From: Kiritimatiellia bacterium
GTDB lineage: Bacteria; Verrucomicrobiota; Kiritimatiellia; RFP12; UBA1067
Length of the DNA: 24,651 nt
Direction: 5' to 3'
Assembly (NCBI GenBank): GCA_050949565.1
Contig: JBMNFY010000018.1
Location: forward strand, 1-24,651
Part shown: one piece after another, positions 1-24,651 of the stretch
Numbering within the stretch: position 1 is the stretch's first letter
Layout of the letters: each line of letters starts with the position of its first letter
Made by a program: the position numbers and the translations under genes
The notes under the pieces: model-generated
What the model was told of the DNA's origin: nothing
The model's database searches: none
What the model saw: only the letters and a program-made list of their open reading frames with translations

Positions 1-1450
1 TTAGTGGAACAGCCTCAATGGCATAATCAAGACGATGAGCGTAAGCATTCTGTGAAATAATGTCGCCATCGAATGCTGTCGGGATTCTTGACGGTGTCAT
101 TTGGCTCACGATATTCCATGCAACTTTTCGTGCGTCACCGAAATAGGCGTCGCGACCGTCCGCTCTCTCAAGGTGGTTGAGATCAATCGAGGCGCTTTGC
201 AGAACCCCGGTGACATTTCTGAACCAGCGTTCTGACATTACAACCAAACGGCTCTTATCAGCCCCGTCACGTGTCACGCCAGCAAGAGAGAGAAAATGAT
301 TGGTCAGTGAATTAATATTGAATTTGCTAGCCGGAGCGAACGCATGGGTACCCAGATTGGGGATTGCGGTGATACTTTCTGTTTCCAGCGGATGTATGTT
401 CGGATTCGGATCATACGAGAGCGAAGAGAACGGCATGCGGTCGGGATTGGATTCCAGATCGGGGATTTGAGACTTGAGATCTTCGATCTTTTCATGATCG
501 ACGTGGGCGAACCAGTTGGTGACGTCGGCCTGGCTGAAACAGACACGCGGCAACTTTTGCGTGGTGGGGCCGGTGAGGAAGTGGTTGGCGTCGAGAAAAC
601 CGGAAACGTCGAAGACCGCGAAGGCGACGCGGGCGGCGGTGTCGCGCCAGGGCTCTCCTGGGACTTCGATGGAATGCCACGATGAGCGGAAAGGAGAGGT
701 TGAGGAGGTGAGGTCAATGCCGTTCGTGAGCGCGGGCGGAATCAGTGCACGGACTTCGGGTGTGAGCAGGTTGACGGTCCATTGATCACGCATTTCAGAG
801 GTGGTGAATTCGGGGGTGGGGGGAGAGACTGGAGGGGCGCTTTTTTGTATCGGCGGTGAGGCGAGAACGCCGGGGGCTTGGAATTCGACGGAATTAGGCC
901 CTGTAGGATTTTCGATGTTGTCCCCCTCCCATTTGTCTGAAAACCAGCGGCCGACCGGCGCGAGGCGCTGGGGGACAGGCGAGCCGGAATCAACGGAAAA
1001 GGGTGCGTCGGCGAAATTGGCGGTGCAGAAAGCGTCCTCGACCGTGCGCATGGCGAGGTGCAGCGCTTCGTTGAGCTGGTTGCGCGCCGCCAGGCGGTGC
1101 GTTGCGGCGGCGGTGGCCTGCTGCTGCAGGCGGGTGGCGGCCAGGAAGGTGACGGCCATGACGCTGAGCACGGTCAGGATGCCGAGCGTGACCAGCAGCG
1201 TCGCGCCGCGCCGTGCGTCAGCGCGACGCGGATATGGGAGGGACGAGCGTCCGCTCGTCCGCGGGCAAGCGACGCTTGCCCCTCCCAGTGCTCCGCGAGC
1301 CGACTTGTGAGGGGGAGAGACGAGCGTCCGCCCGTCTGCGGGCAAGCGACGCTTACCCCTCCCGGCGCCCTGCGGGCCGGCTTGTGAGGGAGAGGGACGA
1401 GCGTCCCGGTGCTTCGCGGGCCGGCTTGTTAGCTTACCAGAGCAGATCAT
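1..1450 (-). CDS. PilX/GspK-like minor pseudopilin, truncated by the window edge at its 3' end (absent from the ORF track)
   Basis: Hand translation gives ...RRG|ATLLVTLGILTVLSVMAVTFLAATR..., a K/X-type helix lacking Glu5, with Gly-1 at 1205-1207. The frame reads ...LDYAIEAVPL at base 1. An in-frame ATG at 1450 has GGAGG 8 nt upstream. It is the last of the H-I-J-K series. Confidence 0.8.
   Translation of the reverse strand, partial: MICSGKLTSRPAKHRDARPSPSQAGPQGAGRGKRRLPADGRTLVSPPHKSARGALGGASVACPRTSGRSSLPYPRRADARRGATLLVTLGILTVLSVMAVTFLAATRLQQQATAAATHRLAARNQLNEALHLAMRTVEDAFCTANFADAPFSVDSGSPVPQRLAPVGRWFSDKWEGDNIENPTGPNSVEFQAPGVLASPPIQKSAPPVSPPTPEFTTSEMRDQWTVNLLTPEVRALIPPALTNGIDLTSSTSPFRSSWHSIEVPGEPWRDTAARVAFAVFDVSGFLDANHFLTGPTTQKLPRVCFSQADVTNWFAHVDHEKIEDLKSQIPDLESNPDRMPFSSLSYDPNPNIHPLETESITAIPNLGTHAFAPASKFNINSLTNHFLSLAGVTRDGADKSRLVVMSERWFRNVTGVLQSASIDLNHLERADGRDAYFGDARKVAWNIVSQMTPSRIPTAFDGDIISQNAYAHRLDYAIEAVPL
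1236..1286. repeat. REP element, family 1 (three-way hairpin), copy inside the PilX-like leader
   Basis: GGGAG/CTCCC outer stem enclosing GGACGAGC-gtcc-GCTCGTCC and GGGCAAGC-gac-GCTTGCCC. Degenerate copies follow at ~1311-1363 and ~1389-1408. Confidence 0.85.
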
Positions 1451-1832
1451 TCAAGAATCCTCCGAATGGCCATTCGTCTGCATTCGCGACTAAACCGCGA
1501 CGAACAGGATTGTTCCGCACGTACTCCCATTTCTCGTGATAGTTTTCACCTCGTCGTAATTGCGTATCCCAGCAATCTCGTTGGAATATCGGCGATTTTT
1601 GCGTTTTATTTCGCGAGGGAGGGACGAGCGTCCGCTCGTCCGCGGGCAAGCGGACGCTTGCCCCTCCCAGTGCTCCGCGAGCCGACTTGTGAGGGGGAGA
1701 GACGAGCGTCCGCCCGTCTGCGGGCAAGCGACGCTTACCCCTCCCGGCGCCCTGCGGGCCGGCTTGTGAGGGAGAGGGACGAGCGTCCCGGTGCTTCGCG
1801 GGCCGGCTTGTTAGCTTACCAGAGCAGATCAT
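1434..1832 (-). pseudogene. Chimeric ORF created by the duplication: PilX-leader start fused to the RAYT C-terminal fragment
   Basis: The N-terminus equals the 1450 leader (MICSGKL...) and the C-terminus is identical to the RAYT end (...YVRNNPVRRGLV...LLW). It lacks the HUH motif. Confidence 0.7.
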
Positions 1833-2373
1833 TCAAGAATCCTCCGAATGGCCATTCGTCTGCATTCGCGACTAAACCGCGACGAACAGGATTGTTCCGC
1901 ACGTACTCCCATTTCTCGTGATAGTTTTCACCTCGTCGTAATTGCGTATCCCAGCAATCTCGTTGGAATATCGGCGATTTTTGCGTTTTATTTCGCGAGG
2001 GAGGGACGAGCGTCCGCTCGTCCGCGGGCAAGCGGACGCTTGCCCCTCCCAGCGCTCCGCGAACCGCACGTGTGACTAGGGATTTCCAATACCGCACCCA
2101 TTTGGCCACATTCTCGGCATCCGGTGATGCGGGCGCGCAGAAAAGGTGGATATGATCCGGCATCAGTACGTACGCACCTACCGTGTGTGATGTCGCCGAT
2201 GCCCATGCATCGACAAGAACGCGGTGCGTGAACGGAGTCGCGAATGTGTTTGCGAGGCGATCCGCCGCGCAAACTGTCACAAAAAGAATCACCGGCGTGT
2301 TGAAACGTGTCACGTTCGGAAGATGCGCTGGATGGCTGCGGTTGGCATTGACTCTGTCGTGGTCGTTCACCAT
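1816..2373 (-). CDS. REP-associated tyrosine transposase (RAYT, Y1 HUH / IS200-IS605 superfamily)
   Basis: Motifs FVTVC, YVLMPDHIHLF (HUH) and YVRNNPVRRGLV..W, flanked by REPs. ATG 2373 is preferred over 2697 because the longer start overlaps the upstream gene and reads through a REP. Confidence 0.9.
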   Translation of the reverse strand: MVNDHDRVNANRSHPAHLPNVTRFNTPVILFVTVCAADRLANTFATPFTHRVLVDAWASATSHTVGAYVLMPDHIHLFCAPASPDAENVAKWVRYWKSLVTRAVRGALGGASVRLPADERTLVPPSRNKTQKSPIFQRDCWDTQLRRGENYHEKWEYVRNNPVRRGLVANADEWPFGGFLNDLLW

Positions 2374-2522
2374 GGTGTCCTCATGCGCTGCTGTTGGGTT
2401 CTCGGTGCTCCGCGAGCCGGCTTGTGAGATGGGAGGGACGAGCGTCTGCTCGTCCGCGGGCAAGCGACGCTTGCCCCTCCCGGTGCTTTGCGAGTCGGTT
2501 CTAACGTTCTGGCGATATTCAT
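2367..2522 (-). CDS. 51-aa uORF, probable original 5' end of the PilX-like gene
   Basis: ATG 2522 overlaps the upstream stop (ATGA). It reads the REP as GGASVACPRTSRRSSLP, the same frame as in the PilX leader, and its TGA overlaps the RAYT start (ATGGTGA). Confidence 0.55.
   Translation of the reverse strand: MNIARTLEPTRKAPGGASVACPRTSRRSSLPSHKPARGAPRTQQQRMRTPW
2431..2481. repeat. REP family 1 copy upstream of RAYT
   Basis: 51-bp direct copy of 1236-1286 with one mismatch. Confidence 0.85.
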
Positions 2523-3730
2523 GGCAGACGCGAGCCTCCGGCTTGCGGAAGGGTGATGCGGCGGGAAATGAAGGTGCCCAAGTAACTGCTCTTGAGTACG
2601 TCGGCGGGTGAGGAATCCTTCTCGAGTTTCCAATACGCGGCCCAGTCCTGTTCGTCAAACAAACGAAATGCAACGTCGATTTGATCGGGCAGCACATCGG
2701 TAGTCAGACGGTCATAGGTGGGGGGGGAGGTCAACTTCATATTCCCGTCGTCGATGAACACCCATTCGTCGCTGTTTTCAATCATGTGCGGAAACCCTGG
2801 ATCTTCCTTCCGGACGAAACCTTCCGGGATCGTTGCGTTCAGCGATGGCAGTACGCGCTCCGCCAATAGCGTGTATTGCCATTTTACATCTGATGATTTT
2901 GTGGGATCTTGCAGGGCTTCAATTATGTCGTCATGAGTCCCTGCATTTCGGATTGAATCCAACAACTCATGCAGGAGGGTGCCCAGAGGCTCTGGATCGT
3001 TAAAATCGTTATACAGCGGAATGACGTGGCGAAAGAGGGCGTTGAGGTAGTACGTGTAGAAAACCGCATCGAGCGAAAAACGAGTGTCAGTTGCGCCGGC
3101 GGTGTCGGGGTCTGGCACACGCGAAGAACTTCGCCGCGCAAAAGCCAGCAACACCACCACGTCATTCAGCGTAGCGTTAATGGGCGGCGTCTCAAGGATG
3201 AAGCTCGGGTATTCTGGCGCATTGGCAGTGGAATTATTCGGGACGCTATTATCCGCCACCGCTTGGTAGAGATCATCCGCGATGAGGTCGGTGATCGCGA
3301 GGGCGGCAGTCTGCTCTTTTTTCTGGCTGCGCGAGGCGGACCACATCTCGGTGGCGCTGTTCAGGACGGTCATCAGGATGCCGAGGATCACGACGAAGAG
3401 CGAGAGGGCTGCCACCAACTCGATGAGGGTGAAGGCGGGGGAAGAAGTTCTAAAGTGCGGGAGTTCTAAAGTCCTCAAGTTGGCATGCCTCTGTTGTTGT
3501 CTCACACGAAGGCACAAAGGACACGAAGGTTTTTTGGGGAAAGTAGAGAAATTTTGGAGTGCGGCGGCAAGCGGTATTCCGCGCGACGCCGCTTTGTGAG
3601 GGCACACCGGAAAGCGGTGCCGCACTGCGTTTGTCACCGCACTCCACATGATGCGTCGAGTGTCGAGTGTTGAACGTTGCACGTTGAGCGTTGAGAGTTG
3701 AGCGTTGAAGAAGAGGCGGAGGGCGTTCAT
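2519..3730 (-). CDS. PilW/GspJ-like minor pseudopilin with a 99-aa repeat-derived leader
   Basis: SPA|FTLIELVAALSLFVVILGIL methylation motif with F+1 at 3433. ATG 3730 overlaps the upstream stop (ATGA). Confidence 0.85.
   Translation of the reverse strand: MNALRLFFNAQLSTLNVQRSTLDTRRIMWSAVTNAVRHRFPVCPHKAASRGIPLAAALQNFSTFPKKPSCPLCLRVRQQQRHANLRTLELPHFRTSSPAFTLIELVAALSLFVVILGILMTVLNSATEMWSASRSQKKEQTAALAITDLIADDLYQAVADNSVPNNSTANAPEYPSFILETPPINATLNDVVVLLAFARRSSSRVPDPDTAGATDTRFSLDAVFYTYYLNALFRHVIPLYNDFNDPEPLGTLLHELLDSIRNAGTHDDIIEALQDPTKSSDVKWQYTLLAERVLPSLNATIPEGFVRKEDPGFPHMIENSDEWVFIDDGNMKLTSPPTYDRLTTDVLPDQIDVAFRLFDEQDWAAYWKLEKDSSPADVLKSSYLGTFISRRITLPQAGGSRLP
3555..3646. repeat. Inverted REP doublet, family 2, inside a prepilin leader
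   Basis: TGGAGTGCGG...CGCCGCTTT faces AAAGCGGTG...CCGCACTCCA as imperfect inverted arms. Confidence 0.7.
3655..3710. repeat. Degenerate heptamer array (GTTGAGC-like x8) in a prepilin leader
   Basis: gtcgagt gtcgagt gttgaac gttgcac gttgagc gttgaga gttgagc gttgaag. Confidence 0.75.
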
Positions 3731-4305
3731 GGCAGGCCTCCGGGGTTGGTGAGGGTGGTGCGGAACAGACGTTGGTCGCTGGAGTAGGTAAGGCCGTCTG
3801 GATGGATGACGAGCGTGATATGGAGGGCGGTGAAGGGGCCGGGACTAGGAGGATTCAAGAAATTGCCCGTCAGGCTGTATAGCGGGTTCCAGTCCGTCAG
3901 GGAAAGGTTGTCTTTGTCGAATGTGGCGGCAAAAGAATTGGGCTCCGTGAAGCGCAGGAGGATCTTGGGGCTGGCGCTCATGTTGGCGATTGGTGGGAAG
4001 GGGATGTCGAATTTGTTCTGGCGTGCCTGTTCCCAGAGGTATTCCCACGTGCCAGACACGACGCCGTTCGTCCGCGCTTCTTCAACAAAGCGGGCGTTGT
4101 AGTCGCGCAAGGTTTCGAAGATCGCGTCGGCCATCAAGGCACAACGCTGGTCGTATTCGGTCTCTTTGGCGGTTTGCAGGCCGAGACGGCCGAGGCCGAA
4201 AATGGCCAGTAGGCCGAGACCGATGGCCAGCATGGCTAGGGCGGTCTCGATCAGGGTGAAACCCTTCTGGCGATTTTCAAGGACAAAAGAGAGGAGGTCC
4301 ATCAT
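3727..4305 (-). CDS. PilV/GspI-like minor pseudopilin
   Basis: QKG|FTLIETALAMLAIGLGLLAIFGL with a short normal leader. ATGA overlaps at both ends. Confidence 0.85.
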   Translation of the reverse strand: MMDLLSFVLENRQKGFTLIETALAMLAIGLGLLAIFGLGRLGLQTAKETEYDQRCALMADAIFETLRDYNARFVEEARTNGVVSGTWEYLWEQARQNKFDIPFPPIANMSASPKILLRFTEPNSFAATFDKDNLSLTDWNPLYSLTGNFLNPPSPGPFTALHITLVIHPDGLTYSSDQRLFRTTLTNPGGLP

Positions 4306-5135
4306 CTCGGGTCTCCTAAAACGGTGACAGTGCCGGTGGCGGGGTCGATGCGGAGGAGGCGGACAAGCGGTGCGGGGGTTGCCGACTCGGGATCAGGGAA
4401 GGACTGGGCGGTATGAAGAGCAATTGTGTGGTAAGGGTAATCCGACGGGGTGATCCCGTCGTCGATCATGACGCTGCCGTCGGGACGGAAGATCAGCAGC
4501 GAGGGCGTGTGCTCACCAGAATCAGGTTTTTCGCGCCTGCTCAGGCGGACATGGCCGGAGAGCCGCTGAAACGGTGTGGCGGGCTCCAGGATGAGCGGGT
4601 TTGCAATATCGCCGAACTCTGTGCTTTGCGATGGCAGGAACATCTTATTGTCCACATTTTGCACCAGATCCCTTAAAGCCGTCTCATCAACGGGCGGGAC
4701 CGCGTTCGTACAGATGAAGGACTGAAAGCCCGTGGTAGCAGACGTTACGACTGCAGGCCGGTTGGTGCTGCCGTAGCTGAAGGCGACGTAGGCGTGGCGG
4801 GTGACGGCGAGCGTGCGGGCCTGCTGCAGTCCGGCCTCGACGACGCGCGTGGCGCCGGTGAGGGCGTGCGCCGTGCCCCATGAGCCGTAGGCGCCGACGA
4901 GGATCGCCAGCCCGATGCCGATGACGGTCAGCACGGCAAGGAGTTCGAAGAGGGTGAAGCCCTTATTGCGACCACGTAGTGGACGCAATGGGGAGAGTAA
5001 AAGGGAATGGCGGCCACCCAGTGGTCGCAATGGGGAGAGTAAAAGGGCGGTTTTTTTAACGCAGAGACGCAGAGACGCAGAGCGTTGCGGCGCCGCGTGC
5101 CGAAGGTCGCTTGTCGCGAGTCGGGCGTTCATCAT
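4302..5135 (-). CDS. FimT/GspH-like minor pseudopilin with a 59-aa leader
   Basis: NKG|FTLFELLAVL, ARTLAV, IFRPDGS and C-terminal RIDPATG. Start moved to ATG 5135 because it overlaps the upstream stop (ATGA). Confidence 0.85.
   Translation of the reverse strand: MMNARLATSDLRHAAPQRSASLRLCVKKTALLLSPLRPLGGRHSLLLSPLRPLRGRNKGFTLFELLAVLTVIGIGLAILVGAYGSWGTAHALTGATRVVEAGLQQARTLAVTRHAYVAFSYGSTNRPAVVTSATTGFQSFICTNAVPPVDETALRDLVQNVDNKMFLPSQSTEFGDIANPLILEPATPFQRLSGHVRLSRREKPDSGEHTPSLLIFRPDGSVMIDDGITPSDYPYHTIALHTAQSFPDPESATPAPLVRLLRIDPATGTVTVLGDPR
4968..5047. repeat. Two 42-bp-period hairpin repeats in the leader (family 3), with a third copy at 6570-6608
   Basis: gcgaccac-gta-gtggacgcaatggggagagtaaaaggg occurs twice and encodes LLLSPLRPL.GR. 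The related ttgcgactactcagtggtcgcgatggggagggcaaaagg lies just before another cleavage site. Confidence 0.75.
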
Positions 5136-5941
5136 GGCCGCACCCCCGCGCTGTAGATGTAGTTGGTGTTGTTCGGACCGGCAGGGCCGCGTGAGAAGGC
5201 GAAGGCGATCTGATTGGAAACAGAGTGCGTGGCAATCACCGCGTCGGCTGAATTCTTGATGTCGTACGTGAAAACTCCTCGGGGATTCAGCCCCATGAAG
5301 AGGATGTAACTTTGATCCCACGGGTCGCGGTAGTCGACTCGGAGGCGGTCGCCCTCGTTTTGAAGGTCAAGGAATCGGATCCCCTTGGGGTTAAGCGGAT
5401 TGACCGGGTAGGGAGCGCTGGACGAATCGCCGACGGTGCTGAAAGCCTGATAGATGATGCGACCGTCGGTGTCGTCTTCGTCGAGTTTAAGGATTAGGTG
5501 GGAAATATCGTTGCCGTCTTGGTCTCTGGCTTTGAGATCATTCAGGAAGTCCGGATGGCCGTAGACGATGCAGGGTAACGTTTTTTCACCACTTTTTACC
5601 TCGGAGGGAGTGGCGTCGTTGAGCTCTACCGTACCTTGCGCGGCATTTTTGACTTGGAGCTGTCCGGGCCAGAAGCCGTATTCGGTTTTGTAGCGGATGG
5701 CGGCCTGGGCGAGCGCCGTGGCTTCGGCGGCGGCCTGGCGGCGCAGCGCGGCGGCGCGTACGGTCTTGATCGTGGGCAGGATGATGGCCAGCAGCACGGA
5801 GAGCACGCCGATCACCATGACGAGCTCGAGGACGGTAAAGGCGTTTTGATAGTGAATAGTGAATAACGAATAACGAATAGCTGTCGCGGGCGGGGATGCC
5901 CACGCTCCCGACTGGGGTCGACTATGGAGGGGGAAACGCAT
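5132..5941 (-). CDS. GspG-like type II secretion pseudopilin
   Basis: QNA|FTVLELVMVIGVLSVLLAIILP, YKTEYGFWP and a DPW motif. Confidence 0.85.
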   Translation of the reverse strand: MRFPLHSRPQSGAWASPPATAIRYSLFTIHYQNAFTVLELVMVIGVLSVLLAIILPTIKTVRAAALRRQAAAEATALAQAAIRYKTEYGFWPGQLQVKNAAQGTVELNDATPSEVKSGEKTLPCIVYGHPDFLNDLKARDQDGNDISHLILKLDEDDTDGRIIYQAFSTVGDSSSAPYPVNPLNPKGIRFLDLQNEGDRLRVDYRDPWDQSYILFMGLNPRGVFTYDIKNSADAVIATHSVSNQIAFAFSRGPAGPNNTNYIYSAGVRP

Positions 5942-5947
5942 GATGGT

Positions 5948-6658
5948 CTACTTGACGCTGAAGGAACTCCAACTGCCGAAGACCTCTTCCTCAAGCCGTT
6001 CGGGGTTTCCGGAGGAGTCGGTTTTGCGCGTGCCGGGAATGAGGGTCCAGACGGCCACGTTGGCGATGATGTTGGTGTTGAAGCCGGGTGCCTCGTTGTC
6101 GCGGATCTCGATCTGGCGGTCGCCGTTGGTGTCGAAGAGCACCTTGTAGGCGCGGGTGGTGTCGGTCGGATTGGGTTTGTTCGATTTGAACGGGTTCACC
6201 GGGGCGCGTGTGGCCGGAGAGTAGCGCGCGAATTCGATGAAGGGGATCATCTCCGGGTTGAAGGCCGCGATGTCATCTGCGGAAACGCCCGGGATCTGGT
6301 TGCCCTGCAGCAGCGCCGCGATGCCCTCGTCGATGATGAAGCCGCGGTCGTCGCCGGAAGGGAGCGGCTTTGCGGCGCGCGTGTCGTCCGGCCATGCGTG
6401 GTAGTGCGCGTGGTACTGTTTGAAGGCGGACTCGATGTTCTTGAGTTCGGTATAGGTGATGACGCGGCGGCTGAATTTTTGGGAGCGTTCGAGCGCACCG
6501 TAAAGCAGGGCCAGCAGTGAACTGATGATCCCGATGACGATGATCATCTCGATGAGCGTGAAGGCGCTATTGCGACTACTCAGTGGTCGCGATGGGGAGG
6601 GCAAAAGGAATCTCCAAATGCCGCATGTCTCTCGTCTCATGGCTCGTGTCGTTGGCAT
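5948..6658 (-). CDS. GspG-like type II secretion pseudopilin
   Basis: NSA|FTLIEMIIVIGIISSLLALL and FKQYHAHYHAWP. ATG 6658 lies 4 nt after the upstream stop. Confidence 0.85.
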   Translation of the reverse strand: MPTTRAMRRETCGIWRFLLPSPSRPLSSRNSAFTLIEMIIVIGIISSLLALLYGALERSQKFSRRVITYTELKNIESAFKQYHAHYHAWPDDTRAAKPLPSGDDRGFIIDEGIAALLQGNQIPGVSADDIAAFNPEMIPFIEFARYSPATRAPVNPFKSNKPNPTDTTRAYKVLFDTNGDRQIEIRDNEAPGFNTNIIANVAVWTLIPGTRKTDSSGNPERLEEEVFGSWSSFSVK

Positions 6659-6662
6659 GGTG

Positions 6663-7367
6663 TCACCGTTCAAAGTAGATGTCGTCAAGAGTAGGGTCAA
6701 GGTCACTCGCAGGGGAGCCGGTGGGGATTTGCTGGCTGTCGATCAGGGTACGGCGATTCGGCCCGCAGGAGAAGAGGGTGTATGCTTGGGCGTTGTCGGA
6801 AGTCAGGTAGATGTAGGGCATACCCCAGGGATCAACCGTGCTGACGGCTGTCGTGAGGAACGAGCGGAAGGTGATGTTGGTGGGTACTCCATCGTGCTCA
6901 AAGCGGACGTAACAGCCGGATGAATCGGTGTCGTTTGTCAGGATGGCGAGCGGGTAACGCGATGGGGTTGTCAAATCCCAGTCGACGGAATCGAGTGAAT
7001 CGACGGAATCGACGTCTGTTTTGATGCGGGCGTGGGGGTATTCGCCGAACTGGAGGTGCCAGCGGTTTAGTGTCTCGTGCCACTCTCCCAGGTCGGCCTG
7101 AGCGCGGCGGATATTGGCGGCTGCGTTCACATGCCGCGCGAGGCCGAGCACCAGAGCCATCAGAATGGAGACAATTCCCATGACAATCGCCAGTTCGATC
7201 ATAGTCATGCCGACCACGCCGCTGGCGCGGACGTGGCCGAGTGAGGATTTAGGATTTAGGAGTGAGGAGTTGACGGGACGGCGGGACAATAGAGAGGACA
7301 GGAACGCAGGTGCGCGGATGCGTCCGAGGTTTTTAGCGGATGATGTGCGTTTTGTCTGGCTCTCCAA
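6663..7367 (-). CDS. GspG-like major pseudopilin
   Basis: VVG|MTMIELAIVMGIV, FGEYP and DPWGMPYIY...YTLFSCGPN, a T2SS-G-type C-terminus. TTG start with AGGAG upstream; the start is uncertain. Confidence 0.85.
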   Translation of the reverse strand: MESQTKRTSSAKNLGRIRAPAFLSSLLSRRPVNSSLLNPKSSLGHVRASGVVGMTMIELAIVMGIVSILMALVLGLARHVNAAANIRRAQADLGEWHETLNRWHLQFGEYPHARIKTDVDSVDSLDSVDWDLTTPSRYPLAILTNDTDSSGCYVRFEHDGVPTNITFRSFLTTAVSTVDPWGMPYIYLTSDNAQAYTLFSCGPNRRTLIDSQQIPTGSPASDLDPTLDDIYFER

Positions 7368-7427
7368 CTTTATCCAACTCCTAAATCCTAACTCCTAAAT
7401 CCTAACTCCTAAATCCTAACTCCTAAA
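7241..7427. repeat. Inverted pair of TTAGGA(G/T) heptamer arrays (7241-7272 and 7376-7427)
   Basis: The left array reads gtgaggatttaggatttaggagtgaggag and the right reads (ctcctaaatcctaa) ~3.5 times, in reverse-complement orientation. Confidence 0.75.
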
Positions 7428-7439
7428 TTCTCCTTGACT

Positions 7440-9158
7440 CTACTCTTCCATCCGTCCGGCGACACGCAGGACCTCTTCCACGGATGTGCGGCCTTCGATC
7501 ACGCGCAGCCAGCCGTCTTGGCGCAGCGTGACCATGCCCTCTTTCATGGCAAGGTCCTTAATGATGTTGGCCGGTTCACGCGCGACGACCATCGCGCGCA
7601 GCGGGTCGCTCATGATCATGACTTCGTTGATCGCACTACGGCCGCGGTATCCGGTGAAACCGCAGGCCGGGCAGCCATGGCCGTGAATAAACTGGGCTTC
7701 ATCAATGCGATCGGGGTAGGTCATGGCGATTTCGTTGCGGATGGATTCGGGCACTTCGTAAGTGTCGTTGCAATTGCGGCAGACGCGGCGCACCAGACGC
7801 TGAGCGACGATACCCTCGACGCATGAGGAGATCAGGTAGGGCTCGACGCCCATGTCGGTCAAGCGCGTGACCGCGCTGGGCGCGTCGTTGGTGTGGAGCG
7901 TGCTGAGCACCAAGTGACCGGTGAGCGAGGAGCGTACCGCGATGTCGGCAGTTTCGGAGTCACGGATTTCGCCGACTAGGATCACGTCCGGGTCGTGACG
8001 CAGGATGGAACGCAGCACACTGGCGAAGGTGAGTCCGATCTTGCTATGGATCTGAACTTGACTGATGCCGGCCATCTGATATTCGACGGGGTCCTCCACG
8101 GTGATGATCTTGGTGCCGGTCTTGTTGAGGCGGGCCAGTAGCGCGTAGAGCGTGGTGGTTTTGCCGGAGCCGGTGGGGCCGGTCATCAGAATGACGCCAT
8201 GCGGAAGCTCGGTGAGCTTGGCGATCTTGGGAAGCTGGTAGGGCGAGAGGCCCAGGGTATCGAGGTCGATTTTGATGGTGCCGCGGCTAAGGATACGCAG
8301 ACAGCAGGTCTCACCCCAGCCGGTCGGCAGGACCGAGACACGCAGGTCATAATCGCTGTTGCCGCAGCGCACCTTGATGCGGCCGTCGTGCGGCTTGCGG
8401 TGCTCGGCGATATCCATGGCGGCCATGATTTTGACGGCGGAGCTGACCGCGTTGCGCAGTTTTTCTACGCCCTTGGGCAACGGGATCTCTTGCAGGATGC
8501 CGTCGATACGATAACGTAGGCGCAACGTGTTCTCAAATGGCTCAATGTGGATGTCGGTGCAGTCCATGCGGATCGCTTCAGCGATGATCAGGTTGATGAA
8601 GCGCACCATGCCGGTCTCTTGAGTCTGGACCGCAATATCGTCGTCCTCCTCATCCTGCGGCATCGCCTCGGCTTCGGCGATGAGTTGGTCGATGGTCTCC
8701 GCGCCGAGCCCGTAGAAGTGGGTCAGTGACATGGAGACGTCGCTTTCGGGGCAGAGCACAAACTCAATGCCGGCGTCGAGCACCATGCGCAGACCGTCGA
8801 CCGTGGTCAGGTTCGGCACGCGGCTCACGGCGAGCCGGAGGATGCCGTCCTGAAAGGTCAACGGCACGATACGGTGGCGCAGGGCAACCTTGGCGGTGAC
8901 CTTGTCGATGGCCTCCTGCTCGATCCTGAAATCGCCGATATTGTGGAACGGGATCCCGCTGGCCTCGGAAAAGGCTTTCAGCAGATCGGTTTCATTGACG
9001 ATGGCCTCCTGGACCAGCAACCGGTCGACACCTTGGAGCGTCACTGCGGCGCGACCTTGGACGTCGCCGAGCTTATCGAGCGTCAGCAGACCGCGATCGA
9101 CAAGCTTTTGAGTGACCTCTACGAGCAGTTCATCGGAGTAATAACGAATATCAGGCAT
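7440..9158 (-). CDS. pilB: PilB/GspE pilus assembly ATPase
   Basis: Walker A GPTGSGKTT, TVEDPVE, LRHDPDVILVGEIRD, STLHTND and CxxC...CxxC zinc motif. Confidence 0.95.
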   Translation of the reverse strand: MPDIRYYSDELLVEVTQKLVDRGLLTLDKLGDVQGRAAVTLQGVDRLLVQEAIVNETDLLKAFSEASGIPFHNIGDFRIEQEAIDKVTAKVALRHRIVPLTFQDGILRLAVSRVPNLTTVDGLRMVLDAGIEFVLCPESDVSMSLTHFYGLGAETIDQLIAEAEAMPQDEEDDDIAVQTQETGMVRFINLIIAEAIRMDCTDIHIEPFENTLRLRYRIDGILQEIPLPKGVEKLRNAVSSAVKIMAAMDIAEHRKPHDGRIKVRCGNSDYDLRVSVLPTGWGETCCLRILSRGTIKIDLDTLGLSPYQLPKIAKLTELPHGVILMTGPTGSGKTTTLYALLARLNKTGTKIITVEDPVEYQMAGISQVQIHSKIGLTFASVLRSILRHDPDVILVGEIRDSETADIAVRSSLTGHLVLSTLHTNDAPSAVTRLTDMGVEPYLISSCVEGIVAQRLVRRVCRNCNDTYEVPESIRNEIAMTYPDRIDEAQFIHGHGCPACGFTGYRGRSAINEVMIMSDPLRAMVVAREPANIIKDLAMKEGMVTLRQDGWLRVIEGRTSVEEVLRVAGRMEE

Positions 9159-9207
9159 GGATCAGGAAAAGGGGTTAAAGGTTTTCAACGCGGGGATGCG
9201 GAGTACA

Positions 9208-9259
9208 GGGAGGGACGAGCGTCTGCTCGTCCGCGGGCAAGCAGACGCTTGCCCCTCCC
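9208..9259. repeat. REP family 1, intergenic copy
   Basis: Same three-way hairpin sequence as 2431-2481, with a 1-nt longer second loop. Confidence 0.85.
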
Positions 9260-9333
9260 GGCGCTCCGCGGGCCCGGAGGCCGCACACGTTCACAGCGCA
9301 GATGCAAGACTATTTGTGGCCGGGTTAGTAGGA

Positions 9334-10287
9334 TCACTCGAATGCCTTGCGTTGGGGGTTGTTGGGCTTTTTGGGCTGCGGACGGGCACCGGGCTTGTTA
9401 GCGCCGGGCTTATTGGCTGCACCAGGTTTAACACCGGGCTTGTTGGCTGCACCGGGCTTGTTAGCGGCGCCGGGTTTAGCGGCAGCGGCTTGAGCGCCGG
9501 GTTTCGCGGCACCGGGCTTCGCCCCCGGTTTGGGCTTGGGCTTGGCCGGCACCGGCGCAAGTTCGATAGACTCGCCGATCGGTAACTTACGCGAGGAGCC
9601 GTCCGGGAAGCGGATTTCAGCCTCGTGGATGTTCGCGCTGACGATGTCCACTCCGCGGATCTGTTTGCCGGTCTCATAGAAAATGGTCGTGTTGTCGACA
9701 GAGTCGTAGAACATAGCCGCCTGCTGACCGTCGGGGCGCTTGAAAAACCCGAGGAAGGAGAGCTTGGGGATGACCATCGGCTGTCCATCGGGGCCGACCA
9801 ATCCGTCCGGTACGGTGGCCTTTTTACGCAGATGTGCGAAGGGGTCCTCTTTTTTGGCTGCGGCCCCGTCGGCCGCACCAGCCGCACCAGCGGCACCGGC
9901 AGCACCGGCGGCGGCAGCGCCTGCGCCGCCCGCACCGCCGGCGGCCGTCAGTCCTGCGGCGGCGGCCTGTGCAGCGCGCAAAGCTTTGATGAATGCCACC
10001 CGCTCGGTTTCATTGGTGAAGATGGCCTCGATGGTCGGACGGAAGGGGTCGACCGGGATGGACAGCGTCTCTGCGGCAAGCTGGTTGGAGACGAAGTGCA
10101 GGGTGCCGATTTCCAAAGGTTCCGCCAGTTTCGGCGTTTTCTCACCACCGTCCTTAAAGGGCTCGGGCGGTGTCATATACTTGAGCCCGCACCAAGCGGC
10201 CACGCCAAAGAAAATCAAAACAGCCAGCAAGCAGAACGCCTTGGCGTTCAGATGCATGATCCATTTCCAAAGTTTGTCCATGGTCAA
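9334..10287 (-). CDS. Membrane-anchored pilus assembly protein (PilP/GspC-like by position) with low-complexity linker and tail
   Basis: N-terminal TM helix, DPF motifs, beta-rich domain (LSFLGFF...AMFYD), Ala/Gly linker and KPGAAN repeats. It lies between pilO-like and pilB. Confidence 0.65.
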   Translation of the reverse strand: MTMDKLWKWIMHLNAKAFCLLAVLIFFGVAAWCGLKYMTPPEPFKDGGEKTPKLAEPLEIGTLHFVSNQLAAETLSIPVDPFRPTIEAIFTNETERVAFIKALRAAQAAAAGLTAAGGAGGAGAAAAGAAGAAGAAGAADGAAAKKEDPFAHLRKKATVPDGLVGPDGQPMVIPKLSFLGFFKRPDGQQAAMFYDSVDNTTIFYETGKQIRGVDIVSANIHEAEIRFPDGSSRKLPIGESIELAPVPAKPKPKPGAKPGAAKPGAQAAAAKPGAANKPGAANKPGVKPGAANKPGANKPGARPQPKKPNNPQRKAFE

Positions 10288-10292
10288 AACCC

Positions 10293-11069
10293 CTATTCAA
10301 AAAGCAGTGCCGAGAGAATCGCTTTCACGCGAAGCTTGGAGTCGAAGGTCGGTCCGGACTCAATTCTGACATTGCGGAAGGTGAACACTTGGTTCTCCTC
10401 GAACACTGACTGGAAAAAGGTGTACAGGTGCTCGAAATCAACGTCGCATTCCATGCGGACGGGCAACTCCGAAAAAGTACGCTGTCCCTTGGCGTCGGTG
10501 TGAGTGACCGGCGGGAGCGGGTAAATCTCGACGAGACGCTGGATCTGCCGGTCGAGCGCCAAGTCGGCCAACTTTTCAACTGCCTTAAGCTGAAGCATGC
10601 GCGTACGGACAGCATCACCGCTGGTCAAGGTTTCGTCAAGGCCTAATTCCACTGGTAGCAACTGGATCTTCAACTCTTCGGACTTCTCCTGCAAGCGCTG
10701 GCGGATCTCATACAACTCGACCTTGTAATCAATGCGGTTGATTTCGGTGCTGCGCAGAACGGCCTGGTTGGGGAAGGCGGCCAAACGTTCCGCGATACGC
10801 GACCACTCGTTAGAAAGCTGCGTGAGGGTCGCGGTTTCATGGTCGGCGATCGCCTGCATATTGGCGATTGAGAGGTTGGCGTAACGGCTGCTCTCGAGTT
10901 GCGTACGCACGGAACGGTTGTTTTCCGCCATTTCGCGCTGGGGGAGCAGGACAAACCGGACAGTGCAAAACACGCTGACCACGATGAAAAGCATGATCAG
11001 CACGACCTGCACGCGTTCCGTCGCGAACAGCCGGAGGACTGAATTAAGGTTTAGGTTGGAAAGGGGCAT
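10293..11069 (-). CDS. PilO/GspM-like inner-membrane assembly protein
   Basis: TM helix, coiled coil and ELPVRMEC..FEHLYTFF C-terminal domain, downstream of pilMN. Confidence 0.7.
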   Translation of the reverse strand: MPLSNLNLNSVLRLFATERVQVVLIMLFIVVSVFCTVRFVLLPQREMAENNRSVRTQLESSRYANLSIANMQAIADHETATLTQLSNEWSRIAERLAAFPNQAVLRSTEINRIDYKVELYEIRQRLQEKSEELKIQLLPVELGLDETLTSGDAVRTRMLQLKAVEKLADLALDRQIQRLVEIYPLPPVTHTDAKGQRTFSELPVRMECDVDFEHLYTFFQSVFEENQVFTFRNVRIESGPTFDSKLRVKAILSALLFE

Positions 11070-11083
11070 GGTTTCAGGTATGA

Positions 11084-11281
11084 GGTTTCAGGGTTTCGGG
11101 GTTTCGGGGTTTCGGGGTTTCGGGGTTTCAGGGTTTCGGGGTTTCAGGGTTTCGGGGTTTCGGGGTTTCGGGGTTTCAGGGTTTCGGGATTTCAGGGTTT
11201 CGGGGTTTCAGGGTTTCGGGGTTTCGGGGTTTCGGGGTTTCGGGGTTTCGGGGTTTCAGGGTTTCGGGGTTTCAGGGTTTC
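11084..11281. repeat. Octamer array GGTTTC(G/A)G x ~25
   Basis: Direct reading shows 198 bp with period 8. One extra unit at 11070 abuts the pilO-like ATG. Confidence 0.95.
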
Positions 11282-11662
11282 TTTGAATTTTACGCCGGGG
11301 AAGTCCGATGAACGAAGGTGCTTGATGAAAGAAGACAGGGCACTTCCAATGCGGATCGTCAGGGTGGACAGGGTATCAAAAGTTTGCTGGTCAATGTAGT
11401 GGGCATCCAGTGCGACATACAAATGAGACCTGACCTCACCGGCTGATCCTTTCGCCTGAGACAAAAATTGAACGAACTCCCTGTTTCCGTCACGCTCGAA
11501 ACCCTCTGCGATATTGGCCATGATCGACACGGAAGCACTGCGAAGCTGATCACGCAATTTAAAATCACGGACAAAATCAGGAGATTGAACCATGGCGTAA
11601 ATGGTCTTGGTCAATTCGCGGGCTAACTGCCACGCCTCAATCTCTTCAAAGCGCTTGATCAT
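11192..11662 (-). CDS. Four helix bundle protein (23S rRNA IVS / S23-like family)
   Basis: RFEEIEAWQLA, DFKLRDQLRSASVSIMANIAEGFER, EFVQFLSQAKGSAGEVRSHLYVALD. The tail runs into the octamer array. Alternative starts at 11725 and 11740 lie in the upstream array. Confidence 0.9.
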   Translation of the reverse strand: MIKRFEEIEAWQLARELTKTIYAMVQSPDFVRDFKLRDQLRSASVSIMANIAEGFERDGNREFVQFLSQAKGSAGEVRSHLYVALDAHYIDQQTFDTLSTLTIRIGSALSSFIKHLRSSDFPGVKFKETLKPRNPETPKPRNPETPKPRNPETPKP

Positions 11663-11693
11663 TCTGAAACTCGACTCATTTCGGGGTTGCCCC

Positions 11694-11740
11694 TTGAAAC
11701 CAGAAACCAGAAACCTTGAAACCATGAAACCAGAAACCAT
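11694..11740. repeat. GAAACCA-type array, inverted relative to 11084-11281
   Basis: cttgaaaccagaaaccagaaaccttgaaaccatgaaaccagaaaccat. Confidence 0.85.
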
Positions 11741-11747
11741 TTCTCCT

Positions 11748-13493
11748 CTAATAGGGTCGTCTCACTTCGATCTCGATCACAAATCGTCTGAAATTGGGGA
11801 GCTTCTCACCCTCCAGCTCGGGGATGCCGGTTGGGGCGAGCACCTGGTCGTCGCTGCGCAGGTCGACCCGCACGATGTCGGGCGAGGTCTTGAGACGTTC
11901 AATCATCTCTCTGACGCTTTTCAGGCTCGGGTTGGAGGTGTAACCCTCCGCGATGAAGACGGCCGAGAGCGGATCAACCAGGTCCTTGCGCGGCGGCGGT
12001 TCCTTTTTGTCGGCCGTCGTCGGCGCGGCCGCTGTTGGGCGCAGCGTGCGGAAGAGCGAGAACGGGTTGCGCACGGCCGCCTGGGGCGTGTCGGCCTTGG
12101 TGTTCAGATCCTGCTCTTTCGGATTGTAGATGTTCTCGTCGCAAAACATCGTGATCCAGTCTTCGGGATCCACCGTGTGTGCGACGAGCGTCAACACCTC
12201 TCGCGCGAGCGGTCCGTTGAGGGTGGCCTGCGTGATCGGCACCGCGTTGCTCAGGACGGCGGCTTGTTGGGCGCGCAGATCCTGGATGTGTTTGTCGATC
12301 TGCTCGCGCCGCCTGAGCTGTTCGCGTTCCGCATCCAGCAAGGCGCCGTCGCGCCGCAGCAAGTAGACGCCAGTGGCGGAGTAGAGTGCCATTGTAGCGG
12401 TCAGAAAGACGGCGGCCGCGATCCACCACGGTTTTTGCGCACGGAACACTACCTCGTCCTTGAGGTCCTGCGGCAACAGCGAGAGCGTCGTCGTGCCCCG
12501 TCCCATCGCGGTGATCGCGAGGCCGAAGGCCATGTCGTAAACACCCGCATACTGCTGATAACTCTTGTCGATGCTCGGCAGTTCCGAGACGTGTTGAACC
12601 GGCAGGAACAGTTTGGCGGCGAGATACTCTTTAAGTCCTTTGAGTTGGGCGCCGCCGCCGGTGATCACGATGCGCGCGACGGTGAATTTACGGTCTTGGA
12701 AGGTGCTGCGGTAAACGCCCATGCAGGCGTTGAACTGCGAGATCCATCGGTCGGCTGCGAGGCGCAGCGGCTCGCAGCAGGCGTCGTTTTCGCGCAGTCC
12801 ACAATCGACATGTTTGCGCACTTCGGCCTGCACGGCCGGTAGGCCGGTGGTTTGCGCCACTGCATCCGTAAAGAGCTTGCCGCCCGCGGCGAGGGAACGC
12901 GCGAAGAGCAACCCGCTGTTGAGGCCGATGGCGACTTCAGTCTGCGTGTGGCCGATGCTCACATAGCAGTATGGCTCTTCACGCTCGCCGGCGAATGTTT
13001 CCATCGCGTTGTAGAGCGCGACCGGTGCGGAGATCAGGTCTGCGGGACGCAGGCTGTTGCGTCGCGTCGCTTGGACAACCTCCTTGATTGAGGAGGGACG
13101 CGCCATCGACATGATGTAGCGCCGGACGCCGGCTTCGAAGGGCGTTTCAAACGCGAAGACATCATACGCCATGTCATCACCGGCCATCTCGCTGAATTGG
13201 GCGATGTCCATGGCGGCGACCTGTTCGGGCGTACGCGGGTCGTTGGGCATGATGCGCCCACTCTGAAAGACGGTTTGCGAGCCCGGCAGGGCGATCGCGC
13301 AGAACTGCTTTGCAACCCCGAGCTTGTGCACCCAGGTGGCGATCAGCTTGTGGGGGTCTTCCTCATCGTCCATCGGCAGCGCAAGGGTCTCCGCGCGCGT
13401 CACGACCGGGCGGCTGCCGCGCAGCCCCACCCAGACAGCCCGCACGGAGCGGGAACCGACGTCAAAGGCGATCATCTGTTTGATTCGAGACAT
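11748..13493 (-). CDS. pilM: PilM-PilN fusion protein
   Basis: Actin-like IAFDVGSRSVR, SIGHTQT and ITGGGAQLKGL, then LSLLP + TM helix + coiled coil + PilN-like C-terminus. Confidence 0.85.
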   Translation of the reverse strand: MSRIKQMIAFDVGSRSVRAVWVGLRGSRPVVTRAETLALPMDDEEDPHKLIATWVHKLGVAKQFCAIALPGSQTVFQSGRIMPNDPRTPEQVAAMDIAQFSEMAGDDMAYDVFAFETPFEAGVRRYIMSMARPSSIKEVVQATRRNSLRPADLISAPVALYNAMETFAGEREEPYCYVSIGHTQTEVAIGLNSGLLFARSLAAGGKLFTDAVAQTTGLPAVQAEVRKHVDCGLRENDACCEPLRLAADRWISQFNACMGVYRSTFQDRKFTVARIVITGGGAQLKGLKEYLAAKLFLPVQHVSELPSIDKSYQQYAGVYDMAFGLAITAMGRGTTTLSLLPQDLKDEVVFRAQKPWWIAAAVFLTATMALYSATGVYLLRRDGALLDAEREQLRRREQIDKHIQDLRAQQAAVLSNAVPITQATLNGPLAREVLTLVAHTVDPEDWITMFCDENIYNPKEQDLNTKADTPQAAVRNPFSLFRTLRPTAAAPTTADKKEPPPRKDLVDPLSAVFIAEGYTSNPSLKSVREMIERLKTSPDIVRVDLRSDDQVLAPTGIPELEGEKLPNFRRFVIEIEVRRPY

Positions 13494-13534
13494 CTTTTTG
13501 GTTTCAGGGGTTCAAGGTTTCGGATCAAGGGGAT

Positions 13535-13662
13535 GGGAGGGACGAGCGTCTGCTCGTCCGCGGGCAAGCAGACGCTTGCCCCTCCCGGTGCTCCGCGAGC
13601 AGGCATGTGGGGGAGGGACGAGCGTCCGCTCGTCCGCGGGCAAGCAGACGCTTGCCCCTCCC
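13535..13662. repeat. Two tandem REP family 1 copies (13535-13586 and 13611-13662)
   Basis: Same hairpin sequence, intergenic between secretin and pilM. Confidence 0.85.
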
Positions 13663-13715
13663 GGTGCTAGTCTGGTTAACGTTTTTTCAGATTTCATGCT
13701 TGAGCATTCTCCCGA

Positions 13716-16007
13716 TCAGGGGGTTGCCGGGGCTTTCAGGATGTCGGGAACCTGCGCTTCGGCCGGCACGTCGAGGCCGTAGCGCTCGAAGTCGTTCAGC
13801 GGGATCAGCTCCTCGCCGATGTCGCTGATGAGCGTTGCGGTGACGAAGATCAGGATATTGTTAATTTTTTTCTCATTTGTTTTTGTACCAAATAAATTGC
13901 CGATGAAGGGGAGTTTTGACAGCCACGGGATACCACTGTCTTTGTCCTTTGCGCTCGTGTCGACGAGCCCGCCCAATACGACGGTTTCGCCGCTGCGTAC
14001 GACGGCCTCGGTCTCGATATATTGTCGGGAAAGAATAGGAATTTCAATGGCAGGTTCATTTTCCACGCTGTCTGCGCTGTCAAGGCTGCTCAACCGGTAT
14101 CTCTTCCAATCTTTGATGGAACTGATTTCGGGACGGAGCACCATTGTGATCGTTGAGAGATCTGCGCCGACACTCGGCGTTACGACGAGCGAATAGCCAG
14201 TCTCCACGATCGTGGGTCGATCATAATCATAGGTGACGTTGTCGCGCGAGTCGTTGTTGTTGTAGCCTCCGCTGGTCATGATATCGGTCTCAACTTCTTC
14301 GAAGTAGGAGGTGTCCTCGCCTACGCGGAAACGCGCCTCGCGGTTGTTGAGCGTGGTCACGCGAGGCACGACAATCATACGGCTTTTCCCGGATTCTTCG
14401 AGCGCTTTAAGCGTTGTTTGAAGTGCAGTGTTGCCTAACAAATATTGGAAATAAGCCTCTCCTGTCGCCGTCGAACCCATCCGACTTCCGTTAAGGAAAG
14501 CAGTACCCTGCAATTTCTTTTCTTGCATGTCTTTGATTTGGCGTTCAATCGCAATAATCTCTTCAACAGTGGCGTCTGGATCATTTTGATTTCTTCGAAG
14601 CTCGTTGATTGCCGTGCTACCGTCGCTGAGCGTTGTGGTAACGGGACGCTGGAAAAGCCATTCGATGCCGAGTTCGCGCAGGTCGGTGACGGTCGTGGTG
14701 ACGAAGCGCGCCTCGATCAGCACTTGCAGCGGACGCAGGTCCATCGCCGCGATCAGTTCTTCCACCAAGGCTAGGTTGTCCAACGTATTCTTGACAATCA
14801 GCGCGTGTACCTTGTCGTCAAACATAAAATCCGCGCCATCGGGCTGCGGCACGAAACGGTCGATGGCTTCCAGCAGGCCGACCTTGGGCTCGGCGCCAGG
14901 CTTCTGCTCCTGCTGCTGGTTACTGGATCTGCTGCTGTTGCGTTCTTCGGGCCCCTTGAAAAGAGACTGTCCCTGCGCGGACTTGCCGAGTTCAGAGCCG
15001 ACCAGCCCTTTGCGCAGCCGGTAGACGCGGGTCTTCATAGGGGGGACGCCGACCGCGGGCGGCTCTTTTTGCGTGATCCAGATCAGGTTGCTATAGACCG
15101 AAAAGCTGATGTCGAGGTTCTTATCGAAGTACTCCAACATCTCGATCAACGGCGTGTTTTCAAAGCGAGCCGTGATCAGTTTGGTACTGACGATTTCGCT
15201 GTCGGCGATGTAGTTGATGTTGGTGGACTTTTTGATCTCGGCGATGATGGCGTTGACGTCGGCGTTTTCGAGGGTCAGGCTCACCGGCTGCTGCAACGCC
15301 TTCTGCATCTCGGTGAGCGGCGTGACGACTGCGTTGGTTTCGCCCATCACGTGTTGCTTCTGGCGGTAGCGTTGCGGCATGGCGGCGAAACCGAGGGCGT
15401 CGGCTGTGCCGAGGTCAACGGTGGCTTCGGCCCTCTTGTTGGCGGCCGTGAGCCGTTCCTCGGCCAGGCGCAGGTTGATGCGGCGCTGCAAGTCGGCGAG
15501 GCCGACCGCCTCGGGGTCCTTGCGCGTGATGTCGATGCAGGCGGAGATTGCCTCCTGCGTCTGGCCGGCCACAAAGAGCGCTTCGGCAGCGGCCACCGCC
15601 GGCGAGAGGTCGCGCGTCATGCGGGCGCGCAACTGGGCGAGACCCACGGCGTCTGGCCTTTCTTCGGCCAGGGCGTTGCAAGCGGTGAGTGCCTCTTGCC
15701 GTTGACCGTTCTCGAAGAGCCGTTCAATTTCCAGCACTTCGGGCGAAAGACGACGGGCCACACGGCTTTGCAGCTCTTGCAGGCCGGCATTGACCGCCGC
15801 GTTGGTCGAGGGCGCCACGCTGGCTACGATGAAAGAGCGCAGGTAACCCTGCTCGAACAGACGCTCGGCCTCGGCGACTTCAGGCTCTTTCTCGGTCGGC
15901 CCTTCTCCGTACCACGGGAGTTGCGAACTGGTGCAGCCGATAACGATGGCCAGCGATGAGGCCAGAAGGAGAGGAACGGCGGTTGTGGCGATGTTTTTCA
16001 TAAGCAT
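13716..16007 (-). CDS. Secretin (PilQ/GspD family), probable lipoprotein
   Basis: LAIVIG-C lipobox-like signal, QVLIEARFV...ELGIEW, PRVTTLNNREA, VRSGETVVLGGL and GIPWLSKLPFIGNLF. Confidence 0.92.
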   Translation of the reverse strand: MLMKNIATTAVPLLLASSLAIVIGCTSSQLPWYGEGPTEKEPEVAEAERLFEQGYLRSFIVASVAPSTNAAVNAGLQELQSRVARRLSPEVLEIERLFENGQRQEALTACNALAEERPDAVGLAQLRARMTRDLSPAVAAAEALFVAGQTQEAISACIDITRKDPEAVGLADLQRRINLRLAEERLTAANKRAEATVDLGTADALGFAAMPQRYRQKQHVMGETNAVVTPLTEMQKALQQPVSLTLENADVNAIIAEIKKSTNINYIADSEIVSTKLITARFENTPLIEMLEYFDKNLDISFSVYSNLIWITQKEPPAVGVPPMKTRVYRLRKGLVGSELGKSAQGQSLFKGPEERNSSRSSNQQQEQKPGAEPKVGLLEAIDRFVPQPDGADFMFDDKVHALIVKNTLDNLALVEELIAAMDLRPLQVLIEARFVTTTVTDLRELGIEWLFQRPVTTTLSDGSTAINELRRNQNDPDATVEEIIAIERQIKDMQEKKLQGTAFLNGSRMGSTATGEAYFQYLLGNTALQTTLKALEESGKSRMIVVPRVTTLNNREARFRVGEDTSYFEEVETDIMTSGGYNNNDSRDNVTYDYDRPTIVETGYSLVVTPSVGADLSTITMVLRPEISSIKDWKRYRLSSLDSADSVENEPAIEIPILSRQYIETEAVVRSGETVVLGGLVDTSAKDKDSGIPWLSKLPFIGNLFGTKTNEKKINNILIFVTATLISDIGEELIPLNDFERYGLDVPAEAQVPDILKAPATP

Positions 16008-16066
16008 GCGTTGTTTCGTTTTTCGTTCATACCGGACACGGCGAGCCGCGGCCAGTCATCAAAGGG

Positions 16067-16906
16067 TTAATCACGTGATTCTCCGGGATGCAGCGTGCCC
16101 TCCCACCAGGGCGGCCCGACAAAGACATTACCGGCGTAAGCGACATTGAGCGTGATCCACTGCCGGGTGGCACGGCGGCTGGTGCGGTCGACATAGGCGA
16201 CACCATAGAGCCGCATGTCGCGCCAGTGGTGGTAGCAGCGGATGATCGGGATGCGCGACGCGCTGTACGGCAGGGGATAACCGGCGGCGTCCTTTCCGCT
16301 GTTGCTGTCGCCGAACGACATTTGGGCGACTTTATACGTCCTCAGCGTTGAATAGTCGCCGTCCGGCCAATTACTCTCTTTGCCCCATCCGTGGGTAGCG
16401 ACTGAGAACTCATAAAAATAACTGCAACACTCGACCGCACGGTTGCGTCTGTTGTCCGAATTTGATTCATTGTCGCGAAACTTGTTGGCGTCCAGTGCGC
16501 TGCTGTCGCGGATCGCCGAGACAAAATCTTCAGGCCTGAGCCGGTCTCGTCCGCCGTTGCTGTCGGCCCGGCAGACGTACATCGACCGGTCGTCGACGTA
16601 TTCCGGATAGAGGTTTGAGAGCCAGTCCGGCGTGCGGTTGTCGTGCTCGCCGCGGTAGATGGTCAGCGCCACGCCGAATTGCCGCAGGTTGGACTTGCAG
16701 TTGGCTTGCCGCGCCTGCTTGTAGCCGGACCTCACCGAGACCACCAGCGCGGAACTTAAAATGCCGAGGATCGCGATCACCACCATCAACTCAAGCAAAG
16801 TAAAACCGCGCCGCGATTGGCATGATGTCTGCGAACTATCCAGACGATCGGCCCGATGCGTGCGAGCGCGGCATGAAAAGGTACCAGCTATGTGAGAGCG
16901 TGCCAT
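16067..16906 (-). CDS. Prepilin-type N-terminal cleavage/methylation protein (PVC DUF1559-like)
   Basis: RRG|FTLLELMVVIAILGIL and ARQANCKSNLRQFGVAL.IY. ATG 16906 is preferred because the TTG at 16936 lies in the promoter. Confidence 0.85.
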   Translation of the reverse strand: MARSHIAGTFSCRARTHRADRLDSSQTSCQSRRGFTLLELMVVIAILGILSSALVVSVRSGYKQARQANCKSNLRQFGVALTIYRGEHDNRTPDWLSNLYPEYVDDRSMYVCRADSNGGRDRLRPEDFVSAIRDSSALDANKFRDNESNSDNRRNRAVECCSYFYEFSVATHGWGKESNWPDGDYSTLRTYKVAQMSFGDSNSGKDAAGYPLPYSASRIPIIRCYHHWRDMRLYGVAYVDRTSRRATRQWITLNVAYAGNVFVGPPWWEGTLHPGESRD

Positions 16907-16920
16907 TTTGCTAATGAATC

Positions 16921-16936
16921 GCAGATATCGTGCCAA
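16921..16936 (-). promoter_or_regulatory. Sigma54 (-24/-12) promoter of the pilus operon
   Basis: Minus strand TTGGCACGATATCTGC gives TGGCACG-N4-CTGC with exact GG-N10-GC spacing, immediately upstream of the first operon gene. Confidence 0.7.
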
Positions 16937-17126
16937 AAGCGTCGGTGCTAAGGCAAGCGCTCAGGTTGGGTTTTTGTTCGGAAAGCGAGGGAATCCGGGC
17001 GGCCGCAAGCCGCCGGGGTCATGAAGCATGGATACAGTAGTAGGCAGATGGCGGGATAAATACGACGCAAAGGTGCGTTGTCGACAACACAGTCGCGAGG
17101 TCGGAATCGGAGGCTTGCGTTTACGG

Positions 17127-19277
17127 ATGGCCTCCGGCTGGCTCGGGGGATTGTTGGTCGTTGCACTGGCCGCTTCAGCGGTTGCGCAGGCGCCGTCCGC
17201 TGTGAAGGCGCGCCCGGCTTGGAATGTGGCGGAGGCTACGGCGCGGCTGATCGTTACAAAAGAACAGGATGATTTCTTTTTAACGCGCCTGCCGGCGCGG
17301 ACCGGTGACAAGCCGGTGGCTGCGGTACGCGCGTTTGTTTTGACCAACGAGGTGATGACGCGGGTAGTCTGGTCGGACGAGAGTCAGGTGACCGTGATGG
17401 TTGACGTGCGCGACGCCAAGCGCGGGCAGTTGGTCAAGATTTATGCGGTGCCGGGCGACAAGCGGGCCGAGCCGGGGCCCTCCACCCTTGTGGACCCGAC
17501 GCCGTTGCGCGGGCGCGCCCAGCGTACGGCGGGCATGGACCTGCCGCGCTCGTTGGCGGACGTGCAGATGTTGGAGACACGCGTCGATGGCCGTCCGATC
17601 TGGTTCACGGTGAGCGATTCGAGCAAACTGCCCACCACCTTCAAGGATTGGTATCGCGGTGATTGGACGCGCAAGAACCACTTGGTTGACCTGCAGACGT
17701 GGCTGGTGATTCCCGTTGCCGGCCGTTACCGCTTCGGTTTGGCCGGTGTGGCATCAGCCTGGCTGCTGATCGACGGCCGCCCGGTCTTGGAGCATCCGGC
17801 ACACCAGCCGTACGACAAATGGACCTCCGGCGAGGATGTGCTGCTTGAGCCCGGTCTGCGCCGCTTGCAGGTGCGTACGGTCTGCCGTCAGGAGATCGAC
17901 ACCGGGCTCGCCTGGAAACGCGCAGATGAGCCGGGCGCGGCAACCAACATGGTCATGCTGACCGGCGGCGACTTACGCGAAGGCCGCTGGGAAACGCTCG
18001 ACCGCATCGTACATCCCTTCGCGACCGCCGAGAGCGGCGCCGCGTATCGTTTTGCGGGCGTCGACGAGGTGTTCGTGCCTTTCACGCTCAAGGACGGTTC
18101 ATCCTGCTGGGGCACGAATCATGTTGCGCATTGGCGTGTGCGCACAGGTCAGGAGTTGGGAAGTGGCGGGACGTTGGCGACCGTCTTCAGAAAGAGCCAA
18201 TTACCGGCCGGCGTGACGGTGACCGCTGCGGCGGCCAGTGGCGAGACAGCGGGCTATGAGGCTGTCTTGGCCTATGACGGTCCGGTGTGGTCCGAAGCCG
18301 AGGTGTCGACACGCATCACCGGTATCCCCGCTGCCTGTTACGTGGATGACCGGGTGCATCCGATCATCCGTGTCCGCACGACGGCCGCCGATGGTTTGCC
18401 GTATGATTTGGTTTGCGACTTTGAGTTTACCGACGGTTCGCGCACGAACCGGACCGACCAACTGGTGACGGACAGGGGCTGGGCGCGCGTCCATCTCAAC
18501 GAGATGGAGGCCGGGACGCTGGCGCGCCTCTCTTGGTCGCTGCGCCATCACGATGTCGAGGTCAACCACGGCGCGGCGCGTTTCCTGCGCGAGCCGTTCA
18601 CCTGCCTGCCGGACACGGTTTCTGGCGAGACGCTCAAGTGCGGCGATGAATTTGTTGTGCTGGTCGCCTCCAAAGCATCGCGCGGCGATCCGGTGGAGCC
18701 GACGGACGTCCTTTCCGGCACGAATGGCGTGGTGCTGCTGGACGGTTTTATTTATGATGTCGCCGCAGATCGCGATGATGCACTGCCCTGGCGGGTGCTG
18801 GACCTGCGGGAGATTGAGGAGCACGAAGCCGCCTCGGGCACATCGTTGCTTTTGCCGCTTGCCTCGTTGAATGACATTGTTCCGGCGTCGGCGGCGGTGG
18901 TCGCCCCGTCGTTGCAGGCACTCAGCCGTGAGGGGGGGACCGACGGCTTTGAGCGCCGTCTGTCAGCTTTGACCGGTCTGCTTGCTGGTCCGGCTGGTGG
19001 CAGTCCGCGCGTGGTGCTGGTCGTGCCGCCGCCATTCGACGTGCTGCCGGGTTGCGGTTGCCAGCCGGGCGCGGAGCCCTGTCCGCATGCGGCAGAGGCG
19101 CGGCCGTACGCCGAGATGGTGGTGCGCGTCGCGGATGCTCACGGCGTCGAGACGGTTGATCTCTTCACCGCCTTCCAGACGTTTGACCACGGTGAGCCGC
19201 TGGTATCCAACGGTCGGCTCACGCCTGCGGGCGCGGCCTTGGCCGAAAGCCTGATCCAAAAGAAGCTCGGATACTAA
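17127..19277 (+). CDS. Large exported hypothetical protein (possible PA14-like and SGNH-like domains)
   Basis: Long ORF with signal peptide ...LAASAVAQA, WLVIPVAGRYRF..AWLLIDGRPV (PA14-like) and C-terminal VVLVVPPP...VDLF...LTPAG (SGNH-like). The start is uncertain (17028 or 17127). Confidence 0.7.
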   Translation: MASGWLGGLLVVALAASAVAQAPSAVKARPAWNVAEATARLIVTKEQDDFFLTRLPARTGDKPVAAVRAFVLTNEVMTRVVWSDESQVTVMVDVRDAKRGQLVKIYAVPGDKRAEPGPSTLVDPTPLRGRAQRTAGMDLPRSLADVQMLETRVDGRPIWFTVSDSSKLPTTFKDWYRGDWTRKNHLVDLQTWLVIPVAGRYRFGLAGVASAWLLIDGRPVLEHPAHQPYDKWTSGEDVLLEPGLRRLQVRTVCRQEIDTGLAWKRADEPGAATNMVMLTGGDLREGRWETLDRIVHPFATAESGAAYRFAGVDEVFVPFTLKDGSSCWGTNHVAHWRVRTGQELGSGGTLATVFRKSQLPAGVTVTAAAASGETAGYEAVLAYDGPVWSEAEVSTRITGIPAACYVDDRVHPIIRVRTTAADGLPYDLVCDFEFTDGSRTNRTDQLVTDRGWARVHLNEMEAGTLARLSWSLRHHDVEVNHGAARFLREPFTCLPDTVSGETLKCGDEFVVLVASKASRGDPVEPTDVLSGTNGVVLLDGFIYDVAADRDDALPWRVLDLREIEEHEAASGTSLLLPLASLNDIVPASAAVVAPSLQALSREGGTDGFERRLSALTGLLAGPAGGSPRVVLVVPPPFDVLPGCGCQPGAEPCPHAAEARPYAEMVVRVADAHGVETVDLFTAFQTFDHGEPLVSNGRLTPAGAALAESLIQKKLGY

Positions 19278-19351
19278 AAGCACTGCTCGGGTTTATTTAA
19301 CGCAGAGGCGCAGAGACGCAGAGATTTTTTGGGGGGCGCTGCTTGGGTTTG

Positions 19352-20732
19352 TTTAACGCAGAGGCGCAGAGTTTTTTTGGGGGTGGCTGCGGGTTTTCGC
19401 ATCCACAGATTACACAGATTACGCAGATTTTTTAGGGGGCAGGGATCGGGTTTATTTCACCACGAAGGCACGAAGGGCACGAAGGTTTTTTGGGGGGCAT
19501 GGCTGCGGGGTTTTTTATCCACAGATTACACAGATTACGCATATTTTTGGGAGCGGGGAGCGGGTTTATTTAACCACGGAATACACGGAACACACGGAAA
19601 GGCATGGCTCGGCTTTTCATGAAGTTTCATGTGTTTCATGGTTCGGGCTTATTTAACGCAGAGGCGCAGAGTTTTTTTGGGGGTGGCTGCGGGTTTTCGC
19701 ATCCACAGATTACACAGATTACGCAGATTTTTTAGGGGGCAGGGATCGGGTTTATTTCACCACGAAGGCACGAAGGGCACGAAGGTTTTTTGGGGGGCAT
19801 GGCTGCGGGGTTTTTTATCCACAGATTACACAGATTACGCATATTTTTGGGAGCGGGGAGCGGGTTTATTTAACCACGGAATACACGGAACACACGGAAA
19901 GGCATGGCTCGGCTTTTCATGAAGTTTCATGTGTTTCATGGTTCGGGCTTATTTAACGCAGAGGCGCAGAGTTTTTTTGGGGGTGGCTGCGGGTTTTCGC
20001 ATCCACAGATTACACAGATTACGCAGATTTTTTAGGGGGCAGGGATCGGGTTTATTTCACCACGAAGGCACGAAGGGCACGAAGGTTTTTTGGGGGGCAT
20101 GGCTGCGGGGTTTTTTATCCACAGATTACACAGATTACGCATATTTTTGGGAGCGGGGAGCGGGTTTATTTAACCACGGAATACACGGAACACACGGAAA
20201 GGCATGGCTCGGCTTTTCATGAAGTTTCATGTGTTTCATGGTTCGGGCTTATTTAACGCAGAGGCGCAGAGTTTTTTTGGGGGTGGCTGCGGGTTTTCGC
20301 ATCCACAGATTACACAGATTACGCAGATTTTTTAGGGGGCAGGGATCGGGTTTATTTCACCACGAAGGCACGAAGGGCACGAAGGTTTTTTGGGGGGCAT
20401 GGCTGCGGGGTTTTTTATCCACAGATTACACAGATTACGCATATTTTTGGGAGCGGGGAGCGGGTTTATTTAACCACGGAATACACGGAACACACGGAAA
20501 GGCATGGCTCGGCTTTTCATGAAGTTTCATGTGTTTCATGGTTCGGGCTTATTTAACGCAGAGGCGCAGAGTTTTTTTGGGGGTGGCTGCGGGTTTTCGC
20601 ATCCACAGATTACACAGATTACGCAGATTTTTTAGGGGGCAGGGATCGGGTTTATTTCACCACGAAGGCACGAAGGGCACGAAGGTTTTTTGGGGGGCAT
20701 GGCTGCGGGGTTTTTTATCCACAGATTACACA
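19352..20732. repeat. 300-bp tandem repeat, 4.6 identical units before the IS110 insertion
   Basis: Units start at 19352, 19652, 19952, 20252 and 20552, and each is made of six short-repeat modules. Confidence 0.95.
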
Positions 20733-20882
20733 AGTATGTGGGTAGTCAAGTCCCTTTGTCGCTTTCGTCGGTTTTGTCCATTTCTTTTTCTTTGACAGTG
20801 GATTGTGGACAGACGCGCCTCTGTCCGGCTTTACGATAGGTTTACACTTTCTTCTTGAAGTCTAAGAAGAAAGCGGGTAGCA

Positions 20883-21275
20883 ATGAAGGACAGAATGAGG
20901 TACAGTGAAGCGTTCAAACTCAAGGTAATGGAGGAGCTGAGGGATGCAAAATGGAAGTCAGTTCAGGAGGCCGCCAAGGCATATGGAATTTCGGAGATGT
21001 CGGTCTACAACTGGATGCACAAGCTCGGCTTCGAACATCTGAAAGGAAGGCTCGTTTACGTGAAGACACGGACGGAATTGGATCGGATCAAGGAGCTCGA
21101 GGCGGAGAACCTCCGCCTCAAGCAGAGCCTCGCGGACGAGGTGCTCGACAACAGGCTGAACCAGGCGTTTCTTCGGATCGCCTGCCGGCGGGCCGGGACG
21201 ACCGTCGAAGATCTAAAAAAAAAGAATGGTGGGATGCCGCCCACGACACCCACGAGCGGGATGGCCTGCCAGTGA
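20883..21275 (+). CDS. IS3 transposase OrfA (HTH + leucine zipper)
   Basis: RYSEAFKLKV, AAKAYGISEMSVYNW and RIKELEAENLRLK. Confidence 0.9.
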   Translation: MKDRMRYSEAFKLKVMEELRDAKWKSVQEAAKAYGISEMSVYNWMHKLGFEHLKGRLVYVKTRTELDRIKELEAENLRLKQSLADEVLDNRLNQAFLRIACRRAGTTVEDLKKKNGGMPPTTPTSGMACQ

Positions 21276-22102
21276 CGAGGCTTTGCGCCAGATGTGGAAA
21301 GAGCACGGTCGCCTACTACAAGGGCCGCAAGGCGCGCGAGAAGCGCGTCGGGCGGGAAGACGTCATTCTTCTGCTGGCCCGTCGCGAACGCATTGTCAAC
21401 CCGATGGCCGGCTGTAAGAAAGTGCTTTTCGCCATCCGGCCGGAAATGGCCGAGGCGGGGATCTCGATGGGCGTCAACAGCTTCTACAAGCTGATGAAGG
21501 AGAACGGCATGATGGTGCCGAAACGCAAGAAATACAGCTGCAAGACGACGCGGCAGGACAAGTCTCTGGCGCCTTCGCCGAATCTGGTCAAGGACATGGA
21601 GATCAATGCTCCCGATCAGGCGGTGTGCTCGGACATCACGTACATCTACACGGAAGAGGGGTTCCTGTTCCTTTCACTGATGATGGACATGTTCGTGCGC
21701 GACATCGTCGGCTGGGCGGTCTGCGACTCGCTGAAGGCCGAGGGCCCCCTGGCCGCGCTGGAGATGGCGAGCCGTGCGCTGAAGCCGGGAGCGAAACCCG
21801 TGGCGCACTCCGACCGCGGCTGCCAGTACGCTTCGCACGCCTACCGCGAGGCGCTCGAGAAGCTCGGCTGGCGGTCCAGCATGACGGAAGAACTCCACTG
21901 CTACGAGAATGCGATGGCGGAGCGCCTGAACGGCATTCTCAAGCATGAGTATTTCCTCAACACGCACTTCAAGACGAAGAAGGAAGCGATCAAGGCGATC
22001 AAAGAGGCGATCCGGATCTACAACACGCGCAGGCTGCACGAGAAGTGTGGCTTCAAGACGCCGGCGGCGTTCCGTGAGGAGACGATGAAAAAAGTTGCAT
22101 GA
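21215..22102 (+). CDS. IS3 transposase OrfB (DDE), expressed by -1 frameshift
   Basis: A9G slippery run at 21215-21224 followed by a GTGGG/CCCAC hairpin, in the -1 frame. Motifs SDITY, HSDRGCQY, ENAMAERLNGILKHE and YNTRRLH. Confidence 0.9.
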   Translation, partial: KKKEWWDAAHDTHERDGLPVTRLCARCGKSTVAYYKGRKAREKRVGREDVILLLARRERIVNPMAGCKKVLFAIRPEMAEAGISMGVNSFYKLMKENGMMVPKRKKYSCKTTRQDKSLAPSPNLVKDMEINAPDQAVCSDITYIYTEEGFLFLSLMMDMFVRDIVGWAVCDSLKAEGPLAALEMASRALKPGAKPVAHSDRGCQYASHAYREALEKLGWRSSMTEELHCYENAMAERLNGILKHEYFLNTHFKTKKEAIKAIKEAIRIYNTRRLHEKCGFKTPAAFREETMKKVA

Positions 22103-22258
22103 GGTCGGCGGCCGCCGCCCCCCCCGGGGGGGGCGCACCCCTTGAAGGGAAGCACATCAATGTTCAACCAACCATCAAGAACCAAGTGTTAACCTGGAGC
22201 CGTGACTTGACAGCAAACGCCAAAAGGCGCGCCTGTGCGGTTCGGGAGCCCGCCTTTT

Positions 22259-23455
22259 TCAGGATTGGGCTGCCGGCGCGGAACTTTCCGGGGGATAGAC
22301 CTGCGAGTGGAGCGCCTCGACGAACTCGGCGGGCTTTTTGTAGCCCAGCGCGGCGAGGTGTTCGCGCCCGACGGCGGTGGCGAGCTTGGCGAGCTTGCGG
22401 CGGAAGGACTTCTCGTCCTTCCGGTCGGGGACCGGGTGGCCCATCAGGATGTGCCAGGCGCGGACGACCATTTTCCGGGCCACGGCGCAGGTGACGACGT
22501 TGGCGGGCTTCCCGGAGGCGATCTTGCGGTACGCCCACTTCGCCATGTCGTCTTTGCCGTGGCGCAGGAAGCTCTTCGCCGCCTCGACCATGAGCGCCTT
22601 GAGGTCGGGCCGTCCATGGCTGCTGAGCTTGCGCCGCCCCCCGGCCTTCCCGCTTTCCGCGACGGACGGGTTGAGGCCGACGTAGCTGACCAGCTTCTTG
22701 GGGTTCGCGAAGCGGGACGCGTCCTCGACGAAGGTGAACAGGGCGAAGGCGACGATGAAGCGCACGCCGAGCATCTGCATCAGCCTCGTCATCCCGGGCG
22801 TTTCCGAGACGATGCGTGCGATGAGCTTCTCGTAGCGGCCGCGCAGATCCATGCTGTGCTCGTATTCGAGCAGGAGCGTCTCGAGGTGGAACTTCTCCTC
22901 CTGCGTCCAGCCGTAGCCGGCCACCTCCGCGCGCACGGCATCGGCCTTCCTGTGGAACGACTCCCTGGGCAGCTTCAGCCCGTGGCCGCTGCAGAAGGCC
23001 CAGATGCGGTTGGACCAGCGCGTCGAGTCCTTCACGGCGTTGCGGTGGCCGAAGAAGATGTCGCGCCAGTGCTGGTGGCGCGGGGAGGGGACGTGGACGC
23101 GGCGCGTCCCGCCCCGGGCGTGGGCGAACGCGAGGTTCTGCGCGTCGATGCGGTCGTTGACCCGGTCGGAGCGGGCCCGCCCCGCGAGCGTGTCGGAGGC
23201 GAGCACCTCCGCGCGCTGCCCGACGGCCCCGAGGCGGCGGACGATGGAGAAGGCGTTCGTGGACGCCTCCAGCACGGTCAGCGCCCCCGCCGGGACCTGC
23301 TTCCTGTAGGTGTTTTCGAGCGAGTCGAGGTCGGTCGTGATGTTCTTGATGACGACGGGGTCCGAGCCGAGCCGCCACCGGGTGACGCACAGGGAGATCT
23401 TTTCGCTGTGCGCGTCCATCCCGACCAGAATTGTCTCTTGTGCTGTGTCGGTCAT
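22259..23455 (-). CDS. IS110-family DEDD transposase/recombinase
   Basis: VGMDAH, VLEAS, NDRIDA and FANPKKLVSYVGLNPSVAESG. ATG 23455 has AGGA upstream. Confidence 0.93.
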   Translation of the reverse strand: MTDTAQETILVGMDAHSEKISLCVTRWRLGSDPVVIKNITTDLDSLENTYRKQVPAGALTVLEASTNAFSIVRRLGAVGQRAEVLASDTLAGRARSDRVNDRIDAQNLAFAHARGGTRRVHVPSPRHQHWRDIFFGHRNAVKDSTRWSNRIWAFCSGHGLKLPRESFHRKADAVRAEVAGYGWTQEEKFHLETLLLEYEHSMDLRGRYEKLIARIVSETPGMTRLMQMLGVRFIVAFALFTFVEDASRFANPKKLVSYVGLNPSVAESGKAGGRRKLSSHGRPDLKALMVEAAKSFLRHGKDDMAKWAYRKIASGKPANVVTCAVARKMVVRAWHILMGHPVPDRKDEKSFRRKLAKLATAVGREHLAALGYKKPAEFVEALHSQVYPPESSAPAAQS

Positions 23456-23513
23456 TTCCTTTATCCTGTATGGCGCTGTCGCACGTTGGGGCAGACGGGT
23501 CTGCATGAAGCAT

Positions 23514-23712
23514 ACAAGTATACGGGGTCTTTCGCCCCAAGCAGGTGGTTTCCGTCGGCGCTCAAACAGATTGGCGGGCAGTGAGCCCAATGTAATCTTC
23601 GAGCGTCTCCCATGCGGACAGCAAGTGGGTTACCAAGACCACCTGCTGCTTCGCATCATACCTCAACGTGCGGCAGTCTTTAAAGCCCCGTATACACGGT
23701 TCTTCTCAGAAC
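23514..23712 (-). ncRNA. Predicted IS110 bridge/seek RNA
   Basis: Nested 10-bp stems at 23518-27/23686-95 and 23540-49/23638-47. The inner loop carries ACAGATT (23566-72) and TGTAATCT (23591-98), matching opposite strands of the insertion target. The RNA ends are inferred. Confidence 0.7.
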
Positions 23713-23728
23713 GCCACCCACATTACCA

Positions 23729-23915
23729 ACAGATTACGCATATTTTTGGGAGCGGGGAGCGGGTTTATTTAACCACGGAATACACGGAACACACGGAAAG
23801 GCATGGCTCGGCTTTTCATGAAGTTTCATGTGTTTCATGGTTCGGGCTTATTTAACGCAGAGGCGCAGAGTTTTTTTGGGGGTGGCTGCGGGTTTTCGCA
23901 TCCACAGATTACACA
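23729..23915. repeat. Continuation of the 300-bp array between the two IS110 copies
   Basis: Resumes in register and matches the rest of the unit. Confidence 0.9.
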
Positions 23916-24651
23916 AGTATGTGGGTAGTCAAGTCCCTTTGTCGCTTTCGTCGGTTTTGTCCATTTCTTTTTCTTTGACAGTGGATTGTGGACAGACGCG
24001 CCTCTGTCCGGCTTTACGATAGGTTTACACTTTCTTCTTGAAGTCTAAGAAGAAAGCGGGTAGCAATGAAGGACAGAATGAGGTACAGTGAAGCGTTCAA
24101 ACTCAAGGTAATGGAGGAGCTGAGGGATGCAAAATGGAAGTCAGTTCAGGAGGCCGCCAAGGCATATGGAATTTCGGAGATGTCGGTCTACAACTGGATG
24201 CACAAGCTCGGCTTCGAACATCTGAAAGGAAGGCTCGTTTACGTGAAGACACGGACGGAATTGGATCGGATCAAGGAGCTCGAGGCGGAGAACCTCCGCC
24301 TCAAGCAGAGCCTCGCGGACGAGGTGCTCGACAACAGGCTGAACCAGGCGTTTCTTCGGATCGCCTGCCGGCGGGCCGGGACGACCGTCGAAGATCTAAA
24401 AAAAAAGAATGGTGGGATGCCGCCCACGACACCCACGAGCGGGATGGCCTGCCAGTGACGAGGCTTTGCGCCAGATGTGGAAAGAGCACGGTCGCCTACT
24501 ACAAGGGCCGCAAGGCGCGCGAGAAGCGCGTCGGGCGGGAAGACGTCATTCTTCTGCTGGCCCGTCGCGAACGCATTGTCAACCCGATGGCCGGCTGTAA
24601 GAAAGTGCTTTTCGCCATCCGGCCGGAAATGGCCGAGGCGGGGATCTCGAT
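23916..24651 (-). mobile_element. Second IS110::IS3 composite, truncated by the window edge (IS3 starts at 24005)
   Basis: Identical to 20733 onward at offset 3183. Confidence 0.88.
24066..24458 (+). CDS. IS3 OrfA, second copy (OrfB runs off the window)
   Basis: Identical to 20883-21275. Confidence 0.9.
   Translation: MKDRMRYSEAFKLKVMEELRDAKWKSVQEAAKAYGISEMSVYNWMHKLGFEHLKGRLVYVKTRTELDRIKELEAENLRLKQSLADEVLDNRLNQAFLRIACRRAGTTVEDLKKKNGGMPPTTPTSGMACQ

Follow-up and report, generated by a model that had tools for sequence, protein, structure and literature searches.

Prepilin leaders as a probable safe harbour for dispersed repeats in a gspE-linked pseudopilin operon of a Kiritimatiellia bacterium

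Why should consecutive pilin genes carry dispersed repeats in the place where a short leader peptide is expected? The question is raised by a window of 24,651 nucleotides, the whole stretch of DNA analysed here, from a contig of an uncultured Kiritimatiellia bacterium. Seven pilin-like genes (A to G) lie downstream of gspE on the minus strand, from position 7367 to 2 (Table 1), and nearly every start overlaps or abuts the preceding stop, the long start of A excepted. Judged from sequence, they form a pseudopilin operon that is linked to gspE and belongs to the type II secretion-like (type IV filament) kind. As in class III prepilins, a G/A↓F/M-T-L-I-E motif is followed by about 20 hydrophobic residues. 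The neighbourhood is also alike: a secretin gene, a PilM-like gene and the GspE ATPase gene adjoin the pilin-like genes, and the genome has one prepilin peptidase gene (A24).

Table 1. Features of the operon in the window (↓, cleavage site)
Feature	Position	Strand	Motif	First mature base	Start	Leader (aa)	Match or context
gspE-type secretion ATPase	7440..9158	-					first gene of the block; PF00437, E 1.8e-126
gspE-A spacer / possible A leader	7209..7439	-	G↓MTMIE	7208	TTG 7367 (furthest plausible)	53	candidate starts TTG 7367, TTG 7289, GTG 7217
Pseudopilin A mature part, GspG-like	6663..7208	-					PF08334 27.4 bits; TIGR01710 43.9 bits, under 88.85 cut-off
B leader	6563..6658	-	A↓FTLIE	6562	ATG 6658	32	start 4 nt past A stop
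Pseudopilin B mature part	5948..6562	-					PF07963 and TIGR02532 matches
C leader	5840..5941	-	A↓FTVLE	5839	ATG 5941	34	start 6 nt past B stop
Pseudopilin C mature part	5132..5839	-					orthologues 35-69% identity, six related genomes
D leader	4959..5135	-	G↓FTLFE	4958	ATG 5135	59	ATGA overlap with C stop
Pseudopilin D mature part, GspH-like / Verru_Chthon cassette protein D-like	4302..4958	-					TIGR02596 33.8 bits, TIGR01708 25 bits; both under cut-off
E leader, classical length, repeat-free	4261..4305	-	G↓FTLIE	4260	ATG 4305	15	ATGA overlap with D stop
Pseudopilin E mature part, PilV/GspI-like	3727..4260	-					TIGR02523 28.5 bits, under cut-off
F leader	3434..3730	-	A↓FTLIE	3433	ATG 3730	99	ATGA overlap with E stop
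Pseudopilin F mature part, GspJ-like / Verru_Chthon cassette protein C-like	2519..3433	-					TIGR02599 28.7 bits, under cut-off
51-codon ORF	2367..2522	-					ATGA overlap with F stop; terminal TGA overlaps transposase ATG
REP-associated tyrosine transposase-like gene	1816..2373	-					between F and G
382-bp tandem duplication, 2.2 copies	1236..2075	-					REP pair and transposase 3' end (TRF)
G N-terminal extension	1208..1450	-	RRG↓ATLLV	about 1207	ATG 1450	81-82	runs through REP pairs
gspK-like minor pseudopilin G	2..1207	-					off contig end; NF037980 17.3 bits, under cut-off; profile position 2 = residue 81

In six of the seven genes, the frame extends 32 to 99 codons 5' of the G/A↓FTLIE motif. 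The initial annotation had assigned them leaders of 82, 99, 59, 34, 32 and 53 aa, and we recovered the same figures. The ATGA overlaps that it had used to pin the starts at 3730 and 5135 are real, and the E start at 4305 likewise overlaps the stop of its neighbour. Only the 53-aa start of A is unpinned, since its frame closes before reaching the gspE stop; alternative starts are TTG (27 codons) and GTG (3 codons). In gene C, ATG 5941 is the sole canonical start within the open frame, and orthologue alignments from six related genomes begin at query residues 24-33. The F start has GGAGG 8-12 nt 5' of its ATG. In B, D and F, in-frame TTGs (6604, 4988 and 3478) would give leaders of 14, 10 (MRPLRGRNKG↓) and 15 aa, so for the window alone short leaders are possible. 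Of the 6 window gaps, 5 are open in the pilin frame, against 3 and 0 in the other two frames.

The leader DNA of six of the seven genes contains REP hairpins or short arrays, as first noted. TRF detected 7-mer arrays at 7372-7428, 7239-7270, 5849-5881 and 3655-3709, an 8-mer array at 5059-5082, a 16-mer array at 3445-3481 and 77-nt REP pairs at 1236-1406. In the gspE-A spacer, the first array is built of TTAGGAG/TTAGGAT and the second is its inverted copy, while the C leader array is TATTCGT/TATTCAC. The B leader holds a degenerate REP hairpin (about 6572-6590), the D leader a pair of 42-nt REP units whose hairpins lie at about 5010-5028 and 4968-4986, and the F leader a palindromic dispersed element (about 3550-3650) plus CCTTCGTG repeats. 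Blastn found matches elsewhere in the genome for the region upstream of A (476) and for the leaders of D (231), G (197), F (153), C (25) and B (2), and 0 for that of E. Two mature-domain controls gave 0 matches each. The claim that mature domains are repeat-free holds for these controls but not for the mature part of A, where TRF found an in-frame tandem array of period 9 (6982-7014) that belongs to no dispersed family.

Tandem arrays of 6-10-mers make up 1.7% of the genome, and REP hairpins are also abundant. More than 90% of the leader-segment matches sit outside gene calls, as sorted with a crude caller. Arrays are carried by 374 of 1221 same-strand gaps genome-wide, but in just 26 of these 374 is the downstream frame open and coupled. 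The notion that repeats are equally common at all gene starts is in this respect half right. As to genome-wide enrichment, repeat-bearing in-frame 5' extensions occur in 6 of 24 pilin-like ORFs, whereas among the remaining genes the count is 127 of 3003 (Fisher p = 4.5e-4). Other pilin clusters in the same genome are mostly without repeats.

To extend the sample, we collected 133 different gaps, each 75 nt or longer and running from the previous stop to the mature pilin codon, in the window and 61 related loci. The loci are mutually related, some metagenome contigs are perhaps redundant or chimeric, and identical gaps alone were removed to arrive at these 133. A start was called coupled when it lay within -4 to +15 nt of the preceding stop. 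The pilin frame was open in 120 of the 133 gaps (64 and 18 in the two control frames), and a coupled start was present in 113 (7 and 0 in the control frames). These 113 gaps came from 45 sources, window included; 104 starts were ATG and 62 were exact 4-nt ATGA-type overlaps.

The corresponding leaders measure 25 to 272 aa, with a median of 46, and 106 of the 113 exceed 26 aa. In contrast, the passages of PMC4471445 that deal with class III leaders describe them as 6-26 aa long and Gly-ending, staying in the cytoplasm and cut on its side of the membrane. Leaders here are built of dispersed repeats, and 41 of 118 tabulated motif-bearing pilin ORFs have Ala immediately before the cut. Processing may be atypical, because Ala often replaces the Gly that the same passages of PMC4471445 call 'absolutely critical'.

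The leaders also turn over between related contigs, which share 74–94% gene-C protein identity and 76–95% DNA identity in aligned blocks. Gap lengths were 173, 131, 101 and 152 nt for D, 41, 152 and 56 nt for E, and 293, 368, 335 and 110 nt for F. Every length variant of these three leaders retained the coupled frame. Relative to the window, the D leader of L043 is shorter by precisely one 42-nt REP unit, and the 41-nt E gap of the window corresponds to a repeat-built gap of 152 nt in L040, L041 and L042. The C leader is identical in L040, L076 and L080. Upstream of A, outside the open frame, the array differs in length by 28 nt from that of L076.

Modules are shared among paralogues as well. 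Genes B, D and E of L027 carry near-identical leaders, and in L041 one composite leader stands on both D and E. Such sharing and the wholesale replacement of leaders fit the suggestion that the repeats act as recombination handles, but divergence between strains forms mosaic blocks whose breaks are not specific to leaders, and no exchange of entire pilin genes was observed. Six more distant loci (L024, L025, L026, L030, L033 and L034) have classical leaders of 5-16 aa, e.g. MKRKG↓, and keep the same operon. Compared across these loci, the short leader appears as the ancestral state.

The G locus offers an example of insertion. The transposase-like gene between F and G scores 79.6 bits with NF047646 (cut-off 80) and has a REP hairpin in frame within its own coding region; the REP that flanks it differs from the GCGACCAC hairpin family. 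The 51-codon ORF upstream of it crosses one REP. It probably represents the orphaned beginning of the G leader, as orthologues place the G ATG at the F-stop overlap. In these gspK-like orthologues the ATG lies at -4, and the N-terminal extensions are 9 to 79 aa long. In the window, the G ATG at 1450 precedes the stop codon of the duplicated transposase tail by 17 nt, and no canonical start is closer to the membrane helix. A single-copy form of the 382-bp segment is present in L060-L062, with a gap of 929 nt.

Frame conservation, coupling, repeat origin, leader turnover without a broken frame and short leaders in distant relatives all support one of the interpretations offered initially, namely that cleaved cytoplasmic leaders of translationally coupled genes are a safe harbour for repeats. 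We assign this a probability of about 0.68. Of the other ideas put forward with it, recombination handles find partial support, and frameshift switching is unsupported in consensus assemblies. The long leaders would be translated and cleaved, and their presence would reflect tolerance rather than function. Short arrays and REP hairpins normally accumulate in the intergenic DNA of this genome. Since the operon lacks intergenic DNA, the sole tolerated landing place would run from the coupled start to the cleavage site. Leader sequence and length would barely matter there, because a class III leader, as described in the literature, stays cytoplasmic and is removed by prepilin peptidase. Insertions, duplications and swaps of repeat modules would survive if they left the frame open, brought no new stop codon and placed acceptable residues beside the cut. 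The outcome would be translated, hypervariable, repeat-built leaders of 25 to 272 aa.

Parts of this picture resemble known systems. REPs are extragenic by definition. The units here share with the REP/RAYT system (REPINs) their palindromic form, size of 20-40 nt and high copy number (86 hairpins of the GCGACCAC family in the genome), as well as the REP-associated tyrosine transposase-like gene inside the operon; unlike REPs, they would be read through as protein. A parallel in this respect is offered by Rickettsia palindromic elements (RPEs). In the parts of PMC10969869 that count them, nearly half of 44 RPEs in R. conorii lie in frame inside ORFs, and the same holds for 11 of 12 homologues from three further species. 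As with these elements and MITEs, dispersed palindromes are found here within ORFs without breaking the frame, and they are presumably translated. However, RPEs reside in mature parts of unrelated enzymes, whereas the insertions here are confined to the removable leader of one gene class. They also comprise several unrelated families, including non-triplet tandem arrays, and stack to hundreds of codons.

It is worth stressing that pure tolerance leaves two observations unaccounted for: the mostly repeat-free state of the other pilin clusters and the fixed frame of the REP hairpin. The latter occurs in a single frame, encoding LRPLxGRN, in 49 of 49 leader copies. In 27 copies it ends exactly 9 nt before the mature codon; in another 6 the distance is 12 nt, and in 4 it is 15 nt. 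Genes B, D, E and F at least show this pattern, and so do many genomes. Another family, which encodes (N)FRTLELPNFRTS, likewise adjoins the cut site in several genes. These results, together with the modules shared by paralogues, would fit leaders that are functional and not neutral junk, a reading that we consider unlikely. The embedded hairpins and arrays might form mRNA structures that tune translational coupling, and hence the ratio of minor to major pseudopilins; be recognised by a site-specific insertion or recombination system, which would put a leader cassette where leader and mature part meet; or supply basic residues needed by the peptidase. Folding is strong in the D REP region (z -6.2) and in the gspE-A spacer (-95.4 kcal/mol, z -5.9). 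Additionally, a leader of roughly 46 aa on gene A is conserved as a peptide in four loci (L019, L022, L028 and L032), which hints at function. On the other hand, selection acting on residues -2 to -5 could equally fix the position of the hairpin, as could gene conversion among paralogues, which share FTLIE-coding DNA. Orthologues differ in leader content, and the relatives with short leaders manage the same operon. The structure seems not to be needed, because the hairpin of window B has decayed while its frame was kept. Genome-wide, no association of the hairpin with gene starts was found (15 co-directional vs 33 opposite).

Do the genes perhaps start further downstream, at internal TTG/GTG or non-canonical codons, with ordinary leaders, untranslated repeat spacers and open frames that are incidental? 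The internal starts of window genes A, B, D and F would permit this, and in 58 of the 113 coupled junctions a canonical start of some kind is found no more than 24 codons from the cleavage site. Shine-Dalgarno-like motifs precede 12 of 90 nearest internal starts, above the 5% of background positions, and the repeats are stop-poor, as the 64 open gaps in the first control frame indicate. However, the motifs precede 45 of 135 coupled starts, and the other 55 junctions have no ATG, GTG or TTG closer than 25 codons; window C has only its coupled ATG. Untranslated spacers would lack constraint, as the rarity of open, coupled frames among array-bearing gaps of the genome illustrates, yet length variants of the leaders are all in frame and the lone array outside a frame is the one shifted by 28 nt. 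Starts downstream of the repeats, envisaged initially as an outcome that would overturn the long leaders, are generally not what the coupled junctions indicate, and we regard them as very improbable.

The least probable reading is phase variation, in which slippage at non-triplet arrays would switch each pseudopilin on and off in the manner of contingency loci. As in those loci, such arrays (at least 2.6 copies, period 7, 8, 10 or 11, within or beside the leader ORF) are found in 5' portions of surface-structure genes, in 87 of 159 distinct gaps, and their length varies between strains upstream of A; but units are of 7-9 nt and few, mostly 2 to 6 copies, 76 of the 87 array-bearing gaps are in the ON (pilin) frame in consensus assemblies, and 0 of 88 pilin-to-pilin junctions on the metagenome contigs are out of frame. 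The 13 closed gaps of at least 45 nt comprise 8 gspE-A junctions, 3 from the repeat-poor L033/L034 lineage and 2 (C of L029 and of L038) that have their own upstream ATG.

With the safe harbour as the preferred reading, the prepilin leader looks like a place within genes where selfish DNA can be deposited and is tolerated.

On its minus strand the contig (C18, 24.6 kb, of a 4.66-Mb genome in 21 contigs) carries a type II secretion-like cluster. Its genes are listed in the table together with other features of the window.

Genes and other features of the window
Feature	Position	Strand	Match or description
Pilin-like gene	16067-16798	minus	
Secretin	13716-16007	minus	PF00263, E 8e-35
PilM-like gene	11748-13475	minus	PilM_2, E 1e-11
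Two genes without assignment	between 9334 and 11069	minus	
gspE	7440-9158	minus	PF00437, E 1.8e-126
A-F, six N-methylation-motif genes	7367-2519	minus	all six found by a regular-expression scan
REP-associated tyrosine transposase-like gene	1816-2373, in ORF 1816-2697	minus	NF047646
gspK-like gene G	2-1450	minus	
382-bp tandem duplication	1236-2075		spans a REP pair and the transposase 3′ end
300-bp unit	19345-20732		4.6 copies, 99% identity; composed of 7-, 8- and 9-mer sub-arrays CACAGATTA, CACGAAGG, CACGGAACA
Partial copy of the 300-bp unit	23748-23839		
IS3-type transposase gene	20895-22102		adjoins the 300-bp repeat region
IS110-type transposase gene	22259-23455		adjoins the 300-bp repeat region
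8-mer array	11084-11281		GGTTTCGG, 24.8 copies, between the PilM-like gene and the next gene
Small ORF	11192-11740		enters the GGTTTCGG array; C-terminus of PRNPETPK repeats
gspE-A spacer	7200-7440		single long stem, imperfectly paired; -95.4 kcal/mol, z -5.9
Mosaic regions	4550-4800 (D), 5200-5400 (C), 6850-7050 (A)		against related loci L073, L043, L040, L076

Genes A-F show the methylation motif G/FxxxE (the slash marks the cut) and the hydrophobic helix of type IV pilin-like proteins, and, lying in one cluster with genes for a GspE ATPase and a secretin, they have the operon context of a T2SS pseudopilin set. B, D and E exceeded the PF07963 cut-off of 21.2 bits (23.4-27.6 bits) and were also matched by TIGR02532; C and F stayed below it (16.8 and 17.2 bits), and gene A matches PF08334, not PF07963. 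None of the GspG/H/I/J/K-like proteins reached the score of a curated T2SS equivalog, all matches being under cut-off (43.9 bits against 88.85 for TIGR01710, 25 against 80 for TIGR01708 and 17.3 against 130 for NF037980). The set is T2SS-like in its putative working, though not filed as equivalogs. The genome has one A24 prepilin peptidase gene (PF01478, 73.7 bits, C17:637093-637443). Across the whole window no Rfam family reached its gathering score.

Counted from the upstream-most starts, the leaders of A to G (the residues before the prepilin cleavage site) measure 53, 32, 34, 59, 15, 99 and about 82 aa, which reproduces the lengths in the initial annotation. The ATGA overlaps reported there at 3730 and 5135 were confirmed; the start of E at 4305 overlaps its neighbour's stop too, and those of B and C fall 4 and 6 nt past the preceding stop. 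Leaders of 32-99 aa from such coupled starts are found in five of the six genes A-F, with 81-82 aa in G; the long start of A is not pinned. TRF and a hairpin scan recovered repeats in each long leader, namely 7-, 8- and 16-mer arrays and REP hairpins. Repeat-bearing leader segments gave between 2 and 476 blastn matches elsewhere in the genome, more than 90% of them outside predicted genes. The repeat-free leader of E and two mature-domain control segments gave none. As a correction to the initial annotation, an in-frame array of period 9 lies in mature A.

As far as the portion of PMC4471445 that we draw on describes it, a prepilin leader normally has 6-26 aa and ends in an invariant Gly. The long leaders of the window differ from such short, hydrophilic, Gly-ended class III signal peptides in length (32-99 aa), and several also in having Ala at position -1. 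This residue is Ala in B, C and F of the window and replaces the canonical Gly in 41 of 118 tabulated motif-bearing pilin ORFs, in the listed loci mostly in genes B and C.

The pilin-like gene upstream of the secretin has, in its open frame (16067-16906), a sole ATG 34 codons before G/FTLLE, and no dispersed repeat was detected in the resulting long leader. The stem of the gspE-A spacer forms between a TTAGGAG/TTAGGAT array and the inverted copy of that array, and the TTG that may be the start of gene A lies within it; related loci L023 and L038 are arranged alike, with TTG at -53 or -54. In four other loci (L019, L022, L028, L032) gene A has a leader of about 46 aa that is conserved as a peptide, MNxRRxIPxVAFxPN...SRHSTxDARHSG...G/MTMIE. 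It begins 1 nt past the gspE stop (with a 4-nt overlap in L022; the L028 junction was not scored), and it is not built from repeats and may be functional.

Since the window alone cannot decide whether the repeats are translated, we turned to its relatives. Six family-level genomes share the conserved operon (gspE, A-F, G), which was also found in 20 loci of a species-representative collection and in 41 metagenome contigs. These relatives are mostly recorded as Kiritimatiellia, some filed as Verrucomicrobia or Lentisphaeraceae, and come from digesters, bioreactors, rumen and similar sources. Each gap between the stop of the preceding gene and the first codon of the mature pilin was scored in all three frames for being open throughout and for a start codon at the previous stop. 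Removal of identical gaps left 133 of at least 75 nt. The pilin frame was open across 120 of these, compared with 64 and 18 for the two control frames, and had a start codon at the previous stop in 113, compared with 7 and 0. That true starts lie downstream of the repeats is contradicted by these frame statistics and fails as a general account. For B, D and F of the window individually, such starts are possible, as in-frame TTGs would yield short leaders of 14, 10 and 15 aa.

The coupled start codon is ATG in 104 of the 113 junctions, and the overlap is exactly 4 nt in 62. In 55 of the 113, the last 25 codons ahead of the cleavage site are free of ATG, GTG and TTG. Coupled-start leaders range from 25 to 272 aa (median 46), and 106 of the 113 exceed 26 aa; the longest are pure in-frame REP concatenates (272 aa in F of locus L029, 227 aa in E of L031 and 192 aa in E of L035). 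Shine-Dalgarno-like motifs stand ahead of 45 of 135 coupled starts, as against 12 of the 90 nearest internal starts and a background rate of 5% of positions. The gspK-like gene behaves alike: its ATG is at -4, and the protein is extended N-terminally by 9 to 79 aa. Leader charge was a weak test: it was net positive in 47 of 49 leaders but also in 43 and 33 of the control frames. With the query used, a gene C orthologue was not found in the same-genus genomes G001-G006 (best E 2.8e-6); as these are 56-89% complete in 220-860 contigs, this is not evidence of absence. Many anaerobic-digester runs contain this organism. Logan contigs from four runs are short and end at repeats, and neither length variants nor transcripts spanning the leaders were seen in them; those from RNA libraries, which may include DNA carry-over, cover only parts of mature B, C, D and F.

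Switching of individual pilins on and off, also considered initially, would require array-length variants that put a pilin ORF out of frame as at a contingency locus. Assembled sequences do not support it: 76 of 87 array-bearing gaps are in frame, and among metagenome pilin-to-pilin junctions 0 of 88 are out of frame.

Comparison across related contigs (whose gene C proteins are 74–94% identical to that of the window, and whose aligned DNA blocks are 76–95% identical) revealed the same genes with differing leaders, the coupled frame being kept in every variant. Gap lengths were 173, 131, 101 and 152 nt for gene D, 41, 152 and 56 nt for E, and 293, 368, 335 and 110 nt for F. The D leaders of the window and L043 differ by exactly one 42-nt REP unit. 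The array upstream of A, the sole one outside an open frame, differs by 28 nt between the window and L076. Six more distant loci have classical leaders of 5-16 aa and tiny gaps, which indicates that the long leaders are derived.

Strains can share identical leaders while diverging by 7-21% in places within the mature domains, and in the mismatch profile of L076 against the window gene B is identical throughout. In globular parts of pseudopilins D, C and A, mismatch-free blocks alternate with blocks of 7-21% divergence, whose differences are mostly at third codon positions. This mosaicism could stem from strain recombination or from chimeric metagenome contigs. We rejected the idea of leaders as conserved recombination handles, as the mosaic blocks reach far past the leaders and carry no leader-specific signal.

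In the genome as a whole, arrays of 6-10-mers make up 1.7% of the sequence. The concern that repeats are equally common at all gene starts is partly borne out, since arrays occur in 374 of the 1221 same-strand gaps that are 45 nt or longer; however, just 26 of the 374 have a downstream frame that is both open and coupled (5 and 10 in control frames). By our own codon-usage gene caller, which is crude and noisy at starts (3027 genes, 84% of the genome), repeats lie in the in-frame 5′ extension of 6 of 24 pilin-like ORFs as against 127 of 3003 other genes (p 4.5e-4). Most pilin-like ORFs elsewhere in the genome have ordinary ATG leaders of 5-19 aa. Two pilin frames outside the operon, at C4:37560 and C17:720725, also run through repeats; their clusters are otherwise clean. 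TTAGGAG arrays were also considered as oriented Shine-Dalgarno arrays and rejected, their orientation upstream of genes being balanced genome-wide (34/32 and 20/14).

Taken together, the frame statistics, the coupling and the turnover with kept frame best support the "safe harbour" reading of the initial annotation, to which we assign a probability of about 0.68; translation and cleavage of the leaders are part of what we infer. In a prepilin the leader is cytoplasmic and is cut on the cytoplasmic face, according to the part of PMC4471445 consulted. Being discarded as well, it would have little to constrain its length. With operon genes overlapping stop to start, it would be the only neutral landing place for abundant repeats, and only stop-free, in-frame events would survive.

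The safe harbour leaves several features unexplained: the Ala at -1, the position of one REP hairpin, a second repeat family, and leader modules shared as a whole by paralogues. The hairpin, GCGACCAC...GTGGTCGC, occurs 49 times in distinct leaders, always in the frame encoding LRPLxGRN. Among these are 27 copies, spread over genes B, D, E and F, whose end is exactly 9 nt away from the mature codon that follows. The second family, encoding FRTLELPNFRTS, also adjoins the cut site. The hairpin position may reflect targeted insertion, gene conversion via conserved FTLIE-coding DNA, or selection for basic residues near the cut.

The single frame and the fixed distance are the grounds for another, unlikely explanation, in which the boundary between leader and mature protein is a specific target, a REP hairpin or composite cassette being inserted precisely before the Gly/Ala(-1) codon, and the leaders are purposeful. 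Genome-wide, the family (86 hairpins at no more than one mismatch per arm) displays no association with gene starts. Of its copies, 83 lie outside the pilin block and 54 of those outside predicted genes, so that it is a REP in the usual sense of a high-copy, short, mainly extragenic palindrome. Were targeting true, a composite "leader cassette" would perhaps bring its own open frame and basic residues, long leaders could set translation-coupled pseudopilin stoichiometry, and leader/N-terminal modules could be exchanged between paralogues and strains. This would amount to mobile-element-driven remodelling of signal peptides. The single frame and fixed place of the hairpin hint at possible target specificity of REP mobilisation.

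Three similar ORFs on contig C20 of this genome (near 15488, 24598 and 35663) hold the same hairpin in frame at mid-length, read in the other open frame as GYCDHxVVA, and several neighbouring ORFs take from it their final residues ahead of the stop codon. These cases resemble in-frame insertion outside pilins of the type known from Rickettsia palindromic elements (RPEs). RPEs, inserted in frame into ORFs according to the part of PMC10969869 used here, are also the closest phenomenon to the repeat-built leaders: in both, dispersed repeats lie within ORFs and the frame is preserved among relatives. Unlike RPEs, the insertions in pseudopilin genes are confined to a removable leader, belong to several families, non-triplet arrays included, and pile up massively. 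A literature search, mostly at abstract level, yielded no publication about Kiritimatiellia repeats or about prepilin leaders that are long or built from repeats.

A REP-associated transposase-like gene sits within the operon and is joined to it by a chain of overlaps. The stop of F overlaps an ATG at 2522 that opens a 51-codon ORF running through a REP; the TGA of this ORF (2367-2369) overlaps the transposase ATG at 2373; and the transposase tail ends with a stop 17 nt downstream of the ATG of G at 1450. The transposase-like gene, whose ORF scored 79.6 bits with NF047646 (cut-off 80) and had no Pfam match, contains a REP hairpin in frame within its own coding region. The REP flanking it is of another family than the leader hairpin. 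Loci L060-L062 are without the 382-bp duplication, with a gap of 929 nt versus about 1311 nt in the window.

Programs for gene calling or pilin prediction that assume short leaders will place the starts of these genes wrongly or overlook the genes. Assemblies break at the repeats as well: genomes of the same genus are fragmented, and the query used did not recover the operon in them. If confirmed, the safe-harbour reading would mean that the length of a prepilin leader is essentially unconstrained, which fits its cytoplasmic location, and that prepilin peptidases accept a wider range of substrates. Selection on these leaders is seen solely in frame and stop codons. This Kiritimatiellia family appears to build leaders of 25-272 residues, often ending in Ala, from selfish repeats. 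The cleaved signal segment would serve as "intergenic space" within the gene for repeats in an operon that has no spacers, a clean case of selfish DNA.

Follow-up and report, generated by a model that had tools for sequence, protein, structure and literature searches.

How a whole transposase-like gene came to lie within the leader of a pilin-like gene, and whether it can leave again, is the question raised by the locus described here. The locus is found in a 24,651-nt stretch of a Kiritimatiellia genome (G000), hereafter called the window. A previous sequence-only reading of the window had proposed that a RAYT gene used a pre-existing REP of the leader as its point of entry and could leave by the same route, giving two alleles of a tip subunit. 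We consider it fairly probable that a REP–RAYT module (a "REPtron") resides inside the leader-coding 5′ end of a GspK-like gene and has been wired into the operon.

Organization of the Locus

The gene order is secretin, PilM-like, GspE, GspG-like, four pseudopilins and then the GspK-like gene. The features at the end of this series are listed in Table 1. The minor pseudopilin encoded immediately upstream matched TIGR02599 at its N-terminus only (28.7 bits versus a cut-off of 256.5). Its leader consists of 98 codons built from repeats (3437-3730) with up to 74 genomic copies, and its C-terminus, ...ISRRITLPQAGGSRLP, is kept in loci L012 and L026. Repeat-made leaders (≤226 copies in G000) were also present in the window gene 4302..5321 and in L023 and L026. 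No promoter-like sites were found, and there were no terminator-like sites on the gene strand in 1000-4400.

GspK and PilX-type minor pseudopilins carry a prepilin leader that is cleaved by the PilD/GspO peptidase, and GspK is ≈300 aa long. Like GspK, the last gene product in the window has a prepilin-type N-terminus without Glu at +5, RRG/ATLLVTLGILTVL (the slash marks the processing site), and its gene closes the series: it follows the GspG-like and further pseudopilin genes, which come after those for the secretin, the PilM-like protein and GspE. NF037980 aligns with the N-terminus over profile positions 2-61, and a prepilin peptidase gene (peptidase A24; PF01478, 73.7 bits) is present. Unlike GspK, however, the protein scored 17.3 bits versus a cut-off of 130, has relatives of >1100 aa (open orthologue frames, 1121-1532 aa), and is preceded by a leader of 80 residues, with up to 138 in relatives. 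In L024 the ORF comprises 1193 aa and is open at its 3′ end; its 1113-aa product reached 14.4 bits with NF037980 and had no match in Pfam.

Table 1. Features of the RAYT locus, in window coordinates.
Feature	Position	Strand	Description
GspK-like protein, mature part	2..1209	-	giant GspK-like minor pseudopilin; cut by contig end at window position 1
GspK-like gene, start region	1210..1463	-	GGAGGA 1463-1458, ATG 1450, 80-codon REP/tail-encoded leader to RRG/ATLL
REP-d, 51 nt	1236..1286		final REP ahead of single-copy leader remnant YPRRADARRG; encodes GGASVACPRTSGRSSLP
382-bp tandem repeat, 2.2 copies	1236..2075		98% matches; boundaries REP-b, REP-c, REP-d
Duplication product, 132-codon ORF	1434..1832	-	MICSGK..., REP array, then second copy of RAYT C-terminus
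REP-c	1617-1668		unit boundary of 382-bp tandem repeat
RAYT (TnpAREP-type HUH/Y1 enzyme), 185 aa	1816..2373	-	NF047646; HUH motif PDHIH; Tyr in EKWEYVRNNP
REP-b, 52 nt	1999..2050		within RAYT ORF; upstream boundary of tandem duplication
Remnant of ancestral leader, 51-codon ORF	2367..2522	-	ATGA-coupled ATG 2522; stop TGA 2369-2367
REP tail, 29 nt	2400..2428		accompanies each REP; REP + tail = ≈77-nt unit
REP-a, 51 nt	2431..2481		Y-shaped double hairpin; encodes GGASVACPRTSRRSSLP
Upstream minor pseudopilin gene	2519..3730	-	ORF; N_methyl match

The RAYT and Its REPs

RAYTs are regarded as domesticated enzymes present in a single copy. The window RAYT reached 81.4 bits with NCBIfam NF047646, where the cut-off is 80 (E 5.9e-23), and of 13 matches in G000 no other exceeded the cut-off; Pfam PF01797 gave no match at E ≤ 0.01. 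The closest solved structure was TnpAREP 4ER8 (E 6e-6), in which PEHMH is aligned with PDHIH of the RAYT, and DYIYINPV with EKWEYVRNNP, which contains the presumed catalytic Tyr. Residues H74, H76, Y151 and Y157 were invariant in 56 homologues. The AF2 model (pLDDT 80.9, pTM 0.74) retrieved 4ER8 as the top Foldseek match (E 1.5e-7, TM 0.58/0.65), followed by IS200/IS605 TnpA structures. By family cut-off, motifs and predicted fold, the identification as a TnpAREP-type enzyme holds, and the flanking repeat is abundant in its own genome, as in other RAYT/TnpAREP systems.

The 51- and 52-nt REPs are short, multi-copy hairpin palindromes that fold as ssDNA at -20 to -22 kcal/mol (z -4.5 to -5.4; REP-a, -20.9 kcal/mol, z -5.4). 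A GTAG (or CGTC) head beside the stem, which is expected of a REP or REPIN, is absent: the ends are GGGAGGG...CCCTCCC, and CGTC occurs inside the stems only. By blastn, the REP occupies 182 distinct places in G000, with seven within 1 kb of the window RAYT and none near 10 other RAYT-family loci; at such numbers, the match between the REPs is not due to chance. The tail family (D3) has seven copies, and a partial tail at 2482-2497 encodes PTRKAP; the D2 alignment of 2426-2497 with 1231-1302 has 92% identity. When pilin-type leaders of the genome were searched with regular expressions, the REP was present in one of 27 motif-bearing ORFs, namely the GspK-like gene itself. Other long leaders of the genome are built from other repeat families.

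The loop that separates the HUH motif from the Tyr motif has 38 residues, encoded in part by REP-b, where the canonical loop has 13 aa. In the AF2 model this loop has a pLDDT of 46-51 (residues 111-130). Its length in relatives ranges from 13 to 97 residues, and is at least 25 aa in 52 of the 104 homologues with both flanking motifs, among 120 matches listed. Units of 28 residues occur once in P0011, twice in P0005 and three times in P0003; in P0023, REP-b is frameshifted. With the HUH and Tyr motifs retained, a confidently modeled core and the REP-encoded insertion confined to a disordered loop, the RAYT looks functional.

A Polymorphic Duplication

Each unit of the 382-bp tandem repeat contains a REP, the C-terminal third of the RAYT with the catalytic Tyr and an array of REPs and tails, and 1271-1570 is identical to 1653-1952 (100%). 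The duplication is polymorphic. The window carries it, and P0037 (five member sequences on three contigs), which is nearly identical to the 132-codon ORF that the duplication creates, points to it in other assemblies; it is absent from L024 and L025, in which the distance from the ATG to RGATL is 930 nt versus 1312 nt in the window. Similar REP-bounded arrays occur at three or more other loci in G000. As far as these alleles can tell, REP-bounded recombination does happen at the RAYT locus. We considered the possibility that the duplication is an assembly artefact, which is unlikely since P0037 requires the duplication and similar arrays are found elsewhere in the genome. The sequence-only reading had overlooked this duplication, together with REP-b within the RAYT ORF and the ATGGTGA overlap and GGAGGA-preceded ATG 1450 described below.

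Ancestral and Probable Present-Day Starts

Reading the codons directly, the stop codon of the upstream pseudopilin (TGA 2521-2519) is overlapped by ATG 2522-2520 as ATGA. From this ATG, the frame runs as MNIARTLEPTRKAPGGASVACPRTSRRSSLP... through REP-a to the stop at 2369-2367 (ORF 2367..2633), which lies within an ATGGTGA that overlaps the RAYT ATG. Both the coupling of ATG 2522 to the upstream gene and the passage of its frame through the REP at 2431-2481 had been described in the sequence-only reading, and we reproduced them. The remnant leader ORF is also found in L024 (3071..3226).

In each of the nine RAYT-less loci whose leader is complete (L012-L016, L023, L026, L043 and L046), the gene begins with a homologous ATGA-coupled ATG, from which the frame runs without a stop to RGATL; the leaders are 14, 22, ≈35, 42, 44, 66, 67, 99 and 138 codons long. 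This comparison of sequences supports the view that the GspK-like gene originally began at ATG 2522, translationally coupled to the gene upstream. The RAYT-less leaders are filled with other repeats, and the window REP had no matches in them across 10 loci, one of which is cut by a contig end. Homology of the RAYT-less alleles to the window ends at 2518 and 1213; hence, the entire leader differs, and not the cassette alone. The comparison with orthologues for which the earlier reading had called bore out the shared start, but not the leader REP or the N-terminus that the excised gene would have. A leader lacking the REP was among the outcomes that this reading had itself named as refuting, and the proposal that the RAYT entered via a REP already in the leader is not supported by these leaders.

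The GGAGGA and ATG 1450 fall inside the last codons of the RAYT, with GGAGGA 8 nt ahead of the ATG. The ORF 2..1450(-) reads REP-d as GGASVACPRTSGRSSLP and continues with YPRRADARRG/ATLLVTLG, which agrees with the earlier reading of the REP at 1236-1286 in the same frame as that at 2431-2481. The 80-codon leader is the same in L024 and L025, and P0169, for which a public gene caller placed the start at MICSGK, has this leader with one difference, followed by a mature part with 64% identity overall. The GspK-like frame is open in the four cassette-bearing alleles, in which 51- and 52-nt REPs coexist; these alleles inherit the leader by descent, so the open frame does not amount to four independent observations. 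Over the N-terminal 258-260 codons, dN/dS was 0.41 for the window versus L024, 0.33 versus L025 and 0.33 versus the RAYT-less L023, while that between L024 and L025 was ≈1, on only 16 differences. From these comparisons, the GspK-like gene looks intact and alive in spite of the cassette. Against this view, ATG 1450 is separated from the mature part by three stable hairpins (≈-20 kcal/mol apiece, folded as ssDNA), which might lower the translation of what follows or cause the RNA to be processed, and leaders of ≥80 residues far exceed the length of a textbook prepilin leader. The public call for the window protein (P0168) begins at an internal Met, MAVTFL, showing that automatic annotation is blind to the start at ATG 1450.

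Stability of the Cassette

L024, L025 and P0169 all carry the cassette at the corresponding position, and an assembly artefact was rejected on this ground. Window positions 2566..1617 are 98.8% identical to L024 and L025 over 950 nt, whereas the upstream gene is only 76-85% identical; the RAYT itself has 98.4% identity.

REP-a and REP-d are direct repeats of 51 nt in the same reading frame, with one mismatch (2447 T versus 1252 C). Crossover between them was modeled in silico at three positions. In every case 1195 bp were lost and the ORF from ATG 2522 was open to the window end, with a leader of 41 codons, exactly the in-frame fusion that had been predicted. The proposed exit by these REPs would thus work in principle, yet the product of such an excision was not seen: a REP-only (empty-site) allele was found in none of five closely related loci (L023-L026 and L041), and none of 58 protein matches (47 longer and 11 of similar length) starts with MNIARTLE. 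Six genomes of the same genus yielded a weak GspK-like match in one and a match to the leader start in none; as they are 56-89% complete, they provide no empty-site comparison within the genus.

Of 24 sequencing runs, 14 hold at least half of the words of window 1-4200. Unitigs of four runs (X1, X2, X9 and X13) were short, all ending inside each REP, and are therefore neutral as to any joint, empty site or duplication junction. The RAYT unitig 2027-2457 was present in all four, always with four differences that are also found in L024 and L025. Its depth was 2-4 times that of window-like flanks, and that of the RAYT 3′ third was 1.2-1.7 times that of the 5′ part in the four runs; both figures cover strains with window-like flanks only, and we draw no conclusion from them.

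A REPtron Probably Wired into the Operon

In the arrangement that we favor, the host gene would be the last of a type II secretion or type IV pilus-like operon, encoding a giant GspK-like minor pseudopilin, and the module would part the ancestral start at 2522 from the G/A processing site (≈1204-1210) while leaving the gene apparently unbroken. The upstream pseudopilin would be coupled via ATGA to the 51-codon remnant leader ORF, and this ORF in turn via ATGGTGA to the RAYT. The last RAYT codons would supply GGAGGA and ATG 1450 for the next cistron, in which the REPs encode an 80-codon leader that is joined to the GspK-like protein. The long leader is presumably removed by prepilin peptidase. 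We infer co-transcription, coupled translation and leader cleavage at the locus. Since the leader would be cut off by the peptidase, this stretch could tolerate selfish repeats, consistent with the leaders of 14-138 codons, many of them repeat-built, in the neighbors and all orthologues. The REPs make the locus recombination-prone, as shown by the polymorphic duplication, and deletion between REP-a and REP-d, restoring a 41-codon leader, is accordingly mechanistically possible, as a by-product and not as a demonstrated switch.

Inserted elements of the IS or "skin" type can act, through their precise removal, as switches of the genes that they interrupt. The present locus resembles such cases in its direct repeats at both ends and in the open frame that deletion would restore, but no excised allele was seen and the interrupted gene seems to keep its own start. 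That the cassette entered via a leader REP and leaves by crossover of REP-a and REP-d, through RecA or the RAYT, such that two interconverting alleles switch the tip pseudopilin, is in our view improbable. The likeness and shared frame of the two REPs and the open leader that their deletion leaves are in its favor, as are the unequal recombination between REPs here and at three or more other genome loci, the REP-type peptides in the leader of P0134 (a more distant lineage, 39% identity) and the mention of REPtron deletion in E. coli strains in PMC3733652. Against this history stand the leaders of 10 RAYT-less loci, in which the REP had no matches, the lack of MNIARTLE starts among 58 protein matches, the break in homology at both leader ends and a cassette conserved across diverged backgrounds. 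A match in frame has a 1 in 3 chance, and the same mature protein would be made from both alleles: the two tip-subunit alleles of the earlier reading would differ only in the part that is cut off. A more active role for the RAYT also appears doubtful, namely that it catalyzes or stimulates REP × REP recombination and so remodels the locus through duplication and deletion of the Tyr-bearing third, on/off switching of the enzyme by loop-unit frameshifts and in-frame excision of the cassette, thereby regulating itself and toggling translation of the tip pseudopilin, with leader alleles spreading between strains by recombination.

Inactivation or strong polarity, with an 80-codon frame and an ATG 1450 that arose by accident in GC-rich repeats and a gene now decaying, would fit the loss of the ancestral start to the stop at 2369-2367 and the paucity of stops in any frame of the GC-rich REPs; moreover, the window contig and P0169 end near the same point of the gene, so neither covers its full length. 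We regard it as unlikely, because dN/dS in cassette-bearing pairs (0.33-0.41) is the same as versus RAYT-less L023, the L024 ORF is intact over 1193 aa, the frame is kept in four alleles despite changes in REP length (51/52 nt, and the frameshift in P0023), and the GGAGGA is a strong Shine-Dalgarno-like sequence correctly spaced from ATG 1450. It is more improbable still that the long leaders are untranslated, with 1210-2522 a repeat-collecting intergenic spacer and a start near the mature N-terminus, at a non-canonical codon or an internal Met. Gene callers do begin P0168, P0124, P0128 and P0171 at MAVTFL, and the homologue P0125 has a six-residue leader. Nevertheless, the coupled ATG begins an in-frame, uninterrupted leader of 14-138 codons in 9/9 RAYT-less loci, for each of which the chance is 1 in 3, stops aside; the stretch from the repeats to RRGATLL offers no ATG, GTG or TTG; and a start at MAVTFL would delete half of the hydrophobic N-terminal helix.

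If the REPtron is indeed wired into the operon as we propose, the cut-off pseudopilin leader is a safe harbor for selfish repeats, here for a complete gene connected by stop/start overlaps. The locus offers natural, polymorphic REP-bounded rearrangements around a RAYT, with the duplication present or absent and REP length variants that change the frame, which could be traced by long reads or PCR in digester communities. Whether prepilin peptidase processes leaders of 80-138 residues is a testable question for pilus biology. For annotation, the locus illustrates that gene callers misplace starts in genes of this kind, the window product being called from an internal Met.

Comparison with Known Systems

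REPtrons are RAYT (TnpAREP) genes flanked by their own REPs (Nunvar 2010, PMC2817692; Di Nocera 2013, PMC3733652; Bertels 2017, PMC5581495), for which expression by read-through from upstream genes has been proposed (PMC3733652). As in the REPtrons of these accounts, the window has an HUH/Y1 enzyme, hairpin repeats on both sides, ≈180 genomic copies and one cognate gene. Whereas those REPtrons are described between genes, the window module lies between a start codon and a processing site, with stop/start overlaps on both sides; its REP is also without the GTAG head, and its host belongs to Kiritimatiellia and is not a proteobacterium.

In-frame REPs inside tnpAREP, between HUH and Tyr, are described for TnpAY1 subclass 2.4, or RAYT group 4 (Quentin et al. 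2018, PMC6006769), and we dropped the REP within the RAYT gene as a novelty on the strength of that description. REP-b likewise keeps the frame and falls between the two motifs, in a loop that is peripheral, disordered and of variable length in relatives, and YVRNNP of the window RAYT resembles YIxNNP of that report; by its motifs, the window RAYT resembles, and may be akin to, TnpAREP subclass 2.4. In contrast to the subclass as described there, REP-b also delimits the tandem duplication that includes the Tyr-bearing third. Intragenic in-frame REPs and Rickettsia palindromic elements (Di Nocera 2013, PMC3733652; Ogata et al., as cited there) are similarly palindromes translated in frame, adding 17-30 residues to dispensable protein parts. 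Here, unlike in the cases outlined there, what tolerates the insertion is a prepilin leader, presumably cleaved off, and it holds a whole transposase-like gene; the REP-bearing ORFs in Additional file 3 of PMC3733652 include no transposases and no pilins. REPtrons and REPs in RAYTs are thus already known, whereas a whole RAYT gene in a pilin-type leader is new. The nearest RAYT orthologue of another genus (G009, 68% identity) is flanked by unrelated genes, outside any pilin operon, in the one context inspected.

The Operon and Its Leaders

The window covers the first 24.6 kb of contig C18 in a genome that comprises 4.66 Mb in 21 contigs, and homologues carry source names that suggest Kiritimatiellia or another PVC bacterium. 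The sequencing runs that contain this stretch are digester and bioreactor metagenomes. The features discussed here are listed in the table; the GspK-like gene that closes the operon has an open frame of 1121–1532 aa in relatives, and the match of its N-terminus to the GspK model is limited to the first 60 positions, with a score of 17.3 bits (cut-off 130). At 20951–22102, the plus strand carries an IS-type transposase ORF, with an rve integrase core domain, that is unrelated to the RAYT.

Features of the secretion operon and of the repeats around the RAYT gene (window coordinates; the slash marks the processing site)
Feature	Position	Strand	Remarks
Secretin	13716..16007	minus	type II secretion / type IV pilus-like (T2SS/T4P-like) operon
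PilM-like protein	11748..13493	minus	same T2SS/T4P-like operon as secretin
GspE ATPase	7440..9158	minus	T2SS/T4P-like operon
GspG-like protein	6663..7367	minus	T2SS/T4P-like operon
Further pseudopilins	after GspG-like gene	minus	T2SS/T4P-like operon; N_methyl motifs
REP-a	2431–2481
RAYT gene	1816..2373	minus
REP-b	1999–2050		boundary of 382-bp unit
REP-c	1617–1668		boundary of 382-bp unit
REP-d	1236–1286		boundary of 382-bp unit
Very large GspK-like protein	last gene of operon, truncated by contig end	minus	N-terminus RRG/ATLLVTLGILTVL

The sequence-only reading had pointed to ATG 2522, coupled by an ATGA overlap to the upstream gene, as the codon that excision would fuse in frame to the pseudopilin. 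The codon does overlap the TGA of the upstream pseudopilin gene, an arrangement also found for the starts at 3730, 4305 and 5135, and its frame reads REP-a as GGASVACPRTSRRSSLP before reaching a stop at 2369–2367. Orthologous loci were collected from other genera of the family, from metagenome contigs and by a search with the DNA around the start. All nine RAYT-less loci with a complete leader have a homologous ATG that overlaps the stop codon of the preceding gene and is in frame and open to RGATL; the C-terminus encoded by that preceding gene, ...RRITLPQAGGSRLP, is conserved. (A tenth RAYT-less locus, L041, has a leader cut by the contig end and stands outside this count.) Judged by this conservation, ATG 2522 is the real ancestral start of the GspK-like gene.

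The leaders in these nine loci measure 14, 22, ≈35, 42, 44, 66, 67, 99 and 138 codons. Since the long-leader loci have no ATG, GTG or TTG near RRGATLL, it is most likely that the long leaders undergo translation and subsequent removal; the genome has a peptidase A24 gene, with the prepilin peptidase encoded at C17:637093–637443. Interspersed repeats, reaching 226 copies in the genome of the window, make up the leaders in the RAYT-less loci L023 and L026 and in two window genes, 2519..3730 and 4302..5321. The two window genes, both pseudopilin genes with ATGA-coupled ATGs, have leaders of 98 and 58 codons (3437–3730 and 4960–5135), made of repeat families other than the REP of the RAYT, with up to 74 and up to 226 genomic copies, respectively.

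The RAYT Gene and Its REPs

The REPs belong to a real family found at 182 places in the genome. Seven of these lie within 1 kb of the RAYT gene; the surroundings of 10 other RAYT-family loci have none. As single-stranded DNA they fold with −20 to −22 kcal/mol (z −4.5 to −5.4). The operon has extra copies of the same family in the gaps that separate its secretion genes, at 9208–9270 after the GspE gene and at 13535–13668, where they part the secretin gene from the PilM-like gene. The REPs flank a RAYT gene: it scores 81.4 bits with NF047646 (cut-off 80), its HUH and Tyr motifs can be aligned with those of E. coli TnpAREP 4ER8, and 4ER8 is also the best solved match to its AF2 model (pLDDT 80.9). 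The window RAYT differs at four bases (2183, 2335, 2344 and 2353) from the version in L024 and L025, two orthologous loci with the cassette, and in all four runs examined, none of which showed the version of the window.

The sequence-only reading missed REP-b, which the RAYT ORF contains within the coding sequence of a 38-residue loop; the loop is predicted to be disordered and has 13 residues in canonical relatives. Loops of at least 25 aa occur in 52 of the 104 RAYT homologues that have both flanking motifs (104 from the 120 listed). The close relatives P0011, P0005 and P0003 differ in having 1, 2 or 3 in-frame 28-residue REP units in the loop, and another variant, P0023, has a frameshift in its internal REP and a truncated length of 147 aa. 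In RAYT relatives from other genera, hairpins of their own, unlike this REP, occur both within the gene and on either side of it (L034 and L032; more weakly L028). A REP inside a RAYT is an already known feature, since the available text of Quentin et al. 2018 (PMC6006769) describes a subclass, 2.4, with REPs inserted in a peripheral part of tnpAREP, between HuH and Y, that leave the frame intact.

REP-Bounded Recombination

A tandem repeat of 382 bp, missed by the sequence-only reading, extends over 1236–2075 in 2.2 copies, with 1271–1570 identical to 1653–1952. Each unit combines a REP with a REP/tail array and the C-terminal third of the RAYT, Tyr included. L024 and L025 do not have the duplication, and the distance from ATG to RGATL is 930 nt there versus 1312 nt in the window. 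The protein match P0037 (five member sequences on three contigs) can be encoded only by the duplicated form, because its order is MICSGK, REP array, RAYT C-terminus. On these comparisons, the duplication is real and polymorphic. Other contigs of the genome hold REP-associated long-period arrays at C15:26737–29234 (623 nt × 4.0) and C1:40525–41471 (289 nt × 3.3) and a complex array at C6:54263–55304 (194/290/484 nt), all at 97–99% identity, which suggest recurrent REP-bounded amplification. With the polymorphic duplication and the similar arrays elsewhere, REP-bounded recombination thus does operate here.

A deletion between REP-a and REP-d therefore stays plausible as an event, not as a demonstrated switch. 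Its predicted geometry was reproduced in silico: the two 51-nt REPs differ by one base, crossover at any internal point deletes 1195 bp, and the resulting ORF starts at ATG 2522, has a 41-codon leader and is open as far as the window end. The GspK-like frame reads REP-d as GGASVACPRTSGRSSLP, followed by YPRRADARRG/ATLL. A crossover between REP-a and a 52-nt REP does not preserve the frame.

Inheritance of the Cassette

We consider it somewhat more probable than not that the cassette is a tolerated cistron, stably inherited within the operon. L024 and L025 have it at the same place, with 98.8% identity over 950 nt and the same set of 51-codon ORF, RAYT and MICSGK leader, while their upstream pseudopilins are only 76–85% identical to that of the window; P0169, a cassette-bearing protein match, has the same 80-residue leader in a protein that is 64% identical overall. 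Two details missed by the sequence-only reading concern the joints: the remnant leader ORF terminates in ATGGTGA, overlapping the RAYT start, and the last RAYT codons contain GGAGGA, 8 nt ahead of ATG 1450, which is the first codon after a stop in the GspK-like frame and begins an 80-codon leader of REP/tail units.

The sequence-only reading had instead proposed that the RAYT entered through a REP already in the leader and could leave through REP-a and REP-d, giving two alleles. We regard such an excision switch as improbable. No empty site was found among the related loci and protein matches: this REP family had no match in the leaders of the 10 RAYT-less loci, and none of 47 longer and 11 similar-length protein matches starts with MNIARTLE. 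In the closest RAYT-less alleles (L023, L026 and L041), either the initial 800 nt encoding the mature part are ≈95% identical to the window or the first 50 residues match it exactly. Their homology to the window flanks stops at 2518 and resumes at 1213, and the repeats lying between these points are unrelated. REP-type peptides do occur in the leader of P0134, a more distant orthologue (39%) represented by protein sequence only. In the reads over the locus, unitigs from four runs all end inside every REP.

REPtrons are already known (PMC2817692, PMC3733652), as are in-frame intragenic REPs (PMC3733652), in the portions of these papers available; Additional file 3 of the latter includes no transposase or pilin. 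The cassette differs from the REPtrons described there in that the whole REPtron sits in a prepilin-type gene, after its start codon and ahead of its processing site, and in that overlapping stop and start codons join it to its neighbours, an arrangement kept across diverged alleles. A REPtron within a prepilin-type leader was not found in the available parts of PMC2817692, PMC3733652 and PMC6006769, which does not establish its absence from the wider literature.

The Downstream GspK-Like Gene

The GspK-like gene downstream of the cassette is probably not broken. The ATG 1450 frame is open in all four cassette-bearing alleles, and the L024 ORF runs on for 1193 aa. Over the N-terminal 258–260 codons, dN/dS is 0.41 for the window versus L024, 0.33 versus L025 and 0.33 versus the RAYT-less L023. 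A sigma-70 consensus scan, which is weak evidence, gave no promoter-like sites, and there were no terminator-like sites on the gene strand in 1000–4400.

In the public annotation, the product of the window (P0168, 386 aa) starts at an internal Met (...SVMAVTFL, ≈1159), a start shared by several homologues. Half of the hydrophobic helix at the N-terminus is lost in this way, and the start is therefore likely misannotated. Between L024 and L026, with and without the cassette, the first 239 aligned codons of the GspK-like gene differ (dS 0.66), and 70 aligned codons past codon 270 are identical; this mosaic points to recombination between alleles of the gene. The window contig starts, and P0169 ends, within 13 residues of the same point in the GspK-like gene, where assemblies seem to break, perhaps because of a repeat or hypervariable stretch.

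What the first reader, a model, noticed from the sequence alone, without database searches (positions are those of the whole stretch)
20721..23925. IS110 element inserted twice at the same 9-mer repeat motif
Seen: junctions ACAGATTAC-ACA|AGTATG at 20732 and 23915, and TTACCA|ACA-GATTAC at 23728. The two insertions are in different modules of the unit (preceded by TTATCC vs CGCATCC) but at the same base, so they are not a simple tandem duplication. Known: IS110 members such as IS621 target REP repeats. Inference: this element specialises on the ACAGATTAC repeat, and the array offers about two sites per unit.
Basis: partly seen in the sequence, partly recalled or inferred. Interest (0 to 1): 0.8.

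Follow-up and report, generated by a model that had tools for sequence, protein, structure and literature searches.

The report
RNA-guided IS110 element in repeat array
A guide-RNA-carrying IS110-family mobile element, itself interrupted by a second (IS3-family) mobile element, sits at least twice in a repeat array, always next to the short motif that its own guide RNA spells out; it is a clear but fairly ordinary example of a known mechanism.

Summary
The 2,996-bp insert (20733-23728) is not a plain IS110. It is an IS110-family element on the minus strand, 1,612 bp when intact, with a 1,391-bp IS3-family IS nested in its right end. The intact form occurs in 4 of 4 metagenome runs laid and in two metagenome contigs.

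Its upstream non-coding region folds into a conserved RNA. The two hypervariable strands of one internal loop match the flanks in this element and in about 10 relatives. Here they read AAUCUGU and AGAUUACA, which is the GTAATCTGT/ACAGATTAC motif. Motif specificity is therefore supported. It is also backed by a 25-nt left-end remnant at a third locus and by a 98% relative in which one guide base and its target base changed together.

The guide's exact site is the heptamer-spaced variant. The array's nonamer site carries 2 extra bases. The motif belongs to a genome-wide repeat family.

The second copy is seen for only 736 bp. No left-end junction in module b exists in the assembly, so a tandem duplication of [IS + 187 bp] fits at least as well as a second insertion.

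Verdict: a new member of a known kind.

The parts
19280..20732 (.). Left part of the tandem array. It has 300-bp units, each with two ACAGATTAC-ACAGATTAC modules: a (TTATCC...) and b (CGCATCC...). It ends at the ACA that abuts the IS.
20733..20821 (-). Terminal 89 bp of the IS110-family right end (copy 1). It holds the subterminal inverted repeat 20734-20745 and a -35-like TTGACT (reverse complement of 20744-20749).
   Evidence: Contiguous with 22213 onward in intact copies, with CGGGCGG between the two parts. The ends were read.
20822..22212 (+). Nested IS3-family IS, 1,391 bp. orfA is 20883-21275, the A9 slippery run is 21215-21223, and the orfB frame runs to 22102. The ends read TGTCCGG...TTGACA. 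It replaces 7 bp of the IS110 right end.
   Evidence: (NF033516, 226.9 bits, cut-off 160)
22213..22258 (-). Proximal part of the IS110 right end, between the transposase stop codon and the IS3 insertion.
22259..23455 (-). IS110-family RNA-guided transposase, 398 aa.
   Evidence: NF033542, 170.2 bits, cut-off 140, residues 11-338; PF02371; IS621 transposase, E 7e-4, residues 207-339
23456..23728 (-). Left end and upstream non-coding region, which encodes the structured guide (bridge/seek) RNA. It holds the subterminal inverted repeat 23714-23727 and a -10-like TAATGT (reverse complement of 23720-23725).
   Evidence: z = -3.98; 10-sequence alignment, 64 pairs, 6 with compensatory changes
23560..23604 (-). 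Target-binding internal loop. Its layout is: stem GCUC; 5' strand GAAGAUUACAUU; distal stem-loop GGGCucacuGCCC; 3' strand GCCAAUCUGUUU; stem GAGC.
23729..23915 (.). 187 bp of array between the two copies. It runs from the right half of module a to the left half of module b.
23916..24651 (-). Copy 2: the same 89-bp IS110 right end (23916-24004) followed by the first 647 bp of the same IS3 (24005-24651, + strand). It is cut by the contig end.
   Evidence: 100% identity over 736 bp

Best explanation
The region 20733-23728 is an IS110-family insertion sequence on the minus strand. It has IS1111-like traits: a subterminal inverted repeat of about 12 bp, and a guide RNA in which the top-strand match lies 5' of the bottom-strand match. 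Unlike most IS1111-type elements, its long non-coding region lies upstream of the transposase.

The intact form is 1,612 bp. Here an IS3-family IS (1,391 bp) has landed in the right end, replacing 7 bp and leaving both IS110 termini, the transposase and the guide RNA untouched.

The RNA from the left end carries an internal loop with two guide strands.
- The 3' strand (AAUCUGU-U) is identical to the flank next to the left end, so it pairs with that flank's bottom strand.
- The 5' strand (AGAUUACA) is complementary to the top strand of the flank next to the right end.
Together they specify AATC-TGT-AATCT, which is two head-to-tail copies of the ACAGATT(AC) motif. That is why the ends always abut this motif. 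This step is shown by sequence and by covariation across relatives. It is not shown biochemically.

The nonamer-spaced sites of this array are near-cognate. The left half pairs in register. The right half pairs perfectly only if 2 bases are skipped.

The two copies share the same IS3 insertion and the same 7-bp loss, so the composite was copied after the IS3 landed. The copying event is inferred, not shown. The most economical reading is a direct tandem duplication of [IS + 187 bp]. It would arise by recombination between the IS right-end junction and the equivalent half-site in module b of a sister chromosome. Either the IS recombinase acting on a half-match or the 16-bp identity ATCCACAGATTACACA could mediate this.
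For: Composite nature:
- The IS3 part alone recurs at C10 and C5 with other flanks.
- Intact IS110 with CGGGCGG in place of the IS3 is seen in L028 (100% aa), L022 (98% aa) and in single contigs of 1,449-1,650 nt in 4 of 4 runs from 4 studies.

Family assignment:
- NF033542 scores 170.2 bits against a cut-off of 140, and PF02371 matches.

Guide RNA:
- The left end folds with z = -3.98.
- In the 10-element alignment the scaffold is 82% identical on average, while the two loop strands are hypervariable. The basal and distal stems keep pairing through compensatory changes: columns 138/186 read GC 4, GU 3, AU 3; columns 157/167 read GC 9, AU 1.
- Many invariant G-U pairs argue for transcription in the transposase sense.

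Guide against flank (11 non-redundant elements):
- Left flank: own pairs 4.1 of 6 variable positions against 1.9 of 6 in 84 cross pairs (9 elements with a left flank).
- Right flank: 0.80 against 0.49 of positions paired, wobble counted (10 elements, 98 cross pairs). L023, L024 and L025 reach 6 of 6, and L031 4 of 4.

Natural reprogramming:
- L022 differs from this element in the 5' strand by U to G. Its target repeat reads GTCATC instead of GTAATC.

Independent sites:
- A remnant of the last 25 nt or so of the left end abuts ACAGATTTTTTT at C17:1658991-1659018.
- L028 has the right end at another register of module b.
- In run X10 the flank lacks bases 23911-23912. This gives the exact site TGTAATCTGTGGAT, which exists 4 times, all empty, in this genome.

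Circle-junction promoter (read from the sequence):
- TTGACT in the right end, a 17-nt spacer if TGT is counted once, and TAATGT in the left end. Both hexamers are conserved in the relatives.

Duplication reading:
- L028 shows that C18 and C5 flank one locus.
- The only other left-end junction in the assembly (C5) is again module a. No module-b left-end junction exists.
Against: - No RNA or activity data were obtained.
- The donor-binding part of the RNA could not be assigned. Only AUACUUGU, identical to the right end plus TG-T, stands out. The UGGUAA loop does not covary with the ends in distant relatives.
- The right-flank match of this element, of L028 and of L022 is poor in the register of the crossover: 2 pairs plus 1 wobble of 6, and 1 of 6 for L022. 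It is perfect only 2 nt further on.
- The left flanks of L022 and L024 match their guides at only 2 of 6 positions.
- All full copies in this assembly lie in one array. The 4 exact sites, and 6 nonamer sites outside the array, are empty. Local duplication, not repeated targeting, may therefore explain the copy number.
- The link from the end of C18 to C5 is inferred, not read. C5 holds an odd IS3-IS3 junction in which the second IS3 lacks its first 7 nt, so it may be a mis-join.
- The assembly is 92% complete in 21 contigs.
- Pfam's N-terminal IS110 domain was not reported at E <= 0.001.
Confidence: 0.75

Rival explanations
1. Two independent RNA-guided insertions. The composite IS110::IS3 excised as a 3-kb circle and inserted a second time, at the same base of the motif in module b.
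For: - Both termini, the transposase and the guide region are intact, and both copies carry the identical IS3 with the 7-bp loss.
- The module-b site has the same 14-mer, AATCTGTGTAATCT, as the occupied module-a site.
- A preprint reports IS110 elements carrying cargo (10.64898/2026.08.14.744561; abstract and section 8 read).
Against: A simple insertion in module b needs a left-end junction followed by ACAGATTACGCAG. The assembly has only two left-end junctions, and both are followed by GCAT, which is module a. The right-end junctions vary between contigs and runs while the left-end junction is always the same. That pattern fits rearrangement at the right end better than repeated whole insertions. 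The missing junction could still lie in unassembled sequence.
Confidence: 0.3
2. Assembly artefact. There is one IS copy in the array, and the second junction with its 736-bp stub comes from repeat mis-assembly at a contig end.
For: The contig ends inside a repeat. C5 shows an implausible IS3|IS3 junction with 7 nt missing from the second IS3. The genome is metagenome-like, with 21 contigs.
Against: The module-b|right-end junction is a unique sequence that must come from reads. Contigs in which the right end abuts module-b-like flanks occur in two independent runs: X4 with 3 differences, and X10 with 2 bases left out. The depth of the IS110 part exceeds that of the unique flank in 4 of 4 runs (64 against 20, 15 against 8, 41 against about 30, 70 against 36). 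This is only a weak hint, because contig depth is not copy number.
Confidence: 0.1
3. The association with the motif is passive. One chance insertion into the array was carried along by array expansion, and the loop-to-flank matches are coincidence.
For: The array units are 99-100% identical and clearly expand and contract. L028 has fewer units on both sides.
Against: - A remnant at a third locus abuts the motif.
- An element in a different genomic context shows a compensating change in guide and target (L022).
- About 10 relatives with unrelated flanks match their own loop strands and not each other's.
- The exact site is used in X10.
Confidence: 0.05

Closest known systems
IS621 (IS110 group) and its bridge RNA (Durrant et al. 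2024, PMC11208160; Hiraizumi et al. 2024, PMC11208158; passages read)
   Same: - A DEDD/Ser-type transposase with the guide RNA encoded upstream in the left end.
- A target loop built as stem, guide, stem-loop, guide.
[quoted passage not shown]
- A promoter split between the right end and the left end.
- Natural targets in dispersed intergenic repeats.
   Different: - The order of the two guides in the loop is reversed. Here the top-strand-pairing guide is 5'; in IS621 it is 3'.
- Both guides are long, 8-11 nt.
- The subterminal inverted repeat is about 12 bp, against 2-3 bp in IS621.
- Only residues 207-339 align with IS621 (E 7e-4).
- The donor-binding part lies in a multi-branch region, not in a clean second internal loop.
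IS1111-type elements and their seekRNA, for example ISEc11, ISPa11, ISKpn4; exception ISMtsp17 (Siddiquee et al. 2024, PMC11187229; passages read)
   Same: Subterminal inverted repeats of 11-13 bp. The top-strand complement lies 5' of the bottom-strand match. The two matches overlap in the target. Close relatives show natural reprogramming.
   Different: The long non-coding region is upstream of the transposase here. It is downstream in nearly all IS1111-type elements, and the paper names ISMtsp17 as an upstream exception. The position of this transposase in the family tree was not tested.
ISPpu9 and ISPpu10 of Pseudomonas putida, which target REP-type repeats (PMC12288879, search listing only; 10.64898/2026.03.19.712850, abstract only)
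   Same: An IS110-family element restricted to one family of dispersed intergenic repeats, and associated with local amplification.
   Different: The target here is a short direct tandem repeat, not a palindromic REP with a stem-loop. The array unit folds only weakly as DNA (z = -2.05).
Expanded and tandemly duplicated IS110 loci, and half-match recombination (preprints 10.64898/2026.08.14.744561, abstract and section 8; 10.64898/2026.08.31.748434, abstract)
   Same: Tandem duplication of whole IS110 modules at one locus, foreign DNA inside the element, and boundaries that match only one half of the guide.
   Different: The cargo here is only another IS. The half-match step is inferred from the junctions and has not been observed.

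Membership tests
IS110 family (ISfinder sense) | DEDD/RuvC-like plus Tnp-domain transposase | tested here: met
   NF033542 'IS110 family RNA-guided transposase' scores 170.2 bits (cut-off 140) over residues 11-338. PF02371 has E 8.7e-17. Pfam's N-terminal IS110 domain was not listed at E <= 0.001.
IS110 family (ISfinder sense) | Catalytic serine of the Tnp domain (S241 of IS621) | tested here: inconclusive
   In the phmmer alignment to chain 8wt6_A, the query's AESG aligns with the chain's YESG. That this serine is S241 rests on my own residue count, which has a 2-residue offset, and was not verified.
IS110 family (ISfinder sense) | Long structured non-coding region whose loop strands match the target flanks (bridge/seek RNA) | tested here: met
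   No Rfam family matched the left end at E <= 1.
IS110 family (ISfinder sense) | Promoter formed by joining the right and left ends in the circle | tested here: inconclusive
   Read by eye only: TTGACT in the right end, a 17-nt spacer, TAATGT in the left end. Joined sequence was not given to a tool, and no circle or transcript was observed.
IS110 family (ISfinder sense) | Site-specific insertion without long terminal inverted repeats | tested here: met
   All junctions lie at the motif or a variant of it.
IS1111 subgroup | Subterminal inverted repeats of 11-13 bp | tested here: met
   GTATGTGGGTAG (20734-20745) against the reverse complement of 23714-23727, GGTAATGTGGGTGG: one indel and one or two mismatches. 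The repeat is conserved in relatives, and it changes on both ends together in L033, L036 and L038.
IS1111 subgroup | Long non-coding region downstream of the transposase | tested here: not met
   The upstream region is 273 nt. The intact right end is 142 nt.
IS1111 subgroup | Top-strand complement 5' of the bottom-strand match in the RNA | tested here: met
   compared with the passages of PMC11187229 read.
IS1111 subgroup | Transposase falls in the IS1111 clade | not tested
   No named reference sequences were at hand. Plasmid hits are all below 31% identity and annotated only as 'IS110 family transposase'.
IS3 family (the nested element) | orfA (HTH) and orfB (rve DDE) joined by a -1 frameshift at an A run | tested here: met
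   PF01527 on orfA; PF00665, PF13683 and PF13333 on orfB. NF033516 scores 226.9 bits (cut-off 160). The A9 run is at 21215-21223.
IS3 family (the nested element) | Target duplication of 3-5 bp | tested here: not met
   The flanks are CTC/GCA here, AGG/CCG on C10 and GCA/(IS3) on C5. Here 7 bp of the host DNA are replaced.

The most novel reading that the evidence does not exclude
This guide RNA works on sites in which the right-hand half-site is displaced by 2 bases from the crossover (TG-NG-TAATCT). Selection maintains that displaced register: the 98% relative L022 changed the guide base that pairs with the displaced half-site of its own repeat. The same one-sided recognition, at the right-end junction, builds direct tandem arrays of the IS inside short-repeat arrays. 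If so, this would be a natural case of bulge-tolerant, half-site bridge recombination that remodels repeat arrays.
Probability: 0.3. Interest if true: 0.55.

Novelty: new member of a known kind. Interest (0 to 1): 0.4.

Why it matters
- It gives a clean natural example of how a bridge/seek RNA ties an IS to one family of dispersed short tandem repeats in an uncultured bacterium from anaerobic digesters and landfills.
- It comes with a ready series of about 10 naturally reprogrammed guides on one conserved scaffold.
- It shows an IS1111-like guide order combined with an upstream RNA gene.
- Near-cognate site use and right-end rearrangements are visible directly in genomes.
- For annotation: the 97-aa ORFs that repeat in every array unit are probably artefacts of the repeat, and the 3-kb insert should be annotated as two nested ISs.

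Tried and rejected
- I first thought the DNA left of the IS3 on C5 was a diverged IS110 right end. A local alignment scored 21 against 15.4 +/- 2.1 (maximum 26) in 300 shuffles, so I rejected this.
- I considered that the RNA is made from the opposite strand. I rejected this because the loop-flank wobble pairs and the invariant G-U pairs of the stems would become C-A.
- I considered that the reversed guide order is new. I rejected this after reading that it is the IS1111-type order.
- I tried to assign the donor-binding guides. UGGUAA (identical to the left-end start) and ACCCAC do not covary with the changed ends in L033, L036, L038 and L013. Only AUACUUGU stays as a candidate.
- Rfam gave no family for the left end. 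The only hits were chance-level matches to MIR825 in the array and to the histone stem-loop.
- The sigma-70 scan found one internal site, TTTAAA-18-TATGAT, in the left end, against 1.8 expected in shuffles. I treat this as not significant.
- The plasmid search for named relatives gave only hits below 31% identity.
- The hypothetical non-overlapping site (left half plus right half without the shared TGT) occurs 0 times in the genome and in the loci.
- A 36-nt, 92% match at C17:1108240 is GC-rich coding sequence and was set aside as chance.
- In one search no listed contig bridges the IS110/IS3 junctions, and several array bins have no cover. I draw no conclusion from either, because 672 pieces were not shown.
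- Supplementary files of the papers were not opened. The ISfinder-wide tables of Siddiquee et al. and Durrant et al. may already list close relatives of this element.


Full report
**1.

- The window is a whole 24,651-bp contig (C18) of a 21-contig, 92%-complete assembly.
- From 19345 a 300-bp unit is repeated 4.6 times at 99% identity.
- Each unit has two modules, a and b, each containing ACAGATTAC-ACAGATTAC.
  - The 18-mer ACAGATTACACA|AGTATG occurs twice in the assembly, at 20721 and 23904.
  - The left-end junction 17-mer occurs twice, at 23721 and at C5:12382.
- The two right-hand contexts differ: module a against module b.
- The 187 bp between the copies is the normal array register.

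**2. What the insert is**

ORFs and family searches show two mobile elements, not one.

- On the minus strand, 23455-22259 encodes a 398-aa protein.
  - It passes NCBIfam's 'IS110 family RNA-guided transposase' model (170.2 bits, cut-off 140) and Pfam PF02371.
  - Its only solved relative is the IS621 transposase (E 7e-4, residues 207-339).
- On the plus strand, 20883-22102 encodes an IS3-type orfA/orfB pair (NF033516, 226.9 bits, cut-off 160) with an A9 run at 21215-21223.
- A search of the genome with the two halves separates them.
  - The IS3 part (20822-22212, 1,391 bp, ends TGTCCGG...TTGACA) recurs with other flanks on C10 and C5.
  - The first 89 bp of the insert (20733-20821) occur only here, twice.
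- Metagenome contigs L028 (transposase 100% identical) and L022 (98%) carry the IS110 without the IS3. There the 89 bp continue through CCGCCCG (IS orientation) into 22213 and onward.
- Contigs of four runs from four studies (anaerobic digester, biogas, bioreactor, landfill) show the same intact element, with CGGGCGG between 20821 and 22213, in 4 of 4 runs.
- So the IS110-family element is 1,612 bp when intact. Here it is 2,996 bp (20733-23728), because an IS3 replaced 7 bp of its right end.
- No IS3 copy in this genome shows a target duplication.

**3. Why the ends abut the motif**

- The 273 nt upstream of the transposase fold far better than shuffles (z = -3.98).
- I aligned this region from 10 elements with 44-100% identical transposases: the window's own plus 9 loci.
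  - The scaffold is strongly conserved.
  - Two short stretches are hypervariable.
- In the consensus fold these stretches are the two strands of one internal loop.
  - A basal stem (columns 137-143/181-187) closes it.
  - A distal stem-loop (columns 155-159/165-169) caps it.
  - Both stems keep pairing through compensatory changes.
- 6 of 64 predicted pairs show double changes. Many invariant G-U pairs fit the transposase strand only.
- I parsed the loop strands and the flanks of 13 elements. I dropped two redundant ones: L028 (same guide and left flank as the window) and L030 (identical to L018).
  - The 3' strand equals the flank next to the left end: 4.1 of 6 variable positions in own pairs (9 elements) against 1.9 of 6 in 84 cross pairs.
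  - The 5' strand is complementary to the flank next to the right end: 0.80 against 0.49 of positions, wobble counted (10 elements, 98 cross pairs).
- Clean cases:
  - L025: 6 of 6 on both sides.
  - L026: 6 of 6 on the left; 5 plus 1 wobble on the right.
  - L023: 6 of 6 on the right.
  - L017: 5 of 6 on the left; 5 plus 1 wobble on the right.
- Poor cases:
  - The left flanks of L022 and L024: 2 of 6 each.
  - The left flank of L031: 3 of 6.
  - The right flanks of the window's element and of L022 in the crossover register (see section 5).
- For this element the strands read GCCAAUCUGUUU and GAAGAUUACAUU. These are the two halves of GTAATCTGT-GTAATCTGT.

**4. Independent support for motif specificity**

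- (a) At C17:1658991-1659018, a third locus, the last 25 nt or so of the left end survive and abut ACAGATTTTTTT.
- (b) L028 is the same chromosomal locus in another sample, with the unique DNA of C18 on one side and of C5 on the other. Its single intact IS has the left end at module a and the right end at the first nonamer of module b, a junction not seen in the window.
- (c) L022 sits in unrelated DNA at a TGCGTCATCTG repeat. Its 5' loop strand has G where this element has U. This restores pairing with GTCATCT. It is one of about nine differences in 273 nt.
- (d) In 4 of 4 runs the contig that carries the left end stops after exactly 7 flank bases, ACAGATT. I read this, by inference, as branching into several contexts that share only the 7 bases the guide specifies.
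- (e) In run X10 the right-end flank lacks bases 23911-23912. This gives TGTAATCTGTGGAT, the exact complement of the 5' strand in register.

**5. Cognate and near-cognate sites**

- Left and right matches overlap by TGT. Here the ACA/TGT triplet is present on both sides of the insert.
- The guide-coded site is AATC-TGT-AATCT, that is, heptamer spacing (ACAGATTACAGATT).
  - It occurs 4 times in this genome, all empty.
  - A non-overlapping version occurs 0 times.
- The array offers AATC-TGT-GTAATCT.
  - The left half pairs in register (7 nt plus the first base of the IS).
  - The right half pairs at only 2 positions plus 1 wobble of 6 in register, but at 6 of 6 when 2 bases are skipped.
  - The same holds for L022, and by eye for L028.
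- Eight other relatives pair in register.
The 14-mer AATCTGTGTAATCT occurs twice per unit, and a TGCG variant once more. These sites are near-cognate, however.
- They are also not special to this array. The modules belong to a genome-wide family of short-tandem-repeat mosaics with hundreds of BLAST hits, and 50 sites of the form AATCTG-N-GTAATCT exist.

**6. One insertion or two?**

- Both copies carry the identical IS3 and the identical 7-bp loss (100% over 736 bp). The composite was therefore copied after the IS3 landed.
- An independent insertion in module b must leave a left-end junction followed by ACAGATTACGCAG. None exists in the assembly. The only other left-end junction (C5) is again module a, followed by an intact module b.
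- C18 and C5 flank one locus. The simplest layout is therefore:
  - array - a|IS|a - 187 bp - b|IS|a - array.
- That layout is what a direct tandem duplication of [IS + 187 bp] gives if the exchange lies at the IS right end.
- Two routes could produce the exchange.
  - The 16 bp ATCCACAGATTACACA shared by modules a and b could serve homologous exchange.
  - The IS recombinase could recombine its right-end junction with the half-site in module b.
- Preprints report tandem duplication of whole IS110 modules and 'half-match' recombination (abstracts and one section read).
- This step is inference. The join of C18 to C5 was not read. C5 also contains an unexplained IS3|IS3 junction in which the second IS3 lacks its first 7 nt.

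**7. Comparison with known systems**

[quoted passage not shown] Subterminal repeats are 2-3 bp.
- Here the order is the reverse and the subterminal repeat is about 12 bp. Both are the stated hallmarks of IS1111-type elements and their seekRNAs.
- Those elements nearly always carry the RNA gene downstream of the transposase. Here it is upstream, as in the named exception ISMtsp17.
- Distant relatives (L033, L036, L038) changed both subterminal repeats together.
- The donor-binding part lies in a multi-branch region. This agrees with Durrant et al.'s remark on IS1111 orthologues. I could not assign it.
- The right end holds TTGACT and the left end TAATGT. Joined in a circle they are spaced 17 nt apart, like the junction promoters described for the family. 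I read this by eye only.

**8. Verdict**

- This is a new member of a known kind, with three mildly unusual traits:
  - an IS1111-like RNA placed upstream of the transposase;
  - use of 2-nt-displaced sites;
  - a nested IS3 carried along in the copy.

Noticed in passing
window 19280-20732 and 23729-23915; genome-wide, e.g. C17:778469-781554, C17:1-1741, C17:1380562-1382699, C17:1052912-1055236: The 300-bp unit is a mosaic of sub-modules of about 50 bp. Each is a short 6-9-mer repeated 2-3 times (ACAGATTAC, CACGGAA, CACGAAGG, TTTCATG, GCAGAG) followed by a T run and a G-rich stretch. BLAST of one unit finds hundreds of related pieces on nearly all contigs, often as tandem arrays with other periods. 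The flanks of the related ISs in other organisms show the same kind of short repeats ending in CTGTG(G).
   Followed up: partly
window 20714-20722 and every module a: Module a contains TTATCCACA. From memory this is the consensus DnaA box. It occurs once per 300-bp unit, just upstream of the IS target. Its significance was not tested.
   Followed up: no
G000 C5:9473-9500: Two IS3 copies lie head to tail, with the second lacking its first 7 nt (...GACTTGACA|CTTTACG...). This is either an aberrant IS3 dimer junction or a mis-join of two loci. The 8 kb to its left is unrelated to the array locus.
   Followed up: partly
window 20822/22212; C10:227035-228425; C5:8099: None of the IS3 copies shows a target duplication, and in the window the insertion replaced 7 bp (CGGGCGG). 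This is unusual for the IS3 family.
   Followed up: partly
window 23655-23684 (minus strand): A promoter-like TTTAAA-18-TATGAT lies inside the left end. The TATGAT part is invariant in the 10 aligned relatives. It could start a shorter guide RNA just before the conserved core. Alone it is not significant (1 site found, 1.8 expected).
   Followed up: no
window 23670-23690 and 23500-23535 (minus strand), alignment A1: The 5' segment (U)AUACGGGG, the local GGGG of GGGGCGAAAGACCCC, and the 3' CCCCGUAUAC change together in L022 and L013. The CCCC stretch may therefore have two alternative partners.
   Followed up: no
locus L024: Its left flank (GGATTATTGT) does not fit its own guide (UUUUCGUG). It resembles the guide of L025 (CCUUAUUG), while its right flank fits its own guide. 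This is possibly a one-sided rearrangement.
   Followed up: no
window 19329-20795: Five head-to-tail ORFs of 88-97 aa, one per array unit, are probably artefacts of the repeat.
   Followed up: no
window 7440-16936: Upstream genes include a T2SS/T4P ATPase (PF00437), a PilM-like protein, a secretin and a prepilin-type N-methyl protein. The 749-aa ORF just before the array (17028-19277) has no Pfam match.
   Followed up: partly

What the first reader, a model, noticed from the sequence alone, without database searches (positions are those of the whole stretch)
23514..23712. Bridge/seek RNA with readable target guides
Seen: the minus-strand RNA reads CGCUC-GAAGAUUACAUU-GGGCucacuGCCC-GCCAAUCUGUUU-GAGCG. 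AGAUUACA equals one strand of the target on one side of the core, and AAUCUGU equals the other strand across ACA-GATT. This loop nests in two perfect 10-bp stems spanning 178 nt. Candidate donor guides matching the circle junction CATTACCA-ACA-AGTATG are TTACCAA (23630-36) and ACAAGTAT (23514-21). The layout is nested rather than two side-by-side loops, and the guide order looks reversed relative to element orientation as I recall it for IS621. Inference: possibly a distinct programmable architecture.
Basis: partly seen in the sequence, partly recalled or inferred. Interest (0 to 1): 0.88.

Follow-up and report, generated by a model that had tools for sequence, protein, structure and literature searches.

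The report
Guide RNA gene of a transposon
The stretch encodes the guide ("bridge" or "seek") RNA of an IS110-family jumping gene; its target-reading loop is real, but its unusual guide order is the one already known from the IS1111 branch, and the proposed nested fold is only partly right.

Summary
Confirmed: 23729-23456 (minus strand) is the left-end non-coding region of an IS110-family element (20733-23729; transposase 23455-22259; an IS3-family IS sits in its right end). It holds an internal loop whose 5' strand is complementary to the right flank and whose 3' strand repeats the left flank plus core plus the first 2 nt of the element. Across relatives both strands track their own flanks (31 distinct guide pairs, 0 of 10000 permutations as good). 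ACAAGTAT (23514-21) is a donor guide: its 3 variable letters equal the element's last 3 nt in 37 of 37 loci. TTACCAA (23630-36) does not track the left end.

The consensus fold (76 sequences, 23 of 44 pairs with compensatory changes) puts the target arm and the donor arm side by side inside one long closing stem, not nested. The inner stem loses to a local hairpin.

It is the published IS1111 order, which I re-read in an IS5075 copy. Subterminal repeats with 6/3-nt extensions are also IS1111-like; only the RNA's position upstream of the transposase is atypical. Verdict: a new variant of a known kind. No RNA evidence beyond weak contig hints.

The parts
20733..23729 (-). IS110-family element as it stands in the window (left end at 23729, right end at 20733), including a nested IS3-family IS. 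The core dinucleotide TG flanks it at 23731-23730 and 20732-20731.
   Evidence: Ends come from the empty sites in the repeat and the intact copy L063. Contig joints 20729>23729 (empty site) and 20821>22213 (IS3-less form) support them.
20822..22212 (+). IS3-family IS (1391 bp) inserted in the right end of the IS110-family element. It is not part of the guide system. The IS3-less form has 7 nt here.
   Evidence: Other copies with these limits are in C10 and C5. Pfam rve and HTH_Tnp_1. The joint with 7 letters between appears in 4 of 4 runs. L063.
22259..23455 (-). Transposase / bridge recombinase gene, 398 aa (P0001).
   Evidence: NCBIfam NF033542 170.2 bits, cut-off 140. Pfam PF02371. D14, E63, D101 and D104 are invariant in 48 of 48; S268 is S in 42 and T in 6 of 48. 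S268 aligns with the ESG serine of IS621.
20744..20749 (-). -35 box TTGACT in the right end. After circularisation it lies 17 nt from TAATGT in the left end (junction promoter).
   Evidence: Read from the sequence. TTGAC[ATG], a 16-18 nt spacer and TAnnnT occur in 54 of 55 reconstructed junctions of relatives.
23720..23725 (-). -10 box TAATGT of the junction promoter. It overlaps the 6-nt terminal extension TTGGTA (23729-23724) and the subterminal repeat ATGTGGGT (23723-23716; partner ACCCACAT at 20743-20736).
23686..23712 (-).
   Evidence: P0 helix length with the cognate partner is 7.68 against 6.20 non-cognate, 0 of 10000 permutations as high. Compensatory change own/L055.
23655..23684 (-). 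Internal promoter-like site TTTAAA-18-TATGAT. Its spacer is the 5' strand of P1.
   Evidence: The hexamer keeps A2 and T6 in 76 of 76 sequences, and the -35 has at least 4 of 6 in 55 of 76. Function is inferred only.
23660..23676 (-). P1 5' strand. It pairs with 23493-23476 and closes the whole junction.
   Evidence: 14 pairs, most with compensatory changes (for example 66x289 GC 49 / AU 27).
23619..23650 (-). Hairpin H1.
   Evidence: The stem covaries (89x116 AU 63, GC 6, UA 3, GU 2). The loop does not track the left end.
23557..23607 (-). Target-binding arm. Basal stem 23607-23600 / 23563-23557. [quoted passage not shown] Hairpin 23588-23576. 3' strand GCCAAUCUGUUU 23575-23564 (left flank AAUC + core UG + UU, the first 2 nt of the element).
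23494..23556 (-). Donor arm. P3 GACGG 23556-23552 with CCGUC 23498-23494. Invariant 5' strand AAACCACCUGCUU 23551-23539. Hairpin H3 23538-23524. 3' strand GUAUACUUGUAU 23523-23512 (right-end AUACU + core UG). Mini hairpin 23511-23503.
   Evidence: P3 pair 209x275 is AU 42 / GC 33. The 3' strand against the right-end terminus is 37 of 37 and 0 of 10000.
23476..23493 (-). P1 3' strand, followed by the Shine-Dalgarno AAGGAA and the ATG at 23455.

Best explanation
The region is the gene for the guide RNA (bridge RNA / seekRNA) of an IS110-family element, transcribed on the minus strand in the same direction as the transposase. Shown by comparison: (1) One internal loop reads the insertion site. 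[quoted passage not shown] Its 3' strand has the sense of left flank + core TG + the first 2 nt of the element, so it pairs with the bottom strand and matches the left junction formed by insertion, like a handshake guide. (2) A second arm next to it carries AUACU-UG, which has the sense of the last 5 nt of the right end plus the core, and serves as a donor guide. (3) Both arms and a hairpin H1 sit in a junction closed by a 14-16 bp stem P1. Inferred: when the element circularises, TTGACT (right end) and TAATGT (left end) form a promoter that drives the RNA and the transposase. The RNA-protein complex then recombines the circle junction CATACT-TG-TTGGTAA with sites AATC-TG-(N)GTAATCT in the genome's tandem repeats. 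The polarity (top-strand complement first), the 8-bp subterminal repeats and the 6/3-nt terminal extensions are those of the IS1111 branch. Only the RNA's position upstream of the transposase differs. The guide for the left-end (RD) side of the donor is not identified. The leader-to-donor-arm pairing P0 competes with hairpin H3 and may gate the donor guide.
For: Family: NF033542 170 bits. DEDD residues are invariant in 48 of 48, and S268 aligns with the IS621 serine. Scaffold: 97 of 115 sequences (own + 114 loci) carry the CAUGGGAGA...CCACCUGC scaffold with hypervariable loop strands. Target loop (31 distinct guide pairs from 38 loci whose ends were located without using the guides): 5' strand reverse complement against right flank, longest common run 6.00 against 3.24 non-cognate, 0 of 10000 permutations; 3' strand same sense against left flank, 5.74 against 3.27, 0 of 10000. 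The wrong-sense controls are not significant (8084 and 9585 of 10000). Tail of the 3' strand against the first 2 nt of the element: both letters match in 67 of 72 records, in four combinations (TT, TC, CT, AT), 0 of 10000. Natural retargeting: L055 (98% protein identity) has GAUGAC for GAUUAC and sits at GTCATCT repeats. Donor guide: 37 of 37, six different 3-mers. Fold: 23 of 44 consensus pairs have compensatory changes, and many G-U pairs fix the strand. Junction promoter in 54 of 55 junctions. [quoted passage not shown]
Against: No direct RNA evidence. All runs available were assembled contigs, which cannot show starts, ends, strand or level. No Rfam family matches. In the window's own copy, the right-flank match sits 2 nt further from the core than in L021, L023 and L030, so in strict register only about 4 pairs form. 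The register of the 5' strand varies by 1-2 nt among relatives. The donor arm's 5' strand is invariant and only weakly complementary to the left end, and it does not follow 1-2 nt length changes there (by eye; no covariation signal for left-end positions 0-8). A two-sided donor loop is therefore not shown. The tail of the donor 3' strand does not track the right flank (3115 of 10000). Many relatives are metagenome contigs and are related to each other, so the permutation counts are not exact probabilities.
Confidence: 0.85

Rival explanations
1. The outer stem (P0) and inner stem (AGCAGGUGGU with ACCACCUGCU) enclose the target loop, and the donor is read by the H1-loop UUGGUAA and by AUACUUGU.
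For: Both 10-bp complements are perfect in the window. P0 is conserved with compensatory changes. The two 8-mers of the inner stem are nearly invariant and stay complementary (85.4% of cells paired). UGGUAA-like letters recur in the H1 loop (28 of 54 records with left end TGGTAA hold that hexamer).
Against: P1, H1, P3 and H3 all have compensatory support and cannot nest with P0 and the inner stem. Column 89 pairs with H1's 3' strand in 74 of 76 sequences, against 48 of 76 with the inner-stem partner. The H1 loop has the same sense as AUACUUGU, so both would read one DNA strand. It follows none of 6 variant left ends.
Confidence: 0.1
2. It is a target-only seekRNA. The AUACU-UG match to the right end is a by-product of the RNA helix P0 or of the subterminal repeat, not a donor guide.
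For: Part of AUAC lies inside P0 in the window's lineage. No left-end-side donor guide was found. The seekRNA paper describes target matches and a need for matching flanks at the donor (PMC11187229, passages).
Against: The three letters that vary lie beyond the subterminal repeat and match in 37 of 37 loci, with six variants. The match runs on through the core. In most lineages P0 stops before these letters. An IS5075 copy has AUAGAU (right end ATAGA + 1) at a similar place.
Confidence: 0.08
3. It is a canonical IS621-type bridge RNA, and the 'reversed order' is an artefact of the direct repeat in the target.
For: The window's target is two copies of GTAATCTGY, so each strand of the loop matches both flanks (cross tests are also above chance: 3.68 against 3.02, and 3.77 against 3.12).
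Against: Relatives with non-repetitive targets show the same assignment (L021, L025, L030, L031, L032, L072, L077 and others). Wrong-sense controls are null. The 3' strand continues into the element's first 2 nt.
Confidence: 0.03
4. It is a conserved 5' untranslated leader that only regulates transposase expression and has no guide function.
For: It lies directly upstream of the start codon. It holds promoter-like boxes and alternative helices.
Against: The hypervariable loop strands follow DNA outside the element. A leader has no reason to do that.
Confidence: 0.02

Closest known systems
IS1111-type seekRNA / bridge RNA (ISEc11, ISKpn4, ISPa11; IS4321/IS5075 elements)
   Same: The top-strand complement (right flank) lies 5' of the bottom-strand match (left flank), around a hairpin (PMC11187229 passages; IS5075 copy). 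Subterminal inverted repeats with asymmetric terminal extensions: 6 nt left and 3 nt right here, against 7 or 6 and 3 in the paper. A junction promoter. Donor-reading letters in a multi-branch loop (PMC11208160 section 12).
   Different: The RNA gene lies upstream of the transposase (273 nt left end, about 150 nt right end) instead of downstream. The repeats are 8-10 bp rather than the usual 11-13. The protein is 398 aa (330-350 in IS1111 per the paper) and only 22.5-22.9% identical to IS4321/IS5075 over residues 54-334. The paper notes a few IS1111 relatives with an upstream non-coding region (ISMtsp17), but no RNA was described for them in the passages I saw.
IS621 bridge RNA (IS110 group; PDB 8wt6)
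   Same: The RNA is encoded in the left end and driven by a promoter formed at the circle junction. It has two arms, each an internal loop around a hairpin. There is a dinucleotide core whose second letter is nearly fixed (G here, T in IS621). A 2-nt extension of one target guide matches the donor, like a handshake guide.
   Different: [quoted passage not shown] IS621 has 2-3 bp subterminal repeats. No closing stem P1, hairpin H1 or leader pseudoknot is described for it in what I read. Protein similarity is confined to residues 207-339 (E 6.8e-4).
Divergent bridge RNA covariance models (86 models, 32,190 loci; bioRxiv 10.64898/2026.10.21.760802)
   Same: The preprint states that many bridge RNA structures deviate from IS621 yet covary with target and donor (section 8 read).
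   Different: That survey selected neighbours with PF01548 + PF02371. P0001 and most listed relatives carry only PF02371, so this family may have been left out. Its figures and supplements were not visible to me.

Membership tests
IS110-family RNA-guided transposase (DEDD + Ser) | Match to the curated family model above its cut-off | tested here: met
   NF033542 170.2 bits against a cut-off of 140. PF02371 61.7 bits.
IS110-family RNA-guided transposase (DEDD + Ser) | RuvC-like DEDD residues and the serine nucleophile | tested here: met
   D14, E63, D101 and D104 in 48 of 48. S268 is S in 42 and T in 6 of 48, and aligns with the ESG serine of IS621 chain 8wt6_A. PF01548 itself was not reported at E <= 0.001 for P0001.
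Bridge RNA / seekRNA (general) | A non-coding RNA gene in an element end, with a loop whose two strands pair with opposite strands of the target on either side of the core | tested here: met
   31 guide pairs, 0 of 10000 for each strand, wrong-sense controls null.
Bridge RNA / seekRNA (general) | A donor-binding loop that reads both sides of the circle junction | tested here: inconclusive
   The right-end side is met (37 of 37). The left-end side was not found: the left end and the candidate strands are nearly invariant, and there is no covariation.
Bridge RNA / seekRNA (general) | The RNA is made and bound by the transposase | not testable with these tools
   Only assembled contigs of RNA libraries were available. 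Contigs cover the region in X15 and X16, which does not show transcription.
IS621-type (IS110 group) bridge RNA | [quoted passage not shown] | tested here: not met
   The order is reversed. The definition comes from PMC11208160 and PMC11208158 passages.
IS621-type (IS110 group) bridge RNA | RNA in a long left end; short (2-3 bp) subterminal repeats | tested here: inconclusive
   The left-end location is met (273 nt). The repeats are 8 bp (ATGTGGGT/ACCCACAT), so that part is not met.
IS1111 family | Subterminal inverted repeats with terminal extensions of 6-7 nt (left) and 3 nt (right) | tested here: met
   TTGGTA-ATGTGGGT ... ACCCACAT-ACT. The repeat is 8-10 bp in relatives, shorter than the usual 11-13 bp.
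IS1111 family | [quoted passage not shown] | tested here: met
   The paper's statement is, and the IS5075 copy is (one copy only).
IS1111 family | Long non-coding region downstream of the transposase | tested here: not met
   Upstream 273 nt. Downstream about 150 nt without the RNA scaffold. The paper lists a few exceptions.
IS1111 family | Transposase related to that of IS1111 over its full length (tree placement) | not tested
   Only pairwise figures: 22.5-22.9% identity to IS4321/IS5075 over residues 54-334, against a C-terminal-only match to IS621. No labelled IS621, IS110 or ISEc21 sequences could be fetched for a tree.

The most novel reading that the evidence does not exclude
This is a third configuration of IS110-family guide systems. 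It combines an IS1111-polarity guide RNA with a position at the left end, upstream of the transposase. It has two mutually exclusive, both-covarying helices at the donor arm: leader P0 against hairpin H3. It also has two promoters, one at the circle junction and one internal whose spacer is the 5' strand of P1. The RNA made from the circle and the RNA made from the integrated copy would then differ in fold, which would gate donor binding and so set the direction (insertion or excision).
Probability: 0.2. Interest if true: 0.7.

Novelty: new variant of a known kind. Interest (0 to 1): 0.5.

Why it matters
Bridge recombinases are being developed as programmable DNA-rearranging tools, and orthologues with different RNA layouts widen the choice. 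This clade was found mostly in Kiritimatiellae and Lentisphaerae genome bins and in digester, sludge and rumen metagenomes. It gives a well-aligned set of about 76 natural guide RNAs with readable targets. It links the IS1111 and IS110 layouts: same polarity and ends as IS1111, same RNA position as IS110. It also offers a testable case of competing helices at the donor guide. For the genome itself it is an ordinary, apparently active insertion sequence that lands in tandem repeats.

Tried and rejected
Rfam: no family at gathering score in the window. At E <= 10 on 23440-23740 there was only a Histone3 match on the + strand (E 0.017), taken as chance.

The IS3 inverted repeat as the insertion target. 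At first I read the IS3 end at 22212 as the IS110 boundary. I rejected this once other IS3 copies showed that the IS3 spans 20822-22212 and L063 showed the intact right end.

A guide for the left-end (RD) side. Mutual information between left-end positions and RNA columns gave only the known left-flank signal and scattered, probably clade-linked, values. By eye, the donor arm's 5' strand AAACCACCUGCUU pairs with G-TTGGT at only 5 of 6 positions, with a mismatch and a wobble. It does not follow 1-2 nt length changes of the left end in the L026, L031 and L101 lineages. The H1 loop was rejected as above.

The tail of the donor 3' strand as a handshake guide for the right flank: not significant (3115 of 10000).

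I re-tested it with anchoring on the C-run.

RNA evidence. X17 has no contig over 23316-23751. In X15 a 268-nt contig (23493-23747, 2 differing letters, a different outer flank) has word depth 62 against 10.5 for the transposase contig, while DNA run X1 is even (about 20). X16 shows no such excess (9.6 against about 10-12). Contigs cannot show level, strand or ends, so this is not used as evidence.

Phylogeny against IS621, ISEc21 and IS110: not done, because no labelled sequences were reachable. The control genomes gave tallies only. A covariance model was not built: the alignment has 314 columns and I expected calibration to exceed the time limit, so I did not try. No structure or complex prediction was run. 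The first internal-promoter scan inside one search was noisy and was replaced by the column-based count. The 18 of 115 sequences without the scaffold motif were not examined; several are truncated matches. Of the 97 with the motif, 76 entered the alignment. The rest were dropped because the locus ended inside the 254-nt stretch or the stretch was identical to one already kept. For one search only 38 loci qualified: left end starting TGG/TGA with at least 14 nt of flank, and an exact 7-nt subterminal repeat found downstream behind TTGAC. The clade with left end TGGTAATATATTGCG has imperfect repeats and fell out.

Supplements of the papers were closed. Supplementary Table 5 / Data 1 of PMC11208160 and Supplementary Fig. 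2 of PMC11187229 may already list this clade. That I found no description of a left-end-encoded, IS1111-polarity guide RNA rests only on searches and on the passages read.

Full report
What is there. The window is one whole contig (C18) of a 4.66-Mb, 21-contig genome. On the minus strand, 23455-22259 encodes a 398-aa protein (P0001). It matches the NCBIfam model 'IS110 family RNA-guided transposase' at 170.2 bits (cut-off 140) and Pfam PF02371. In an alignment with 47 relatives, D14, E63, D101 and D104 are invariant. S268 is S in 42 and T in 6 of 48, and it aligns with the ESG serine of the solved IS621 recombinase. The finding lies in the 273 nt between the element's left end (23729) and the start codon.

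Limits of the element. The 300-bp tandem repeat at 19345-20732 holds the uninterrupted site CCACAGATTAC-ACA-GATTACGC several times. In element orientation, the left junction reads GCGTAATC-TG-TTGGTAATG and the right junction CCCACATACT-TG-TGTAATCTG. The element therefore runs from 20733 to 23729, with the dinucleotide TG on both sides. Between the stop codon and the right terminus sits a 1391-bp IS3-family IS (20822-22212); other copies with exactly these limits are in C10 and C5. A metagenome contig (L063) holds the same element without the IS3, with 7 nt in its place. Contigs of 4 of 4 public runs join 20821 to 22213 with those 7 letters. Joined end to end, the termini give TTGACT, 17 nt, TAATGT. 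The same arrangement (TTGAC[ATG], 16-18 nt, TAnnnT) appears in 54 of 55 junctions reconstructed from relatives.

Relatives. A protein search gave 256 proteins at E <= 1e-10 among the 8000 candidates scored. Locus searches gave 34 loci from genome bins, mostly Kiritimatiellae, Lentisphaerae and Verrucomicrobia. They also gave 80 metagenome loci, kept from 120 relatives. Of 115 sequences (own + 114 loci), 97 carry the same scaffold upstream of the gene: constant stems and hypervariable strands at two places.

The target loop. I located element ends without using the guides: the left end by its TGGTA box, the right end by the reverse complement of the left subterminal repeat behind TTGAC. This gave 38 loci with 31 distinct guide pairs. 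The reverse complement of the 5' strand shares a run of 6.00 letters on average with its own right flank, against 3.24 with other loci's flanks. The 3' strand, in the same sense, shares 5.74 with its own left flank, against 3.27. No permutation of 10000 reached either value, and the wrong-sense controls were null. The 3' strand runs through the core into the element: its two letters after the core equal the first two letters of the left end in 67 of 72 records, in four letter combinations. L055, 98% identical in protein, has one changed letter in the 5' strand (GAUGAC for GAUUAC) and sits between GTCATCT repeats; this is natural retargeting. In the window's own lineage, the right-flank match GTAATCT begins one letter beyond the core, while in L021, L023 and L030 it begins at the core. 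The register of the 5' strand is thus loose by 1-2 nt.

Polarity. [quoted passage not shown] They also describe a 2-nt handshake guide behind the right target guide (PMC11208160 and PMC11208158, passages). The seekRNA paper states that in IS1111-type RNAs the top-strand complement comes first, and that IS110-type RNAs have the reverse order (PMC11187229, passages). I checked one IS5075 copy (L137). Its 255-nt downstream non-coding region has AAAACGGAA, the reverse complement of the first 9 nt of the right flank. A hairpin follows, and then ATATTT, the last 5 nt of the left flank plus one. This is the same layout as here. The termini also fit IS1111: 8-bp subterminal repeats (ATGTGGGT/ACCCACAT) with extensions of 6 nt (TTGGTA) and 3 nt (ACT). 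The paper gives 7 or 6 and 3. What does not fit is the position of the RNA, upstream rather than downstream; the paper mentions a few such exceptions without describing their RNA. If the target is turned round, the loop obeys the IS621 rule in every respect, including the handshake-like tail. The chemistry is therefore probably the same, and only the orientation of the gene module relative to the recombination site differs (inference).

The donor side. AUACUUGU (23521-23514) follows hairpin H3. The three letters that correspond to the 3-nt terminal extension of the right end equal it in 37 of 37 loci, in six variants: ACT, AGA, AGT, ACC, ACG, GCT. The match continues through the core. Where the DNA has C at the first core position, the RNA keeps U, which can still pair with G on the bottom strand. 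The hexamer TGGTAA is present in 28 of 54 records with that left end, and the loop follows none of the 6 variant left ends. No RNA column covaries with left-end positions 0-8, which hardly vary because they are also the -10 box. The guide for that side remains unknown.

Fold. RNAalifold on 76 distinct sequences gives 44 pairs, 23 of them with compensatory changes. The parts are: a closing stem P1 (23676-23660 with 23493-23476); a local hairpin H1; the target arm; and a donor arm closed by GACGG/CCGUC (209x275: AU 42, GC 33), which holds H3, the guide strand and a mini hairpin. The two arms stand side by side. Frequent G-U pairs (for example 226x243 UG in 76 of 76) fix the transcribed strand as the minus strand. 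It cannot be tested by covariation, and at its one variable pair it is worse than H1 (48 against 74 of 76). When anchored on the C-run, the leader forms a helix of 7.68 pairs with its own partner against 6.20 with others (0 of 10000). There are compensatory changes, such as GUAUAC/GUAUAC here against GUAUGC/GCAUAC in L055. No such helix was found in 9 of 76. It uses the same CCCC as H3, which also covaries (228x241 and 229x240). In L029 and L052 all three strands changed together. It crosses P1 and P3, so it is a pseudoknot or an alternative conformer, not an enclosing stem.

Other signals. A promoter-like site TTTAAA-18-TATGAT lies at 23684-23655. The hexamer keeps A2 and T6 in 76 of 76 sequences, and a -35 with at least 4 of 6 is present in 55 of 76. 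Its spacer is the 5' strand of P1, so an RNA started there would lack P1 and P0. This is the basis of the bolder reading and is untested.

Expression. Twenty of 24 listed runs hold the stretch, six of them RNA libraries, all kept as contigs. Such data cannot show transcription, so none is claimed.

Novelty. The kind (guide RNA of an IS110-family element) and the polarity (IS1111) are in print. A recent preprint reports 86 structural models of bridge RNAs, many unlike IS621. What I did not find in searches and in the passages read is this combination: IS1111-type ends and polarity, an RNA upstream of the transposase, a P1-closed junction, and a leader pseudoknot competing with a donor-arm hairpin. 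Supplements were closed and may hold it. I rate it a new variant of a known kind, of moderate interest.

Noticed in passing
window 20822-22212: An IS3-family IS (orfA 20883-21275, orfB 20951-22102) is nested in the right end of the IS110-family element. It replaces 7 nt of the IS3-less form. Further copies are in C10 and C5, two of them in tandem in C5.
   Followed up: partly
window 23916-24651 and G000 C5:8099-12389: A second right-end tail plus IS3 starts at 23916, in the other site type of the repeat unit. This hints that the IS110::IS3 composite moved as a unit. The C5 copy has the same left flank as the window copy, so the assembly through the repeats is uncertain.
   Followed up: partly
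window 19345-20732: A 300-bp tandem repeat (4.6 copies, 99% matches) with open 97-aa frames. Each unit holds two target sites. The genome is rich in related tandem arrays.
   Followed up: no
G000 C17: about 1658990-1659020 (minus strand): A solo fragment of about 23 nt of the element's left end (TTGGTAATGTGGGTGGCGTTCTG) stands behind AAAAATCTG, with nothing else of the element. It may be a deletion footprint.
   Followed up: no
L038: about 200-260 nt after the stop codon: The right terminus TTGACGCAATACATAC is repeated three times in tandem in this relative.
   Followed up: no
window 23655-23684: An internal sigma-70-like promoter match. Its -10 is the near-invariant TATGAT motif and its spacer is the 5' strand of stem P1.
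   Followed up: partly
L137 2182-2187 (IS5075 copy): The apical loop of the IS5075 target hairpin holds CUCAUU, the reverse complement of letters 2-7 of that element's left end. This is a 6-nt match and may be chance.
   Followed up: no
window 17028-19277: A 749-aa open frame directly upstream of the tandem repeat has no Pfam match at E <= 0.001.
   Followed up: no
window 1236-2075 and 11084-11281: Further tandem arrays: period 382 (2.2 copies) and period 8 (GGTTTCGG, 24.8 copies).
   Followed up: no
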